From a bacterium (GTDB taxonomy: Bacteria; Armatimonadota; Zipacnadia; Zipacnadales; Zipacnadaceae), in NCBI GenBank assembly GCA_030602615.1, contig JAUVZM010000004.1, forward strand, positions 17,170 through 81,169: a stretch of DNA of 64,000 nucleotides, written 5' to 3'. Below, piece by piece: positions 1-64,000 of this stretch. The notes beneath the pieces are model-generated. The model did no database searches and was not told the origin of the DNA. It saw only the letters and a program-made list of their open reading frames with translations. The position numbers were made by a program, and so were the translations under genes. Each line of letters begins with the position of its first letter. The stretch's first letter is position 1.

Positions 1-11
1 CCAATAATGCA

Positions 12-434
12 ATGATCCGACTGGCCGAGCCGATACTGGATGATCTGCACTGGGTAGGCCAGGGCCGGCCCCTGGTCATGCCCCAGCCGGCTGAGCTGGA
101 GGTGCCCGCCATCGTCGTCGAGCCGGCCATCCTCGACCAGCCGATGGGTGAAGGTACTAACAAGAGCGTCCGGCAGGACTATCACTTCCGCATCTACTAT
201 CTGGAGCGTCCCGCTGCCGGCAGCCGGCGCAATGAAGCATTTCTGGAGCGGGTCAGCGAGCTGTTCAGCCTGCTGAGCCGTGATATCTACCTGGGCGGGA
301 CCTGCTGGTACGCCCAGATTATTCGGCTCGATCCCGACCCGCCGGTGCAACAGCACCTGGCCGAACAGGGCCTGAGCGTTGATGTGGCCGAGATCGAGCT
401 GCTGGCCCGGTATCTGCAGATCATTCCTGATTAG
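12..434 (+). CDS. phage virion protein (neck/tail-completion-like), possibly 5'-truncated at window edge
   Basis: 140-aa ORF immediately upstream of tail-tube-like gene and co-oriented with it; no motif recognised; TAG stop. Confidence 0.3.
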   Translation: MIRLAEPILDDLHWVGQGRPLVMPQPAELEVPAIVVEPAILDQPMGEGTNKSVRQDYHFRIYYLERPAAGSRRNEAFLERVSELFSLLSRDIYLGGTCWYAQIIRLDPDPPVQQHLAEQGLSVDVAEIELLARYLQIIPD

Positions 435-508
435 CAGCACCCGTAGACAAACAAGCTGTACGGAACTTTCGACTATCACCAGCGGACGAAGCCGTCCGCA
501 TCAATAAG

Positions 509-1426
509 GTGGTGCCCAGTATGCCAGTTGCACTTTCACACCAAGGAGCCTTCGGCTTTGCCCTGCAGTCCAGCAAAGGCAGCTTTGTCCAGCCTGATAC
601 CTGGCTGCCGCTCATCGAGCAGGGCCGCGGCGAAGCCGATACCCTCCAGTTTCAGCACAACTACGTGCCCCTGGACTTTGCCGATGTCAACGCCTACCAG
701 AGTAAGTACTTCTCGGCGGGCCAGTGGGCCGAAGGCCGCCTGCGTTTCCCGCTGATTCCCGGCGCAGTGGCCAATCTCTTTTCGTGGATTCAGGACCGCG
801 ACAGCTACAACCAGGCCCCGTGGGCCTCGGCGGTGATTGACTGCATCCAGGAGATCAAAAAGCTCACCGACCTGAAAGTAGTACGGGCCACCTTTGACCT
901 CATCAAGGGTGAGCCGGTCATCTGCACGCTGGATGTGGCCGGTTTGAGGATGGAATCGGGGACTGTGCCCACACCGAACATGCCCACGGCCGCGCCCTAT
1001 ATCTTCCAGGAGGCGACAGTCGAGCTGGCTACCGGCGGCGGTGGCCTGGCCGAGGATATCAACTGCGAGAAGATGCACATCGTGGTGGATACCGCCCTGG
1101 AGGACATTGACGAGGGCCTGCGCCTGGCGGCTACTGCCGAGCCAGTGCAGCTCTACAACCTGGCCGGCGTGCGCTGCTGGGGGGCCTTCAGCCGCGACTT
1201 TGTGGACAATGCGGTATATGCTGACTTTGCCAGCGGAGTGGAGGCCGCTCTAACCGTGACGCTGCAGCGCGATGCGGCCACCGCCGAGCTGGAACTGCCC
1301 CGCATTCTGCATACCGCTGACGACCTGGGCCTGCCCGGCTCGCATCGCCAGCGCATCGTCGAGAAGGTTGACTTCCTGGCTCTGGGCAGCACCGACGGCG
1401 TCACCCCACCGATAACCTTGACCTAA
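509..1426 (+). CDS. phage major tail (tube)-like protein
   Basis: 305 aa; SD aaggtgg 8 nt upstream; Gly/Thr/Ala-rich beta-type composition; sits directly before a chaperone pair with slippery site, the canonical tail-gene order. Confidence 0.35.
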   Translation: MVPSMPVALSHQGAFGFALQSSKGSFVQPDTWLPLIEQGRGEADTLQFQHNYVPLDFADVNAYQSKYFSAGQWAEGRLRFPLIPGAVANLFSWIQDRDSYNQAPWASAVIDCIQEIKKLTDLKVVRATFDLIKGEPVICTLDVAGLRMESGTVPTPNMPTAAPYIFQEATVELATGGGGLAEDINCEKMHIVVDTALEDIDEGLRLAATAEPVQLYNLAGVRCWGAFSRDFVDNAVYADFASGVEAALTVTLQRDAATAELELPRILHTADDLGLPGSHRQRIVEKVDFLALGSTDGVTPPITLT

Positions 1427-1461
1427 CTATCTCACGCCGACAGCTCTCCGGGAGGCATACC

Positions 1462-1923
1462 GTGAGTGAACGAGATAAACTTGCTGCCTGGATAATCAGC
1501 GCTGCCGGTCGGGACTGTACTCATCGCTTCGAGGCGCCCGTTGAGGTGCCCGGCTGGGATAAACCGCCCTGGGTGGAACTGCGGCCGCTGACTGAACGGG
1601 AGCACCTGGAGCGCGAGAGCCTGGGCGTCCGGGACGAATACCACCTGGACGACAACGGCTATGTGGATAGCATCGAGCGGCGCTACGACCTGGCGGCGAT
1701 GACCGGCTACGACTACGACCGCTGCCTGGTGGCTTTCTGCCTGCCTCGCGAGAATAGTGATGGTGAGATAGTTCCCTGGTGTAAGCCCGACGATTTGCGC
1801 GCTGAGGAGCTGCTGGACAGCTTGTCACCGGCCCTGGCTGAATGGCTTAACCACCTAATCGAGCAGGTCAACATGCGCGATCCTGCCGGCCAGCGGGTGC
1901 TACAGGCAGTAAAAAAAACTTGA
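1462..1923 (+). CDS. tail assembly chaperone-like protein (G-like), GTG start
   Basis: 153-aa acidic ORF ending ...QAVKKT* on an A8 run; position between tail-tube-like gene and downstream fibre genes. Confidence 0.4.
   Translation: MSERDKLAAWIISAAGRDCTHRFEAPVEVPGWDKPPWVELRPLTEREHLERESLGVRDEYHLDDNGYVDSIERRYDLAAMTGYDYDRCLVAFCLPRENSDGEIVPWCKPDDLRAEELLDSLSPALAEWLNHLIEQVNMRDPAGQRVLQAVKKT
1911..1923 (+). other. slippery run aaaaaaaac + TGA: candidate -1 programmed ribosomal frameshift site
   Basis: A8 tract 1911-1918 in frame as A AAA AAA; the -1 frame is open from here for 124 codons (ORF 1920-2294). Confidence 0.4.
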
Positions 1924-2294
1924 TAACTGCCGCCCGTAGGCTGGTCCAGGGCCTGACCGTCTCTGTGACCGACTTCCTGGCTGCGCCGCCAGAGCCTGCC
2001 GCGACAGACCAGCTTCGCGAGGGCCACGATTTTCGCGACCAGAGCCAACTGGGCAAGCTGCTGTCGCGCCTGCAAACAAGCTCACCGCACGGCGATAAGC
2101 CTGCGAATTCAACCTGCCTGCTGGCTGCTAAACTGACGGCAGCGGTGCTGGATGAACTACAAATGTTTGAGTATACCGGCTTGCTGCCGGGCGGAGGCTG
2201 GTCACAGCAGCCAGCCTGGCGCACCGAGCTGTGGCGGGCCTACTGGCAGGCGCAGCTATCCGCACAGCACTGGAGCCAACTGCAACCCGAGTGA
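1920..2294 (+). CDS. -1 frame extension ORF (GT-like) of tail assembly chaperone
   Basis: 124-codon ORF in -1 frame overlapping stop of 1462-1923; no own ATG/SD (annotated start is TTG). Confidence 0.3.
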   Translation: MITAARRLVQGLTVSVTDFLAAPPEPAATDQLREGHDFRDQSQLGKLLSRLQTSSPHGDKPANSTCLLAAKLTAAVLDELQMFEYTGLLPGGGWSQQPAWRTELWRAYWQAQLSAQHWSQLQPE

Positions 2295-2948
2295 TTATGC
2301 GCAATGAATGAGCCTTTCCAATATATGCAGCCAGGCGCCGCTGGCCCGAGCCGAGGCTTGCCAGCCAGCCGCCGCTTTCCCCGTCTGCCGTGGTGGCTGG
2401 GCCAAATCTTGCCCGCACCGCGCTCCGGCGCGGCGCCGCCCGGCAGGCGAGGTGCTCCTCTCCCCCGCGCCCTGGCGCTGGTCGCTCCGCAAGCTGACCG
2501 ATCCCCTCCCGTCGCCAGCTTGCCCGACCGGCCGCCAGGCCGGGGAGAAGCACGGCGGATGCTGGAGGCGAGAGGCGGGAAGCGGGAAAGGCACCGCGGC
2601 AAGGTGCTCAATACTCAGTTCGACGCCAGGAGATACGGGGCCCCACTGCCCACGGCTTCCACGCCCCTGGCTAACAGCATCATGCCGCTGTCACCTGTGC
2701 TACCAGCCTCGCGGGCCTGGCGCAGTATCCAGGTCGGCCAGCCAACGCTACCCAATGAGCCAGCAGGGCCGGTCGCGGCGCTGGACGCTGAAGCAGAGTT
2801 CAAAAGCCAACCGGGCAGTCGCAGTACCACCATTGTCCCGTCGCAGCCTCCGCGTGGGGAAGTCGAGCTGGAGAGTGATGGGCACCGCGAATACAGTATT
2901 GAGTTAGCTCGATAGCAGCAGATTTATTATCAGTCGCTATCCCCCATC

Positions 2949-3022
2949 GGTAGGAGGGACATTCCTGTCCCGACCGGCACGGCCAATTCGCAAACCGTCG
3001 CGGCAGGAATGCCGCTCCTACC
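2949..3022. repeat. REP-B element copy (ggtaggagggacat...gccgctcctacc, ~74 bp, inverted termini, two internal hairpins)
   Basis: near-identical copies at 8981, 14996, 20434, 20550, 32767; same family flanks the RAYT gene. Confidence 0.8.
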
Positions 3023-3047
3023 AGCCAGTTATTGCAAAGGCCAAATA

Positions 3048-6000
3048 ATGGCACTTGTCAATCCGGGTCTGGCTGACCGGCTCGAGTCAGCCACAAATGC
3101 AGTGCGGGGCAAAGAGGCGGCGGCGCGTGACAACCCCTACCCGCTGGGGCTGTATAAAGCGCTGGTCAGCTATGCGCTGCTGATGATCATCGCGCTGCTG
3201 TGGCGACCGGACGGCACTAACGCGCTGGACTACGATGACGCCCAGCGCACCAGCGACGAGAACTTCTTCAAGCAAAAGGCGGTTCGCTTTCTGGCGTGGT
3301 ACCTGAACCTACTCCGTCAGGAGCCGGTACGCACCTGGCCGCAGGTGGAGACACTGGCCCAGTGCCTGGACGATTTGACGACAGGCGAAGAGACTGACTG
3401 GCCACTGCGGAGTATTGAGCTGGGCGGGCGGCGTGGGATAGCGGTTGATCGCACACTGGTCGCGGGCGGGTCAGCCGAGTTTGAGACTCCCGACGGCATA
3501 ATCTCGGCGGATGTCTATCGCGCCCGTCAACCGGACGTGGCGCTGAATGGCGTGTGGCTGTATCTGATGGAGGAACTCAGCGACAGCGGGCAGCTTCAGG
3601 GCCGCTATGCGCTGATGGTGGCGGACGAATATTGGGGCCAGCGCATCCAGCCGGCCGAGTTTATCGCCGCCCCCTTCGAGGAAGAGTTCGTGATGGCCTA
3701 CTGGCTGGAGGGCGAGATTCGCCACGACGGCGTGCCCCAGGAGGGTGCCAATGTCAGCCTGGAGGTGACGCTGCAGACCAGCGAAGATGGCCTGATAAGA
3801 TACTGGGACAGCGAAGAGTACAACGAGCTGGTCTACTCGCCTTCGTTGGAGACCTATGTGTGTGGAGCCACGGTTCGGGCACCTATCCAAACGGCGCCCG
3901 ACGGGCGCTGGAGCTTCATTGCCCCCAAAGGCCACGGGGCTATCTATCAGCGCGACGGCGACTGGCGCGACGAGTCGCCAGAAACTCGCCAGCAGCCGCT
4001 GAGCCGCTATGTTGAAGAGATAATGGTAGCCTACTGCGGGCGGAAGGTGGCGGTGGCCGAAGGCAGCCCGGCGCTTATTGATATTTGCAGCGGTAAGCTG
4101 ACCATCACCGCTACTCCCGACGCTTGGCTGCGCGTGGGTACGCTGGACGACGCCGGCCAGAGCTATCAGGTGCCGCCGTCGGGGACAGTGGAGATAACCG
4201 GCCTGCCGGCAGGCGAGCACAACATCGTCCAGTTCAAGCGCACCGTCGGCGGCGACTGGGACGCCTGCTGGGGCTGCCCGCGAGTGATAGCACAGGTTAT
4301 ACCCGCAGAGACAACCGCCGTGCAGATGCCACCGCTGGAGTACTACTCCTCGGCGGGAGCTCTGATGTGCGGGCGAGTGTACCTGCGACCAGGCGTTCCC
4401 GCGGCGGGAATTGACATCACCATTGTTGATACCGAGTTTGGCGAGATCGTGGGGGTGGCAGCCGCTACCGATGATACCGGCTACTGGTCGGTGGAGAGTC
4501 CACCGGAGGGCCTGGGCGGCGACCTGTATATCCTGGACGAGCAGTGGGGCAGCTTGCCCATTATTGGTTTCCCCTATACAGACGTGGTGCTGGGCGCTCG
4601 CGCCTACGCCGGCTGGATGGAGGACTTCAAACCGGAATGCTGGCGGACGGGAAGCTATGGTCACCATAACTTCCAGTACATTGACAAGCAGATTCACATT
4701 GAGGACAACGATACCGGGCGCAAATATCCCACCGAGGAAGCGCCCTACGGGGGGTATCTCACCAAAGAGATTCTGTCCAAGTACAAGTATATCGCGGACG
4801 TCCTGGAGCTGCTGATCTACGGCGCGCAACTCAAAAGCTATGCAATCGTCGCTGGCGAGGAGGTGCTGGACCCCGACTTTCACCTGCGCTCGCAGTCGTT
4901 CGAGGAGGCACCCACGCTGGCCGGCGCGTTCCGCGCTACCGGCTACTATCCGGAGACCAAGTTTCTGTTCGGCGGCAAAGTTAAGGCTAACCTAGTCAAG
5001 CACAGCGACCAGCGATTGGATGAGGACCAACCAGAGGCGGCGCGTGTCGGGCTGGAGTTTGGTGCGCTAAAACCGTATGTGGAACTGCGCCAGATTGAAC
5101 AGGAGGCGACTGGCTTCGGCGACCTAATCTGCCCGTACTGTGGGGGGCCGGCTCAGCGCGACCGCGGACAGACGGTGCCGCGGGGTTTCTGCCTGCAGTG
5201 CGCCTATTACTTCAGCCTGCCGCAGGCGATGGACTGCCGCAGCTACCTGCGCAGCCCCACCCTGGTCAGCAGCAGCGAACGGCTGGGCCACCGCGTGCTA
5301 ACCGGCGCTACCCAGCGCGACATCCAGCAGGCAGTTGACTATCACTGGCGGCCTGACCTGTACGATGAGACCGAGGCATTCTTGACGCAATCCGGCCCCG
5401 GTCAGGCTACCAATGCACCGCGCTGGTTCGCCAAGCACCTTAACGAGGTCGGCGACGGCAAGGGGCTGGGGCAGTTTGATGGCGACCAGACGCCCTCGTT
5501 TATTCCCGGGCACGATTTGGACTACTTCGGCGCGCTGCCCTACAGCAATCGCGACCTGGGCCTGGCCCAGTTTAAGCTGGCCTTCGCCAGCGGCTACCAG
5601 GTGCCCAGCGACTTCACCGTTGAGATTGACTGCCAGCGGGCCGACGACGAGATTGAGACTATCACGGTGACCATCCCGCAAGGCACCCGTGGCCCCTCAG
5701 TGCTGGATCCGTTCGGCGAGGTTATCCCGCTGCGGCCGGTGCCCAAGCTCCTGGCCGAAGCCAAGGACAGCCCCTACCCCGAGTGCGGCTTCTATGAGGC
5801 AGTCACCGACATTCGCCTGATTGAGCCGGAAGAGGCGCCGGGCTGCCGCTTTACCATCATCGCCGACGTTCCGTTCCTGGCTCACCCGCAGGGCGTGCTG
5901 GTAGATAGCAAGCAGGCCAGCTTGGTAGCGCTGCAGATAGGTGGGGTCTACGGGCGGCCCCATATATTCGAAGATGCCGTCGGCCAACTGTTCCTGTTCG

Positions 6001-6212
6001 ATGTGCGCGAGGGCAACATTCGCATGCGCCGCAAGGGCGGTCTGACCAGTCCCTGGGAGGCGCCGCGCTGGGTGACCAGTGAGGGCAACAGTGACTATCC
6101 CTGGGCGGATAAGGACAGCCGCGGGCGCATCATTCTCAGCTATCAACAGGGTCCCAGCCAGGTCAAGCTACTGCACTCATCCGACGACGGGCACACCTGG
6201 GAGGAGGTCTAG
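3048..6212 (+). CDS. large phage fibre/receptor-binding-like protein with carboxypeptidase-regulatory-like beta-sandwich, zinc-ribbon (CPYCGG...CLQC) and C-terminal BNR/Asp-box repeat; ends at in-frame TAG
   Basis: 1054 aa from ATG 3048 (the first ATG at 3009 lies inside a REP-B copy); motif GRVYLRPGVPAAGIDITIVD...TDDTGYW; Asp-box SSDDGHTWEE at extreme C-terminus. Confidence 0.5.
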   Translation: MALVNPGLADRLESATNAVRGKEAAARDNPYPLGLYKALVSYALLMIIALLWRPDGTNALDYDDAQRTSDENFFKQKAVRFLAWYLNLLRQEPVRTWPQVETLAQCLDDLTTGEETDWPLRSIELGGRRGIAVDRTLVAGGSAEFETPDGIISADVYRARQPDVALNGVWLYLMEELSDSGQLQGRYALMVADEYWGQRIQPAEFIAAPFEEEFVMAYWLEGEIRHDGVPQEGANVSLEVTLQTSEDGLIRYWDSEEYNELVYSPSLETYVCGATVRAPIQTAPDGRWSFIAPKGHGAIYQRDGDWRDESPETRQQPLSRYVEEIMVAYCGRKVAVAEGSPALIDICSGKLTITATPDAWLRVGTLDDAGQSYQVPPSGTVEITGLPAGEHNIVQFKRTVGGDWDACWGCPRVIAQVIPAETTAVQMPPLEYYSSAGALMCGRVYLRPGVPAAGIDITIVDTEFGEIVGVAAATDDTGYWSVESPPEGLGGDLYILDEQWGSLPIIGFPYTDVVLGARAYAGWMEDFKPECWRTGSYGHHNFQYIDKQIHIEDNDTGRKYPTEEAPYGGYLTKEILSKYKYIADVLELLIYGAQLKSYAIVAGEEVLDPDFHLRSQSFEEAPTLAGAFRATGYYPETKFLFGGKVKANLVKHSDQRLDEDQPEAARVGLEFGALKPYVELRQIEQEATGFGDLICPYCGGPAQRDRGQTVPRGFCLQCAYYFSLPQAMDCRSYLRSPTLVSSSERLGHRVLTGATQRDIQQAVDYHWRPDLYDETEAFLTQSGPGQATNAPRWFAKHLNEVGDGKGLGQFDGDQTPSFIPGHDLDYFGALPYSNRDLGLAQFKLAFASGYQVPSDFTVEIDCQRADDEIETITVTIPQGTRGPSVLDPFGEVIPLRPVPKLLAEAKDSPYPECGFYEAVTDIRLIEPEEAPGCRFTIIADVPFLAHPQGVLVDSKQASLVALQIGGVYGRPHIFEDAVGQLFLFDVREGNIRMRRKGGLTSPWEAPRWVTSEGNSDYPWADKDSRGRIILSYQQGPSQVKLLHSSDDGHTWEEV
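6210..6212 (+). other. single in-frame TAG separating 3048-6212 from 6216-6518 (same reading frame)
   Basis: ...gag gag gtc TAG acg ATG cca...; Asp-box repeats continue on both sides. Confidence 0.7.
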
Positions 6213-6215
6213 ACG

Positions 6216-6518
6216 ATGCCAGCCACGCTATCATATCCGATGGCCTTTGAGCACAATGGGCTTCTCTACCTGATTGGTTACCGCGGCGGCGCCCAGTATC
6301 TGCGGCGCAGCGCCGATGGCGGGGCCAGTTGGCTCCAATTTCCCGACGGTGAGGAAGAAAAGCTGGTGGCAGCCCGCTCCGACGCCGATCGGGTGGCTTT
6401 CGTTAAGATGGACACACAGGGCTGCCGGCTGGTGGTGGGCGTGCCCAACTATCCTGATATTGACATCTATATCTCAGCCGACGATGGCCAGAGCTGGGAG
6501 CTGGAGGCGTCGCTATAA
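6216..6518 (+). CDS. BNR/Asp-box repeat protein, probable in-frame continuation of upstream fibre gene (readthrough or nonsense-split)
   Basis: 100 aa with SADGGASW and SADDGQSW Asp-boxes; same frame as 3048-6212; stop overlaps next ATG (TAATG). Confidence 0.45.
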   Translation: MPATLSYPMAFEHNGLLYLIGYRGGAQYLRRSADGGASWLQFPDGEEEKLVAARSDADRVAFVKMDTQGCRLVVGVPNYPDIDIYISADDGQSWELEASL

Positions 6519-8812
6519 TGGCACAGCGCGTATATCCGGTTGCCAAAGTGGACCTATACGAGCCGGGCCGCGAGTATCGGGTCACCTACGACGGCTTCGC
6601 CCAGCATGATGTCATCGGCGACCTGATACATTCCAATCGCATAACGGTCCAGGCCACCGATCTGGGCGCACTGGGCCGTCCCGGCCTGCAGGTGCCCTCG
6701 GCGATGCTGGTGGACCACGCCAAGGTTAATGCGGTCATTGCCCGACCGTTTCTGGATACCAGCCAGTCCATCGGGCTGGGGCACTTCACCACGCAGGGCG
6801 GAGCCTGGGTGGCGCTACCCGACCACGGCCTGCAGGGCGAGGTTCAGCTTTTCCAATACGATGGGACAGCGAACGAAGTAACCGGGGCGCTGAGCAACTT
6901 CACCCTGCCGACCAATCCGGTGTTTGCCATTTCACTGTATCGCAGCGACCCGCCGCCGGATCACAACTGGAACCAGGCGCCGCCGTGTACCGAGATTCAC
7001 TTTGGGGTGGCGGAGACCGACGAGTGGGCTTTGTGCATTCCCTACGGCGCACCGATGTTTATAATGCGCCGGCAGGGCGGGGTGTGGTACAAGGCGGCCA
7101 ACTCGGAGCGGTCGGTGCGAGTTCCCACGCTGGAGGGCTTCAGCGCTGGCCAGCGGCTACTGCTGTGGATGGGAGTGTGGCGGGGCAAGTTCGTCTTCTC
7201 CACGGATGCCTTCGCCGAGGATATTTGGGTATATGAGATCCCCGGATGGGAGCTGCGCGCGCGCTGCGGAAAGATATCCATCTTGCACAACGCCGGGCAG
7301 TATATGTTCTCATTTTTCCCTATTGCTATGCCGACGGCGGTGCTGGACAGCGAGGCGATTGAGGCCGGGTACGACACCCAGGACAGCAGCGGCGAGCTGG
7401 GGCTTAACTACCGCCACGTGGCGGTTATTAACGACTCAGGTGATCCGCTGCGGGAGGTGGAAGTAGAAGATACCACCGACTCGCGCGAGGACCTGACCAA
7501 TACTCAGCGGGCGTGGCGAGCCACCCTTGCGCCATACGTGCACAGCCAGGACAATGTGGGCATTGATCCCGACAGCGGCCTGCCGGTCGGCTTCCAGACG
7601 ATGATCTCGCCGCAACTGTTCAGCGTGACGATCGGGCAGTATCCGCAGGTGGATGAATTGGAGCCGCTGGACAAGCTGGATATCGCCCCGTACGTGGAGA
7701 GTACCGCCGGCGACCATTCCGATCGGCTGCGCGGGGTGCGCTACGACCTGGCGCTGGACAATCAACTGGGGCAGTATGCCGACATAGAAGAATACCGCAA
7801 GATTTCAATTGACCTGGGCTGGCAGCTCTCCGACGACTCGCAGCAGCTTACGCGGACTGTAACCGGCTATCTGGTGGCGCCACCGCCCACCGTCTACGGG
7901 GGTGGAGAGGCGGAACTGGAGGCGACCATCCTCGATGACATTGTCCGGTTACGCGATGAGAAGTGCGACGGACGAGTGCCGATCTTTGATAACTGGCTGG
8001 TTACCGACGTCTTTCACTGGGTGCTGGACCGCTGCGGGATACCGCGCAGTGCCCAATCACTGGAGGATACCGGCCAGCGCCTGTCTATGGGCGAGCCGGA
8101 AGAGCCACTGTGGGCAGTAGAAGCGGGCCGTTCGTGGCTGGAGTTGCTAGAGGAAGTGGCGCGCTACGACCACGAAGCAGCTATCTTCTTCGACGAACAG
8201 GGCAACTTCGTCAAAGCCTGCCCGCACTGCCGCCAGCACCGCACGGCTGAGGATGTTACCGAGCACGATGGCACCCCGGACGGGGCCTGTGACAGCACCG
8301 TCTCCTGGTATCTGTACACGCGGGCCTCAGCCGCTCCCGATCCGACCGGGCCGGGCGAGATTCTGGCGGTGCGCAAGCCGCGACTGAGTCTGTCGGCCCG
8401 TGACTATGTGAATTACGTGGCGGTGTGCGGCGTAGGAGAAGATGGGCGGCCTATCCGCTCGGTCGTCTACGATCCCGCCTCGCTGTATGACCCCAGCTCA
8501 GATGAGTTCGTGGGCTGGCGGAAGATGGAAGTCCAGGCCCTGCCCAACTACACCACTCAGGCCGAAGTCAATCGCCTGGCCCAGGAGATCTTCAGCAAAC
8601 GCTCACGGCGGCCGGAATTTATTAACGTACTGACGCCGCTGGAGCCGCGTATGAAGATTGGGCAGGTGCTGGTAGTACGTGGTGCCGAGCAGGTTAGCGC
8701 CACTGACCAGGCCTACCGCATCGTCGCCCTGCACCACACCGCGCGGCGCGAGAAGCGCCGACTTGCCGTAACCAGCATCAAGGCCCGCTGGCTGGCCGCA
8801 GAGGAGAGCTAA
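6518..8812 (+). CDS. large phage tail/baseplate-associated hypothetical protein
   Basis: 764 aa; translationally coupled (ATG overlaps upstream TAA); W/Y/G/D-rich beta composition; no catalytic motif recognised. Confidence 0.45.
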   Translation: MAQRVYPVAKVDLYEPGREYRVTYDGFAQHDVIGDLIHSNRITVQATDLGALGRPGLQVPSAMLVDHAKVNAVIARPFLDTSQSIGLGHFTTQGGAWVALPDHGLQGEVQLFQYDGTANEVTGALSNFTLPTNPVFAISLYRSDPPPDHNWNQAPPCTEIHFGVAETDEWALCIPYGAPMFIMRRQGGVWYKAANSERSVRVPTLEGFSAGQRLLLWMGVWRGKFVFSTDAFAEDIWVYEIPGWELRARCGKISILHNAGQYMFSFFPIAMPTAVLDSEAIEAGYDTQDSSGELGLNYRHVAVINDSGDPLREVEVEDTTDSREDLTNTQRAWRATLAPYVHSQDNVGIDPDSGLPVGFQTMISPQLFSVTIGQYPQVDELEPLDKLDIAPYVESTAGDHSDRLRGVRYDLALDNQLGQYADIEEYRKISIDLGWQLSDDSQQLTRTVTGYLVAPPPTVYGGGEAELEATILDDIVRLRDEKCDGRVPIFDNWLVTDVFHWVLDRCGIPRSAQSLEDTGQRLSMGEPEEPLWAVEAGRSWLELLEEVARYDHEAAIFFDEQGNFVKACPHCRQHRTAEDVTEHDGTPDGACDSTVSWYLYTRASAAPDPTGPGEILAVRKPRLSLSARDYVNYVAVCGVGEDGRPIRSVVYDPASLYDPSSDEFVGWRKMEVQALPNYTTQAEVNRLAQEIFSKRSRRPEFINVLTPLEPRMKIGQVLVVRGAEQVSATDQAYRIVALHHTARREKRRLAVTSIKARWLAAEES

Positions 8813-8821
8813 GCTGGATAA

Positions 8822-8908
8822 TTCATGAACGGATTCTGCGGGAAACCCGCTTTTTGAAAAAAGCCGGTTTCCCGCACCCTTCCGGCAAAAACTTCAATAG
8901 TGGAACAG
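8822..8908. repeat. REP-A element copy 1 (cataaacggattttgcgggaaacccgctttttgaaaaaagccggtttcccgcac...ggcaaaaactt..gtggaacag); bidirectional terminator-like
   Basis: GC stem-loop gcggg-aaa-cccgc followed by T5 on + strand, and gcggg-aaa-ccggc followed by T6 on - strand; 10 nt after stop of 764-aa gene. Confidence 0.75.
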
Positions 8909-8910
8909 GT

Positions 8911-9083
8911 GTCGCGGCAAGAATGCCGCTCCTACCGGACGAGGAGGGACATCCGCGGACCTCACTAGCACCAACACGTTGGTAGGAGGGACATTCTTGT
9001 CCCGATTGATACGCCAATTCGTGTATCGTCGGGGCAGGACCCGCCTTCGCCAAGGCTACGGCGGACGTGATGCCGCTCCTACC
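8911..9083. repeat. cluster of partial and complete REP-B copies, with embedded repeat-C segment (9040-9072)
   Basis: right-end fragment 8911-8936, left-end fragment 8938-8962, composite full copy 8981-9083 interrupted by a ...ccgccttcgccaaggctacggcggac... insertion. Confidence 0.7.
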
Positions 9084-9117
9084 GGTTTTGTAACAGTCCC
9101 AAACAATAGGAGCTGAG

Positions 9118-9342
9118 TTGATGACAGATGTCGCCGCCATACGCGAACAGATTGATCGCCAGATCCGCCCGGGCCAGTCGGGTAGCGCCACTGTGCCCAA
9201 CCGAACACCCGGTTCCGGGGTGATTGGCACTACCCGCACCACCGTCGCCAATCGCTACGACTGGGACGAGGCCAGCAACCACCACTACGCCCTCTACGGT
9301 CGCAGCCGCTACGCACAGGGCAGATATATCGGTATCATCTAG
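9118..9342 (+). CDS. small hypothetical protein
   Basis: 74 aa; good SD (aggagctgagttgATG); followed 9 nt later by REP-A copy 2. Confidence 0.3.
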   Translation: MMTDVAAIREQIDRQIRPGQSGSATVPNRTPGSGVIGTTRTTVANRYDWDEASNHHYALYGRSRYAQGRYIGII

Positions 9343-9350
9343 CTCCAGAA

Positions 9351-9438
9351 TTCATAAACGGATTTTGTGGAGAACCCGCTTTTTGAAAAAAGCCGGTTCT
9401 CCGCACCTCTCCGGCAAAAACTTCTAAAAGTGGAACAG
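9351..9438. repeat. REP-A element copy 2
   Basis: sequence identity to other copies; divergent stem (gtggagaacccgc / gccggttctccgc) keeps pairing: compensatory changes. Confidence 0.75.
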
Positions 9439-9630
9439 TACCATAACATACTACTATCCCCACGGGCAGCGAATGGTCTCGATTAAGACGCCTCCCGAAG
9501 CGGCTTTGAGACCACAACACATCTTTACATTCCGGTTTATGCATAATTCGGACCAGCCTAACGGGACGGGTACTGGATGACAAACTCGCCGCAAGTAGTA
9601 GAGCGGTTCCGATACAACGGAGGTTAAGTC

Positions 9631-10335
9631 ATGGCCACGCAGACTGAACATTACGGGCTGGCAGCGGGCGTCGTCAGCGATGATTTCGTCCAGCCCGATC
9701 ACCAAAATAGAGTCGCCGAGACGCTCGACCGCGTGGTGGGCAATGTGGTGAAACAGCTCATCAGCGCGGGGGTCTACAGCAGTTGGCTGATACAAGAAGA
9801 TAAGACCGTATCCGCAGGAGAGGGACTGGTGCAGGGCTGCTGGTGTGGCACCTCCAGCGACCAGGCCATCACCGGCCTGCAGGACGACGCCGTCAACTAT
9901 GTCTTTGCCGTGGCCAACGACCAGTCGCCGGATAAGGGCACGGTGGATTTCAGCGCGCAACTGACCGCCGAGGGGCCCAGCGGCGCAGTCTACCTGGGCA
10001 TCATCGAGCTGGATAGCGGCAGCGAGGTGGTGGCGATTGACAATACCGTCGGAGCCGACCGCGGCTGCTTTCCCCTGCTGAGCGAGACGGTCAACGGCAG
10101 CGGTGAGATTGAGGCAGTACCCGGCGGCGGGCAGGTCAGCTTTGAGATAGACCACGGGGAGACAGCCAGCTTCCTGGTGCCGGGAGCGATAGAGTTTGAA
10201 GCTGCCGGCGATGACTTTGAGATTGAACTGAGCAAGACATACCAGAAGGCGCAGTTTGAGGTGGTAGCCACCAACTCCAGCAGCTATCCGCGCGATCTGG
10301 TCTACACCTGGCAGCGCTGGGGCATCGCCGAGTGA
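9631..10335 (+). CDS. hypothetical protein (possibly phage-associated)
   Basis: 234 aa; preferred over antisense ORF 9454-10155 on composition; stop overlaps next gene start (GTGA). Confidence 0.45.
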   Translation: MATQTEHYGLAAGVVSDDFVQPDHQNRVAETLDRVVGNVVKQLISAGVYSSWLIQEDKTVSAGEGLVQGCWCGTSSDQAITGLQDDAVNYVFAVANDQSPDKGTVDFSAQLTAEGPSGAVYLGIIELDSGSEVVAIDNTVGADRGCFPLLSETVNGSGEIEAVPGGGQVSFEIDHGETASFLVPGAIEFEAAGDDFEIELSKTYQKAQFEVVATNSSSYPRDLVYTWQRWGIAE

Positions 10336-11408
10336 ACGCTGTCCAGGATCAGGTGGCCCTGCGACACCAGTTTCAAGTCAAAGGCGGGCCGCCAGTAGTC
10401 CAGTCGCTCACCGCCAAACTGCCGCCTCCGCCCGAGCCGATATGCACTCCCGTACAACTAACTTCGGCCAGCAAGCTGATCGTGCGACGCGATGCCGGTC
10501 TGGGCGACTGCCTGATGATTCTGCCCACGCTGGTCGCAATTCGCCAGCGTTTTTCGCAGTTGGAGGTAGTCTTCCAAGCTCCGGCGGCGTACACCACCTT
10601 GTTGGAGAGCTTCGCGGAGGTGGATGAAGCAATCGCACTGGATGAATCGCCGGCGCGACAAACCAGCCCCGAAACGCTCCTCGTTGATCTCAGCAACTAT
10701 ATGGAGCGCCATCCCCAGGCCTGGCAGCAGCCCCGCATTGACCTGGTGGGGACGGCCTTTGGTGTTACCCCTACGCCCTGCGGGGCAGCTTACCAGCCCG
10801 CGCCGCAACTGTTGCGTCAGGCGGAAAAGTGGCTGGCTACTCACGATTGCCGCGCGCCGACGCGTATCGCCGTGGCCCTGCGCGGCATCTACGGGCATCG
10901 CAGTTGGCTGGTCCCGTACGTCTTTGAGCTGGCCCAGCGGTTGGCAACCAAAGGCCAGGATGTGTTGATATTTGACGCTGATGCGCACGCGCCCCAGTGT
11001 CCGCGACCAAGAGATTCACGCCAGACAGGCAGTGTGGCCAGCGCCTACGGGCTGGAGCTGCCGCTGGCAGCGGCGCTGCTGGCCGGCTGCGACGCGGCAG
11101 TGGTGCCCGACACTGGCCTGCTGCATCTGGCGGCATGCGTGGGACTGCCGTTCGTGGCGATCTTTGGCCCAGTGCCGCCCCAGTTGCGCCTCAACTACTA
11201 CGAGAATTACCGCTGCCTGACCGCTGAGAAAAAAGTCGCCTGCGTGCCCTGCTGCGAGGGGCCCCAGCATATCAGGTGCAGCTACGAGTGCCTCTGGGAG
11301 ATTACCCCGAGTATGGTGGAAACTGCCCTGTACCAGTTGTTCAGCCAGGCGAATCCCAGCTATTCTGCAAAAGTCACAAACGGATTTTGCGGGAAACCCG
11401 CTTTTTGA
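10332..11408 (+). CDS. glycosyltransferase family 9 (ADP-heptose:LPS heptosyltransferase-like)
   Basis: GT9 signature LIVRRDAGLGDCLMILPTLVAIRQRF and C-terminal GLLHLAACVGLPFVAIFGP block; last ~11 codons and stop lie inside REP-A copy 3. Confidence 0.6.
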   Translation: MNAVQDQVALRHQFQVKGGPPVVQSLTAKLPPPPEPICTPVQLTSASKLIVRRDAGLGDCLMILPTLVAIRQRFSQLEVVFQAPAAYTTLLESFAEVDEAIALDESPARQTSPETLLVDLSNYMERHPQAWQQPRIDLVGTAFGVTPTPCGAAYQPAPQLLRQAEKWLATHDCRAPTRIAVALRGIYGHRSWLVPYVFELAQRLATKGQDVLIFDADAHAPQCPRPRDSRQTGSVASAYGLELPLAAALLAGCDAAVVPDTGLLHLAACVGLPFVAIFGPVPPQLRLNYYENYRCLTAEKKVACVPCCEGPQHIRCSYECLWEITPSMVETALYQLFSQANPSYSAKVTNGFCGKPAF

Positions 11409-11446
11409 AAAAAGCCGGTTTTCCGTACCTTTCCGGCAAAAACTTT
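11375..11446. repeat. REP-A element copy 3 (overlaps 3' end of GT9 gene)
   Basis: sequence identity to other copies. Confidence 0.75.
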
Positions 11447-11648
11447 GGCAACAATATACTTGACGCACGAAGGAGGGCATGATATGCAGACAGGATTGCC
11501 CTCAAGTTTCATCGGGTCATGCCAATAATTACTGAGATAGCTCCCTTACTTGAATGTAGGGGTTTGCGCTGCTTTAGTTTGTCCAGAGCGCAGCTTGGGT
11601 AAAACCGTATTAGACGGTAGCCTTGCAACAAGACCCTACTGACGGGTG

Positions 11649-11678
11649 TTGACATTCAGATGACCTTTATGATATAAT
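11649..11678 (+). promoter_or_regulatory. sigma70-like promoter: TTGACA -35 (11649-11654), 18-nt spacer, TATAAT -10 (11673-11678)
   Basis: perfect consensus hexamers in an AT-richer islet ~170 nt upstream of CDS 11847. Confidence 0.4.
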
Positions 11679-11846
11679 AAACGTAGCTAGGGAGGACCAC
11701 CCGCCGGTAATAACGAGGGCCGGTGTGATGCCTGCAGTCTTGTCTGCCACAAAGGGAGGGTTCTGTACCACCTGAAGCAACTGGCTGGTGTGTCCTGTGA
11801 GAGCAGGGCAGACCAGTTTTGTTGTCTTTAGAAAAGGTGATTCAGC

Positions 11847-12407
11847 ATGGTGCAGCTAATTACGGGCTTGGACTTTTGGAGTATAGTGCTTTGGGTGGTA
11901 GTGGGCGGTATAGTAGTGGCGTTTATCATCTACGTCATACGCGACGTATATTCCCACATCACGCATTCGACGGGTTTCAGTGCGTGGGCGTTAAACACGA
12001 ACGACCGCGCAGCAGAAGATTTCCGGGAATTAGTGAACCTTGCCAAGGAGCACCTGCATGTGGTGGCTGGTGGCGACCCCGGGTTCTGGGGTCGGAGCGA
12101 CGTCATACACGCAATAGAGCGGACAAGCAAAAGACTCGGGGTGTCTTCAGTGGTCTTTGTTGTGCCGCCCGAGCTACCCGAACCGTCGGATGAGTCGGCG
12201 CACCCTCTGCGAGAGCTTCAGCAACGCAACGTCATAATCCTAAGGCACGCCGACAAGAGTCCTTCCCGCCACTTCAGAATTGTGGACGGGTTACATTTTA
12301 CGCTTGAAGGGCCGCACAATGTCGGCATAGAGGAGCGATGGTATCGCACGGCACGAGATACCCGCTATGCTGGGGCGGTATTAGAGAAAGAGTTTCGTGC
12401 AGCATGA
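11847..12407 (+). CDS. membrane-anchored hypothetical protein (N-terminal TM helix + soluble domain)
   Basis: 186 aa; lower GC than flanks; hydrophobic segment LDFWSIVLWVVVGGIVVAFIIYVI. Confidence 0.45.
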   Translation: MVQLITGLDFWSIVLWVVVGGIVVAFIIYVIRDVYSHITHSTGFSAWALNTNDRAAEDFRELVNLAKEHLHVVAGGDPGFWGRSDVIHAIERTSKRLGVSSVVFVVPPELPEPSDESAHPLRELQQRNVIILRHADKSPSRHFRIVDGLHFTLEGPHNVGIEERWYRTARDTRYAGAVLEKEFRAA

Positions 12408-12441
12408 CCATATCCAACCCTAAGTCGAAGCAGACAGTCGG

Positions 12442-12807
12442 ATGAATCTAAGCACAGTGCACGACGCAGCGCGGTGTATTTCTGGGAATGCACCGCCGTT
12501 TATTGTGCTGGCTCTATGTTTCGCACTAATATATGGTTTAGCCCAGATCGTTCAGTTCTTGACTGTCCATGGCGGATTGGGCCGAGGCCATATGTGGGCA
12601 GTGTGGATAGTAGCCGTGGGGGCGTTTGTGACGACGCTGTTGTCCCTTATCATAGCGCGTTGGGGGCAATATTGCCGCGCTGAGGTGCACACGGCGGTAC
12701 TGGCATTGCTGTTTATGCTGTCGTTCATGATGCTCATTATTTTTTCGCACGTTGTCAAATACAGCAGAGAAGTAACCGACTTGGATACGCCACCGCCAGC
12801 TCCCTAG
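12442..12807 (+). CDS. small integral membrane protein (3-4 predicted TM helices)
   Basis: 121 aa; highly hydrophobic; lower-GC islet. Confidence 0.4.
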   Translation: MNLSTVHDAARCISGNAPPFIVLALCFALIYGLAQIVQFLTVHGGLGRGHMWAVWIVAVGAFVTTLLSLIIARWGQYCRAEVHTAVLALLFMLSFMMLIIFSHVVKYSREVTDLDTPPPAP

Positions 12808-12899
12808 ACTCCTGCCCCGCGAGGCTCGGGAACTTCTGCTAAGCCATGACGTTTCACTCAGCGCATAGAAACTTTGTCTGAGTACTTGACACACCACGG

Positions 12900-13202
12900 C
12901 TAAGGGTTCGTGTGCGCTTGCTTTTTGTAAGCGTAGACGTAATCCGCGTCCTCGTCGCCGCCGCCAGGGCCACCGTCAGTCCCGAGAGTGTCCACAAAGT
13001 ACGCCTCGACACGACGGGCCGCAGCTGAATTATAGGCCTGCTTGTAGATCCACGCGTCACTCTTTTCATCTACAGCATGCCCCTCAAAAAGCCGCGTGCG
13101 CGGGTCCGCAGTGATTCCGACATACCAGTCTATGTACTCACCTCCATGTTTCGCCATGTAGTCCTTGATGTCGGTCTTAATCTGATCTTCACTCGAAGCC
13201 AT
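12900..13202 (-). CDS. small GIY-YIG-like (YhbQ/UPF0213-like) nuclease-domain protein
   Basis: 100 aa from ATG 13202 with SD ggag; motif WYVGITADPRTRLFEGH resembles LYCGITTDxxRRLxEH of YhbQ-type GIY-YIG, downstream conserved E (VEAYF); the longer ORF up to 13313 is less likely. Confidence 0.35.
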   Translation of the reverse strand: MASSEDQIKTDIKDYMAKHGGEYIDWYVGITADPRTRLFEGHAVDEKSDAWIYKQAYNSAAARRVEAYFVDTLGTDGGPGGGDEDADYVYAYKKQAHTNP

Positions 13203-13376
13203 CGTCAAACACCTCATCTCCTCAGCACAGCTAAGTGGCAGACACCTGCCTAGTACAATTGTTCGATAATCATACCACTTATGCCAACCCTTGTCAAGTA
13301 CAGACCGCACCAATAATCGGCGCCAGCAGGGCCGTACGTGGGCCGTGCTTAAGTGAGCACGTATCCAGCCAAATGA

Positions 13377-13715
13377 GTGATAATGGAGATATCCTACTAC
13401 CAGCTAATTCAGTTCCTCGTCAATTCGCCGGGTAGCGGATGGCTGAGCTACACACTGGCCGGCTTGCTGGGCGCCCTGGTGAATCTGGCTCTGGAGGGCC
13501 GTCCGCTGATCCTGCCGCGCATGAGCGACGGTGCGCTGCATCTGGGCTTCGTCGGGAACCTGATTATCTGCATCACCGTAGCCTTCATCATTGACGGCAG
13601 CTTCCCAATGGCCTTCTTCGCGGCTCTCATCGGGACTTGTATCCTCCGCAAGCTGAAGACGAAGCTGGAACAAGCCTTCGCTAAGGAGATAGATAGGCTA
13701 CACCTGGAGGAATAA
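13377..13715 (+). CDS. small membrane protein (2 TM), holin-like candidate
   Basis: 112 aa, two hydrophobic helices, charged C-terminus; upstream of lysis genes. Confidence 0.35.
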   Translation: MIMEISYYQLIQFLVNSPGSGWLSYTLAGLLGALVNLALEGRPLILPRMSDGALHLGFVGNLIICITVAFIIDGSFPMAFFAALIGTCILRKLKTKLEQAFAKEIDRLHLEE

Positions 13716-13718
13716 CAG

Positions 13719-14081
13719 ATGACAGCTACCGCCCTCATAGTCGGCGTCGCTGACGTCGGCTTTTTTGTTTGTGCACTACTTACCTGGTGGACTCTGTACC
13801 GGCAGGGCAGCAACCGTCCCGGTCAGATGGTGCTGTGGCTGCTCGTGGCCGCGCGCGGAGGGGAGCTGGCCCACCGCCTGCCGCTGGGACTGGTTCCCGC
13901 CAGTCGCTGGAGTTGGCTCGTGACCACAGCATTCAGCTTCCTGCTGGTCTACGCCATCTACCAGATGGGCAGGCTGCTGGCCACAGTCCGCGACCACCAG
14001 GCGATCAATCACCAGCGTCAGCCTCTGGAACTGCTGCAACTGGCCAGTCAACCGGGGCGACCCCGCCGCCGCAAGCTGTAA
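13719..14081 (+). CDS. small membrane protein (3 TM)
   Basis: 120 aa, hydrophobic, Arg-rich C-terminus; followed by REP-A copy 4. Confidence 0.35.
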   Translation: MTATALIVGVADVGFFVCALLTWWTLYRQGSNRPGQMVLWLLVAARGGELAHRLPLGLVPASRWSWLVTTAFSFLLVYAIYQMGRLLATVRDHQAINHQRQPLELLQLASQPGRPRRRKL

Positions 14082-14101
14082 GCGCTCCCAGTAGCCCCGA
14101 T

Positions 14102-14176
14102 TATTCATAAACGGATTTTGCGGAAAACCCGCTTTTTGGAAAAAGCCGGTTTTCCGCACCTTTCCGGCAAAAACTT
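14102..14176. repeat. REP-A element copy 4
   Basis: sequence identity; 21 nt downstream of stop of 13719-14081. Confidence 0.75.
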
Positions 14177-14290
14177 TCAAAATAGAGTAACCCAGTTGAT
14201 AGCTACACCATATGGCTTTTATCTTCGGGAATAATGCAGACTAGAAATCCCAAAATCGAAACAACATAACCGAATGGGGAGGTTATTAAG

Positions 14291-14590
14291 ATGCTTGAGG
14301 CACTGTCTTTTTCACTGAAGAATCTGCTGCTGCCGGGCGTGGTGACCCTCATCACCGGCTTCTTGTGCAGTCTGGTGCGCCTGTACATTCAGCAAGTCAA
14401 AGACGAGCGGCTACGCCAGTTCCTGCAGCGACTGGTCGAGGCCGCCGAGCAGATCTACGGCTCCGGGCAGGGCGCGGCCAAGTATGAATATGTTGTCCGC
14501 CAGGCCCAGCGCCAGGGCCATCAGCCAACCCGTGCCGACATCGAGGCAGCCGTCTTTCGTACCAACGCCGAGCCGAAAGGAGCTGTATAA
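14291..14590 (+). CDS. holin-like protein (single N-terminal TM, charged C-terminal domain)
   Basis: 99 aa; SD ggggagg; directly upstream of lipoprotein and Amidase_2 endolysin. Confidence 0.4.
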   Translation: MLEALSFSLKNLLLPGVVTLITGFLCSLVRLYIQQVKDERLRQFLQRLVEAAEQIYGSGQGAAKYEYVVRQAQRQGHQPTRADIEAAVFRTNAEPKGAV

Positions 14591-14592
14591 GA

Positions 14593-14967
14593 ATGTTTAA
14601 GTATCTCGCTATAACTGTGCTCATCCTCGTGCTGTGCTCTAGCTGTTGGGCAGACAGTATCCTGCGCGAGGCATCAGACGCCGTTACCGAGACCGTCGAG
14701 CTGTCGCTGCTGAGCGGCACCATCGGTTGGGGTGCCGGCGCGTATTGGCCGCTGTACGAGATCGAACAGATCGAGACCACCGTCGGCCCGTTCGTGGCTT
14801 TCGGCAGTCAGATGGTAGCCGCGGGCGTAGGTGCCAAGCTGGCCGTGGAGATTCCCATGCTGGATAACTACATTGACTTCGTAGCCGCCGGCGGCGCCTA
14901 CCACGATGATGATCTCACCTTTGAACTGTGGGTCGGTAAGTGCATTCCTCTACAACGCGGCAAGTAA
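14593..14967 (+). CDS. putative lipoprotein (possible spanin-like lysis accessory)
   Basis: 124 aa; signal peptide with lipobox-like LVLCSSC; between holin-like gene and endolysin. Confidence 0.35.
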   Translation: MFKYLAITVLILVLCSSCWADSILREASDAVTETVELSLLSGTIGWGAGAYWPLYEIEQIETTVGPFVAFGSQMVAAGVGAKLAVEIPMLDNYIDFVAAGGAYHDDDLTFELWVGKCIPLQRGK

Positions 14968-14995
14968 TACGGGTCACGTCAATAACCAACAGGTT

Positions 14996-15068
14996 GGTAG
15001 GAGGGACATTCTTGTCCCGATTGATACGCCAATTCGTACATCGTCGCGGCAGGAATGCCGCTCCTACC
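14996..15068. repeat. REP-B element copy
   Basis: ggtaggagggacattcttgtcccgattgatacgccaattcgtacatcgtcgcggcaggaatgccgctcctacc. Confidence 0.8.
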
Positions 15069-15150
15069 ATCGAGATGGAGCTAAGCCGCGAAGGCGGATC
15101 GACAGAACAGATATCCCCCAGGAAGAGACACTACCACAGGCGGTGAGACA

Positions 15151-15861
15151 ATGCCCAGGGAACGACAGGTGACCCTCCCGGAGTGCGTGCAGCATATCCG
15201 GCAAGTGCCGATGGAGCGACGCATCTCTGAGGTCATCATCCACCATACCTGGCGACCCACTGCTGCCGATTACCACGGCCTGAGTACTGTGCGCGGAGTG
15301 CGGCGCTATCATATGCAGCAGCGGGGTTGGTCCGATAACGGTTATCACATTATGATCGGGCCCAGCGGCGATATCTTTTTGTGCCGGCCGATGAGCCGTG
15401 CCGGCGCGCACTGCCGCGGCCACAACCAGCATTCAATCGGACTGGCCTATATCGCCGACTTCGACACCGAAAACCCCGCCGACTGCCCCGCCGTAGCCGT
15501 CGGCCAGCAGGTCGTCGCGGCCCTGCTGGAGCGCTTCGAGCTTACCCCCGAACAGATCCACTTCCATCGCGAATATGCCAACAAGACCTGCCCCGGGACG
15601 CGCCTGCACCTCGATGAGTACCGCCACCAGGCGGAACTGCTGATGTGCGACCACACTGATAGCATCAAGGTGGTGCTGCTGCCGGGCAGCCAGACTATCC
15701 CCTGCCGCCCCCACCTGGAAGACGGCACCACTCGCGTGGACCTGCGCCCCCTGGCCACCGCCCTGGACTGCGAAGTCTACGACCACCTCGCCGACCAAGG
15801 GAAGGTGTATGTGCGGCGGAGGGTGCAAACCCCCAACAACCCAGAGACACTTCACCACTGA
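15151..15861 (+). CDS. N-acetylmuramoyl-L-alanine amidase (Amidase_2/PGRP family) endolysin with C-terminal domain
   Basis: IIHHT...RRYHMQQRGWSDNGYHIMIGPSGDIF...GAHCRGHNQHSIGLAYIADF matches the Amidase_2 zinc-amidase core. Confidence 0.85.
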   Translation: MPRERQVTLPECVQHIRQVPMERRISEVIIHHTWRPTAADYHGLSTVRGVRRYHMQQRGWSDNGYHIMIGPSGDIFLCRPMSRAGAHCRGHNQHSIGLAYIADFDTENPADCPAVAVGQQVVAALLERFELTPEQIHFHREYANKTCPGTRLHLDEYRHQAELLMCDHTDSIKVVLLPGSQTIPCRPHLEDGTTRVDLRPLATALDCEVYDHLADQGKVYVRRRVQTPNNPETLHH

Positions 15862-15944
15862 ACACCACCTCATGAGACTCTCCTTGCCACACTGAATTGG
15901 ACCTGCTATAATTCGCCTCGTCTTAAGAGGCGGGCTGAGCAGAT

Positions 15945-16775
15945 ATGATTAAGAATATTCTGGTTGGCTACGACCATTCGCGTCCGGCGCAGGTGGCTCT
16001 GGCGCAGGCTATTGACCTGGCCGAGGCTACCTCCGGGCGCGTGCGATTGGTGGTGGTCAGGACTGAGGAGGGGCCTGCCCCCCAGCCGGAGTTGGCCGCC
16101 GATCCCGGCATCGCGGATATGGTCAATGTCGGACTGGATGATGAGGAGATGGAAACCGAATCAGCAGGCGCACCACCGTTTGTGGAGCAGGCCCGCACCA
16201 AGCTGGCTGCTGCCGGCACTACTGGCAGCATTCAGGTGGCCAACAGCGGCCAACCGGCGGCTTGCCTGCGTGAGGAGGCTGACCTGGCTAACCTGCTGGT
16301 GGTGGGCCGGGGCAGAGCGCACAGTGGCGGGCAAGTCGGTCGTACCACGCGCAACCTGCTGAAAGGTCATCTGCCCTGCCCACTGCTGATCTGCACGAAC
16401 CAGTATCTGCCCATCACCTCGATGCTGCTGATCTATTGGCCGGGCCCGCCCGGCGGCCGGGCTGTTTCGCTGGCCGCCGAGCTAGCGGCGACGCTAAACA
16501 TTGATCTGGATACTGTCGTGACCGCTCCGGGACATCGAGCTCCTCGCCAGGAGCGCGCTCGAGTTGCATCAGCGCTATTGGGTTACCACACCGAAGGCGA
16601 AGTCGTAGCCACCACCGAAGCCTCCGAACAGGCCGTGCTTACGGCGGGCTTGCAGTACAATCCCTCTCTTCTAGTAATCCCCGAACCCTCTCTGCTCCGG
16701 TGGCCGTGGCAACTGGCTCCGCTGTACTCCTCGGCGTTGGAACTTCCTGATACTTTGCTACTCATAGTCCCCTGA
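15945..16775 (+). CDS. universal stress protein (tandem UspA domains)
   Basis: ILVGYDHSRPAQVALAQAIDLA and LLVVGRGRAHSGGQVGRTTRNLLKGHLPCPLLIC blocks typical of UspA. Confidence 0.65.
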   Translation: MIKNILVGYDHSRPAQVALAQAIDLAEATSGRVRLVVVRTEEGPAPQPELAADPGIADMVNVGLDDEEMETESAGAPPFVEQARTKLAAAGTTGSIQVANSGQPAACLREEADLANLLVVGRGRAHSGGQVGRTTRNLLKGHLPCPLLICTNQYLPITSMLLIYWPGPPGGRAVSLAAELAATLNIDLDTVVTAPGHRAPRQERARVASALLGYHTEGEVVATTEASEQAVLTAGLQYNPSLLVIPEPSLLRWPWQLAPLYSSALELPDTLLLIVP

Positions 16776-16947
16776 ATCCGATCCTCCTCCAATTGACACA
16801 TCCCTATTCCCCTCGTATACTTCCCTTGATACAAATTAGCCTGCGGGAGGTGTGATGAGTGTTCAACCTCGCGTTGCGTTCGGCGCTGACACTGATTCGC
16901 ATTGTGGTGATGGCCGCCGGGTTGCCGCTGGCGGCCTGATAGGCAAG

Positions 16948-17034
16948 ATTCATAAACGGATTTTGTGGGAAACCCGCTTTTTGAAAAAAGCCGGTTTCCC
17001 ACACCCTTCCGGCAAAAACTTTTACACTTGAACA
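16948..17034. repeat. REP-A element copy 5
   Basis: sequence identity incl. 3' extension tttacacttgaaca shared with copy 6. Confidence 0.75.
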
Positions 17035-17050
17035 ATACAGGAATGGAGGT

Positions 17051-17323
17051 ATGGAAATGGAATGGCTTATCGTGCTGATTTCCCTGCTGGTCTTGGCAAC
17101 AAGCCTGTGGGCTATGTTCGACGCCTATATGCTGAGCAATCGGGCTGAGGCTCTTCTCGGTCACGAAAACCACATCGGCAAGCAGCACCCGCTGTTTTGG
17201 CTTTTCGCATGTTTGTTGCTTTGGATCGTATTCTTTCCACTGTATGTAGTTGCACGTTCCAGTTTTGCGTCAGCTTTGCAAGAAGCTGAAAGTGCTGAGC
17301 AGCCGGAACCTCCAAGTGAATAA
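17051..17323 (+). CDS. small membrane protein (2 TM)
   Basis: 90 aa; two hydrophobic helices; acidic C-terminus. Confidence 0.4.
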   Translation: MEMEWLIVLISLLVLATSLWAMFDAYMLSNRAEALLGHENHIGKQHPLFWLFACLLLWIVFFPLYVVARSSFASALQEAESAEQPEPPSE

Positions 17324-17357
17324 GTGTGGATTACAATATAGGCCGGTAGGGACACAG

Positions 17358-18428
17358 ATGACCAAACGAACCTGGATAATTGTAGCAGTGGCCTTGGTGG
17401 CGCACCTCGCCTACGCGGATACACTGGTGGGCGTCTACGTCAACGGCACGAAGCAGGACTTTTCGCCTCCCGCGCGGGTGCGGGAGGGGACGACCTATGC
17501 GCCGTTGCGGGCGGCGGCCGAGGCGGTAGGCGCCGACGTGAAGTGGATTGAATCCGAGCAGATTGCTATCATATGCCAGGGCGACGCCTGCGCTATCATT
17601 CGCAAGCAGCAGGGAATTATCGTCAGCGGGCGGCTGCTGATTCCGGTGCGGCTGATGGCCGAAGCGCTGGAGGCATCTGTGAGTTGGGATGCACAAAACA
17701 AACGGGTACTAATCAAGACGAGACCCCGCCAAGCAGCCGCACCACTAATCAATCTGGCACGCACCAATCTAGCATCAGTAAGCGGGTCATCAGTGAATGG
17801 AATGCGCAGCCTGGACAACCCGTATTATGGTATTCTGAACGCCTTCGATAATGGCACCCACTACGTCGAGGGTATTAACTACAGTTATTGGCTGACTTCC
17901 TCGCAGCCATCGCATTGGCTGGAGGTACGCTTTGACGTTCCCGTCACGGTCGTCAATATACACGTTGAAGCGAACTCACCCTACAGTACTCAACTGTTAT
18001 TGGCCACCGGTGGTGAACTATCTTATGCCCAGAGGCAGGACCAACTGACTTTCCATCGAACAGCAGGTGGCTTGGCAGGTATACAGGCAGTGACGGGCAT
18101 CAGGTTGAACTTTCGGACAGAAAGGCTGCTGAAGGTGCACGAGGTGCGAGTTATTGGTTTCCCACCCCCCAGCGTTCGGTGTAGGGAATGCGTTCCGGGA
18201 CTTTTCGCCACACCTCAATACGCCACTCTGCGCGCCCAACAAGAGTTTGCGAGTTGGATGATGGAACTGCGAAGGGACCCCGACTGTCGCCTGGCAAGAA
18301 CAGACGAGGGATTTGAGATCACCTTCTTTCGCGGCAAGATTGATTTGTGTAAGGTCTTCGTGCCAGACAAAGGCAAGCCCAAGCTGGAAGTGCTAGCTGA
18401 CTTCGCTCCGCTTGCTACAACACCATAG
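17358..18428 (+). CDS. secreted protein with copper-amine-oxidase N-terminal-like (stalk) domain and F5/8 type C (discoidin)-like domain
   Basis: signal peptide MTKRTWIIVAVALVAHLAYA; TYAPLRAAAEAVGADVKW...LIPVRLMAEALEASVSW repeats; C-terminal discoidin-like block. Confidence 0.5.
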   Translation: MTKRTWIIVAVALVAHLAYADTLVGVYVNGTKQDFSPPARVREGTTYAPLRAAAEAVGADVKWIESEQIAIICQGDACAIIRKQQGIIVSGRLLIPVRLMAEALEASVSWDAQNKRVLIKTRPRQAAAPLINLARTNLASVSGSSVNGMRSLDNPYYGILNAFDNGTHYVEGINYSYWLTSSQPSHWLEVRFDVPVTVVNIHVEANSPYSTQLLLATGGELSYAQRQDQLTFHRTAGGLAGIQAVTGIRLNFRTERLLKVHEVRVIGFPPPSVRCRECVPGLFATPQYATLRAQQEFASWMMELRRDPDCRLARTDEGFEITFFRGKIDLCKVFVPDKGKPKLEVLADFAPLATTP

Positions 18429-18492
18429 GCAGTTAACACCTCCCACAGCTTACAAGAGTGAGAGGCACGATAACCGCGTTGCACAGGAGGAC

Positions 18493-19395
18493 ATGGCGGA
18501 AACAGTATTCACCACACAATTCAAGCGCAGAGCGTGGGTGACGGCGGGCCTGTTGCTATTAGCTGCCGGGACGGTGCCGTTTGCGGCGGGTTTGGTGATA
18601 ATTACCTATCTGCTGTCCAGCCCCACCGGAACCAGCGCCGGCCTGGTTACCGCTCTGGCTCTGATAGTGGGATTGCTGCTGCCGTGGGTCAGCTACCAGC
18701 GGCTGGCGCTGTTTGGCAACGGCTACTTACGCCGCAGCCTGACCCGGAAGTGGGAGCAAGCCGGCCACTCGTCGCCAGCAACAACATTTGTCGGGTTTTC
18801 TCCCGGCAGCGACCTGCGCATGTGGGAAGGCGAGACCGACCAGGATGTCGGATTTCTGGAACTGGCGGCAGGCGCGCTGATCTATCGCGGAGATAGCTTC
18901 TCGTGGAGCCTGCGGCGCGAGAGTATTAGCTCAATTGACCTGCTGGAGGAGCCAGGCACGCCCCAGCGAATAGTCGTCCACTGGCGTAAGCCCGGCCAGC
19001 CGGGACGTGCCTTCACGCTGGCCTCGCGAGAGGCCAACACACTCAGCGGCGCCCAGCAGGCCACGCAGACCCTCCACGGTACGTTGGGGCAGTGGTACGA
19101 CGCCGCTTCGTCGGCGGGCCCGATTCCCACGCTGGGCTCGCCGCCTACCAGCCTGGCGGGTAGCATCCCAGTTGAAAAGCTGCCAACGGGCGCCTGCCTG
19201 AGTATTCTATCGGTGGTAGTGATTACCGTGTTGATGGCCTGGTACATGGCCCAGCAACTCATCGGCCGCGGATTCTACTACCACGCGGTTCTGTGGGCAG
19301 GACTCATTGTGGTTGCCGCGATGATATTCGTCTCATATTTCCTGAGCTATCTGCAGGCTGCCGAAGCTCGCACCTCGCAGCCGAATACGACATAG
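18493..19395 (+). CDS. integral membrane hypothetical protein
   Basis: 300 aa from ATG with SD aggagg; N- and C-terminal TM helix pairs. Confidence 0.45.
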   Translation: MAETVFTTQFKRRAWVTAGLLLLAAGTVPFAAGLVIITYLLSSPTGTSAGLVTALALIVGLLLPWVSYQRLALFGNGYLRRSLTRKWEQAGHSSPATTFVGFSPGSDLRMWEGETDQDVGFLELAAGALIYRGDSFSWSLRRESISSIDLLEEPGTPQRIVVHWRKPGQPGRAFTLASREANTLSGAQQATQTLHGTLGQWYDAASSAGPIPTLGSPPTSLAGSIPVEKLPTGACLSILSVVVITVLMAWYMAQQLIGRGFYYHAVLWAGLIVVAAMIFVSYFLSYLQAAEARTSQPNTT

Positions 19396-19407
19396 CTGGC
19401 AAAAAGG

Positions 19408-19492
19408 CATAAGCGGATTTTGTGGGAAACCCGCTTTTTGAAAAAAGCCGGTTTCCCACACCCTTCCGGCAAAAACTTTTACACTTGAACAG
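19408..19492. repeat. REP-A element copy 6
   Basis: sequence identity; 13 nt after stop of 18493-19395. Confidence 0.75.
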
Positions 19493-19620
19493 TAAACAGT
19501 AGAACAATACATTCTCGGCCCCGCAGAAGGGCGAATATTCTGGATTGAGACCCCCCTGCAACCGACTTTGAGACCATAACACATGTTTGTATTTCGGTTT
19601 ATGAATAATGGACAAAACCG

Positions 19621-20412
19621 ATGCTGCCCCGGCGGTGCAAGCGGCAGCAGGAGGCACTCATCGTGAATAGCTGCAGACCATACCGGCGAAAGTGGACGCT
19701 AGTCGTTGCTCTAACCGCGTTGACCCTGGTATGCGGATGCCAGAGCCGACTGATTAGCAAAGATCAGGAGATCCAGCTAGGGCAAGATGCTGGCGACGAC
19801 TTTGAGCGCAAATACGGGCGGGACCGAGACCCCAATCGTAGCGCCCTAGTCAAATCCATCGGTGCGAACATTGAGCGAGCTGCCGAGCCGCCCGACTATC
19901 CCTACGACTTCCGGATAGTCGCCAGCAACCAGCCCAACGCTGCCGCCTTCCCGGGAGGGCGGATATACATATTCCGCGGTATGATCAAGGAACTCGACGG
20001 GAACCGCGACCAGATCGCGTGGATTCTGGGGCATGAAACCGCCCACGTCGCCCGCCAGCACGCGGTGCGCCGCATCGAGCGACAACTCGGCTATGATGCC
20101 ATCATTGCCCTGATATTTAAGAAGGAGAGCGCGGCGCGCATTGCTTCGACGGTCGGCAGCCTGGTGCTGCTGGACTACGGGCGCGACAACGAATTCGAAG
20201 CCGACCGTATGGGTATGCTTTATGCCCATAATGCCGGCTACGATCCGACCGCGGCGGTTGCTGTGCTGAAGCTATTCCAGGAGATCCAGAGGCGCGAGCC
20301 TAACGACTTTGAGATAATGTTTGCCACTCACCCCGGCAATAAAGACCGCATCAACCACGCCAGGGGTTACATTGAGAAGATGGGCTGGAATGGGGCCTAT
20401 TACACGCCGTGA
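19621..20412 (+). CDS. M48 family zinc metallopeptidase lipoprotein (BepA/HtpX-like)
   Basis: HETAHVARQH (HExxH) plus downstream EFEADRMG; lipobox LTLVCGC. Confidence 0.75.
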   Translation: MLPRRCKRQQEALIVNSCRPYRRKWTLVVALTALTLVCGCQSRLISKDQEIQLGQDAGDDFERKYGRDRDPNRSALVKSIGANIERAAEPPDYPYDFRIVASNQPNAAAFPGGRIYIFRGMIKELDGNRDQIAWILGHETAHVARQHAVRRIERQLGYDAIIALIFKKESAARIASTVGSLVLLDYGRDNEFEADRMGMLYAHNAGYDPTAAVAVLKLFQEIQRREPNDFEIMFATHPGNKDRINHARGYIEKMGWNGAYYTP

Positions 20413-20433
20413 ATGGCCGGCAACACCCATATA

Positions 20434-20622
20434 TTGGTAGGAGGGACATCCTTGTCCCGACCGACAAGCCAATTCGTACATCGTCGCGGCAGGAATGCCG
20501 CTCCTACCGGAAGGGAAGGTAATGAGCCGGGCGCGGCAACACCCATATATTGGTAGGAGGGACATTCCTGTCCCGACCGACAAGCCAATTTGGACATCGT
20601 CGCGGCAGGAATGCCGCTCCTA
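20434..20622. repeat. two tandem REP-B copies (20434-20506 and 20550-20622) embedded in a ~115-bp duplicated unit
   Basis: duplicated flank ccggcaacacccatatatt...ggaagggaaggtaatgag. Confidence 0.85.
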
Positions 20623-20651
20623 CCATGACCTGAGCAAAGGGAGCAAGCACA

Positions 20652-21143
20652 GTGTATGACACGGGTAAGCCCGGGCAGAGGTCGTTGAGAGATGGCCGCA
20701 TATCTCTCACGGGGCATACTTACTTCGTAACTAGCAACGCAGCAAATACCGGCGTGTGCTTGGCCGAGCCGAAATGTGCCAAAATAGTAATCAGTTCATT
20801 GGAATGGTTACGAGACAGAGGCCGAATTGAGTTGCATGCCTATGCGGTGATGCCCGATCACGTGCATTTGGTTTTGACACTCGGTGAGCAGGTGACACTG
20901 GCGCAGATAATGCAAGCGCTGAAGGGGTATACAGCGCAGCGCATCAATGAGCTGGCAGGAAGGAAGGGGCGTGTGTGGGAGAAGGGATATTACGAGCACG
21001 CCATACGCGACCAAGAAGACATGAGTCGCCGGATAAAATATACAGTAGAGAACCCGGAACGAGCCGGGTTAGTTGAGCAATATGAGGACTGGCCGTATTC
21101 ATCGGCGCATGAGAGTCGGAGGGAAGGTGTAGATCCGTGGTAG
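20652..21143 (+). CDS. REP-associated tyrosine transposase (RAYT; IS200/IS605-like TnpA_REP, Y1 HUH)
   Basis: HUH motif MPDHVHLVL; catalytic region GRVWEKGYYEHAIRDQEDMSRRIKYTVENP; 163 aa. Confidence 0.85.
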   Translation: MYDTGKPGQRSLRDGRISLTGHTYFVTSNAANTGVCLAEPKCAKIVISSLEWLRDRGRIELHAYAVMPDHVHLVLTLGEQVTLAQIMQALKGYTAQRINELAGRKGRVWEKGYYEHAIRDQEDMSRRIKYTVENPERAGLVEQYEDWPYSSAHESRREGVDPW

Positions 21144-21168
21144 TCGCGGCAGGGATGCCGCTCCTACC
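21144..21168. repeat. REP-B right-end fragment abutting RAYT stop
   Basis: gtcgcggcagggatgccgctcctacc. Confidence 0.75.
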
Positions 21169-21195
21169 GGAAGTGTGGCCCTCTCACGGACACCT

Positions 21196-22446
21196 ATGGC
21201 TGACAAGGCTGGTATACTACAACTAGTCCCGCGGGGCGATGCGGATGCCGCCGATCAGGTGCGCATTCTGGTCGAGGGGCTGGATCGCCGCCGGTACCAG
21301 CCACTGGTGGCGGGAGAGCTGACCCCACAGATGCGCGAGCGACTCTCCCGCCAGGACATACCCTGGGTATACCTGGAGATTCCACAGGGCTTCTCACTGG
21401 GCGCGTATCTGGCTGCGGCCGGTCAACTGCGCCGGCTTATCCAGGCCCGTGACATCGCCCTGATTCACTGCCATAATATGGAGGCTACTGCCGTAGCCGT
21501 GCTGGCCTGCCAAAGCTGGGGAGTGAGCCGCCCCTTACCCCTGGTTTCCACCCTGCACGCCCCTCGCGAGGGCCTGGCACCCGCCTACCACAGTTGGGCA
21601 CGAAGAGTAGGCACGCGCTGGCTGCTGAGCCGCTGCCACGGGTTAATCGTCCCCTCCCAGCACGACCGCGAGCAGGCGACCAGACTGGCACCGCACCTCC
21701 AGTCGCGGTTGCACGTGGTCTATCCCAGCCTGGAACGGTCACCCAGTAGGTCCCTGGAAGCGGGCATCAAGCGTCGCCAGGTTGGCCTGCATCGGGATGC
21801 CGCAATTATCGGGCTGCTCAGCCGTCTGGTGCAGGGCCAGGGCATCGAAAACTTCCTGGAGGCCGCCGCTGTCATCAACGAGGAGCTGCCTAACATTGAG
21901 TTTGTCATAATCGGGGAGGGCCCCGACCGCCAGCAGCTTGAAGAACTGGCCCACGAGCTGGGCCTCAGCGGCAGTTGCATCTTTCTGGGCACCCGCCGCG
22001 ATATCCGCCAGGTTATTGCAGCTCTCAACATAATCGTACTGCTCAGTGACGCCGATCGGGCTGCACTGCGCGGGCTGCAGGCACTGGCGGGAGGACTGCG
22101 AGTGATTGCGGCACCTACGCCCGCGCTGCGCGAAATCTTTGGCCCGATGCCGGGTGCTGAGCTGATGGAGACAGCCGACAGCGTGCAGCTCGCTGAAGCC
22201 ATCCGTCGGCAGTTGCATACAGCCGCTCATCTCGAAGAGTCTGATATGGCCCTCGAAGGCCGGCCCAGCATCACCTACCGCGATTTCCTGGTCTCCCGGA
22301 CAGTCTACGACCTGGAACGGGCGTGGAGCTCAGGCACATCCGCCTCCGACCAGGATGTCGCAATTGCTCAAGCACTTGAGGAGCGCTTCGGCCCGCAGCG
22401 ACTGGTCGCCGAAGTTGAGTCCATCTACCAGAAGCTGGGAATCTAA
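21196..22446 (+). CDS. glycosyltransferase family 4 (GT-B, group 1)
   Basis: C-terminal FVIIGEGPDRQQLEELAHELGL...IFLGTRRD...ALNIIVLLS typical of GT4; alternative GTG start at 21175. Confidence 0.7.
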   Translation: MADKAGILQLVPRGDADAADQVRILVEGLDRRRYQPLVAGELTPQMRERLSRQDIPWVYLEIPQGFSLGAYLAAAGQLRRLIQARDIALIHCHNMEATAVAVLACQSWGVSRPLPLVSTLHAPREGLAPAYHSWARRVGTRWLLSRCHGLIVPSQHDREQATRLAPHLQSRLHVVYPSLERSPSRSLEAGIKRRQVGLHRDAAIIGLLSRLVQGQGIENFLEAAAVINEELPNIEFVIIGEGPDRQQLEELAHELGLSGSCIFLGTRRDIRQVIAALNIIVLLSDADRAALRGLQALAGGLRVIAAPTPALREIFGPMPGAELMETADSVQLAEAIRRQLHTAAHLEESDMALEGRPSITYRDFLVSRTVYDLERAWSSGTSASDQDVAIAQALEERFGPQRLVAEVESIYQKLGI

Positions 22447-22921
22447 AGATTTCCCGGCCTGTGGCCAAGAATTCTGGTAGGGGCAGCGGCTCGGCGAGAG
22501 GATGTAAACGATGACTCCGGGATACTTGCTACGGCCTCATCAAGCCCTCCAGGACTTGACTTGCAGGGCAGATTGTGCTTTAATTATGGGGATTCTAGAG
22601 GTAGATATCAGACAGGCCAAGTATGATAGTCGGGCCTGGGTGGAATACAACGGAATACAACTTAGCGTGCAACATACCTTTAAGCTGACATGCTGGCACT
22701 GAGCGTGGGGAGAGACGGATACGGAGGGTGCCACGGGGGAAACTTCGGCAACCCTGTTTGGACACATTCCTGATCCGCCTCCCGTAGTGAGTGCAAGCGT
22801 ACCATTCGTGAAGGGGGTGATGCGCAGAACCGGACGTAGCTATGCTGGCCCGCAGGGGCCAGTAATCGCAGCAAAGACGGACACTTCAGTCTCACTACAA
22901 GAGGGAGGGTAGTTTACGAAA

Positions 22922-23758
22922 ATGAGAATCTACGCGACGTTGTTGTGTGTTGTACTACTGCTGGGCATAGCCTCGGCAGGACATTGTCAATGGTGGTGGA
23001 TGGGGGTCATGAACGACATGACCACGGCCCGCTGGGCGGGCATGGGTGGCACGGGCATCGCTGCGGCTAATGACGCCGCAGCCATTGACTTCAACCCGGC
23101 CAACTTGCCTAACATGCAGTTCGACAGCGTGGACATGGGCGGGCCCCTCACCTGGGGTGGCACCGCCACCTACGGCGGGGGCATGGATGATGACCTGAGC
23201 CTGAAGGTCGGCGCCGTCGGCGAGGGAGGCAAGTGGGGTGCCGGCTTGGGCTACGAGCGTCCCAGCGGCAGTGGCTGGCACAGCAACATCTACGGCCTGG
23301 GCTACGGCGCCGTCTGTGGCCCGCGCTGGAGCTGGGGCGTATCGGCTACGCGTGATGAGTGGGACAGCCGGAGCGAGACCTGGGTCAACGCAGGTGCGCT
23401 GTACGCCATACCCCAGCCGCAAGGGGCCCCGATCAAAGTCGGCCTGATCATAAGCAACATCCTGGAGGACAACAATGATCCCCGGATGTACAACCTGGGC
23501 GTGGCTGTCCCGATCGGCGAGAAGATCTTGCTGGCCGCCGATTACTGGGACCTCACCGACGAAGACTGGTGGAAGCACTGGAACTGCGGAGTTGAGGTAG
23601 CCGTCGCCCCGGAATGGTGTGTGCGCGTGGGCCGATTTGACGAGGACTTCACGACCGTGGGTGCCGGCTTTCGGCAGGGCAGGTTGAGTCTGGACGCTGC
23701 CTACATTGACTTCCCTTGGGAGGAGCAGTGGCTGGTCTCGGGCAGCATCCCCTTCTAG
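22922..23758 (+). CDS. secreted putative outer-membrane beta-barrel protein, paralog 1
   Basis: signal peptide; alternating amphipathic Gly/aromatic segments; C-terminal ...GSIPF (terminal Phe). Confidence 0.55.
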   Translation: MRIYATLLCVVLLLGIASAGHCQWWWMGVMNDMTTARWAGMGGTGIAAANDAAAIDFNPANLPNMQFDSVDMGGPLTWGGTATYGGGMDDDLSLKVGAVGEGGKWGAGLGYERPSGSGWHSNIYGLGYGAVCGPRWSWGVSATRDEWDSRSETWVNAGALYAIPQPQGAPIKVGLIISNILEDNNDPRMYNLGVAVPIGEKILLAADYWDLTDEDWWKHWNCGVEVAVAPEWCVRVGRFDEDFTTVGAGFRQGRLSLDAAYIDFPWEEQWLVSGSIPF

Positions 23759-23875
23759 CCGGGCTGTATTGTCAGGTGCAGAACCAAACGTAGCCATGCT
23801 GGCCCGCAGGGGCCAGTAATCGCAGCAAAGACGGACACTTCAGTCTCACTACAAGAGGGAGGGTAGTTTACGAAA

Positions 23876-24706
23876 ATGAGAATCTACGCGACGCTGTTGT
23901 GTGTTGTACTACTGCTGGGCATAGCCTCGGCAGGACATTGCCAGTGGTGGTGGCAGGGGGTTATGAACCTCAATACCACGGCCCGCTGGGCCGGAATGGG
24001 CGCCACCGGCATCGCCGCTGCCAACGATGCAGCGGCCATTGACTTCAACCCGGCCAACTTGCCCCACATGCAGTTCGACAGCGTGGACATGGGTGGGCCC
24101 CTCACCTGGGGTGGCACCGCCACCTACGGCTGGGGAGACCGTGATGACCTCGGTCTGAAGATCGGCGCCGTCGGCGAGGGAGGCAAGTGGGGTGCCGGCT
24201 TGGGCTACGAGCGTCCCAGCGACAGCGGCTGGCACGATAACATCTACGGCCTGGGCTATGGCGCCGTCTGTGGCCCGCGCTGGAGCTGGGGAGTATCGGC
24301 AACACGCGACGAGTGGGATAGCCAGAGCTACACCTGGTACAACGCGGGTGTGCTTTACACCATACCCCAGCCGCAAGGGGCCCCGATCAAAGTCGGCCTG
24401 ATCATGAGCAACATCCTGGAGGACGACAATGACCCCCGCTTCTATAATCTCGGCGTGGCTGTGCCGGTCGGTGGGAGGCTCCTGCTGGCCGCTGACTACT
24501 GGGACATCCACGACGAATGGTGGAAGCACTGGAACTTCGGCGTCGAGTTCGCCGTCGCCCCGGAGTGGTGTGTGCGCGGCGGCCGATTGGACAAGGAGTG
24601 GACGATGGGCGTTGGCTACCGCAAGGCCAGGCTCAGTCTGGACGCTGCCTGCATTATGCAGGACTACGACGATCAGTGGCTGGTCTCGGGTAGCATCCCC
24701 TTCTAG
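23876..24706 (+). CDS. secreted putative outer-membrane beta-barrel protein, paralog 2
   Basis: ~80% identical to paralog 1; same signal peptide and C-terminal GSIPF. Confidence 0.55.
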   Translation: MRIYATLLCVVLLLGIASAGHCQWWWQGVMNLNTTARWAGMGATGIAAANDAAAIDFNPANLPHMQFDSVDMGGPLTWGGTATYGWGDRDDLGLKIGAVGEGGKWGAGLGYERPSDSGWHDNIYGLGYGAVCGPRWSWGVSATRDEWDSQSYTWYNAGVLYTIPQPQGAPIKVGLIMSNILEDDNDPRFYNLGVAVPVGGRLLLAADYWDIHDEWWKHWNFGVEFAVAPEWCVRGGRLDKEWTMGVGYRKARLSLDAACIMQDYDDQWLVSGSIPF

Positions 24707-24735
24707 CCAGGTCGTGTTGTTAAGCCAGAACTCTG

Positions 24736-24767
24736 GGGCCCCGCAGCGAGCGGGGCCCTCTTTTCTT
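24736..24767. terminator. intrinsic terminator hairpin (gggccccgc-agcga-gcggggccc + tcttttctt)
   Basis: 9-bp perfect GC stem, 5-nt loop, U-rich tail; between convergent OMP paralog 2 and mutM. Confidence 0.6.
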
Positions 24768-24827
24768 GCCCTAATCGTAGTGCGCCCCAGCCACCACATC
24801 CGGTCTCTCAGTCTGGTAGGAGCGGCC

Positions 24828-25667
24828 CTACGAAGGCGACGGTTGGCAGACCGGGCAGAAGTAGGTGCTGCGGGCGGCGTGGGTGGTGCGGACAATTACT
24901 CCGAGGCAGTCGCGACGGCGACAGGTCTTCCCCTCTCGTCCGTACACCCGCAGCCGCTTCTGGAACTCCCCGGGCACGCCCTGGCCGGTAACATAGTCGG
25001 AGACGGTAGTCCCCCGCCACTTGATCGCCTCGTTCAGGACCCGGCGGATGGTGCGCAGCAGCTTGCGAACGGCCGGCGCGTCCAGTGCATTGGCCGGCGT
25101 GTCCGGATGAAGGTGGCAGCGGTGGAGAATCTCGCTGGCGTAGATATTGCCCACCCCCGCGAGGTGGCTCTGATCCAGCAGCCACTGCTTGAGGGCAATA
25201 GAATGGGGCTGCAACATCTCCCCTATCGCCGGCCCGCTGAGTTCGTCACTGAGCGCGTCAATACCCATATTTCGCAGCATTCGGGCTTCATCAAGCCGGT
25301 CACAGTCAGCAATCTCCAGGCGGCCCAGGCGGCGGGGATTTATAAAGAGCAGCCGGCGGTTGTCATTGAGATGAAAGGTAGCGCGGACGTGGGCGGGCAG
25401 CGGCTCGGCGGCGGCCAGCGGGCATAGTCGCCCGCTCATCCGCAAGTGCACCAGCAGGCAAACCTCCCCCGACAGCTCAACGATGAGCACCTTGCCGTGC
25501 CGGCCTACCCCCAGAATCTCCCGTCCGGCAAGCCGCCGGGCAAAGTGCTCACTTGATGTGTCCACCAGGATCATCTCGTCGGGCGCGTCCACCGATTGAA
25601 TAGTGCAGCCGACGATGGCCGCGTCCAAATCGCGGCGGATGACTTCGACTTCGGGTAGCTCGGGCAT
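24828..25667 (-). CDS. mutM: formamidopyrimidine-DNA glycosylase
   Basis: N-terminal MPELPEVE; C-terminal zinc finger CPVC; H2TH region. Confidence 0.9.
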   Translation of the reverse strand: MPELPEVEVIRRDLDAAIVGCTIQSVDAPDEMILVDTSSEHFARRLAGREILGVGRHGKVLIVELSGEVCLLVHLRMSGRLCPLAAAEPLPAHVRATFHLNDNRRLLFINPRRLGRLEIADCDRLDEARMLRNMGIDALSDELSGPAIGEMLQPHSIALKQWLLDQSHLAGVGNIYASEILHRCHLHPDTPANALDAPAVRKLLRTIRRVLNEAIKWRGTTVSDYVTGQGVPGEFQKRLRVYGREGKTCRRRDCLGVIVRTTHAARSTYFCPVCQPSPS

Positions 25668-25698
25668 GGGTTATCTCAGAAGATTGGCCAACGGCTCT

Positions 25699-25757
25699 CG
25701 CGGGGCACCCGCTTTTTGAAAAAAGCCGGTTCCCCGCACCCCTCCGGCAAAAACTTT
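25699..25757. repeat. REP-A element copy 7 (5'-truncated)
   Basis: cgcggggcacccgctttttgaaaaaagccggttccccgcacccctccggcaaaaactt. Confidence 0.7.
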
Positions 25758-25857
25758 CAAATTAGTAAGGCAGCCGAGAGGCGTTATACTTGCGCAGAAT
25801 CTTCAAATTATCCCCAAAGTATAACTTCTTTTGCCAGTCGGCCTGCATAGTCTCACC

Positions 25858-27600
25858 TTACTCTATTGCTTCTTGCCTGATCAAGTACACCTCGTCCCCC
25901 GCCCTTACTTCTTCCTCTACTTTTAAGCCAAACGTAGTATTGGCCCTGACTTCTTCTACGTCCGCGTTATCGACTTGCAATGATTCTACGCTTTGTCTGA
26001 AGAGGAACTGGTCTCGATAGAATGCCACCTCGTCACCACGTCTCACGTCGACTCGTACAGTTGTCTCGGCGACGCCTTTCCGGTCATAGTAGTGAGTCAC
26101 TTTGCCAGCCAGCACAGAACCTGCAGGCAGGAACTGAATGAGCCCAACCTGGCGCAGCGACCACTGCAAATCGCCCGCCGTGAGTTTGCGCTCACGCAAC
26201 ATAAGCATTGCACGGCGTACATCCCACGTGGTAGCCAACCCCGTGCCGTCTCGTCTTGCGTCCTTTATTTGTTGCTTTCTGAAGGGCACTGGTTCACGAG
26301 TCGATGGCTCTAAGTTTCGCTGGTGATTGACGATGAATATGCCGCCGATGTCAATTCTTCTCATGACACTCTGACGTCGCTTAACGTACCTTAGAATCTG
26401 CTGACAATCACTGTCTTTCGGGCCTCCCAACAACCCCTTGGTTTCCACGAGGGTGAGCTCCCGCTCCTCCTTCAACTGTATATCCTCCTCTTTGTCCTCG
26501 CCCTTCTCATCGCACACCTCTACATCCTCATACCCAATACCCCTCAGAACCTCCGCTAGGTTCTCCACCAGTTCATCCCCCGAAGCAGTGCATATTTTGT
26601 CCAGATGCGCGACAGATTCCCTCCTTTGCTCTATCTGTTCGTCCAGTTCCTTTAATCGTTTGGTGTGTTGCTCTTCGAGCCGTTGGCGGTCTTCGTAAAG
26701 GTCTTTAATCTCCGGCATCTGGTACTTCGGGTCGTTTCTCCAGCTCTCTGCCTCAAAGTCAGGAAACAATTTAGGGACAAGTTCAGGTAATGTCGCGGTC
26801 AACAGGTAGCTACAAACCGGTGTCAGCCTCTCAAACTGGGGAAGGACTACTAGGAAGCCGTCCCCCCAAAGATCGGCGAAGCCGACACAGTCTCCGTCGC
26901 GGTTGGTAGCAAGCGGACGGCCCACCTGGTCTCTTGGGAAAGCTCGCCGGTAGTAAGCATCAGAAAGAAAATCCGACAAGAAATCCCCGAACTTGGTCCC
27001 GAGCGCGCCTTCGGCGGGGAAGACCTCTTCACCGAAAACCGTCTTGTGTGTGCCGTATAACGTTGGCAGCCAGTCATAATTGTTGATGCTTGCTGCATCT
27101 GTATCACGAATTCCCCCGTCTCGTACGTTACCCATGTAGTACTTCTCGCTATCAAAGGCGCCCGCAAACACGACTACCACCCCTCCATTATTGACAACCC
27201 GTACAAATTCAGCCGTCTTGTGCTTCGCCATAAGATACCGTGGATTGAAGTAGTTTTGGCCATCGGGCGCATATATGCACGAATGTTCGGCAGGTTCGCG
27301 GTCAGGCAGTGGTGGTGCCTCACCAGCCTCCTCTACATATCGTCCACCAAGGTCTACTAGTACAATGTCGCTTTCCCCAAGGCCTCCCAAACGTCCGTTC
27401 ATGGTGCAGATGATGTTGCCTTGGCGCTCACATTCATACGGTTGCCCGAACGTTCCCTTCTTGACGTTAAAGCCCTGCGACTTGAGCTCCTCCGCACACT
27501 CGCTAGGCATGTCAATCAGAAATACCCTCGGTCTAGCGTGAACTTCCTGCTGTTCATTCCCGGGTGGCACTTCCTCTGCCTTGCGCTGTCGCCAAAACAT
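25858..27600 (-). CDS. 580-aa multidomain protein: N-terminal alpha/beta domain, coiled coil, restriction-endonuclease-like D...ExK core, C-terminal IF2-domain-IV/EF-Tu-domain-II-like beta-barrel; candidate defence nuclease
   Basis: GC visibly lower than flanks; motif DVEVCDEKG...ELTLVETKG (D-x20-E-x-K); C-terminus ESLQVDNADVEEVRANTTFGLKVEEEVRAGDEVYL parallels IF2 C2 [38 protein letters not shown]. Confidence 0.6.
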   Translation of the reverse strand: MFWRQRKAEEVPPGNEQQEVHARPRVFLIDMPSECAEELKSQGFNVKKGTFGQPYECERQGNIICTMNGRLGGLGESDIVLVDLGGRYVEEAGEAPPLPDREPAEHSCIYAPDGQNYFNPRYLMAKHKTAEFVRVVNNGGVVVVFAGAFDSEKYYMGNVRDGGIRDTDAASINNYDWLPTLYGTHKTVFGEEVFPAEGALGTKFGDFLSDFLSDAYYRRAFPRDQVGRPLATNRDGDCVGFADLWGDGFLVVLPQFERLTPVCSYLLTATLPELVPKLFPDFEAESWRNDPKYQMPEIKDLYEDRQRLEEQHTKRLKELDEQIEQRRESVAHLDKICTASGDELVENLAEVLRGIGYEDVEVCDEKGEDKEEDIQLKEERELTLVETKGLLGGPKDSDCQQILRYVKRRQSVMRRIDIGGIFIVNHQRNLEPSTREPVPFRKQQIKDARRDGTGLATTWDVRRAMLMLRERKLTAGDLQWSLRQVGLIQFLPAGSVLAGKVTHYYDRKGVAETTVRVDVRRGDEVAFYRDQFLFRQSVESLQVDNADVEEVRANTTFGLKVEEEVRAGDEVYLIRQEAIE

Positions 27601-27692
27601 CTAGCTGCACCTCTCTATCACCAATCTCCGCCCCCAGTCTACGCCTGTCCGCCGGTTGCTGTCAATCGCCCCGTCTCCGCCCTTTTGTCCGG

Positions 27693-27742
27693 CATAGCTT
27701 TAGCGAAGGCGGATGCCCTGTCCCCTCCCGTAAGGGCGCGGC
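27693..27742. repeat. repeat-C copy (..gggcatccgccttcgctaaagctatgccggac.., minus-strand orientation)
   Basis: matches 40575-40607, 38147-38195, 9040-9072, 45289-45326. Confidence 0.5.
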
Positions 27743-27753
27743 AAGCAGCGCCC

Positions 27754-28032
27754 CTACGGTGATTTCTCGTCCGACTCGTCCGGTGGCGTGAACGGCATGG
27801 GGCGGCCGCCGGATTGGGCCTCTTCCTGGAGGTCGCGCATTTTGCGGCTGTACTTGAGGCCGGCGCGGATGCGGGCCAGGCGGCGGATGAAGATGAGAAT
27901 CACCAGCACCCCGGAGATGCCGTAATAAACGTACTTGTAGAAGTCAGGGAACCAGCCCAGAAAGGCCACCGGCCAGAAGCCGATGATGATGCCGATCATA
28001 ATGACGCCTTCAATAAGCTCGTCGCGGCTCAT
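27754..28032 (-). CDS. small membrane protein (2 TM)
   Basis: 92 aa; start overlaps stop of upstream 321-aa gene (ATGA). Confidence 0.45.
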   Translation of the reverse strand: MSRDELIEGVIMIGIIIGFWPVAFLGWFPDFYKYVYYGISGVLVILIFIRRLARIRAGLKYSRKMRDLQEEAQSGGRPMPFTPPDESDEKSP

Positions 28033-28997
28033 CAGCGGCCGCCTCCGCTGGGCTCAAGCTGGCGCAGAGAGACAAGGGCCTCGTAGATGCTCATACGCAG
28101 CGCATCGTCCAGGGGTAGCTCGTCGAGAGGTTCGGTCCAGTTGCTCAGCTCCTGGTTGGCTTCCTCGTCGAGCTGGGTCAGGTCGTCAGCCAGTTGCCGG
28201 GTCTGCGGGGAGCCGTGGGTCTGGCGGAACTGGGTGAGGCGTTGGTGCAGCTCATCGGCAGCCTGTTGCCGCTGTTCAATAGCCTCGCGATTGACGCGTA
28301 GCTCGCGGCTGCGCAGACGCTCCAGCCAGGTATTGCGGGGCAGTTCGTGCAGATAACCACGGGCGACCAGCGCTTCCTCGATGTAGTTGCACAGATCGCC
28401 GTAGACGCCTTCGCGCTTCCAGAAGCTGATCTCAGCGCGCGCCACCCGCAAGATGTGCTCGAGCAGCTCATCCAGCGAGATCCACAGATCCTCAGTATCT
28501 TCTTCATCCGTGCCGATTCCACGCTGCTTGTAGATGATATTAAAACTCACATTGAGGCAGTCCAGCAGCGGCGAGGAAGTGAGCACGTCGCTGCGCCGGA
28601 CCTGCAGCTCCCAGGCCTTGTGAGGAAAGGGCGGAATCATAGTCGCGTCGCGTGCGACTATGCGGAACTGCAGGCGCTCCTGCTGATACTGCTCAACCAA
28701 AGTGGCGTAGATGAGGCGGTTGGCCTGATCGCGCAGGCTGACCGGCTCGCCGGAAAGCGGCGCGGTGCCAGTGGTATGCGCAGAGCCTTCAGCGCTGACC
28801 GTCCCCACGAACTGCTCGGCGAACAGGAAAACTGTCTCGTCAGGCGCCAGGGGGCCACGCGGGGTCGGCAGCTCAATAATCTCCTCAACAGGTTCGCCGC
28901 GCAGGGCACCCGTGGTTAGCGATTGCCAGATTTTGTGACCGTACCACAGGACAAATATCCCGACCAGGCCCAGAATTACGGCGATTGCGATGGCCAT
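28032..28997 (-). CDS. membrane-anchored hypothetical protein with C-terminal coiled coil
   Basis: 321 aa; N-terminal TM helix; starts 1 nt after folE2 stop. Confidence 0.45.
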   Translation of the reverse strand: MAIAIAVILGLVGIFVLWYGHKIWQSLTTGALRGEPVEEIIELPTPRGPLAPDETVFLFAEQFVGTVSAEGSAHTTGTAPLSGEPVSLRDQANRLIYATLVEQYQQERLQFRIVARDATMIPPFPHKAWELQVRRSDVLTSSPLLDCLNVSFNIIYKQRGIGTDEEDTEDLWISLDELLEHILRVARAEISFWKREGVYGDLCNYIEEALVARGYLHELPRNTWLERLRSRELRVNREAIEQRQQAADELHQRLTQFRQTHGSPQTRQLADDLTQLDEEANQELSNWTEPLDELPLDDALRMSIYEALVSLRQLEPSGGGR

Positions 28998-29804
28998 CTA
29001 TTCTCCGCCACTCTCCGCATAGGCATAAGCGGTGTGATTATGGATTGACTCGTAACTCTTACATTCTACCGAAAACCAGGTGATAGTGGCAAGCGCGCGC
29101 AGCGCCAGGACCGTATCACGCACGACATCCTCGACAAACTTGGGATTGTCATAAGCAGCTTCGGTGACCAACTTTTCATCGCTGCGCTTGAGCATTGGGA
29201 AAACCTCGTAGCTGCCCTGCTGCTCCAGCAGCGGGACGAGGTCCTCCAGCCAGATGATGAAGTCGCCACGGCTGCGCAACCGCACAGTAAGCTGGGCGCG
29301 CTGGCTGTGAGCGCCGTAGTCGGAGATTTCCTTGGAGCAGGGGCAGAGCGTCATTATGGGCACGGTCGCGCCCAGGGTGAAACGGTAATCATCGTCGCTG
29401 ATCTGGCCGGCGAACAGGCAGTCATAGTCCAGTGACGATCTCAGCCCGCTGGCCGGGGAGTCCTTCTCCAGGAAATACTTGAAGGTCAACTGTAACTGGG
29501 CAGCCTGCGCGTCAAATGCACTGCGAATCTCCTCCAGCATCTGGCGGATCTCGTCGGTAGCCACCGGCTGGCGGCTCCACTCCGAGAGGATCTCCACAAA
29601 ACGGCTCATATGGGTACCCCGCTCGTGGTGCGGGAGCTGGACACTGACGTCGAACTCGCCGAGGACCCGCGCCATCCCGCCGTCTTTTTCGCGGATCATC
29701 ACCGGCAGGTGGATGTCGCGCACGCCTACCCGATCAATGGTAATGCCACGATTGTCTCGCTCCGCGGCTACGTCATCCATAAACTTGACACATCCAATAC
29801 ACAA
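28998..29804 (-). CDS. folE2: GTP cyclohydrolase FolE2/MptA family (GTP cyclohydrolase IB)
   Basis: ITIDRVGVRDIHLPV...VQLPHHERGTHMSRFVEIL and CPCSKE motifs; true start may be the internal ATG at 29780. Confidence 0.8.
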   Translation of the reverse strand: MCIGCVKFMDDVAAERDNRGITIDRVGVRDIHLPVMIREKDGGMARVLGEFDVSVQLPHHERGTHMSRFVEILSEWSRQPVATDEIRQMLEEIRSAFDAQAAQLQLTFKYFLEKDSPASGLRSSLDYDCLFAGQISDDDYRFTLGATVPIMTLCPCSKEISDYGAHSQRAQLTVRLRSRGDFIIWLEDLVPLLEQQGSYEVFPMLKRSDEKLVTEAAYDNPKFVEDVVRDTVLALRALATITWFSVECKSYESIHNHTAYAYAESGGE

Positions 29805-29921
29805 GAGACAGCACAGAAGTCGGCTGAGATACTTCAGGGGACAGTTCCCCAGCGGCGCCCCAATGACCTCCTGCTCTGCCAGTCGGGAATGAGTCCGGGG
29901 GGCACAAAACTGGTCGGAGGG

Positions 29922-29971
29922 AGGTAATCCACCGAGTCGCGGCAGGAATGCCGCTCCTACCGGTGAGGAAG
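29922..29971. repeat. internally deleted REP-B copy
   Basis: ggtcggagggaggtaatcc...gtcgcggcaggaatgccgctcctacc. Confidence 0.6.
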
Positions 29972-29987
29972 GGTAACGAGGGACGGG

Positions 29988-31883
29988 TCAGGCGGTGGCG
30001 CGCTTGGCGCGTTTGGCTTGCTTGGTGCGGTACATGGCCTGGTCGGCCTGGGCGAGGACCTCCTCGACAGCAACATCCGTGCCCGGCTCATAGCAGGCCA
30101 CGCCCATGCTGAAGCCGAGATCCGCCGGCAGATCGGGGGGTAGTGCGCCATCCCTGGCCCGTTGGTCCAGCCAGTCGGCGAAGGCCTGCTGGAAGCGCTC
30201 GACAGCGACGTGGGCCTGCTCAGTGCCGGTCTCGGGCATCACCACCAGGAACTCGTCGCCGCCGTAGCGGATGACGACATCGGCGGCGCGGCTGGTCTGG
30301 TCCAGCGCGTGGGCCACGCCCTGCAGAATCTGGTCGCCGACCAGATGGCCGCAGTTGTCATTGACCGCCTTCAGGTCGTCAATATCGCCCATTATGAAGC
30401 TGACGTGGTGGCCGTAGCGGTCGGCACGCTTGATCTCCTGGATGATGGTTTCGTTAAAGTAGCGGCGGTTGTAGACGCCAGTGAGGGTGTCGCGGACCAG
30501 TTGGTGGTTAAGCTCCTGCCACAGCTTCTTAGTTTCGGTGATGTCACGGGCGAAGCTGACAATGAATTCATTCTCGCGCAGCTCAACTAAGGTCGCGGCA
30601 ACTTCCAGGTCAACCAGCGTACCGTCCTTGTGCCGGATAGCAGACTCAAAGCGGTGCGAGCCGGCTTGCATCACCTGCTGCATAACCTCGCCCACATCTT
30701 CAGCGGTCATCTGTGCGACCAGGTCACCAATCTTCATAGCCAGCAGCTCGTCCTGTGAATATCCCGCTATCTCACAAAAGGCCTCATTGCACTCGATAAT
30801 ACTGCCATCGGGCCCCATTATCATAACGCCGTCCATAGATGTGCGCAGGATGGTCTCGTTGCGCTGATGGGCAGCTTGCAGCTCTTGTTCGGCGCGCTTG
30901 CGGGCGGTGATGTCAACGAAGCGGCCCTGGAGGACTTGACGTCCGGCAATGTCGGTGAGAACGGCGCTGATGTAGACGGGAACGGTGCTGTCGTCCTTGC
31001 GGATTACTTCGGCCTCAAACTCAGCAGCGCGGCCCTGCTCTATGTGGCGGGCGAACATCTGCTTGTACTGTTCGACCTTGTCCGGCGGGTGGAGTTGGGT
31101 CTGGTGCATCTGCAGGAGCTCTGAGTGGGTATGTCCGGTAAGATTCGCCGCGGCCTCGTTAGCGTCCAACAACATGCCGGTCTGCGGGTCAGCCAGGAAG
31201 ATAGCATCAACAGCGGTGTCGAATAGCACACGGAATCGTTCTTCGCTCTCGCGGAGCTCCTCTTCGGTCTGCTTGCGCTCGATGATGTGGCCGAGGCGTT
31301 CGGCAACGGTCTCGATCAGCCTGCGCTCCTCTTTGCTGAAGGGTCCTTCGTCGGCCTCCGGGCGCTCCTCGTGATAACAGACTCTGATCGCTCCGCTGAC
31401 CTCGCCGTGCATGCGGATATCGGCGGACTGGCACCACTGGCTTTGCTGAGAATCCGGCGAGGCATACTCGCGGTCGTCCACGATAATGCGGGCGGAGGCA
31501 ATGTCGGGGTACTGCCAACTGCCCGGCAGGATATTGACGACGTCCTGAAGCAACTCGTCAAGGTCGGCCTCGGGCGATGATTCTACTATGCTGCTGATGC
31601 CATACAAGCAGTTAAGCTCTTTGTTGCGCTCGCGCAGGACTGTTTCGGCCTGCGTGCGCCTGATGGTAGCGACGTAGGCATAGACACCAAACGGAATGAC
31701 AAGGATGGCAACCAATGAACGCACCCAGAGTGCATGCGCATCGGGGGCGAATAACTGCTGGGCGAAGCTGCCGTCGTGAAGGATGAAGGCGTGTACGGCG
31801 GCCTCAATAATCCAGTAGAGGACGGCCAGTGCGATTCCCACCACTATGAAGTGACGGTCCTGATGTTTGCTGCTATTCTTCAT
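29988..31883 (-). CDS. membrane sensor diguanylate cyclase (2 TM, PAS/PAC domains, GGDEF)
   Basis: RYGGDEFLVV GGDEF signature; PAS-like repeats; start taken at ATG 31883 with SD ggagg (the longer ORF up to 32054 would overlap the HD-GYP gene). Confidence 0.8.
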   Translation of the reverse strand: MKNSSKHQDRHFIVVGIALAVLYWIIEAAVHAFILHDGSFAQQLFAPDAHALWVRSLVAILVIPFGVYAYVATIRRTQAETVLRERNKELNCLYGISSIVESSPEADLDELLQDVVNILPGSWQYPDIASARIIVDDREYASPDSQQSQWCQSADIRMHGEVSGAIRVCYHEERPEADEGPFSKEERRLIETVAERLGHIIERKQTEEELRESEERFRVLFDTAVDAIFLADPQTGMLLDANEAAANLTGHTHSELLQMHQTQLHPPDKVEQYKQMFARHIEQGRAAEFEAEVIRKDDSTVPVYISAVLTDIAGRQVLQGRFVDITARKRAEQELQAAHQRNETILRTSMDGVMIMGPDGSIIECNEAFCEIAGYSQDELLAMKIGDLVAQMTAEDVGEVMQQVMQAGSHRFESAIRHKDGTLVDLEVAATLVELRENEFIVSFARDITETKKLWQELNHQLVRDTLTGVYNRRYFNETIIQEIKRADRYGHHVSFIMGDIDDLKAVNDNCGHLVGDQILQGVAHALDQTSRAADVVIRYGGDEFLVVMPETGTEQAHVAVERFQQAFADWLDQRARDGALPPDLPADLGFSMGVACYEPGTDVAVEEVLAQADQAMYRTKQAKRAKRATA

Positions 31884-31959
31884 CTGGTGGCGGCCTCCAG
31901 TTGGCAGCTCAGGTTCACGCCGATAATTGTGCCCATAGCAGGCAAAGGCTGAAAGCTGC

Positions 31960-32667
31960 CTAGGCTGCTTTGAGCTTCCTGTCCTGGATGATGTCAATGA
32001 AGAGCCCGGCCGCCTCCGGATCAAATTGGCCGCCAGCGCCGGTGTGCAGCTCATCCAAGACCACCGACTCAGCTAGCGCCGGGCGGTAGGGGCGGTCGGA
32101 GCACATCGCGTCATAGGAATCTACGACCGCCATAATCCGGGCTTCGGGGCGAATCTCCTCGCCAGCCAGGCCCTCGGGGTAACCATCCCCGTCCCAGCGC
32201 TCGTGGTGCTGGTGGATGATCCGGGCCACTTCGATCAGGCGGGGGATGGCCCCCTCCCACAGCTCACGGCCCAGCAGCGGGTGCATATAGATAACCCGCC
32301 ACTCAAAGTCGTCCAGCGGGCCAGGCTTGTTGAGAATGGCGCTGATGATGCCGATCTTGCCGATATCGTGGAAGTCGGCGGCAATCTGCAGGGTGCGGAG
32401 CTGGTCATCGTCCAGCCCCAGCACCTCGCCCAAAATGCGGGCATACTGGCGCACCCGCTGGCAGTGGCCGACGGTGTAATTATCCTTCTGCTCTACGGTG
32501 GCATTGAGCAGTTGCAGACTCCACAGCCGCGACGGTGGCGCGCCCGCCAGGACGCCACCAAGCCCGTTGCTCCACCGGGCGCCTGACCCGTTAGAGTCGT
32601 CCGGCCAACCGGTTGTTGGATTCACTGTATCTATCTCCCTCGCGTTCTTCCTTATTACACAATCCAC
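31960..32667 (-). CDS. HD-GYP domain phosphohydrolase (putative c-di-GMP phosphodiesterase)
   Basis: HD motif AADFHDIGKIGI and HHERWDGDGYP. Confidence 0.8.
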   Translation of the reverse strand: MDCVIRKNAREIDTVNPTTGWPDDSNGSGARWSNGLGGVLAGAPPSRLWSLQLLNATVEQKDNYTVGHCQRVRQYARILGEVLGLDDDQLRTLQIAADFHDIGKIGIISAILNKPGPLDDFEWRVIYMHPLLGRELWEGAIPRLIEVARIIHQHHERWDGDGYPEGLAGEEIRPEARIMAVVDSYDAMCSDRPYRPALAESVVLDELHTGAGGQFDPEAAGLFIDIIQDRKLKAA

Positions 32668-32766
32668 CTCATCATTAGTGATATTGGCCGCGGGGGAGGG
32701 GAACTTGAATAACCACGACGGTTAGGGAGGTAAGTTAAAGCCGATGAGGAAGGTGCCACCCTAACT

Positions 32767-32839
32767 TGGTAGGAGGGACATTCTTGTCCCGACCGGCACG
32801 TCAATTCGGACATCGTCGCGGCAGGAATGCCGCTCCTAC
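32767..32839. repeat. REP-B element copy
   Basis: ggtaggagggacattcttgtcccgaccggcacgtcaattcggacatcgtcgcggcaggaatgccgctcctacc. Confidence 0.8.
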
Positions 32840-32901
32840 CAGGAGGGTTTGGAATTGATAACTCTGTTTGAGCCGCATAGCGTTCAGGGAGGGATCTCCT
32901 A

Positions 32902-33975
32902 ATGGCAACGCCACGACTGGGGATTATTGGGCTGGGGACCTTTGGCATCAATCACCTGCGCTGTTTCCGGCAGTTGGGCTACACCGGCACCGCCCAGTTG
33001 GTGGCCGGCTGTGAAGTAAACGAGAGCCTGCTGGAAGAGCGTCAGGAAGAGTTCGACTTTGCGCCGTATACCGATTACGCCGAGATGCTGGACAAAGAGC
33101 AGCTTGACGGGGTCACTGTGGTCACGCCCGACCACCTGCACCACGATATCGTGGTGGCTGCCGCCCAGGCGGGGGTCAATGTGCTGTGCGAAAAGCCGCT
33201 GGATGTCACTGCCAAGGGCTGCGTGGAGATGATTGAGGCCTGCCAGAAGGCGGGCGTGCTGCTGCAGGTGGATTTTCACAAGCGCTACGACGAATACCAT
33301 CGGCGGATGCGCCAGAAGATTGCCGCCGGCGACCTGGGCGCGATTGAGTACGGCTACGTGCATATGGAAGACCGCGTTGAAGTGCCCCGCGACTGGTTCC
33401 CGGGCTGGGCCAAGAGCAGCTCACCGGCATGGTTTCTGGGCATCCACTTCTACGACCTGGCCCGCTGGCTGCTGGACGCCGACGGGCAGGCGGTCTGGGC
33501 GACTGGTCGCCAGGATAAGCTGGCCGAGCTGGGCATCGGGGGCTGGGATTCGATATCGGCCAAGGTCGTCTTCGACAACGGCACGACGGTGGCTTTTGAT
33601 ACCGCCTGGATTCTGCCCGACGGCTTCCCGGCCATCGTCAACCAGGGCATCCGGCTGGTGGGCACGGAGGGGCTGCTGGAATGTGACTCGCAGGATCGGG
33701 GGACGATGACCGTATGCAGCGGCGATGAACCGGCCAATCAGACGCATAACGAGAGCTTCCTGCGCGTGCGCAGCGATGTCCAGGGCCGCGAGGTGTGGGA
33801 GGGCTACGGGATGACCAGCATCGAGCATTTCGTGAGCAATGTGGATATGCTGCTGGAGGGCGGCACGCTCCAGGATCTGGGCGACTATCCGGACGGCAAC
33901 GATGGGCTGCAGGCTACCAAAATCGCCACCGCCGTCCACGAGAGCCTGGAGACGGGAAACGTAGTGCAGATATAG
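32902..33975 (+). CDS. Gfo/Idh/MocA family NAD(P)-dependent oxidoreductase
   Basis: N-terminal Rossmann LGIIGLGTFGINH; EKPL motif VLCEKPL. Confidence 0.8.
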   Translation: MATPRLGIIGLGTFGINHLRCFRQLGYTGTAQLVAGCEVNESLLEERQEEFDFAPYTDYAEMLDKEQLDGVTVVTPDHLHHDIVVAAAQAGVNVLCEKPLDVTAKGCVEMIEACQKAGVLLQVDFHKRYDEYHRRMRQKIAAGDLGAIEYGYVHMEDRVEVPRDWFPGWAKSSSPAWFLGIHFYDLARWLLDADGQAVWATGRQDKLAELGIGGWDSISAKVVFDNGTTVAFDTAWILPDGFPAIVNQGIRLVGTEGLLECDSQDRGTMTVCSGDEPANQTHNESFLRVRSDVQGREVWEGYGMTSIEHFVSNVDMLLEGGTLQDLGDYPDGNDGLQATKIATAVHESLETGNVVQI

Positions 33976-33981
33976 GGGGAC

Positions 33982-34030
33982 GGATAGTGGATAGTGGTTA
34001 GTGGACAGTGGACAGTGGACAGTGGACAGT
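33982..34030 (+). repeat. heptanucleotide microsatellite: (GGATAGT)2 (GGTTAGT)1 (GGACAGT)4
   Basis: seven tandem 7-nt units between Gfo/Idh/MocA stop and rmlD start. Confidence 0.9.
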
Positions 34031-34097
34031 GAACGACGAACAGCCCCACGCTTCCTCAGACGATGCCGGCCAGACCAGGCAGCAGGAGAACGAGAGG

Positions 34098-35003
34098 ATG
34101 ACCGAACTGAGGGACGACAAGCTGGTGATAATCACCGGTTCAGTGGGGATGCTGGGGTCGGCGCTGATGGAGCTGGCGCCGGCGGCGGTGCGCGCGGTCG
34201 GCGTGGACATCGCTGACGGTGACCTGAGTACTGATGCGGGAATCACCAGTGCGCTAGGGCCGTCTGAACCTGACGTGGTGATTCATTGCGCGGGTTATAC
34301 TGATGTGGACGGCGCCACCAGTGAGCCGGAGCTGGCCCAGCGACATAATGCGCTGGCGACTGAAAAGGTGGCAGGCTTTTGTGCCGAGCGCGGCGCCAGG
34401 CTGATCTATATCAGCACTGATTATGTCTTCGACGGGACCAGGGGCAGCCCGTACACCGAAGAGGATACGCCCAAGCCGATAAACGCCTACGGGCGGTCGA
34501 AGCTGGCCGGTGAGCAGGCCACGCAGCAGATCGCTGCCGACTGTCTGATTGTGCGGACGCAGTGGCTGTTCGGGCCGGGAGGGCGCAATTTCGTCGCGGG
34601 CATCGTTGACCACGCCCGTCAGGGCGGCGAGGTGTGGGGGGTAGTTGACGAGATTGGCTCGCCGACCTACACTCGGGATATGGCAACGGCGTTGTGGCAA
34701 CTGGTCGAGAGGCCAGTCAGCGGCATTGTGCACCTGACCAACAGCGGCTACTGCTCGCGGGCGGAGCTGGCGCGGGGGGCGCTGGATGCCGCCGGCCTGG
34801 CCGAAGTACCAATTAGCGAGATTTCCTGTGCAGATTGGGATAGTCCCACCCAGCGGCCGGCGTTCTCGGTGCTTGACAATCGGCGGTGGCGGGAGTTAGG
34901 ATTAACTCCACTGCGGGCATGGCAGGAAGCGATGGCCGAGTACGTCAAGCTGTATCTGCTTGAAACCTGCACAGACAGGTTGACCGAATTCCAAGACATG
35001 TAA
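34098..35003 (+). CDS. rmlD: dTDP-4-dehydrorhamnose reductase
   Basis: LVIITGSVGMLGSAL Rossmann; YxxxK as NAYGRSK; STDYVFDG block; start at ATG 34098 (SD gagagg), not the repeat-encoded upstream Met. Confidence 0.8.
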   Translation: MTELRDDKLVIITGSVGMLGSALMELAPAAVRAVGVDIADGDLSTDAGITSALGPSEPDVVIHCAGYTDVDGATSEPELAQRHNALATEKVAGFCAERGARLIYISTDYVFDGTRGSPYTEEDTPKPINAYGRSKLAGEQATQQIAADCLIVRTQWLFGPGGRNFVAGIVDHARQGGEVWGVVDEIGSPTYTRDMATALWQLVERPVSGIVHLTNSGYCSRAELARGALDAAGLAEVPISEISCADWDSPTQRPAFSVLDNRRWRELGLTPLRAWQEAMAEYVKLYLLETCTDRLTEFQDM

Positions 35004-35045
35004 ACGGAGGAAACTAAGGGGAGGATGGAATAGGAGGACTACCTT

Positions 35046-36209
35046 ATGCCTCGCAGATCCTTCGAAGTTCCCGTGGAACCCGGGGTTCTTATATGGGCGA
35101 GAGAGACCATAGGGTTGTCTCCTGCGGATGTGGCGAAGCGCCTCAATGTATCCGAAGACTTGGTGAATAGATGGGAATGCGGAGAGAGAAAACCTACCGT
35201 CAAGACTTTGGAGAAGCTGGCCGTTGCTTACAAACGTCCACTTGCCGCTTTCTTCTTGCCCGCAGCACCTGTAGAACTCCCTTTGCCATCAGACTATCGT
35301 CGTTTCCCCTCAGACACAAAAGAACCGTTGTCACCAAAGACCCGTCTAGCGATACGACGGGCGCGACGCCTGCAGTCCATCGCGGCGGAGCTAGCAGCAA
35401 CGCTGAATCGGAGGGGCACGATGACGATGGGGGGACTTGAGGCATCGGAGGATCCAGAAACTGCAGCCAACAAGGTTCGAGAGGGACTACGGGTTGGCAT
35501 CGAGACCCAGCTTGCATGGAGGGACGCACGTCATGCGCTCAATAGCTGGAGAGACGTAGTGGAAGAGTCTGGCGTGTTGGTGTCGCAAACGGCAATATCG
35601 AGAGAAAGAATTAGAGCGTTTTGTCTCGCCGAACCGCAACCTCCCATTATCGTGTTGAACTCTCGACATTCAGTGACAGGGAGAATCTTCTCCCTCTTCC
35701 ACGAGTATGCTCATATCCTTCTGGGTAGTGGTGGGATATGCACTATGGAGGAGGCAGACGAACAAACAGAAATATTCTGCAATCATTTCGCGGGAGCATT
35801 CCTCGTGACTGAGCGAGATTTCCGAGAGCATTCATTGACGGGCAACCTAGTAAGCTCACCGTCTTTTCCGCACGACTTCGACGACGCTCTATACCAGCTT
35901 GCCAAGGCATTCAAAGTGAGCAGAGAAGTGATATTGCGTAGAATGCTGATACTCGGTCTAGTCGAAAAAAGCGTCTACGAGCGAAAGAGAAGAGAATGGG
36001 AAGCAAGGGAATGGCAACAAGAAGGGGCTGGAGGGCGTGGACGCGATATGGCAAGAGAATGCATTGGCAAGAATGGTGCTCGCTTTGTTTCACTTGTCCT
36101 GGAGGCGCACAGGAGAGACAGAATCACCTACAGCGACGTTGCAGACTATCTGGGTGTTCGAACTAAGCATTTTGGTGAGATTGAGCAACTCATTGCCCAG
36201 AAAGCTTGA
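35046..36209 (+). CDS. HTH_XRE DNA-binding domain fused to ImmA/IrrE-family (COG2856) zinc metallopeptidase, cassette 1
   Basis: N-terminal XRE HTH (LSPADVAKRLNVSEDLVNRWECGERKP); HExxH as FHEYAHILLG. Confidence 0.75.
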   Translation: MPRRSFEVPVEPGVLIWARETIGLSPADVAKRLNVSEDLVNRWECGERKPTVKTLEKLAVAYKRPLAAFFLPAAPVELPLPSDYRRFPSDTKEPLSPKTRLAIRRARRLQSIAAELAATLNRRGTMTMGGLEASEDPETAANKVREGLRVGIETQLAWRDARHALNSWRDVVEESGVLVSQTAISRERIRAFCLAEPQPPIIVLNSRHSVTGRIFSLFHEYAHILLGSGGICTMEEADEQTEIFCNHFAGAFLVTERDFREHSLTGNLVSSPSFPHDFDDALYQLAKAFKVSREVILRRMLILGLVEKSVYERKRREWEAREWQQEGAGGRGRDMARECIGKNGARFVSLVLEAHRRDRITYSDVADYLGVRTKHFGEIEQLIAQKA

Positions 36210-36688
36210 GTCGAATGAAGCTACCTTTCCCCGGCCGGTGCTGCATAGACACGTCTGCCCTGATTGACTTGAGCATGCAGTACCCTGTTGATGTCTTTCC
36301 ATCACTGTGGGCCGACCTTGAGAGCCTTAAGTCCAATGACCGGTTGACTGCACCGCGTCAAGTTTTTGAGGAACTTCGGCGCAAAAGCGACGCACTCTTG
36401 GAATGGGCAAGAGCTAACAAAGACATGTTCGCAGAGGTGACCGAAGAGCAGAGAGGCCTGGTGAGTGGTATTCTCTCCAAGTTTCCTGAGCTCATAGACG
36501 TCAAGAAAGAAACTGCAGAGGCTGATCCTTTTGTGATTGCCCTGGCGATTAGTGACAGTTGTGCTGTTGTGACGTCGGAACGGCCTGGCACCCCTAGCAG
36601 ACCCAAGATTCCAGATGTGTGCGACCACTACGAGGTAGAATGCCTGTCTCTGGTTGAGTTCTTTCGACAGGAGGATTGGGAGTACTAG
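36206..36688 (+). CDS. PIN-like nuclease-fold protein (DUF4411-type), cassette 1 partner
   Basis: N-terminal CCIDTSALIDL...DVFPSLWADLE resembles DUF4411 start; ATGA overlap with upstream peptidase gene. Confidence 0.6.
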   Translation: MSRMKLPFPGRCCIDTSALIDLSMQYPVDVFPSLWADLESLKSNDRLTAPRQVFEELRRKSDALLEWARANKDMFAEVTEEQRGLVSGILSKFPELIDVKKETAEADPFVIALAISDSCAVVTSERPGTPSRPKIPDVCDHYEVECLSLVEFFRQEDWEY

Positions 36689-36832
36689 CTTTCTCTCTAT
36701 ACCCGCGGTGGGCAGCGCTGGGCTTTGCTCCGCTGCGACCGTGGCAGGAGGCAGTAGGCCATTATCTCCGCACTTATCTAACCGACTAAGCAGGAGGCCA
36801 TAGACAGGCAGCATTTGCCGTGATAGGAGGCA

Positions 36833-38098
36833 ATGCCATTTATGGATTATGACATAGCTGATATCAAGCTTAAAGAAGCAGGAGCGACGCGCATCGAGTG
36901 GGCGGGGCGGCAGATGCCGGTGCTGAGGCTGATTCGCGAGCGCTTCGCGGCCGACCAGCTGCTGACCGGGGAGCGCATCGGCTGCTGCTTGCATGTCACC
37001 TCCGAGACAGCCAACCTGATGCGGACGCTGCAAGCGGGTGGCGCGGAGGTCGCCCTGTGTGCCAGCAACCCGCTGAGCACCCAGGACGAGGTGGCGGCCA
37101 GTATGGTCGCCGACTACGAAGTGGCAGTCTATGCCCGGCACAGCGAGGACCGCGACACCTACTACCAGCACATCAATCAAGTTCTGGATATCAATCCGAC
37201 GATCACTATTGACGACGGAGCGGATTTGATCTCGACGCTGCACTCCCAGCGCCAGGAACAGATCGAAGGCATCAAGGCGGGTATGGAAGAGACGACAACC
37301 GGGGTAATCCGGCTGCGGGCGATGGCTGCCGACGGAGCTTTGCGCTACCCGCTCATTGCCGTCAATGATGCCAACACCAAGCACCTGTTTGATAACTACT
37401 ACGGCACCGGCCAGAGCACAATTGACGGGATTCTGCGGGCGACCAACATATTGATCGCTGGTAAGAACTTGGTAGTCTGCGGCTACGGTGACTGCGGTCG
37501 GGGCGTCGCGATGCGGGCGGCAGGGATGGGGGCCAAGGTAATCATCTGCGAGGTGGAGCCACTGCGGGCGCTGCGCGCGGCTATGGACGGATACCAGGTC
37601 ATGCCCATCGGCGAAGCGGCGCAAATCGGCGACATTTTTGTCACCGTTACTGGCGACAAGTCGGTGATTCGCCGCGAGCACTTTGCGGTGATGAAAGACG
37701 GCGCGGTGCTGGCCAACTCGGGTCACTTTGACGTGGAGATTGACTTGACCGACCTGCGCGATATCAGCACAAGTGTTCGCACCATTCGGCCCAATCTGGA
37801 GGCATATCACCTGGAGGATGGCCGCCAGCTATTCGTAATTGGGCAGGGGCGGCTGGCCAACCTGGCCGCCGCCGAAGGGCACCCGGCCTCGGTGATGGAT
37901 ATGAGCTTCAGCAATCAGGCGCTCTGTGCTGAATATGTGGCGGGGCTAGGTGAGCCGCTGCCGGTGGCTGTTCATACGGTCCCCCAGCACATTGATGAGC
38001 AAATTGCCGCCCTGAAGCTTAAAACAATGGGCATATCCATAGACAGCCTGACCCCCCAGCAGGAAGAGTACCTGTCCAGTTGGGAGATGGGAACGTAG
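36833..38098 (+). CDS. ahcY: adenosylhomocysteinase
   Basis: NAD-binding [34 protein letters not shown] and conserved N-terminal substrate domain. Confidence 0.9.
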
Positions 38099-38146
38099 AA
38101 CAGCAGCACAACGGCAGCCCAACAGCAGCACAATAACCGAACCGGC

Positions 38147-38195
38147 ATCCGCCTTCGCCTCCTCCTCCGCGAAAGCTACGGCGGACGAGGCCGCA
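38147..38195. repeat. repeat-C copy followed by REP-A-like variant hairpin (gcgggggaaccccg...)
   Basis: gcatccgccttcgcc...gcgaaagctacggcggacgagg. Confidence 0.45.
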
Positions 38196-38378
38196 AAGAC
38201 TTTTGAGAGTAGACGGGCGAGGAACAGCTTTGCGGGGGAACCCCGTTATGAAGAAAGTGGCTTCCCCCACACCCCCACCGCAAAGACGTTTAGTAGCGCG
38301 CAGACCCCCGGGGTCGTCCCTACGACCCGGGGGTTCTGCGCTTCAATGTAAGGGGAGAGGGTGCAGGAACGTCAGCAT

Positions 38379-38448
38379 AGAGACAGGATAAGAACAGGTC
38401 CAGAGATAGCATAAGAACAGGTCCAGAAACAGGATAACAACAGGCCAG
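38379..38448 (+). promoter_or_regulatory. three imperfect ~22-bp direct repeats (acaggataagaacaggtccaga / gatagcataagaacaggtccaga / aacaggataacaacaggccagca), candidate operator array
   Basis: located ~85 nt upstream of the second XRE-ImmA gene. Confidence 0.4.
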
Positions 38449-38534
38449 CAGCAAACAACCCGCGAGTCCCTTGACACGGCGTAGCTATTGTGCTATAATA
38501 AGAATGTGAGAAAATCTCACATGGGGTGCCCGCA

Positions 38535-39674
38535 ATGGACGTTGGTCGTCAAGTAAAGAGAGCACGTGAGGAACTGGGATACACCCAGGAGGAGCTCGCA
38601 AGAGCTGTGCGACTGGGGAGGGAAGCCATTATTCACGTCGAAGACGGCTCTCGAACAGTAAAAGTCGGAGAGCTTTGGAACATCGCGCATGAATTGATGC
38701 GGCCTCTGACATACTTCTTGCTGGACGAAGAACCTGAGCAACTGGCCGTGGTGGCACACAGAGGAGGGGAAGGCACGACAAGAGGGGTGAAGAAGGCAGA
38801 GCTCTGGCTACGTCAAAGGCTGGCTGATTTCGCTGAGTTGCACTACTTGTTCAACGTAGGTGGATATGAAACTGCGAAGACGGTGATGCTGCGCAGTGGT
38901 GATGCCTGGCAGGAATCGGTTCGCGCAGCACTTGAGCAACGCAAATTGATGGGCCTTGGCCACGAGCCAATCCGCGATTTATGTGACGTCATCGAAGACG
39001 GGATGGGGGTGCCCATATTTGGCTGGCGGGTGAATGATGATGAGGATTTCTGCGGCATGCTGCTGTTTGACCGCAGCACTCAATCAGCAGCAATATTGGT
39101 AAACTCGGGTCTTCGGTACGCAAGTCGGCGTCGCTTTACCATTGCACACGAATTTGGCCATTATATATGGAAGACCTCTCGACAAGAATTTTCACCAGAT
39201 GTGCTGTTCTACTCGCAGGTAGGAGGTGCGAACAGTTCACAGGAGGAGCGGTTTGCAAATAACTTCGCCGCCCACTTTATGGCTCCAGACGAGGGCATTC
39301 GACAGGTCGTGGCGCAAGGGCAACTCGACCCGTGCGATCCCGAGTCTGTGATGCGAGTGGGAGCGGAGTTTGGCCTCAGTTTTCAGACTACCACATACAG
39401 GCTGCAGAATATGGAACTCATCGGGGTTGATGATGCTGAGAGGCTAAGAGAGACGACTAGGCCCACCTTGTTGCGGGCGTTTCGGTCAGAGCGGGAGCCG
39501 TTCGCCACTGTGTCTTCTCTGTTCCATAGAATGGTCATCGAGGCGTATTTTGGGGGTTCACTATCTGCCGGACGATGTGCAGAGATGGTGGATATGACGA
39601 CCGCAGAATTCACCGAGTCTCTTGATGAAGCGAACAAGGATGCGCGTGCGAGCAAATGGGTTACATCCGGCTAG
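38535..39674 (+). CDS. HTH_XRE + ImmA/IrrE-family (COG2856) zinc metallopeptidase, cassette 2
   Basis: XRE HTH (LGYTQEELARAVRLGREAI); HExxH as IAHEFGHYIWK; alternative GTG start 38526. Confidence 0.75.
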   Translation: MDVGRQVKRAREELGYTQEELARAVRLGREAIIHVEDGSRTVKVGELWNIAHELMRPLTYFLLDEEPEQLAVVAHRGGEGTTRGVKKAELWLRQRLADFAELHYLFNVGGYETAKTVMLRSGDAWQESVRAALEQRKLMGLGHEPIRDLCDVIEDGMGVPIFGWRVNDDEDFCGMLLFDRSTQSAAILVNSGLRYASRRRFTIAHEFGHYIWKTSRQEFSPDVLFYSQVGGANSSQEERFANNFAAHFMAPDEGIRQVVAQGQLDPCDPESVMRVGAEFGLSFQTTTYRLQNMELIGVDDAERLRETTRPTLLRAFRSEREPFATVSSLFHRMVIEAYFGGSLSAGRCAEMVDMTTAEFTESLDEANKDARASKWVTSG

Positions 39675-40126
39675 TGGACTCGAGCATTTGGATTGCGTTC
39701 CATCATCTTGGAAGATTGGATATACTGCTAAAACTGCCGGGGATCAAGATCGTGCCGCAGGTGTTATACGAACTCAGGCGAGGGACAGACGACTTGGCGC
39801 AGAGAGTTGCGCACCTAGAGGATGGCACTGTTGAACAGTTGGAGGTCGACTGCGAGGTGCGTGATACAATGCTCGCCATAGGTCAGTTCCATTACGGCAT
39901 TGGAACAGCTGATGCCGTCCAAGTTGTTTACGCCAAGCTCTGCAAAGAAGTCATTCTCTATATGCGAGATACAGATGCAGAGAGAGTTGGCGTGAAATTC
40001 GGCACCTTCGTTAGGCAACATGGCGCCCTTGTAGAGGATATGCGCGAGTTGGGCATACTATCCCCAGCGGAGGAGAAGACACTGCGGCGGGATCTAGACA
40101 ATTACTTCCCATTGCAGAGCAAATGA
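39656..40126 (+). CDS. PIN-like nuclease-fold protein, cassette 2 partner
   Basis: N-terminal IRLVDSSIWIAF (PIN-like first strand with Asp); overlaps upstream gene by 19 nt. Confidence 0.5.
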   Translation: MGYIRLVDSSIWIAFHHLGRLDILLKLPGIKIVPQVLYELRRGTDDLAQRVAHLEDGTVEQLEVDCEVRDTMLAIGQFHYGIGTADAVQVVYAKLCKEVILYMRDTDAERVGVKFGTFVRQHGALVEDMRELGILSPAEEKTLRRDLDNYFPLQSK

Positions 40127-40259
40127 CGTACTGGGCGGGCTAACTTGGCCCGTGAGGCTGTGAGAGCGGCAGCGGCAATGGGGGATAGGCGGATTTGTGG
40201 GTGATTGTTGTTGGGGAAGCAGATAATCGGTGAATACATAAGATTGGAGGTGTTCCTAA

Positions 40260-40532
40260 ATGAGACGCAAGGAAAAGGTCACAAAAGTCATCGATGGCGA
40301 TACGTTCGAAACGGACAGCCGCAAGAACTCTGTGCGCTTGGCCAACGTGGATACACCAGAGAAGGGGCAGCGGGGTGCTGCCGGAGCACGGGAAAAGCTG
40401 AAAAAGCTCATAGCGGGGGAAGATGTTGGCATTGAGACGGTAGCGCGTGACAAGTACGGCCGCAGCGTCGCTAGGGTGTACCTCGGGCGTGAGTCCGTGA
40501 ACAAGAAGATGCAAGCCAAAGGCAAGAAATAG
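40260..40532 (+). CDS. small thermonuclease (SNase-like) family protein
   Basis: VIDGDTFE...VRLANVDTPEKG SNase core; 90 aa. Confidence 0.6.
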   Translation: MRRKEKVTKVIDGDTFETDSRKNSVRLANVDTPEKGQRGAAGAREKLKKLIAGEDVGIETVARDKYGRSVARVYLGRESVNKKMQAKGKK

Positions 40533-40574
40533 CGGTTAACTGAGGCGGGGGGCGGCGATAGGGGCAGGACAGGG

Positions 40575-40607
40575 GCGGGGCATCCGCCGTCGCTAAAGCT
40601 ATGGCGG
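40575..40607. repeat. repeat-C copy within G-rich tract
   Basis: gggcatccgccgtcgctaaagctatggcggac. Confidence 0.45.
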
Positions 40608-40780
40608 ACAATACATAAGCAACATGACGGGAGCGGGAAACGGTGGCTGGAGGGCTGCCGTTCGTGGTGTCTGGGCGCAAGTTAGCAGGATAGGAAGGGG
40701 GTGGGGAGCGTGGTGGGACCAAACAATAAGCGCACTATAGGCGTCTAATGTAATAGGCTTGTATAACTAAGAAAAGCGAG

Positions 40781-41221
40781 GTGAGTCAAATGTCAGGTAC
40801 TATGGGATTCAGAAGTGTAGGACTGATCGTAGCCATAGCGCTGGCCGGTACGGTCTATACCGCCAGGCCTGCCCACGCCGGGGGGGACCTGGGTAAAGTG
40901 CTGGCCGGCGCAGTAGTAGGCTACCTGGTCTACAAAGCGCTGGATGACGATGACTCAGGCCCGCGGCACCACCAACGGCGCTACAAGCCCGCGCCGCCGC
41001 GGCATCACCCCGGCCGATTTGTCTGTAAGAGATGGGGTCACCACAGGTGGGGCCAGAGGTGTGACCACCGGGGCTGCGAGCGCGACCGGGGCCGAGACCA
41101 CGACTGGGACCGGGATCGCGACCGGGGCCGAGACCGCGGGTACGGCTGGGGCAATGGGCGTGAGCAGGGCGGGAGAGGTGGCCGGGACTACGGTGGGCGC
41201 AGGGGCGGCGGCCATCGCTGA
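40781..41221 (+). CDS. secreted low-complexity His/Arg/Asp/Gly-rich protein (RD-repeat tail)
   Basis: signal peptide then HHQRRYKPAPPRHHPGR...RDRGRDHDWDRDRDRGRDRGYGWG. Confidence 0.4.
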   Translation: MSQMSGTMGFRSVGLIVAIALAGTVYTARPAHAGGDLGKVLAGAVVGYLVYKALDDDDSGPRHHQRRYKPAPPRHHPGRFVCKRWGHHRWGQRCDHRGCERDRGRDHDWDRDRDRGRDRGYGWGNGREQGGRGGRDYGGRRGGGHR

Positions 41222-41446
41222 GGGGTAGGCCGGGCCCGAAGCTATCAGTCGAGAAGAGCGACAATGTAGTCAAGGAGGACAATCTCGTAGGCGGCAGTGT
41301 CAGGATGAGCGGCCAGAGCGGGATTGTCCTCCCGTAGTTGCTGGCGGGTGGGATGAGTGGCTATTTCTGTTCGATGAGGATTATGGTGATGTTGGCTTCG
41401 TCTTTGCTCTGCTGGACGGCAACGGAAGTCATATCGGGGGGCTCGG

Positions 41447-41665
41447 CTATACCTTGTCCCGGAGAAAGCCGCTCAGAGAGATGACTTCATACCCGTGATC
41501 CTCGTGCAGGTATCGTGCAACAGTCGAGCGCCCCGCTCCGTAATGTCCCATGATAGCTATAACCCAATTCGCTAGCATTGTCTTGTCATACTGCCCCATC
41601 TGCAAGTCGTGGCATTTCCTCCCGGTCCAACAAATAGGGCCAGAATCCCTTCCCTCCTCTAACAT
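41447..41665 (-). pseudogene. truncated P-loop kinase-like fragment
   Basis: Walker A-like IAIMGHYGAGRSTVARYL but only 72 aa. Confidence 0.25.
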
Positions 41666-41749
41666 GCGAAATATGAGAATGCCCCGTCACGGCATTCCCC
41701 CCGCAACAGGCTCTAGGCGAGGGCACCCTCGCCCCCGACTCTGTTGATA

Positions 41750-42856
41750 TCATTTGATTGCATACAGGTCCAGAGCACCGAGCGGTTGAGTCATTACACC
41801 GTCGGCCCACAGCGGATGGGTCAGGGCGGTTGGAGGATTGAGCTGGTCAGTAAACAAGTAGAAGGGCAACGACTTGCCCTCGATGCGTAAGTGATCCAGC
41901 GAGACCGCCAGTTCGTATAATGCCCCGCCATTCACGCTGCGATGTATGCGTACATAAGCCATCTTCTCCGGGACATTGTCCAACAAGGTGTAGGCTTCAC
42001 GGCTGGACAGCATAAACGGCGAATCCTCCCGCTTGACCTCGACAAACGCCAGTTCCGACCCCAGTGATTCTTGAATTTGCCCGATCAGCTCATCCGACGC
42101 CCCTACCACGATCTTGGGAGCAATATACTCACGCCCCAGCTCCAGCTCGACCTCGACAGCCCGCAGCAACTCCGCTTCGGTAGCCACGCGAAAATTGCCC
42201 AACACAAACTCCTCAAAGCTCATCGCTTTGCCGATTTCCGCCAGGACGTTAGGCTCGCTGGTGCAGAAGAAATTAGCACACTTGACTGGCTTCCAGCGAC
42301 CCGCCAGGCAGCCGTCGGCATGAAATAGACACCACGGCGGGGCAATGCGCCGACCGGTGAGACGAAAGCTGGCCCCGGTCTGGCTGGCCACTTCGATGAG
42401 CATCTGTGTTCCTCCGGGCAATGCCTGAATCACCCGCAGGGCATTAGCGCGGATGCCGGAAAAACGCTGCAGGTAGCTGAAGGTCTTCCGGTCTATTTCA
42501 AAGTCTGACTCGAGAAAATCGCAAAACTGCTGCCACGCCTCCAGGTGGGCACCCAGTTTCTCCCGCTCCTCTTTGTACTTATACTTAGTAGGCAACTGCG
42601 CAGCGACGTGTTCCAGAGCAGTCAAGTCAGTGCGCAGCTCAGCCGCATGGCGTTTGAGCCCCTCGCGCAGGATTTGCTCGCGGCCCTCCTCGAGCAGTGT
42701 TCCCTTGTGCAGGCGCAGCAGATCACGGCTGCCCATCATCGTTCCCTGATGGCAGCAGCTATTTCCACAGGCACCGCAGACCCGGTCAATAATCCCATCC
42801 AGCTTCTGCGAGGCTGCCCTAACAGCCTCCACAAGCGTCTTCAACGAGTCACTCAT
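41750..42856 (-). CDS. hypothetical protein with N-terminal CxxCxxCC (YkgJ/UPF0153-like) metal-binding motif
   Basis: CGACGNSCCHQG; 368 aa; start overlaps upstream enolase-superfamily gene. Confidence 0.45.
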   Translation of the reverse strand: MSDSLKTLVEAVRAASQKLDGIIDRVCGACGNSCCHQGTMMGSRDLLRLHKGTLLEEGREQILREGLKRHAAELRTDLTALEHVAAQLPTKYKYKEEREKLGAHLEAWQQFCDFLESDFEIDRKTFSYLQRFSGIRANALRVIQALPGGTQMLIEVASQTGASFRLTGRRIAPPWCLFHADGCLAGRWKPVKCANFFCTSEPNVLAEIGKAMSFEEFVLGNFRVATEAELLRAVEVELELGREYIAPKIVVGASDELIGQIQESLGSELAFVEVKREDSPFMLSSREAYTLLDNVPEKMAYVRIHRSVNGGALYELAVSLDHLRIEGKSLPFYLFTDQLNPPTALTHPLWADGVMTQPLGALDLYAIK

Positions 42857-43928
42857 CAGGCTCCTGCACTTCCCAGTGATCCAGCTTCAGCTCGCCGCCC
42901 AGGCCAGGCTCGTCACCCAGGCTGATGAAACCGTCAGTGAACTGGGCGGAGGTGACAAACAGATCTCCCCGGCCTGCGACGAAGTCAGCAGGCAGGCCCA
43001 GCGGCATAGCCACCGGACAGCTCGCCGACAGATGAGCTGCCGCCAGAGTAGTCAGCGGTGAGACCCCCCCAGCAAATGCCACCCGCATACCCTCCAGTCG
43101 GGCCAGATCAGCTACCCGGCGCGCGACTGTAATACCGCAGCACCGCGGATCTACTACCACCACATCCACAGCCTGCGCTCGGACAAGCTCGTAGAACTGC
43201 TTGATTCCGCACAGGTCACGGCCAGCCGCAAGCGGCAGGTCGGTGCCGGCCCGCAACTTCGCATACGCTTTGCCCTGGGCGCTGGGCAGCAGGTTCTCAC
43301 ACCAGAACAGCTCCAGCCTCTCCAGTTGTTCGGCCGCCTGCTGGGCGGATTCGAGGTCCGAGCAGCTTTCCACTACTTGCAACATCAGCCGACGATTGGT
43401 ACCAATCTCTTCGCGAATTCGCTCAACAGCCCGCAGGCTCTCAGGATTGACCTGCTTAATAGTGATACCGACACCCCCGACAGCCTGCTCGGCGCAATTG
43501 GCAAGCCAACCCAGCAGTTGCTGCGCGTCGCCCATCACCGGGGGGGCCAACATGTAAGTATCTACCGACGAGAAGTAAGCTCCTCCCAATAACTGATACA
43601 GCGGCACTGCATAAGCCTGGGCCGCCAACTCCCACAACGCCATGTCCACAGCACTCAGGGCGCCGGCATATTCGCTCAGCGGCCACTTCTGGGCCTGGAG
43701 TGTGCCCGCCATCTGCTCCCAAAGTTGACCTCGGGTGCGCACTGGCCTGTCAGCGAGCAGCGGCTCGAATAGACCAGCGGCTTCCGCCAGATGATCAACA
43801 GACGGGACCAGCGCCTCTGCCAGGCCGACAGCGCCGGTATCCGTTGAGATGCGCATCAGGTGAGTGATCTGGTGGACATCTGCAGCGGATGGGCGGACTG
43901 AAAGCCAACTCAGGCTAGCTATTTTCAC
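42849..43928 (-). CDS. enolase-superfamily enzyme (mandelate racemase/muconate lactonizing enzyme-like)
   Basis: length and C-terminal barrel D/E pattern typical of MR/MLE; no specific subgroup assignable. Confidence 0.5.
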   Translation of the reverse strand: MKIASLSWLSVRPSAADVHQITHLMRISTDTGAVGLAEALVPSVDHLAEAAGLFEPLLADRPVRTRGQLWEQMAGTLQAQKWPLSEYAGALSAVDMALWELAAQAYAVPLYQLLGGAYFSSVDTYMLAPPVMGDAQQLLGWLANCAEQAVGGVGITIKQVNPESLRAVERIREEIGTNRRLMLQVVESCSDLESAQQAAEQLERLELFWCENLLPSAQGKAYAKLRAGTDLPLAAGRDLCGIKQFYELVRAQAVDVVVVDPRCCGITVARRVADLARLEGMRVAFAGGVSPLTTLAAAHLSASCPVAMPLGLPADFVAGRGDLFVTSAQFTDGFISLGDEPGLGGELKLDHWEVQEPDE

Positions 43929-44007
43929 GAAATTAGAACCTCAGGCGGGCGTACCGTAGCAGCTCTGATGCCCAGTGAACGAATCCTACATCGCTGGGTG
44001 GAATACT

Positions 44008-44697
44008 TCACTGCTCTTCCAGCCGGTAGCCAATGCCGGGGACCGTAGTCAGCCGGGCTGGTTGCTGAGGGTCGTCCTCGAGCTTGGCGCGCAGTCGCCC
44101 GACATGTACATCGAGGCTGCGGCTGCTGGCGCTAAGCTCTCCGGCCCATACCTGCTCTATGATCTCTTCGCGCGGGATGGCCCGCCCGGCATTTCGCACC
44201 AAATAGGTCAGCAGAGCAAACTCACGCGGAGTCAGTTCTACGGCCTCATCGTCCAGTGTGACCGTATACCTTGCCAGATCGACCCGTAACGGGCCGACAG
44301 TCAATTCGCCCGACCCCACGACGGGGCGACTGTATTTGGTAGTCCGGCGGATCTGCGCTCGCAGGTGAGTGACTATCTCGCGGGGCGAAAGCTCCATTGG
44401 CAAGCACTCATCGCCACCCCAGTCAAGTATGTCAACAACCAGGTCAACGTCCGGCTGGTCAGCCAGAACCACTATTGGTAGATCAGTCTCTTCGGCCAGT
44501 GCCCGAAAAGATTCCTCCTGAGAATCCGGCACCCTATCCCACACGATTAGCAAAGCATCCCAGGATTCGTCGAGGGAGGACATCAACTTGTCCAGCGACC
44601 GAACCCGGGTGAAACCAACGGCTCCTCCCGGCATACCAGCCGACTGGAGGGATTCAATGAGGTTTTCATCTCCGAGGACTAGTACCTGTTGAGGCAT
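44008..44697 (-). CDS. OmpR/PhoB-type winged-helix response regulator (atypical receiver)
   Basis: C-terminal LTPREFALLTYLVRNAGRAIPREEI...GIGYRL; receiver lacks a canonical DD pair. Confidence 0.65.
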   Translation of the reverse strand: MPQQVLVLGDENLIESLQSAGMPGGAVGFTRVRSLDKLMSSLDESWDALLIVWDRVPDSQEESFRALAEETDLPIVVLADQPDVDLVVDILDWGGDECLPMELSPREIVTHLRAQIRRTTKYSRPVVGSGELTVGPLRVDLARYTVTLDDEAVELTPREFALLTYLVRNAGRAIPREEIIEQVWAGELSASSRSLDVHVGRLRAKLEDDPQQPARLTTVPGIGYRLEEQ

Positions 44698-44729
44698 CGC
44701 AGTTAGTCTCCAGATGCGACCTGTATATC

Positions 44730-45224
44730 TCAGGTTTCCTGGCGTTCGATGAAATCAAGCACGTCGGAAAGCCGAAAGCGGCGCTGATTACCCGGTGTTC
44801 GGAAGCACTTGAGCACGCCGCGCTTGGTATAGCGCCGGACAGTCGTTGGACATACGCCGATCAGAGTGGCTGTTTCCCTTAGCGTCAGAGTCGGATCAAG
44901 CAGGCGTTCGATGAGCTCTTCGCGGGTTTGCTTGGCGCCGGAGGCACCCTCAATTGTTTGGGCTTGCTGACGAGTCTGCCCAACATCCAGAGGCAGCCGC
45001 TGTTGGCGGGAGATAAGGGCCTGAAGGCGCCTGGCCTGCGCCTCGTCAGCTCGCTGTGCCACCTCGTCAGCAACCCTCTGCACTTCGGAGCGATCGTCGC
45101 GTTCGGCAGCCTCGGCCTCTCCCCCCCCCTCTTCCTGCCGCTTCTCGACCTTTTCTAGCTGCTCGTCGCGATACTTGATCCATTCGTGCATCAGCATAGC
45201 TACCCGACTCTCCCTAACCCGCAA
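44730..45224 (-). CDS. helix-turn-helix (MerR/excisionase-type) DNA-binding protein with acidic coiled-coil N-terminus
   Basis: C-terminal LTLRETATLIGVCPTTVRRYTKRGVL HTH. Confidence 0.5.
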   Translation of the reverse strand: MRVRESRVAMLMHEWIKYRDEQLEKVEKRQEEGGGEAEAAERDDRSEVQRVADEVAQRADEAQARRLQALISRQQRLPLDVGQTRQQAQTIEGASGAKQTREELIERLLDPTLTLRETATLIGVCPTTVRRYTKRGVLKCFRTPGNQRRFRLSDVLDFIERQET

Positions 45225-45225
45225 A

Positions 45226-45351
45226 ATTCATAAACGGATTTTGCGGAAAACCCGCTTTTTGAAAAAAGCCGGTTTTCCGCACCTTTCCCGCCTGCGCTAT
45301 ACAAGCGTAGCTACGGCGGACAAGCCAGCAAAAACTTTAAGAGTGGAACAG
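45226..45351. repeat. REP-A element copy 8, interrupted by a 38-bp repeat-C insertion (45289-45326)
   Basis: chimeric copy: REP-A left part, repeat-C insert, REP-A right part ending gtggaacag. Confidence 0.7.
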
Positions 45352-45420
45352 TACGGCAGATAGGATACTGTTATGCCCCATAGGGGTCGAATAGTCTTCC
45401 TTAAGATGCCCAACTCTCAC

Positions 45421-46596
45421 CTATTGCCTTCCAGCACCAGCACCAGGTATAGCCAGGCGTTCCTGGTTGACCTGAGTGCGGCGCTGTTGTGCCGCATCCA
45501 GCAAGCTGGCCTCTCCGGTATCCAGGTATATTTGTGCAGTTATCAGCGCCTCATAAGCGACAGCGTAGAACAACTCGCGCTGGGAGTGAACCTCCCGGCG
45601 GCCTTCCGGTGGCTGGACTTGCTGAAGAAACTGCTTGATTTGCTCTACCTGACCGGCACTATCGTCCAGCACCAGATAAGCATCTTCGCGTGCCACCGGG
45701 CCGCCTTCAATAAAAGCATCAAAGAGCTGCCAACCATTGCTTAGTGCCTGAATAACAGTACCATCGGCGGTGGCAAAAATCCTGTCGTAGCCCTCCCGAG
45801 CCAGTGACCCAGAGTCGCCCAGCAGCTCCTCAGCCCGCACATAGCAGTCGAAAGCCTCCTTGTATTGGCCGACCTGCTTGTAGATGTCGCCCAAGCTGCG
45901 GTGCGCCAGCGCCTGCGCCTCTTTATCGCCCTGGACCAGAATACGCCCGTAGACCAACTCAGCAGGTTGTAACATGCCGCGCTGCTTGAGAGCTGCGCCC
46001 AGTGCTTGCAGCAGAGTCATATCCTGCGGATTACTTTCCACAGCCTGCTGGAGCTTACGCAAAGCTCGCATTGGCTGACCATGGCGCGCATACAGCCGCG
46101 CCAGCTGCAGGTAAGCAGCCGCGCAGCAACTGTCAGCAGCAATAGCCTGCTCGTAGTATTGTTCTGCCTGCTGCCAGAGCCCGCGTCGCTCTTCAATGCT
46201 GGCCAGCACCAGCCGTGGTAGACACAACGAATTGTCCGCAGCCACGGCCGCCAGCAGCATATTGCGCTGGTCATCCACCTGCTGCATCTGCGCGAATATC
46301 TCGGCTTTCAGCAGCAGCACTTCAACCCGGTCGGCCCCAGCCTGGGCAGCGCCCTCCGCCAGTCTTAGAGCCTTCTCAGGTTGGCCATCAGCCAGCGCAG
46401 CGCGAGCCGGCGCCAGAATGTCAACTTCCGTCGCAGCATCCCCCGGCGCTGCGGCAGGCGACTCAGCCACCACAGTGGAGCCGGGTTCTTCAGCTCCCCC
46501 GGCAGACCCCACGCAGGCCCACAACACCACCACCCCGATTATCGCCAGCCACAAACGTCCTTTTATGGCTGCTATCTGCCTATTTTCTCTTCGCAT
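45421..46596 (-). CDS. secreted TPR-repeat protein
   Basis: signal peptide; multiple 34-aa TPR-like repeats (AxxYxxLGxxY patterns). Confidence 0.6.
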   Translation of the reverse strand: MRRENRQIAAIKGRLWLAIIGVVVLWACVGSAGGAEEPGSTVVAESPAAAPGDAATEVDILAPARAALADGQPEKALRLAEGAAQAGADRVEVLLLKAEIFAQMQQVDDQRNMLLAAVAADNSLCLPRLVLASIEERRGLWQQAEQYYEQAIAADSCCAAAYLQLARLYARHGQPMRALRKLQQAVESNPQDMTLLQALGAALKQRGMLQPAELVYGRILVQGDKEAQALAHRSLGDIYKQVGQYKEAFDCYVRAEELLGDSGSLAREGYDRIFATADGTVIQALSNGWQLFDAFIEGGPVAREDAYLVLDDSAGQVEQIKQFLQQVQPPEGRREVHSQRELFYAVAYEALITAQIYLDTGEASLLDAAQQRRTQVNQERLAIPGAGAGRQ

Positions 46597-47897
46597 ACTT
46601 TGATGGACTGCCTGATTGACTTGATTGCTGTCTCCCCGACTGCTTTCGCGGAGGGATCCTGTTCAATCTCCTGATTATAGCGCTGCTCCGCTGTCTGATA
46701 CCTGGTAATGGCTTCCTGGTAGCTGCCCTCGCGCCGCAGGCCATCAGCTTCGCGGCGCAAAGCCTCAGCCGACTGGCGCGCAGCACTGCTCCCTGGTGAC
46801 TGCCCCACCGATATGCTTATTTGGCCGGTCGGTTGCTGGTCGTATGGCTGCGCCGGTAGGGAAGACTGTCCAGAAGGACTTGAATCTGTCGGAGGGCCAG
46901 TGCCGCTTGGCACAAACTCGGGAACGTCGTACTCGAGAAACTCCGGAGGGCCCTCCGGGCCGTAAAACAGCGCTGGCGGTAAGTTGGCCACACGGGTATC
47001 GGGAGGCAGAGGCACGGACCGGCCCGGTCTGTACCCAGTCGCTGATGAATCAGACGTACCGCCCTCCTGGGGCCCCACCGGAACCGGTGCGAAGGGATTC
47101 TGCCTGGGCTCCAGTGAGAGCTTTCCGCCCAGACTGCGGTAATCTCGGATCACCGCTGCACAGTACTCACGGTAGGCCTCGTCCCACAGCTTCCTTACGC
47201 CAGCATCCCCGGACTTAGTCTGGTCCGCCTCGCGGAAGGCCGCCATGGCCTCATCGTAGCGCTCCGCTGCCATTAACTGCTTTCCCCGGGCGACACATAC
47301 GTCAAAAGCTTGGTCATGGCTTGCCTGGGCCAGACGCGTATTATGCGCCCTGAGCGCAAAGACAGCAATGGCGACTCCCATCAACAGCAGCAAAGAGGCG
47401 ACCAGTGCGACAGTCGCCCAGCGATTCAATAGCTTCAGGCGCCGGTCCTGCTCGTCCTCCGGCTCCGCCGGCTCTTCAGCCAGACGCTCCCGCAGCGCCA
47501 GGACCTTTTCTTTGTCGGCTTTGCGTTCGGGGTCGAGCGCTACAACTTGCTCGTAGGCCTGGAGCGCCAGGTGCAGATTGCCATTCTCCTCTTCAGCCAT
47601 CCCCAGCAGTTCGTAGCCGGCGAGGTTCTGCGGATCGTGCTCAATCACCTGGTGACACAAGCGGGCCACTTCCCGGCTTTTCCCAGCCATCAGCAGATTG
47701 GTGGCCTCCCGCAGCACCTTGGCCGACCAGTCCGAGTCGGCGGCAGCAAAGCACGTGGTCTCTTCCAGTTCTGTATCATCCGGCCTGCTGTCCGCCTCAG
47801 CCTCCCGGTCTACAGCCCCACCCCGTCCATATTCATTATCTGATGTGGATGACATCATAGCAGCCCTACCTCCGCCCTCGCCCGGCGGCGACAGCAC
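46572..47897 (-). CDS. membrane-anchored TPR-repeat protein with Pro-rich region
   Basis: TPR repeats, one TM helix, PPxxP-rich segment. Confidence 0.55.
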   Translation of the reverse strand: MLSPPGEGGGRAAMMSSTSDNEYGRGGAVDREAEADSRPDDTELEETTCFAAADSDWSAKVLREATNLLMAGKSREVARLCHQVIEHDPQNLAGYELLGMAEEENGNLHLALQAYEQVVALDPERKADKEKVLALRERLAEEPAEPEDEQDRRLKLLNRWATVALVASLLLLMGVAIAVFALRAHNTRLAQASHDQAFDVCVARGKQLMAAERYDEAMAAFREADQTKSGDAGVRKLWDEAYREYCAAVIRDYRSLGGKLSLEPRQNPFAPVPVGPQEGGTSDSSATGYRPGRSVPLPPDTRVANLPPALFYGPEGPPEFLEYDVPEFVPSGTGPPTDSSPSGQSSLPAQPYDQQPTGQISISVGQSPGSSAARQSAEALRREADGLRREGSYQEAITRYQTAEQRYNQEIEQDPSAKAVGETAIKSIRQSIKVCEEKIGR

Positions 47898-48139
47898 AAG
47901 TTTGCCCCGATTTGCTTAACACTGTTGCACAATCTATTAAGCAGATTTTACCCCATGGGAAGCGCCGTTGTCAAGATTCGCAGGCTGAGCACGAGCCTCG
48001 AAGCAGTCGGACCGCTGCCGCAGCCCCCAAGTTCCTCAGGCTGCCAGACAGCCTGCTACTTGTCACGAGGCCTGCTGGTAGCGTATAATCTGCAAGGATA
48101 GCAGGCCCAAATAGTCAATGAATGGTCGGGTGGGATTAT

Positions 48140-48730
48140 ATGAGCGACCGAAGCGCTGAGATCTCTCGGCAAACTGCCGAAACAACCATAACCGTAGAGC
48201 TAAACATTGATGGCTCCGGCAAGTGCGAAATTGCTACTGGTGTGGGCTTCGTTGACCACATGCTGAGCCACATCGCCCGGCACGGCTATTTTGATCTGGC
48301 AATAAAGGCCGACGGCGACCTGGAGGTTGATGCTCACCACACTGTCGAGGATGTGGGCATCGTGCTGGGTCAGGCCCTGAAGGAAGCAGTCGGGGATAAG
48401 CGGGGGATGGTTCGCTTTGGACTGGCCGCCTGTCCGATGGACGAGGCGCTGGTGACAGCCGCCCTGGACTTTGCAGGCCGCGCCCATCTCAGCTACCAGC
48501 TTAATCTGCCGGCGGCCAGCGTTGGCGAGTTTGACGGCGAGCTGGTTCGCGAATTTTTTGCCGCCCTGACTGCCAACGCCGGCATCAGTCTGCATCTGAC
48601 CCAGCAAGCCGGCGTCAATACTCACCACATCATCGAGTCGGCCTTCAAGTCGTTTGCGCGCGCCCTGGACCAGGCTACCCAGCTTGACCCCCGCAGCGAG
48701 GATGTGCCTTCGACGAAGGGGGAGCTGTAG
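48140..48730 (+). CDS. hisB: imidazoleglycerol-phosphate dehydratase
   Basis: RQTAETTITVELNIDGSG...GFVDHMLSHIARHG...HHTVEDVGIVLGQAL. Confidence 0.9.
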   Translation: MSDRSAEISRQTAETTITVELNIDGSGKCEIATGVGFVDHMLSHIARHGYFDLAIKADGDLEVDAHHTVEDVGIVLGQALKEAVGDKRGMVRFGLAACPMDEALVTAALDFAGRAHLSYQLNLPAASVGEFDGELVREFFAALTANAGISLHLTQQAGVNTHHIIESAFKSFARALDQATQLDPRSEDVPSTKGEL

Positions 48731-48864
48731 ACTCAGCCTCCTGGAGGTGCGCGTGCCATTGCTCGGCGGCGGCTTACTGGACAACCTCGACGAGCACGCC
48801 AAAGGCTTTATTAGTATGTCAAGCCGTGGGTCAGTAACTAACCAGTGGAGGCCGACCAGCTATC

Positions 48865-49587
48865 ATGCTGGTAATTCCCGCCATTGATCTGTCCGCAGGC
48901 CAGGTGGTACGACTGGCTCGAGGGGATATGAAAAAGAAGACCGTCTACAGCGACGATCCGGTCGCTATGGCGCGGCGCTGGGCCGACGAAGGGGCGCAGA
49001 TCCTGCACGTAGTGGACCTGGACGGCGCAGTCAGCGGAAAGTTGGCGAATCTGGACGCGGTGGCGAAGATCGTCGAGGCTATTGACATTCCGGTCGAACT
49101 CGGGGGGGGGCTGCGAACCGTCGCTGATGTCCAGCGCGTACTCGACATCGGCGTGCGCTGGGCGATTATGGGTACGGCTGCCCTGCGCAATCGGTCAGAG
49201 CTGGAAGCAGCGGTAGCCCAATTCGGCGACCAGGTCATAGTTGGCATTGACGCCCGCGACGGTAAAGTAGCAGTGGAGGGCTGGACCCAAGACAGTGATA
49301 TTGAGGCGACCCAGATAGCCCAACAAATGGAACTGCTCGGCGTTGAGCGGCTTATCTGCACGGATATCGCCACCGACGGGATGCTCACCGGCCCGAACCT
49401 GGCGGCGATGCGTCAGTTCTGCGCGGCAGTTGATATCCCGACAGTCGCCTCGGGGGGAGTACGCAGTGTTGAGGATGTCAGAGCACTGCGCGAGCTGGAG
49501 CCGCTGGGCCTGCTGGGCTGTATCGTCGGCCGGGCGCTGTACACCGGTGATTTGGCACTGCCGGACGCGATCGCGGCAGCACAATAG
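48865..49587 (+). CDS. hisA: 1-(5-phosphoribosyl)-5-[(5-phosphoribosylamino)methylideneamino]imidazole-4-carboxamide isomerase
   Basis: MLVIPAIDLSAGQVVRLARGD...TVYSDDPVAMARRW...VVDLDGA. Confidence 0.85.
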   Translation: MLVIPAIDLSAGQVVRLARGDMKKKTVYSDDPVAMARRWADEGAQILHVVDLDGAVSGKLANLDAVAKIVEAIDIPVELGGGLRTVADVQRVLDIGVRWAIMGTAALRNRSELEAAVAQFGDQVIVGIDARDGKVAVEGWTQDSDIEATQIAQQMELLGVERLICTDIATDGMLTGPNLAAMRQFCAAVDIPTVASGGVRSVEDVRALRELEPLGLLGCIVGRALYTGDLALPDAIAAAQ

Positions 49588-49633
49588 GCCGTGTAAGCAA
49601 CGGCAGTTCATGCGATTGGGAACACCGTGAGGT

Positions 49634-50023
49634 TTGGCAATGTATATGGATGAACTGAAATTCGATGATAGCGGTCTAATACCCGCAGTAATCTGCGATC
49701 ACCAGACCAACGAAGTGCTGATGGCCGGTTATATGAACCAGCAAGCGCTGCAGGAGACCGTGGAAACGGGCCAGACTACTTTCTGGAGTCGCTCGCGCCA
49801 GCAGCTATGGCGCAAGGGCGAAAGCTCCAGACACATCCAGCAGGTCAAATGGATCCGACTTGACTGCGATGGGGATGCGCTGCTGATTGGGGTCGAGCAG
49901 CGCGTAGCAGCCTGCCACCTGGGCTATCGCAGTTGCTTCTTTCGCGAGCTGCGCGAGGGCAGGTGGGAAGTAGTTGCCGAAAAGGTATTTGATCCCGATG
50001 AAGCCTATTCGCAAGCGGAGTGA
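49634..50023 (+). CDS. hisI: phosphoribosyl-AMP cyclohydrolase
   Basis: LIPAVICDHQTNEVLMAGYMN...FWSRSRQQLWRKGESSRH...IRLDCDGDALL. Confidence 0.85.
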   Translation: MAMYMDELKFDDSGLIPAVICDHQTNEVLMAGYMNQQALQETVETGQTTFWSRSRQQLWRKGESSRHIQQVKWIRLDCDGDALLIGVEQRVAACHLGYRSCFFRELREGRWEVVAEKVFDPDEAYSQAE

Positions 50024-52915
50024 TTGGTCAAGCCGATGATTTGTCGGACTGGCAGGTATATCGCGGTCGTTGTTGCATTGCTTGTCACGGCGGCGGCCGG
50101 CTGGTGTTTCGATCTGTTGCCGGAAGAGCCAGGTCAGCAGGCCCAGGACTGGCTGGAGGTCGGGATAAAGCAAGCCGAGCAAGGGAACTATGATGTGGCC
50201 ATTGCCAGCATCAAGAAGGCCATACAGCTCCAGCCCCGGTTGCAATCGGCCTACTACAATTTAGGATTCATCTGCTACCAAGCCGGCAAGCCCCAGCAAG
50301 CGGTCAGCTATTACCACGAGGCACTGAAGCTCGACCCCGGTGATCTTGATTCGCGGCGCGGTTTGGGCCTGGCCTACGCCGCCCAAGAAAAGTGGTCACA
50401 CGCCGCCGCGGTGTTCAATGATCTGCTGCAGATGACCCCCGACGACAGTGAAGTAGCCATTCAACTGGGCCGCACTTATCTGGAGATGGGCCAACCCGAC
50501 AAGGCCACCAGCGCCTTGCAGAAAGCAACCACTCTTGCCCCGAAAAATCCACTGGCTCACCTCTATCTGGGCAGAGCGTTGACCCTGACCGGGCAGTTCA
50601 CCCAGGCCGCGCAGCACCTGCTCCAGGCTCAGGAGCTGAAACCTGACTCTGAGCAGATCAAGCTGGAGCTACTCAATCTCTATGTCGAGTCGGGCCAGCT
50701 TCTGTCCGCCCAGTCCCTGGCCGAGGAGCTGGTTGCCAAACATCCCGACAACGAGCATCTCCTACAAGCTCAGATCGAGATTTATGAGGGACTGGGGCTT
50801 GACTGGGAGAAGCAGCAAGCTCAGGAGGCGCTGCTGGCGCATCTGCCCCCGCAGCAGGCGCTGGTCGCCCGCGCGCAGCTCGTCGAAGAATACCTATCAG
50901 AAGGCCGCTGGGAGCAAGCGCTGCCCCACCTGAAACTTCTCCACGAAGCCCAACCAGGGAATCCGTCGCTTATCGCAACTCTGGCACGATGTTACCTGAG
51001 AACCGGCCAGGGTGACAAAGCTTTCGAGGTGCTGCAAGCCGGCCTGGAGGCCAGCCCGGAGCAACCGGAGCTGGCCACGATGCTCGGTGACTTGTATGTC
51101 GGACGGCGCCAGCTCAAGCAGGCGCTGGAGGCTTACCAGCAGGCACTGGCCGCCCAGCGGGACTATGTGCCGGCGCTCCAGGCTGCTATCCAGGTGAGCC
51201 GAGAGTTGGGCCGCAGCGAACAGACTCTGCCGTGGCTGCGCCGCCTGGTCGCCATAAAGCCCGCCGACTGGGAGGCGCGAATGATGCTGGCGGATCAGCT
51301 TGCCAGCGCCAGACAGCCCGGGCCAGCAATGTATCAATTCAGCCAGATAGCCAGCCGCAGCGATGATGAAGAACTGGCCGAGATCGCTCACCTTGAACTG
51401 ATGCAGCTTGCCGAGCAGACCGGCAACCAGGGCTATCAAGCATATCTTTACCGCCAAAACGTTCCCGAGGCTGAGTTGGATTCGGCGGGACTTTCCCGAG
51501 AGCATAGCCCGCAGCAGATGACCAAAAGCCGCCTCGAGGCGCTGGTCGCTGAAAACCCCGAAAGTCTGGGGGCCAAGGCACTGCTGGCCGAGTATTACCT
51601 ACAAGTCGGCAATCTGGAGCAGGCAGGGGCAATTGCCGACGAGATTCTCCAAGAGCAGTCAGGCCATGGGCAGGGCAACTACTTGATGGGCCGGGTGCTA
51701 CAGCAGCAAGGTAACTTCAAGCAGGCCCTCCCCTACCTGCGCAAGGCGATAGCTGCCCAACCGACGGCAATCCCTGCATATGAAGCTCTGATTCAATGCA
51801 CAGAGTCAATCAATCGCCTGCCGCTGGCGCGAGATTTTCTGACCAGTGTACTGGCCGACACATTGGGCGCTGCCACGCCCGATCAGCGCATTATTCACCT
51901 GATTGTTCACTATCTGGGTCACATCTATGAGCAGATTGGCGGTTCCGAGCACTCGGCGGCCGAATTGACGGCACTGTCAGATGCTTATCCTGATTCGGCG
52001 CCTCTGGCTCTGGAAGTTGCCCGCGTGTTAGCCAGCAGCAATCAGCTCCAGCAGGCTGCCCACTGCTACAAGCGAGCGGCCCGCTTGCCCAAGTATGGTA
52101 ATGCCCTGGCAGAAGCTGCTTTGTTGCTACTCCCGGAGCACCCTGACGACGCCTTAGCCCTGGCGAATGACTATCTAGCCCGTATCGTGCAGGACAGCAA
52201 AGCGCTGGAGCTGATTGTCGAGATGCAAGGAAGCTCCCTGCCGCTGAACCAGGCTCGCAAGCAAGCCCTGGCCAAGCTGCTGAGCAGCCAGCCTCGTAGC
52301 AGTGACTATGAGATGGCCAAGGTGGGGCTGTGGAAACAGGCGGGGCGTCTGATCGAGGCGGAGGCTCACTTCGCGGCGCAGGTGGTGGCTGACCAGGATA
52401 ATTCGGCCCTGCGCGCAGCTCTAGCCTACGCTCTGTGGCTGCAGGAGAGGAAGGCCGACGCCCTGACTCAACTCAACCAGCTTCCCGCACAGGCTTTCCA
52501 GAACTCCAACCTGCGCATCTTTAGGGCAACAGCCCTGGCGGCGACCGGAGACCGCGATCAAGCCATCGACGAGCTGGGGAGAGTGCTGGTTGACAATCCG
52601 GCGAATCCGCAGGCTAAATTGATGAGGGCTGACCTGCTCAGCCAGGCGGGAAAATATCAGGAAGCCCTCTGGGAGTTGGGCCAGACGCTGGTCTTTCATC
52701 CCGAGATAGAGCAGGCCGGCGACGCGGTAGTTGCGATGATCCAGGAGGGCAAGCTACCAGTGAGCACAGTGCTGCTGGCGCTTGACCAGGCCCACGCCAT
52801 CGCCCGCCAGCCGGAGGTAGTGCGCAAGCTGGTGCCACAGCTTGGCAAGTGGGCCGATCAAGAAGCAGTCGAACAGTGGCTGGCCAATCATCCGCGCCTC
52901 GATGAGGGGGAGTAG
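50024..52915 (+). CDS. large TPR-repeat protein (TTG start; alternative ATG 50036)
   Basis: ~960 aa of tandem TPR-like repeats; N-terminal hydrophobic segment. Confidence 0.65.
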   Translation: MVKPMICRTGRYIAVVVALLVTAAAGWCFDLLPEEPGQQAQDWLEVGIKQAEQGNYDVAIASIKKAIQLQPRLQSAYYNLGFICYQAGKPQQAVSYYHEALKLDPGDLDSRRGLGLAYAAQEKWSHAAAVFNDLLQMTPDDSEVAIQLGRTYLEMGQPDKATSALQKATTLAPKNPLAHLYLGRALTLTGQFTQAAQHLLQAQELKPDSEQIKLELLNLYVESGQLLSAQSLAEELVAKHPDNEHLLQAQIEIYEGLGLDWEKQQAQEALLAHLPPQQALVARAQLVEEYLSEGRWEQALPHLKLLHEAQPGNPSLIATLARCYLRTGQGDKAFEVLQAGLEASPEQPELATMLGDLYVGRRQLKQALEAYQQALAAQRDYVPALQAAIQVSRELGRSEQTLPWLRRLVAIKPADWEARMMLADQLASARQPGPAMYQFSQIASRSDDEELAEIAHLELMQLAEQTGNQGYQAYLYRQNVPEAELDSAGLSREHSPQQMTKSRLEALVAENPESLGAKALLAEYYLQVGNLEQAGAIADEILQEQSGHGQGNYLMGRVLQQQGNFKQALPYLRKAIAAQPTAIPAYEALIQCTESINRLPLARDFLTSVLADTLGAATPDQRIIHLIVHYLGHIYEQIGGSEHSAAELTALSDAYPDSAPLALEVARVLASSNQLQQAAHCYKRAARLPKYGNALAEAALLLLPEHPDDALALANDYLARIVQDSKALELIVEMQGSSLPLNQARKQALAKLLSSQPRSSDYEMAKVGLWKQAGRLIEAEAHFAAQVVADQDNSALRAALAYALWLQERKADALTQLNQLPAQAFQNSNLRIFRATALAATGDRDQAIDELGRVLVDNPANPQAKLMRADLLSQAGKYQEALWELGQTLVFHPEIEQAGDAVVAMIQEGKLPVSTVLLALDQAHAIARQPEVVRKLVPQLGKWADQEAVEQWLANHPRLDEGE

Positions 52916-52918
52916 CAG

Positions 52919-54286
52919 GTGGCTGCTCCGTTTGTGGCGATAGTCGGGCGCACCAATGTGGGGAAGTCAACCCTGTTTAACCGCCTGGTCGGACAAAGAC
53001 TGGCCGTGGTGGATGCGATCCCCGGTGTGACCCGGGATCGGTTGTACGCGGAGATTGACCTGGACGGAAGCGAAATTGTGCTGGTGGACACCGGCGGTCT
53101 GGCCGGAGCCGAGAGTGACCAATTTATGACCAAAGTAAAGGAGCAAGCCGCTATCGCCCTGCAGGAAGCCGACTTGCTGCTGTTTATGGTGGATGCCCGC
53201 GAAGGACTTATCTCGCTGGATTGGGAAGTAGCCGATGTGGTGCGCCGCTCGGGCAAGCCCGTCATCCTGATCGCCAATAAGATGGAAAGCCCCAAGCTGG
53301 AGGCAAGCGAATTCATTGAGCTGGGGTTTGGTATGCCCCTGCCGCTATCGGCGCTGTACGGCTACGGGCTGGGCGAGGTGATTGAGGCCATTCTCGATGA
53401 CCTCCCTGCACCCGAAGCGGAACCGGAGCCAGTGGCCGGGGAGGTCGCTGTAGCCCTGGTAGGGCGACCCAACGTGGGCAAATCGGCTATCATCAACGCT
53501 CTGTTGGGCGAAGAGCGGGTTATAGTCAGCGAGGAGCCGGGTACCACCCGCGACGCGGTAGATATCGCGCTAGAATTCGCGGACGAACCCTATCGTCTGG
53601 TTGACACCGCCGGACTGCGGCGCCGCGGCAAGCGCAGTCAGGGCCTGGAGTATTACAGCAGCCTGCGGACCCTGCGCGCTCTGCAGCGCGCCGATGTGGG
53701 GATAGTGGTCATTGACGCCCTGGAGGGCGTCACCAGCCAGGATGCCCATATCATCGGCGAAGTGATGGAGGCAGGCCGCGGGTTGGTGCTGTTGGCTCAC
53801 AAGTGGGATCTGGTGCAGGACTTTGCGCGCAGCCAAAACGATGATGGCAAGGATATGGCGCAAATCGAGGAGACGCTGCGGACGGATTTCTCTTACATCG
53901 TCGGCAGCAAGCTGCGGTTTGCTGACTTTGCCGAACTGCTTTTCACCTCAGCAATAACCGGCGAGGGGCTTGTTGAGATTCTCCCCGCTGCCAAGCAAGC
54001 CGCCCAGCAGTACGCCCGCCAGGTTGATCCAGCCAGGCTCAATCAGGTCCTGCACGAGGCACTGGCAGCTCACCAGCCTTCTTCCCGCAAGAATCGCCTG
54101 CGCATACGCGGTATCGAGCAGGTCACCACCCGGCCGCCGACCTTTGTGGTGCGGGTTAATGACCCTGAACTGATGCATTTTTCCTATAAGCGCTACCTGG
54201 TCAACCAACTGCGCGAAGCCTTTGGCTTTGTAGGCACTCCCATCAAGCTGTTTGTGCGCAGCAGTCCGCAACAGCAAGAGAGTTGA
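52919..54286 (+). CDS. der: ribosome-associated GTPase Der (EngA), tandem GTPase domains + KH-like
   Basis: two G1 motifs GRTNVGKST and GRPNVGKS; GTG start. Confidence 0.9.
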
Positions 54287-54292
54287 CCTCAG

Positions 54293-54928
54293 ATGCTTGA
54301 AATTGCACTCCCAATCGCATTAGTGGCGCTGGCCTACCTCGTCGGCGGCATTCCCATTGGAGTGCTGGTCAGCCAGAGCCGGGGAGTGGACATCCGTCAA
54401 TACGGCAGTGGAAATATCGGGGCCAGCAACGTGCTCAGAACCCTGGGCGTGAAGGTGGGCCTAGCTGTCTGGCTGGCTGATGTTGCCAAAGGGCTGCTGC
54501 CGGTGTTGTGGTTGCGACCGCTGCTGACCAGTATAGCGACAATTGGCCCAATGGAGTTGTGGATAAGCCTTGTGGCGCTGGCGGTCGTAATGGGCCATTG
54601 CTTCTCACCATATCTAAAGCTGGCCGGCGGGCGAGGGGTTTCCACCAGCCTGGGCGCGCTGCTGGCCATAGACTGGCGGGTGGGAGGGTTGGTCCTGGCA
54701 GTGTGGATAGTTGTAGTAGCTGTTAGCCGGTATATCTCGCTGGGCTCGATCCTGGCGGCGGCAGGCGGGCCCCTGTTCTTTGCATTGTACACTGATTCTC
54801 GTTATTATTTAGTATTGGGAGTCATCCTTGCTATCCTGGTCATTGAGCGGCACCGACCCAACATTGGACGCCTGATGACCGGCACAGAACGCAAGATCGG
54901 CCAAAAGACAAATGACGAACAAAAATAA
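54293..54928 (+). CDS. plsY: glycerol-3-phosphate acyltransferase PlsY
   Basis: GSGNIGASNVLRTLG motif; multi-TM. Confidence 0.9.
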   Translation: MLEIALPIALVALAYLVGGIPIGVLVSQSRGVDIRQYGSGNIGASNVLRTLGVKVGLAVWLADVAKGLLPVLWLRPLLTSIATIGPMELWISLVALAVVMGHCFSPYLKLAGGRGVSTSLGALLAIDWRVGGLVLAVWIVVVAVSRYISLGSILAAAGGPLFFALYTDSRYYLVLGVILAILVIERHRPNIGRLMTGTERKIGQKTNDEQK

Positions 54929-55961
54929 CTCAAGGACAACAATCATCGGCGCCGGCGCATGGGGGACAACGCTATCGTGGCTGTTGGGCAACCGCGGGCA
55001 TTCCGTGACGCTGTGGGCACGGAGGCCCGAGTTCGCTGCGCAGGTCCAGCAACAGCGCGAAAACCGCAAGTATCTGCCCGGGGTGGTGCTGCCCGAGGCC
55101 GTTACCGTGACATCAGATTTGCCCGGGGCACTGGCCGACGCGCAGACGGTTATAATCGCGGTCCCCTCCCACGGCTTTCGCGACGTGGTGGCGCGCGCCG
55201 CTGAACATATCCCGGCTGAAAGCCTCATATTGAGCGTGGTCAAGGGGCTGGAACGGGGCACCGCGATGCGCATGAGCCAGATTCTTGCCGAGGAACTCAG
55301 CGCCTCCCCTGCCCACCCTATTGTCGTCCTGTCCGGGCCTAATCTATCCGGAGAGATCGCCCGGGGGATGCCGGCAGTGTCCGTGACCGCTTCTGAGAAC
55401 CAGGATGCCGCTGAGTATATTCAGAGGCTTTTCAGCTCCGACCGCTTTCGGATTTACCGCAATTATGATATAATAGGAGTGGAACTGTGCGGAGCGCTGA
55501 AGAATATTATCGCCATAGCCAGTGGCATAAGCGACGGGCTGGGGTTTGGTAGTAATGCCAAGGCCGCGCTTATCACGCGGGGCCTGACCGAGATTGGCCG
55601 CCTCGGTGTGCAATTAGGTGCTGAACCGGCCACCTTTTGGGGCATTGCCGGCATCGGTGATCTGGTCACTACTTGCAACAGTCAGCTCAGCCGCAACTGG
55701 CAGGTGGGAAGGCGCCTCGCCAACGGCGAGTCGCTCAGTGCCGTCCAGGATAGCACTCCCGCTGTCGCCGAGGGTATCTATACAACCCTTGCCGCCAGAG
55801 AGCTATCCGCCAAGCTGGGAACGGAGATGCCGGTGACCAACACCGTCTACCGGATTTTGTTTGAAGGCGCCAGTCCCACCGCCGAAGTCGGATATCTAAT
55901 GAGCCGGCCCCACAAGGCAGAAGTCGAGCCGTGGCAGACTGCCAGTAACCGGTCCGAGTGA
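54912..55961 (+). CDS. gpsA: NAD(P)H-dependent glycerol-3-phosphate dehydrogenase
   Basis: TTIIGAGAWGTTLS Rossmann; conserved C-terminal domain. Confidence 0.9.
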   Translation: MTNKNNSRTTIIGAGAWGTTLSWLLGNRGHSVTLWARRPEFAAQVQQQRENRKYLPGVVLPEAVTVTSDLPGALADAQTVIIAVPSHGFRDVVARAAEHIPAESLILSVVKGLERGTAMRMSQILAEELSASPAHPIVVLSGPNLSGEIARGMPAVSVTASENQDAAEYIQRLFSSDRFRIYRNYDIIGVELCGALKNIIAIASGISDGLGFGSNAKAALITRGLTEIGRLGVQLGAEPATFWGIAGIGDLVTTCNSQLSRNWQVGRRLANGESLSAVQDSTPAVAEGIYTTLAARELSAKLGTEMPVTNTVYRILFEGASPTAEVGYLMSRPHKAEVEPWQTASNRSE

Positions 55962-56047
55962 TTCACTGTCACAGGGAGGAATTGGCTCGGTTCGGACGAA
56001 TGTATCAGTGCCCGGAAGCCATCCAAAATCTAGAGGGAGGCGGGTCA

Positions 56048-56407
56048 ATGGCACGCATAGTCAACAAGGCAGAACTGGTGGACGTAATCGCCCAGAAAGC
56101 GGACCTGACGAAGGTCGCCGCTAAGGAAGCGCTCGAGGCGCTCCTGGAGACTATCAGCAAGGCTTTGCAGCGGGGGGACAAGGTCCAGATCACCGGGTTT
56201 GGCGCATTCGAAGCCCGGTGGCGTGAGTCGCGCAAAGGTCGCAACCCGCAGACAGGCGAAGAGGTTGACATCGCCGGGAAGTGGGCGCCTGCCTTCAAGG
56301 CGGGCAAGGCACTCAAGGATGAAGTTGCCTCAGCACAACCGCCCTCGGTGCCGGCTGAAGATGTCTCACCGCCTGTAACGCCGGCGCCGCCGTGGGGCGT
56401 CGGTTAG
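56048..56407 (+). CDS. hup: HU-family DNA-binding protein with Pro-rich C-terminal extension
   Basis: MARIVNKAELVDVIAQKADLTK...GFGAFEARWRESRKGRNPQTGEEV; SD gggagg. Confidence 0.85.
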   Translation: MARIVNKAELVDVIAQKADLTKVAAKEALEALLETISKALQRGDKVQITGFGAFEARWRESRKGRNPQTGEEVDIAGKWAPAFKAGKALKDEVASAQPPSVPAEDVSPPVTPAPPWGVG

Positions 56408-56458
56408 GCATAAGCAGGGGGTAGCTGACAGAGAATTGCTGGCGTGTAGCAAACTGGT

Positions 56459-56536
56459 CGGGGCGTGGCGCAGTTTGGTTAGCGCGTTTGACTGGGGGTC
56501 AAAAGGTCGCCGGTTCAAGTCCGGCCGCCCCGACCA
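56459..56536 (+). tRNA. tRNA-Pro (anticodon GGG), CCA encoded
   Basis: manual fold: acceptor CGGGGCG/CGCCCCG, D-stem GCGC/GCGC, anticodon stem TTTGA/TCAAA with loop cTGGGgg, T-arm GCCGG-TTCAAGT-CCGGC, discriminator A, CCA. Confidence 0.85.
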
Positions 56537-56738
56537 TCTCTGCTTAGGCTGAGCTATATTATTGGCCGAGCCGCCGCCGCCCACTGAACACCATATCCAG
56601 GCCGCTCCCGAAAGGTTGCACGACCCGGGAGCGGCCTGCTCAGTCAATAGACCAAGACTCAACTATCAGGCTGGATGTCGGCACGCCCAGCGCTATCCGG
56701 CTTCTCCCCACTAATGCAAAGTCAGGAGCAACCAAACC

Positions 56739-58010
56739 ATGAGCGGCAACTGGAGCAGTGCACCCGACGAGGATTTGGCTGGAGCTACCTTTGCCCGATA
56801 TGAGAAATTCATCAATCCCGGCTTAGCCACTCTCACCAAGTTTATGGGTCTGGAAGATGTCGAGGTCGCCGCCGAAGGCTGCTATGTTGTAGACTCAGCC
56901 GGTAACCGCTACCTCGACTGCCTGGGCGGGCCCGGTGTCTTCACGATGGGCCACTGCCACCCGCGGATCGTTGAGGCAGTCCAGAAACAGGCAGCACAGC
57001 AGCCGCTGGGCAGCCATATACTGCTCAACCCGATCTACGGCAAACTGGCCGAGCGACTGGCCGAAATCACCCCGGGCGATCTGCAATACTGCTTTGTGTG
57101 CAACTCCGGAGCCGAGGCAGTCGAAGCGGCGCTGAAGTTCGCCCGCGGCTGCACCGAGCGACCCAAGTTTGTGGCTGCTGAGGGCGCTTTCCACGGCAAG
57201 ACCTTCGGCGCGCTGAGCGCCTCGGGGCGCGATGTTTACAAGCAGCCCTTCGAGCCACTGCTCGAGGGCTTCACTCATGTCCCGTTCGGTGACGCCGAAG
57301 CGCTGGCCGAAGCCGTTGACGACCAGACAGCAGCCGTTATCCTGGAACCGATCCAGTGCGAAGCCGGAATCATCATCCCCCCCGAAGGCTATCTGACCGA
57401 GGCTCGCGAGATCTGTAATAACACTGGTGCGCTGCTCATCTTCGACGAGATCCAGACCGGCCTCGGGCGTACCGGGCGGATGTTCGCCTGCGACTGGGAA
57501 GAGGTCAGTCCTGATATCATGACACTGGGCAAGGCTCTCGGCGGCGGGGTGATGCCGATTGGCGCAGCTATTGCCACCCCCCAGGTTTGGACCATCTTTG
57601 AAGACAACCCCATAATTCACAGTTCCACTTTCGGGGGAAACCCGCTGGCCTGCGCCGCCGCCCTGGCGGCGCTGGAGGTGCTCATTGACGAGAATCTGGC
57701 CAGCAAGTGTGCCCAGCGCGGCGGGCAGCTTCTGGCAGGGCTTGGTGAGGCCGCCGCCGACTATCCGGAGATGATCAGCGCTGTGCGGGGCAAGGGCCTG
57801 CTGGTGGGCATAGAGTTTACCGACAGCGACCTGGGTGGTTTGACCATAACCGCTCTGGCCCAGCGCCAGATATTGGCCGCCTTTGCCCTAAATGATCCCC
57901 GGGTGCTAAGGTTCGAACCACCTGCAATCATCAGCGCCCAGCAAGTGGATCAAGTAATCCAAGCAACCTCTGAGGCATTAGCCCAGACCGCAGCCATACT
58001 TGAAATGTGA
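56739..58010 (+). CDS. class-III pyridoxal-phosphate aminotransferase (acetylornithine/GABA aminotransferase family)
   Basis: CNSGAEAVEAALKFAR, IFDEIQTGLGRTG, TLGKALGGG (PLP-Lys) motifs. Confidence 0.85.
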   Translation: MSGNWSSAPDEDLAGATFARYEKFINPGLATLTKFMGLEDVEVAAEGCYVVDSAGNRYLDCLGGPGVFTMGHCHPRIVEAVQKQAAQQPLGSHILLNPIYGKLAERLAEITPGDLQYCFVCNSGAEAVEAALKFARGCTERPKFVAAEGAFHGKTFGALSASGRDVYKQPFEPLLEGFTHVPFGDAEALAEAVDDQTAAVILEPIQCEAGIIIPPEGYLTEAREICNNTGALLIFDEIQTGLGRTGRMFACDWEEVSPDIMTLGKALGGGVMPIGAAIATPQVWTIFEDNPIIHSSTFGGNPLACAAALAALEVLIDENLASKCAQRGGQLLAGLGEAAADYPEMISAVRGKGLLVGIEFTDSDLGGLTITALAQRQILAAFALNDPRVLRFEPPAIISAQQVDQVIQATSEALAQTAAILEM

Positions 58011-58028
58011 GGCAATGGTGGCGAGGTC

Positions 58029-60155
58029 ATGGAGCAGCAGCCCCTGTACCTATTAGACCGCGAATCGCCGGCAGATCGCCGGCGACGCCAGCAAAGGCAA
58101 CAGCAGTCCACCTGCTTTAGTTGCCTGCTCGTGGTAATCTCGGCGCTAATCGCGCTTATTGTACTTTGGCGGCCGCTGGTTGGCTGGTGGCAGCAGCGAT
58201 TCGAGGCCGCCCAGGGTCGCCAGATAGTCGCAATGTTCCCCCTCCAGGTGCAGACTGACGCTACTGTCTACCGCCGGCATAATCTGGTGCGCTTTCAGGT
58301 CCAGATAACCAACCCCTACGGAGAGACAGTCAGACTGAAAGAGCCGCCCCAGATTGTAGTGCGACAGGACGAACAGATAGTAATGACCGTCGCGGGTGTG
58401 CGCCGACTTACTCCGCCGTGGAACGCCGCTCAGCAATCCTATGTCTGCCACTGGCCAATACCGTGGGCAGCTCAGCCCGGCAGATATGTAGCAGAAGCCA
58501 AGATCGAGATACTCAATCCCAATAACTGGCCCTGGCAATTAGACCTGCCCCCCGATGAGGAAAAACCCAGCTACGAACACGGCACCAGCTATTGTATTGC
58601 CCGGATGCCCTTTCAGATCACCCGCCAGCCCCCACCGGACATCTCGCCAGGGCTGTGCGTGGCCACCTGGGAGGCGGATTTCCCTGAAGGCCAAGCAATC
58701 AGACGTCCTGATGGTACCACCGGCGACTGGCAGGTGATCCTGGATTGGTGCGAGTTTTTGGGCGCTGATGCTCTGTGGTTCCGGGGAGCGGTGACCCGCC
58801 TCGGCTGCACTGATGAGGCTCCTTTCGCCAAGAAAAACCTGGAGGCCATTCCCCGCCTGGCGGCGGCCGCTCATCGGCGCGGCCTTCGTTTCGGCACGTG
58901 GGCTGTCGCATACGCCACCTATCCACGAAAACGCACAGACAACCGCGGGCTTCCTGTCTACCAGTGGGGCCAAGATATCTCCCTTAGCACCGGCCAGACT
59001 TCCAGTGTCTCTTTCATCTCGCTGTTGGATCCGAAGCGAATCACGCATCTGGCCGACTTCTTCGAGCAGATGCAAAGAACTCGTGAGGTCGACTTCGTAG
59101 GGCTGGACTACCTGCGCAACGAGCGCGGCGGCTATGAGATGGCTGAGGAGTTCACCTCGCAGATGCCCGTGGACCTGCCCGAGAACTGGGCAGACTACAG
59201 CCGCGAGCAGCGCTGGAAGTTTGTAGCCCACAAGGTAAAAAACGAATGGAACTCCGATGTAGACTTCTACGAGCAGTGGAACTGGTGGCGAGCCCACCTG
59301 AATGCCAGCAACGTTGAGCAGATGATTCGCAAAAGCGGCATACGCAAGCCGATCTGGGTCTTCCAACTGGGCTGGATGCACGGCGCGCAGCACGGCCAGG
59401 ATGCCCTTATGTTCAACGACGCCGGCGTGGCCCTGATTGCGCCTATGCTATATCAGACGCAGAGCTTCGAGCACTTCAACTACATCATCAAATCGTGGCA
59501 CAGGCACATCAAACCTGGTCAGGTAAATCTGGCCGCCGGCGACCAGGTGGATGACTACTGGCACAAGCCAGCCGCCAGTGCAACCAGAGGATCACGCCAG
59601 CCAGCGGCTCCGGACGTTATGTATCAGCGAATGGTGCGCGCTCATCGCGAGATGATCGAGGGCGAACGCACAGGCGGCGCTTTCTGGCATGATATTTCGC
59701 GGGCGGCCGTGCAGGGACGGCTTGGCCCCTATCCAGGCAGCGAATGGGCGCTGGCGGGAGCGGCTGCCTTCAGCGATATCCGCCAGTCGTGGGAGGTCTA
59801 TCCCCTCCGCGTACAATTGTCTGTGCCCGACAGTGCTCCCATCGGCGCCACCTGCACTGCCCGGGTGACAATTGAGAACGTTAGCCCGGCTCTAGCCCGG
59901 GATATCACCATTAAACTGGAAGATACCGAGCACATCGCCCCAGTTTCGCAAAGACAGCAACAGGTGGCTGAAATTGGACCGGGCGAAGCTCATATTGTGC
60001 CACTGCGCCTGCACATAACCCAGGCAGATCCCCAACGGGCTAACCGCTATATGGCGGCAGTGCGCGTGGGCTGGGCGCCGGGTGACTACGGCGACAAGGT
60101 CAGGGAAGATTTGCCCAGAACTATCGTAGCAATAAAGTACATCAACGGGACCTGA
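58029..60155 (+). CDS. membrane-anchored hypothetical protein (possible glycoside-hydrolase-like TIM-barrel domain)
   Basis: 708 aa; N-terminal TM; Trp-rich central region; no firm motif. Confidence 0.4.
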   Translation: MEQQPLYLLDRESPADRRRRQQRQQQSTCFSCLLVVISALIALIVLWRPLVGWWQQRFEAAQGRQIVAMFPLQVQTDATVYRRHNLVRFQVQITNPYGETVRLKEPPQIVVRQDEQIVMTVAGVRRLTPPWNAAQQSYVCHWPIPWAAQPGRYVAEAKIEILNPNNWPWQLDLPPDEEKPSYEHGTSYCIARMPFQITRQPPPDISPGLCVATWEADFPEGQAIRRPDGTTGDWQVILDWCEFLGADALWFRGAVTRLGCTDEAPFAKKNLEAIPRLAAAAHRRGLRFGTWAVAYATYPRKRTDNRGLPVYQWGQDISLSTGQTSSVSFISLLDPKRITHLADFFEQMQRTREVDFVGLDYLRNERGGYEMAEEFTSQMPVDLPENWADYSREQRWKFVAHKVKNEWNSDVDFYEQWNWWRAHLNASNVEQMIRKSGIRKPIWVFQLGWMHGAQHGQDALMFNDAGVALIAPMLYQTQSFEHFNYIIKSWHRHIKPGQVNLAAGDQVDDYWHKPAASATRGSRQPAAPDVMYQRMVRAHREMIEGERTGGAFWHDISRAAVQGRLGPYPGSEWALAGAAAFSDIRQSWEVYPLRVQLSVPDSAPIGATCTARVTIENVSPALARDITIKLEDTEHIAPVSQRQQQVAEIGPGEAHIVPLRLHITQADPQRANRYMAAVRVGWAPGDYGDKVREDLPRTIVAIKYINGT

Positions 60156-60245
60156 AGCATTACCGACTATTCTGCAAGCTGCCCCTGATCCGTCATCCCT
60201 TAAGTACAACTCATCGGCAGGTGCGCCAATCACGGTACTGCGAAG

Positions 60246-61052
60246 ATGAAGCTGAGCCAGATGTGGAGCAGATGGGTTGGTGACAAGCCGACGCTGCCTG
60301 AGAAATTCACTCAACCCGGTTGCGGCGAGTTCGCCGAGGTCGCTCCCTACTACGACCGGCTGATGAGCTCGGTGCCCTATGAAAGCTGGGTGGACTACGT
60401 CGAAGCGCTGCTCCAGCGCCACAACCGCCAGCCCCGCCGGGTGCTCGACCTGGCCTGCGGGACGGGTAAGGTCGGCTCGGAGCTTATCCGGCGAGGCTAT
60501 CAAGCATTCGGAGTGGATCTGTCTGAGCCGATGGTCCGCTACTGCCGAACGCAGAATCCCCCTCTGCCGGCGGCCACAATGGATGCCTGTCAACTGGCCC
60601 TGGCACCGCAAAGCCTCGACCTCATTGTTTCACTCTACGATAGCCTTAACTACATCCTTGACCCGACAGGGCTGCAAAGCTGCTTTGCCGGCGCCCGGCG
60701 CAGCCTGACTGACGAAGGCATGTTTATTTTCGACCTGAATACTGAACTGGCCCTGCGCGCGGGCCTCTTTACCCAGGATAATTTGCGGGGCAGCGATCCA
60801 CTGAAATACTCATGGCGGTCGTACTGGTATCCGGAGCGCGGGATCTGTCGCATTGATATGGGGTTTCGCTGGGAAGGCCCCGGGGGGCCACACGAATTTG
60901 AAGAAGTCCACTACGAGCGAGCTTACAGCAAATCAGAAGTCAAGCAGATGCTGGCCAGGGCCGGCTTCAGCACAATAACCGCCTACAACGGCTATACTTT
61001 CAAGCCACCGACGGCCCACTCGGATCGCATCTTTTACGTCGCCGAGAAGTAG
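60246..61052 (+). CDS. class I SAM-dependent methyltransferase
   Basis: motif I VLDLACGTGKVG; motif post-I FGVDLSEPM. Confidence 0.7.
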   Translation: MKLSQMWSRWVGDKPTLPEKFTQPGCGEFAEVAPYYDRLMSSVPYESWVDYVEALLQRHNRQPRRVLDLACGTGKVGSELIRRGYQAFGVDLSEPMVRYCRTQNPPLPAATMDACQLALAPQSLDLIVSLYDSLNYILDPTGLQSCFAGARRSLTDEGMFIFDLNTELALRAGLFTQDNLRGSDPLKYSWRSYWYPERGICRIDMGFRWEGPGGPHEFEEVHYERAYSKSEVKQMLARAGFSTITAYNGYTFKPPTAHSDRIFYVAEK

Positions 61053-61217
61053 AAGAGTGCCATAAAGCGCATCCTGCTGACCAGGAGGTTGACTGATGGG
61101 TCTGGGTAACATCAAGCGTCAATTCACCCTGCCCGGCGAACCAAGCCCACAGCAGGGCCGTAGACGGCCTGCGAGGGTCAGGGCCCAGTATACCGCACAC
61201 CGACAGACCGGCTGGTC

Positions 61218-62558
61218 TTGCGCGCCCACGGGAGGCAACTTGTGAGCAGAAAATGGCTTCGGGTAGTAATTGTGTTTGTGGGGCTCATAACGCTTGCTGC
61301 AGTTGTTGCCCTACGATTCGACGCGTTTGTTCTTTTGCGGCCCCAGTCCCCAGAAGATCAGTGCTACTTCAATATCCGGCTCATTACTGTCACTCTCGTT
61401 GTGTCGTACAGGGATGACCACGATTCCAAGCTCCCGTTGAGCAACTCCTGGCGCGAGGCCATAAGGCCCTATCTGGAAGCCTGCGTAGAGAAGCTCACGC
61501 CGCCTGCCTTAGAAACGGCAGGACTGGACCTCCGGCAGACATTTGCCCGAATGGCAGAGGTGCGGAATCGGCGAGATACCATAGAAAGGCTCAAGGGTGA
61601 AGGCGGTGTTGAAAGTCTCCTGCGATGCCCTGTTACCGGCAAACCATATGTACTAAACAGGCACTTGGCCGGTATTGACGGGACCATTGTGGAATCCGAG
61701 CTATGGAATAAGATACCTGTACTCTGGTGCGCACCTGCCGACGACGGAGGTGCGCCTCACGAGGTCAGATCGACCGACTCAATGTTGTTCAGGGGACCTA
61801 GGCCGGGGAGATTCTTTTCTGTAGGGTTTCTGGATGGACATTGCGAGATGTGCGAGGAAACCGTGTTCAGTGAGCGTGACTCGCACATTACAACGGATTA
61901 CGGCGGGCCCTTTGACCAAGACGATGGTACTCCCCGAGGGTTACAGGAGATATTGCAGGCTGCCATGCTTGGGGACACTGCCAAGATGCGAGAGCTCCTG
62001 GCCGACGGCACGGACGTCGACACTAAAGGCGCCTGCGACCGCACTCCGCTTCACCAAGCCGCACATCACGGACATACCGACCTGGTAGAGCTTCTGCTAG
62101 AACACGACGCCGACGTGGATGTTCAAGACTCATTCGGCTATACCCCACTGCGTAGGGCGGCGGACAGTGGTCACATCAGAATTGCGGAACAGCTTCTAGA
62201 ACACGGGGCGGACGTCAACACCACGGACTATGGTTATGTGCGCACGCCGCTGCACTCAGTAATCTACTTACGGGGCCTCATTGGTGCACCGCGCACTTCG
62301 ACTACGCACAGTTATGCAGAGATGGCAGAGCTATTGCTCGAGCACGGAGCCGACGTTGGCGCCAGAAACCATTTGGACTATACGCCACTCCATACGGCAG
62401 CGCAGCAAGGCTGCATCGCCATCGCGAAGCTCCTGCTGGCACACGGGGCCGACGTCAACAGCAAGGATACATGGGGCGAAACCCCACTGCAGCGAGCGGT
62501 CGGATATGAGAAGACGGAGGTGGCGGAAATCATACGGCAACACGGAGGTACAGAGTAA
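61218..62558 (+). CDS. DUF1559 (H-X9-DG)-like N-terminal domain protein with C-terminal ankyrin repeats
   Basis: N-terminal TM/prepilin-like helix, SWREAIRPYLEA and FLDGHCEM blocks (DUF1559-like); >=5 ankyrin repeats (TPLHxAAxxGHxxxxxLLLEHGADV). Confidence 0.6.
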   Translation: MRAHGRQLVSRKWLRVVIVFVGLITLAAVVALRFDAFVLLRPQSPEDQCYFNIRLITVTLVVSYRDDHDSKLPLSNSWREAIRPYLEACVEKLTPPALETAGLDLRQTFARMAEVRNRRDTIERLKGEGGVESLLRCPVTGKPYVLNRHLAGIDGTIVESELWNKIPVLWCAPADDGGAPHEVRSTDSMLFRGPRPGRFFSVGFLDGHCEMCEETVFSERDSHITTDYGGPFDQDDGTPRGLQEILQAAMLGDTAKMRELLADGTDVDTKGACDRTPLHQAAHHGHTDLVELLLEHDADVDVQDSFGYTPLRRAADSGHIRIAEQLLEHGADVNTTDYGYVRTPLHSVIYLRGLIGAPRTSTTHSYAEMAELLLEHGADVGARNHLDYTPLHTAAQQGCIAIAKLLLAHGADVNSKDTWGETPLQRAVGYEKTEVAEIIRQHGGTE

Positions 62559-62679
62559 CCCGTAGCCCACCAACACACACGAAGCCCGTAGACGGTCTGG
62601 GCTCGACGCTGGCGCTGACCGACCCCAATGAGAACGTCACAGACACGTATCGTTACTCCAGTGGAGTGTGATCAAAGCT

Positions 62680-64000
62680 ATGAGCAAAGCAGCACATCTG
62701 CAGCACGACGCCACCGAACGACCGCTTTCCGTCCTCCTTCCCGTCCGCCGCTTGCTCTCAATAATGGCACTGCTGGTGGCGGCATTTGCGCTTTTCCCCA
62801 ACGAAGCGGCAGCTAGCCCTTACAGTCTATTCCTGCAACTGGACAGTCCTGCGCTAGTCGAAGGCGGCGCTGATGTGCCCGGCCAGGTAACCGGCCGGCC
62901 CCAGGTACGCCGCCCCACCAGCCTGGTCGCAGCCGCCCGGCCTCTGGTGCTGGTGGACTACACCTCGCAGACCCCCGTGATTGTCAAGCGTGACGGGACT
63001 CGTCCGGGAGCCTGGCATTCCAAGCTGCTGTCGGTACAATACGTCACGCCCCTGCGCGAGACACCCCCGGAAAGCCTCTGGACGGTGGGTCTCGAGTTGG
63101 GCAAGGCTGACAATAATATCAGCTACGATTTGCTGGGGGAAAGTTACAGTATTTCAGCCGATAGCGACTCCTACGCGCTGAGTTTGGCTTATCAACTCAA
63201 TGATGACTGGCGAGTGGGGGCCGGCTGCGCCTGGACAGACAGCGCCGGCGAGGCGCGCGGGCCTGCTGTTGCAGATTACCTCGGCCTTGATGACAGCAAT
63301 TGGCCAGGGCTAAGTTCCGAGGCCACCGGATATGTGGTCGGCGTCTCTCACAGTACGCCCAAATGGCAGTGGGGCTTGCAGTACGACTGGTCGGCTCCCC
63401 GTCAGCGTCTGCGCGTGACAGCAGACTCGGATGATTACGGCCTGAGCTTGAAGGGAGATCAACATCGCCTGGAGGCCTACGTGGCCCGCCCTAAAGGCAG
63501 CGAGACCTATTTTCTGGCAGGATGGGACCAGAAAGCCGACACAGCCGGCATCTTCGCGCTGGGACTTACTGGTATGGCCGAAATCAACTTTGCTGCCAGA
63601 GATAAGTCGCTGATCGCGGGCTGGCGCAAAACCAAGGGTTCGCGAGGTCAGCAGCTTACCCTGGACTGGCGCAAGACAGGGTTTTTCACCGACAATCACG
63701 CCTACACCGGGCTGGTGCCTGATCCTACCAACGAGATGGCCGGCCTCCTGGGGGAGGCCGACATCTCCACCTACTCGCTGCGCTATGGGCGCCAGGATCC
63801 ACTCAACAGCCGGGTTGCCTTGCTCTCCAGCGTAACTGTCCATCGCGCCCTGTGCGACGGCAACTTGCTGCTGCGGCTCTCACCAGAAGAAGGGGAGGAT
63901 CCCGAGACCATCGCCGAATATCGCGTCGCCGACGGCCGACTCTACCTGTACACGATCTCCGTTGGGCTAAACTACCAAACTGACGACTACCGGGCCGCGC
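62680..64000 (+). CDS. secreted hypothetical protein (possible outer-membrane beta-barrel), 3'-partial at window edge
   Basis: frame open from ATG 62680 to window end (not in supplied track because no stop); signal peptide MALLVAAFALFPNEAAASP; alternating aromatic/Gly beta-like segments. Confidence 0.45.
   Translation, partial: MSKAAHLQHDATERPLSVLLPVRRLLSIMALLVAAFALFPNEAAASPYSLFLQLDSPALVEGGADVPGQVTGRPQVRRPTSLVAAARPLVLVDYTSQTPVIVKRDGTRPGAWHSKLLSVQYVTPLRETPPESLWTVGLELGKADNNISYDLLGESYSISADSDSYALSLAYQLNDDWRVGAGCAWTDSAGEARGPAVADYLGLDDSNWPGLSSEATGYVVGVSHSTPKWQWGLQYDWSAPRQRLRVTADSDDYGLSLKGDQHRLEAYVARPKGSETYFLAGWDQKADTAGIFALGLTGMAEINFAARDKSLIAGWRKTKGSRGQQLTLDWRKTGFFTDNHAYTGLVPDPTNEMAGLLGEADISTYSLRYGRQDPLNSRVALLSSVTVHRALCDGNLLLRLSPEEGEDPETIAEYRVADGRLYLYTISVGLNYQTDDYRAA

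Follow-up and report, generated by a model that had tools for sequence, protein, structure and literature searches.

Two two-gene cassettes on either side of the housekeeping gene ahcY were identified in the window (the whole stretch of DNA analyzed, 64,000 nucleotides), and both most likely are VapBC52-type (RosmerTA-like) modules of type II toxin-antitoxin (TA) or abortive infection, each acquired on its own and not by recent duplication of the other. Each cassette consists of a gene for a putative antitoxin with three domains, i.e., an XRE helix-turn-helix (HTH) domain, an M78 zinc peptidase, and a C-terminal helical domain, followed by a gene for a predicted PIN-fold RNase toxin. An ORF scan confirmed all six genes of the region on the plus strand (A1 and B1 of cassette 1, ahcY, A2 and B2 of cassette 2, and a small SNase gene) and found the cassette genes where the initial annotation had placed them. 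Its reading of protease-antirepressor-type antitoxins with PIN nucleases as TA or abortive-infection modules also agrees with the evidence from profiles, structure, and context. The gene ahcY (positions 36833 to 38098; adenosylhomocysteinase) matches TIGR00936 at 4e-184 in profile searches. The GC content is 0.50 to 0.55 across both cassettes, compared to ~0.60 to 0.63 in the flanks. Unless stated otherwise, all features lie on the plus strand.

The first gene of cassette 1, A1 (35046 to 36209), encodes a VapB52-like putative antitoxin of 387 amino acids, assigned by profile and PDB matches. The protein harbors an XRE HTH domain (residues ~17 to 67; HTH_3, 1.7e-11), an M78/IrrE peptidase domain (Peptidase_M78, 5.8e-19), and a C-terminal helical domain (residues ~340 to 387). 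Its motifs comprise D83-Y84-R85(-R86), an aromatic-Arg motif in the linker from the N-terminal to the middle domain and the probable site of self-cleavage, the HEYAH sequence H219-E220-x-x-H223, a switch residue, Cys232, and the ligand Glu242. A1 is homologous to VapB52 over essentially its full length (9vzy_A; E = 1.5e-43, residues 10 to 376 aligned to 2 to 380), and the alignment pairs DYRR with DFRR as well as HExxH, Cys, and Glu. Cys232 aligns with the switch cysteine of VapB52 (C229) and does not vary across three sequences of the A1 family.

The second gene, B1, encodes a DUF4411 PIN-like putative toxin of 157 amino acids when read from the ATG at 36215 (36215 to 36688). It matches DUF4411 (PF14367) with 115 bits (E = 3.4e-33) and, at full length, the VapC52 chain of PDB 9vzy (9vzy_D; E = 9.7e-18). 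All acidic residues that are invariant in the DUF4411 family are kept (D12, E53, D104, and E122). The ATG at 36215, 5 nt past the A1 stop codon, is probably the true start, as it matches homologs of 156 amino acids. An alternative TTG at 36206 would yield 160 amino acids, and only in that case would B1 overlap A1, by 4 nt.

Cassette 1 lies between ahcY and the functional rmlD gene (34008 to 35003), whose 3′ end carries copy 1 of a direct repeat flanking the cassette (34883 to 34930) and a promoter-like site, TTGACA-18-TAGGAT (34873 to 34902). The second copy, a relic of the rmlD 3′ end (36705 to 36785), has a translation ending in RWAALGFAPLRPWQEAVGHYLRTYLTD before a stop codon; its first 48 nt (36705 to 36752) are 71% identical to 34883 to 34930. 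This relic is missing from both loci compared, L086 and L088. The upstream spacer of cassette 1 is 42 bp long in the window and lacks the AT-rich leader present in these two loci. Four metagenomic contigs, which represent at least two further lineages distinct in sequence, also have cassette 1 between rmlD and ahcY, which indicates that the cassette is an old resident of this gap. Across the lineages, A1 (66 to 68%) and B1 (63 to 71%) have diverged to about the same degree as rmlD (61 to 66%). The islet around ahcY that had been proposed initially is partly supported: cassette 1 is lineage-conserved in the rmlD-ahcY gap, and other accessory or defense genes occupy the same places in relatives.

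In cassette 2, A2 (38535 to 39674) encodes a putative antitoxin of 379 amino acids, as assigned by profile searches. The ATG at 38535 had been chosen correctly, since homologs begin with MDIG. With matches to HTH_3 (6.7e-8) and Peptidase_M78 (2.3e-13) and with the HEFGH sequence H205-E206-x-x-H209, A2 shows, like A1, the fusion of an XRE HTH domain to an HExxH metallopeptidase that the initial annotation had recognized. Further motifs are Glu at ~238 and a linker, H75-R76; in the A2 family this linker, which aligns with the A1 linker motif, reads [H/W/Y/R]-R, and R76 does not vary. No conserved cysteine was found between HExxH and Glu in alignments of the A2 family, and in the homolog at locus L213 the sequence ALLYGH replaces HExxH while the HTH and C-terminal domains are kept. 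The direct match of A2 to 9vzy_A is weak (E = 3e-5), and a match to CapP (7t5t) was obtained at E = 5.6e-4. Both A proteins match many PADLOC RmrA models (best matches, 4.2e-24 for A1 and 1.9e-17 for A2), the best PADLOC hit of A2 being capP (2e-20), and the profile scan also yielded a match below cutoff to the spr1629 repressor/antitoxin model.

The C-terminal domain of A2 (residues ~306 to 379) is UPF0175-like and contains the invariant stretch R347-C348-A349-E350-M351. UPF0175 (PF03683) matches the isolated tail with 28.1 bits (E = 1.6e-6; cutoff, 27.9), compared to 24.8 bits, which is under the cutoff, for the whole protein. The domain was found in the tails of all five A2-family members (29.2 bits at L210; E values of 3e-4 to 2e-3 for the remaining three).

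B2 (39656 to 40126; 156 amino acids) encodes the putative toxin of cassette 2 and has a PIN fold, with invariant acidic residues at D8 and D105, a nearly invariant E39, and D or E at position 86. Its family is very small (27 representatives) and lacks a dedicated Pfam model. Profile scans of B2 gave no match to DUF4411 (PF14367) or to COG2405/DUF3368 (PF11848), and no PADLOC or PHROG family was matched. In all four sequence-distinct loci with a B2 homolog that were examined, an overlapping HTH(+M78) gene for 371 to 378 amino acids lies upstream, i.e., the pairing of the B2 and A2 families is constant. Of the description of both small genes as PIN-like and DUF4411-type, the PIN-like part holds for both and the DUF4411 part for B1 only; profile searches retrieved HTH, peptidase, and, for B1, DUF4411, but B2 alone stays under the Pfam PIN threshold (17.3 versus 23.6 bits). 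Likewise, overlapping genes had been reported for both pairs, which applies to A2 and B2 (19 nt) but not to A1 and B1 if the probable B1 start is used.

The two cassettes had been regarded as paralogous. A1 and A2 are indeed homologous over their full length (BLASTP E = 4e-7); an hhalign comparison of the two families gave 98.9% (E = 1.8e-17) over 327 columns from the HTH through the C-terminal domain. With only 22% identity between A1 and A2, however, they are not recent duplicates. B1 and B2 show no pairwise similarity, reach an hhalign probability of only 62%, and resemble each other at the superfamily level only.

Upstream of A2, we found a sigma-70 consensus promoter, TTGACA-17-TATAAT with a TG extension (38471 to 38499; 12/12 positions), and a 19-bp palindrome, ATGTGAGAAAATCTCACAT, between its −10 box and the A2 start (38504 to 38522; no strand assigned). 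The palindrome is conserved in all five sequence-distinct A2-B2 upstream regions examined, despite protein identities of 34 to 55%, and in one case shows a symmetric double change, TGTGGGA...TCCCACA. We predict that it is the operator of the A2 HTH domain, although the symmetric change is also compatible with a hairpin instead of a protein-binding site. The initial annotation had instead suggested as HTH target three direct repeats of 22 bp preceding A2. Three tandem direct repeats are present, but each is 23 bp long (AGAGACAGGATAAGAACAGGTCC; 38379 to 38447; 83 to 91% identity). They were found in none of the other A2-B2 loci examined. In the relative L223, the homology to the window stops at ~38440, within the repeats, and one repeat copy adjoins unrelated cargo. 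The repeats are part of the host flank and not of cassette 2, and because of their absence from other A2-B2 loci and their location beside unrelated cargo they are unlikely to be operators. The stretch from 38225 to 38345 is also host intergenic sequence shared with L223; it comprises a diverged copy of a ~70-nt repeat that is dispersed in intergenic regions and, after it, a GC-rich hairpin (~38298 to 38341). A dispersed 20-nt motif, TCGCKAAAGCTAYGGCGGAC, is located at 38167 to 38186, with further copies at 40590 to 40609, 9047, and 27687 (minus strand).

The gene downstream of cassette 2 (40260 to 40532) encodes a mini-SNase of 90 amino acids. Its assignment to the thermonuclease family was corroborated by a match to SNase (PF00565; 43.9 bits, cutoff 21; E = 3.6e-11; profile positions 2 to 72 of 107). 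The protein aligns to SNase residues 14 to 101, with counterparts of D21, R35, D40, T41, E43, and R87. Compared to classical staphylococcal nuclease, it is ~50 residues shorter and, like its whole family, lacks the C-terminal third; with more than 1,000 family members of ~90 amino acids, the copy in the window is full-length. The gene lies on the same strand 133 bp 3′ of B2, and homologs are located at the 3′ end of other defense modules, in two cases with translational overlap, as would be expected of a second effector acting alongside A2 and B2 in a three-gene system. Such a system is nevertheless very improbable, given that none of the other A2-B2 loci examined (L082 to L085, L101, L194, and L210 to L213) has an SNase homolog. 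Furthermore, in the SNase loci L223 and L224 the nucleotide homology around this gene begins only ~50 nt before the SNase ATG, with unrelated cargo upstream of that point, and a metagenomic contig identical to the window (L081) stops at 40267, where the SNase gene begins. The SNase gene is therefore not a component of cassette 2; it belongs to a family that follows other defense genes.

Modules of this kind are no longer largely uncharacterized, as had been stated initially. Three-component modules of HTH-DUF955 (COG2856) with DUF4411 or COG2405 were predicted in 2017 by Matelska et al. (PMC5499597), phage defense by RosmerTA-type systems was demonstrated in 2022-23 (10.1101/2022.05.11.491447; PMC10440598), and the NetFlax study notes that the ImmA antitoxin node partners PIN-like toxins. 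For VapBC52, whose crystal complex A1 and B1 match, the structure was solved in 2026 together with self-cleavage on single-stranded DNA (ssDNA), tRNA cleavage, and phage protection (PMC13273310). Since this kind of system was predicted years ago and has now been solved structurally and functionally, the finding itself is mostly ordinary.

Cassette 1 shares with VapBC52 (Rv2515c/Rv2514c of Mycobacterium tuberculosis; PDB 9vzy/9vzz) the antitoxin-then-toxin order, the HTH, IrrE-type zinc peptidase, and helical C-terminal domains of the antitoxin, and a DUF4411 PIN toxin; A1 and VapB52 also have in common the linker motif D[F/Y]RR, the HExxH sequence, the switch cysteine, and the ligand Glu. Cassette 2 shares the antitoxin architecture, via the alignment with the A1 family (hhalign 98.9%), but differs in its non-DUF4411 PIN toxin, the lack of a cysteine switch, and a C-terminal domain scoring as UPF0175. 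The host phylum differs as well, the window stemming from an uncultured Armatimonadota-like genome. RosmerTA (RmrT/RmrA) has the HTH and ImmA-type zinc peptidase of A1 and A2 and an adjoining toxin gene; its RmrT toxins are heterogeneous, however, with the validated ones including a membrane-depolarizing toxin rather than a PIN RNase, and no PADLOC RmrT model matches B1 or B2. In the modules of Matelska et al. (PMC5499597), a fused HTH-DUF955 gene precedes DUF4411.1, as in cassette 1, or another PIN-like family such as COG2405, as in cassette 2, but these are predictions, and a UPF0175-like domain fused to an HTH-peptidase protein is not described there. UPF0175 was reported solely beside COG2405 PIN toxins (PMC5499597); in these UPF0175 (PF03683)-COG2405/DUF3368 pairs it is a small stand-alone antitoxin, whereas here it forms the C-terminal domain of the 379-amino-acid A2. 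CapH/CapP (CBASS), ImmR/ImmA, and DdrO/IrrE combine the same peptidase family with an XRE HTH domain, but as separate repressors and peptidases acting by transcriptional derepression, while the A proteins are fused and coupled to toxins. The cysteine of CapP is missing in A2.

It is possible, if rather unlikely, that the cassettes are genuine TA pairs but serve only as selfish addiction modules or stabilizers of the rmlD-ahcY region, with a vestigial peptidase and no role in phage defense or stress sensing. The persistence of cassette 1 in one and the same gap, with a divergence close to that of rmlD, gives the appearance of long-term vertical residence rather than the rapid turnover of defense genes. 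The loss of HExxH from one A2 homolog with retained HTH and C-terminal domains, and the lack of a large defense island in the window, also fit this view. On the other hand, a functional peptidase under regulation is supported by the conserved HExxH motif and Glu ligand and, for A1, by the conserved switch cysteine. Moreover, the characterized relatives VapBC52 and RosmerTA provide phage protection (PMC13273310; PMC10440598), and equivalent positions in related genomes hold restriction, methylase, and TIR genes.

As another alternative, the A genes could derive from a decayed prophage or integrative element and encode ImmR/ImmA- or IrrE/DdrO-type regulators that act on adjacent genes through repressor cleavage, with the small downstream ORFs being incidental; we consider this highly unlikely. 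M78-HTH modules do control mobile elements and the radiation response (PMC5499597; PMC10440598), both cassettes are lower in GC content than their flanks, and the relic rmlD 3′ end is a recombination scar beside cassette 1. However, the scanned ORFs surrounding the cassettes include no integrase, excisionase, or phage structural gene, and the sole tRNA found lies 16 kb away. A control function of the ImmR/ImmA type for a mobile element was rejected, as HTH and peptidase form one protein and genes of these three kinds are absent from the scanned ORFs. Moreover, the A-B pairing is constant in unrelated genomic contexts, B1 has a homolog of demonstrated toxin activity, the acidic residues of the PIN fold are retained in B2, and the A proteins carry, on the same polypeptide as HTH and peptidase, a C-terminal domain of a toxin-binding type.

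For the preferred TA or abortive-infection function, toxicity, neutralization, self-cleavage, trigger, and RNA targets of both cassettes are proposed by homology with one characterized relative that is ~35 to 40% identical to A1. As in VapBC52, one antitoxin would hold a toxin dimer, with its C-terminal domain covering the active site of the PIN toxin, while the N-terminal domain would stabilize the complex. The complex or the free antitoxin would repress its own promoter via the HTH domain, in cassette 2 at the palindrome just past the −10 box. Phages carry the same gene pairs (phrog_2439 and phrog_11126). A stress signal, e.g., ssDNA from phage infection or DNA damage, would activate the peptidase, in A1 by displacement of Cys232 from the zinc. 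The missing cysteine switch in cassette 2 and the HExxH loss in one homolog suggest that this cassette may respond to another trigger or may not need its peptidase, and the model of ssDNA-triggered self-cleavage may not apply to it. The peptidase would cleave the antitoxin itself within the linker, close to D83-Y84-R85 (A1) or H75-R76 (A2), upon which the complex would disassemble and the released PIN toxin would cleave tRNA or other RNA, so that growth would stop.

The segment from 34008 to 40532 carries, all on the forward strand, rmlD (34008-35003; dTDP-4-dehydrorhamnose reductase family, RmlD_sub_bind 4e-80), a first two-gene cassette, ahcY (36833-38098; adenosylhomocysteinase, TIGR00936 4e-184), a second cassette and a small SNase-like ORF (40260-40532; 90 aa, PF00565 3.6e-11). 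Cassette 1 consists of A1 (35046-36209; 387 aa) and B1 (from 36206 or 36215 to 36688; 160 or 157 aa), the latter matching DUF4411 (3.4e-33), and cassette 2 of A2 (38535-39674; 379 aa) and B2 (39656-40126; 156 aa). A1 and A2 each combine an XRE-type HTH_3 domain with a Peptidase_M78 (ImmA/IrrE) domain bearing an HExxH motif. The GC content is 0.50-0.55 over both cassettes versus ~0.60-0.63 in the flanks. Since the closest ahcY relatives (83-70% identity) are found in MAGs labelled Candidatus Zipacnadia and Armatimonadota, the window stems from an uncultured bacterium of this neighbourhood; looking up the exact AhcY sequence gave no match. It contains no large defence island, no integrase was seen among the ORFs scanned, and its sole tRNA lies 16 kb off. 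An Rfam scan of 34000-42000 gave no match, including no SAH riboswitch 5' of ahcY. The initial annotation had read both cassettes as a protease-type antitoxin with a PIN toxin, and this reading held, as did most of the underlying observation; its claims that the cassettes are paralogous, that B2 is a DUF4411 protein, that tandem repeats serve as operators and that the SNase gene belongs to an islet around ahcY did not.

Judged from its sequence, cassette 1 is a VapBC52-type module and adds a member to the VapBC52 family. Residues 10-376 of A1 match chain A of PDB 9vzy (E = 1.5e-43), and B1 matches the DUF4411 chain of this entry over its full length (E = 9.7e-18). With three large and six small chains, the entry has the asymmetric-unit content reported for the Mycobacterium tuberculosis VapB(delta23)C52 complex (PMC13273310). 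In that system, the antitoxin VapB52 comprises an HTH-like N-terminal domain, an IrrE/CapP-like zinc-peptidase domain and a C-terminal domain of four helices, which covers the PIN active site; one antitoxin binds one toxin dimer (1:2). Single-stranded DNA frees a cysteine-switch loop (C229) from the zinc, whereupon VapB52 cleaves itself at a conserved FR motif and so sheds the N-terminal domain. Once released, the DUF4411 toxin cuts tRNAs and protects Mycobacterium smegmatis from phage (PMC13273310). In the HMMER alignment, D-Y-R-R and HEYAH of A1 fall on D-F-R-R and HEFVH of VapB52, and the cysteine, the Glu ligand (C232 and E242 in A1) and the 'AHRR' C-terminal domain are all kept. Likewise, B1 retains all family-invariant acidic residues of DUF4411 toxins. 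Beyond domain content, motif conservation and synteny, we infer the mechanism of both cassettes by homology. Fused HTH-DUF955 genes 5' of DUF4411.1 were already described in 2017 as part of a predicted three-component system (PMC5499597), and PADLOC assigned A1 to RmrA, the RosmerTA antitoxin (4e-24). The view that such modules are largely uncharacterised has been overtaken by literature from 2022-2026.

The window's gene order recurs in four metagenomic contigs from two lineages of distinct sequence (L086/L087 and L088/L089), with identities of 61-66% for rmlD, 66-68% for the A1-like gene, 63-71% for the DUF4411 gene and 79-84% for ahcY. The locus of the closest MAG (L001) is collinear with the window over 29991-38127, but there ahcY directly follows rmlD across a gap of ~130 bp. 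This recurrence together with the absence from L001 therefore marks cassette 1 as an old, patchily retained resident of the gap. No conserved operator was found 5' of A1 in comparison with L086 and L088; these two share an AT-rich leader upstream of their A1 homologue, of which ~30 nt are absent from the window, and the rmlD-A1 spacer of only 42 bp largely lacks it. Directly after B1 lies a relic of the rmlD 3' end (36705-36785; ~30 codons to the stop, reading ...LGFAPLRPWQEAVGHYLRTYLTD), the first 48 nt of which share 71% identity with the end of the functional gene. Because the relic duplicates the rmlD 3' end, a diverged direct repeat brackets cassette 1, and this duplication looks like a recombination scar. 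It is confined to the window, being absent from L086 and L088 with the same cassette, and the identities of the two copies to relatives were too similar to tell native from donor. Window rmlD also runs ~13 codons beyond its relatives (34970-35003), into sequence that is intergenic in L086 and L088. The rmlD-ahcY region is, on a modest scale, a hotspot of accessory genes: in L003 (AhcY 73% identity), the gap (3525-5952) holds an unknown 377-aa gene with DUF6978 and DUF1828 genes, and a TdeIII-type restriction endonuclease gene (7312-8235) lies just downstream of ahcY; in L088, a DNA methylase gene precedes rmlD.

The proposed paralogy of the cassettes was not borne out, as A2 and A1 share 22% identity and B2 shows no detectable pairwise similarity to B1. 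In a profile-profile comparison, the A1 and A2 families aligned over 327 columns that take in the HTH, the peptidase and the C-terminal helices (98.9% probability). Taken alone, the C-terminal tails of all five proteins compared (A2 and four homologues) matched a single Pfam family, UPF0175 (28.1 bits for A2 at a gathering score of 27.9), an antitoxin family reported adjoining COG2405 PIN toxins only (PMC5499597). The A2 tail aligns to the VapB52-type C-terminal domain and, on that basis, is the probable toxin-blocking element. HEFGH and the Glu are present in A2, with no conserved cysteine between them. In the homologue of L213 (99-1214), ALLYGH replaces HExxH and both the HTH and the UPF0175-like C-terminal domain are kept; this branch may do without the peptidase. 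Its predicted domains make cassette 2 a divergent member of the VapBC52 architectural kind, sharing its architecture but differing in a small private PIN family, the UPF0175-type C-terminal domain, the missing cysteine switch and an unusually well conserved putative operator.

B2 could not be placed in DUF4411. Its only Pfam PIN match is weak and sub-threshold, and hhalign related the B1 and B2 families with a probability of only 62%, with the acidic motifs in register. The B2 family is very small: a word-indexed search recovered 6 clusters, and HMMER run exhaustively against 1.84 billion proteins recovered 27 representatives. In the family alignment, D8 and D105 are invariant, E39 is near-invariant and position 86 is D/E. 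An overlapping HTH(+M78) gene encoding 371-378 aa lies upstream in all four sequence-distinct B2-homologue loci placed on contigs, and their genomic surroundings are unrelated. An AlphaFold model of B2 based on a 25-sequence alignment reached a pLDDT of 89.5, superseding a weak first model from six sequences (pLDDT 73). Matches to PF11848 (DUF3368) in precomputed tables for two B2 relatives were not reproduced on rescanning.

Upstream of A2, a perfect TTGACA-17-TATAAT promoter with a TG extension (38471-38499) is followed after four bases by the palindrome ATGTGAGAAAATCTCACAT (38504-38522). A -10 box and then this palindrome occur in the upstream region of each homologous locus compared, and these regions are otherwise unalignable. 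The palindrome is identical at 19/19 positions in L082 (A-protein 46% identical to A2) and over 17 nt in L211, L212 and L101 (47%), carries one substitution in L210 (55%) and reads TGTGGGAAAATCCCACA in L213 (34%), a symmetric, co-varying change in both arms. It looks like an operator for a dimeric XRE repressor that would overlap the transcription start, kept across loci at 34-55% protein identity; conceivably, the conserved palindrome is a hairpin instead. A metagenome scan with its 17-nt core returned 120 loci, only two of which (L101 and L194) hold A2-B2 homologues; by our estimate, the others are most likely chance matches to a 17-mer in so large a collection. The elements originally nominated as operators were three 23-bp tandem repeats (38379-38447). 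These are absent from all compared A2-B2 loci, and in L223, from a related genome, one full and one partial copy lie ahead of wholly different genes. Because they also precede unrelated genes there, the repeats are part of the host's intergenic sequence rather than of cassette 2.

Nucleotide homology of the window to L223/L224 begins at 40204-40214, ~50 nt 5' of the SNase ATG, and on the other side of cassette 2 homology to L223 ends at ~38440. These two limits define cassette 2 as an insert of ~1.76 kb, promoter included. One metagenomic contig, covering 38354-40267, is identical to the window. A 30-nt direct repeat (38157 and 40580) was considered as an att pair around cassette 2 and the SNase gene and rejected, since its 20-nt core is a dispersed motif. 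This motif, TCGCKAAAGCTAYGGCGGAC, has four copies in the window (9047-9066, 27687-27706 on the reverse strand, 38167-38186 and 40590-40609; 0.01 expected by chance), two of which bracket cassette 2 and the SNase gene, and a related sequence occurs in L224. Another dispersed intergenic repeat, AACGGATTTTGCGGGAAACCCGCTTTTTGAAAAAAGCCGGTTTCCCGCACCCTTCCGGCAAAAACTTT, spans ~70 nt with two hairpins flanking a T/A run and resembles a bidirectional terminator. At least eight copies lie in the window (8828, 9357, 11379, 14110, 16955, 19414, 25690 and 45233), plus a diverged one at 38225-38295, and the element is also found in L223 (GCA_030603495.1). Separately, three 11-nt tandem repeats, AACAGCAGCAC (38099-38133), start at the base right after the ahcY stop codon.

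The SNase gene was not found in any other A2-B2 locus examined, and the homology to L223/L224 restarts just upstream of it, both of which speak against its assignment to an islet with cassette 2. Nor is it a truncated gene, as more than 1000 homologues (70-87% identity) share its length of ~90 aa, in MAGs labelled Deltaproteobacteria, Nitrospirota, Pirellulales and Armatimonadetes. The protein aligns to residues 14-101 of staphylococcal nuclease, with Ca-binding and catalytic positions present. In all four other distinct contexts sampled (11 contigs, L214-L224), this mini-SNase is the last gene behind defence-type cargo, namely DUF1156-DUF499 BREX-related systems (PMC12839542) in two lineages, with a 35-nt overlap, a fused MTase-Mrr_cat protein and a CAP12/Pycsar-type TIR protein. 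No DUF499 remnant was detected upstream of the gene or elsewhere in the window. A plasmid search with the protein yielded nothing beyond generic plasmid thermonucleases, all at less than 60% identity (45% in the best records listed), and a viral contig scan gave one weak match. Possibly, the mini-SNase is an accessory nuclease that recurs at defence loci. Farther 3', a 146-aa ORF (40781-41221) without a family match has a hydrophobic N-terminal segment and a low-complexity tail rich in Gly, Arg, Asp and His, encoded by 18-nt repeats (41064-41135). Large ORFs of 368-1067 aa without a Pfam match at the thresholds used lie at 3009-6212, 6518-8812, 25858-27600 (-), 41750-42856 (-) and 58029-60155; the 368-aa ORF at 41750-42856, 3' of the SNase gene, also had no PADLOC, NCBIfam or PHROG match.

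A more far-reaching reading, which we consider rather unlikely, treats ~38440 to ~40204 as a cargo-exchange slot with the mini-SNase as the widespread, highly conserved companion at the 3' end of many unrelated defence modules and, separately, cassette 2 as a distinct VapBC52 branch that may respond to a different trigger. The modules so far seen 5' of the mini-SNase are BREX-related DUF1156-DUF499, MTase-Mrr, a TIR effector and, in the window, a TA pair; the mini-SNase would either serve them all as an auxiliary nuclease or mark the place where cassettes are swapped. A different trigger is suggested by three traits of cassette 2: the missing cysteine switch, the UPF0175-type C-terminal domain and the almost invariant predicted operator.

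The two cassettes do not overturn current understanding. They extend the just-characterised VapBC52 kind, in which an ssDNA-sensing, self-cleaving antitoxin is paired with a PIN toxin that cleaves tRNA, to an uncultured Armatimonadota-like lineage, and show that the three-domain antitoxin scaffold is able to pair with a second, very small PIN family. For annotation, the C-terminal domain of such antitoxins is UPF0175-like and probably the toxin-blocking element, tandem repeats beside a TA cassette are not necessarily its operators, and the mini-SNase beside cassette 2 is a separate gene that recurs in defence neighbourhoods. With its consensus promoter, predicted operator and peptidase without a cysteine switch, cassette 2 would be a clean test case for how such antitoxins are regulated and triggered.
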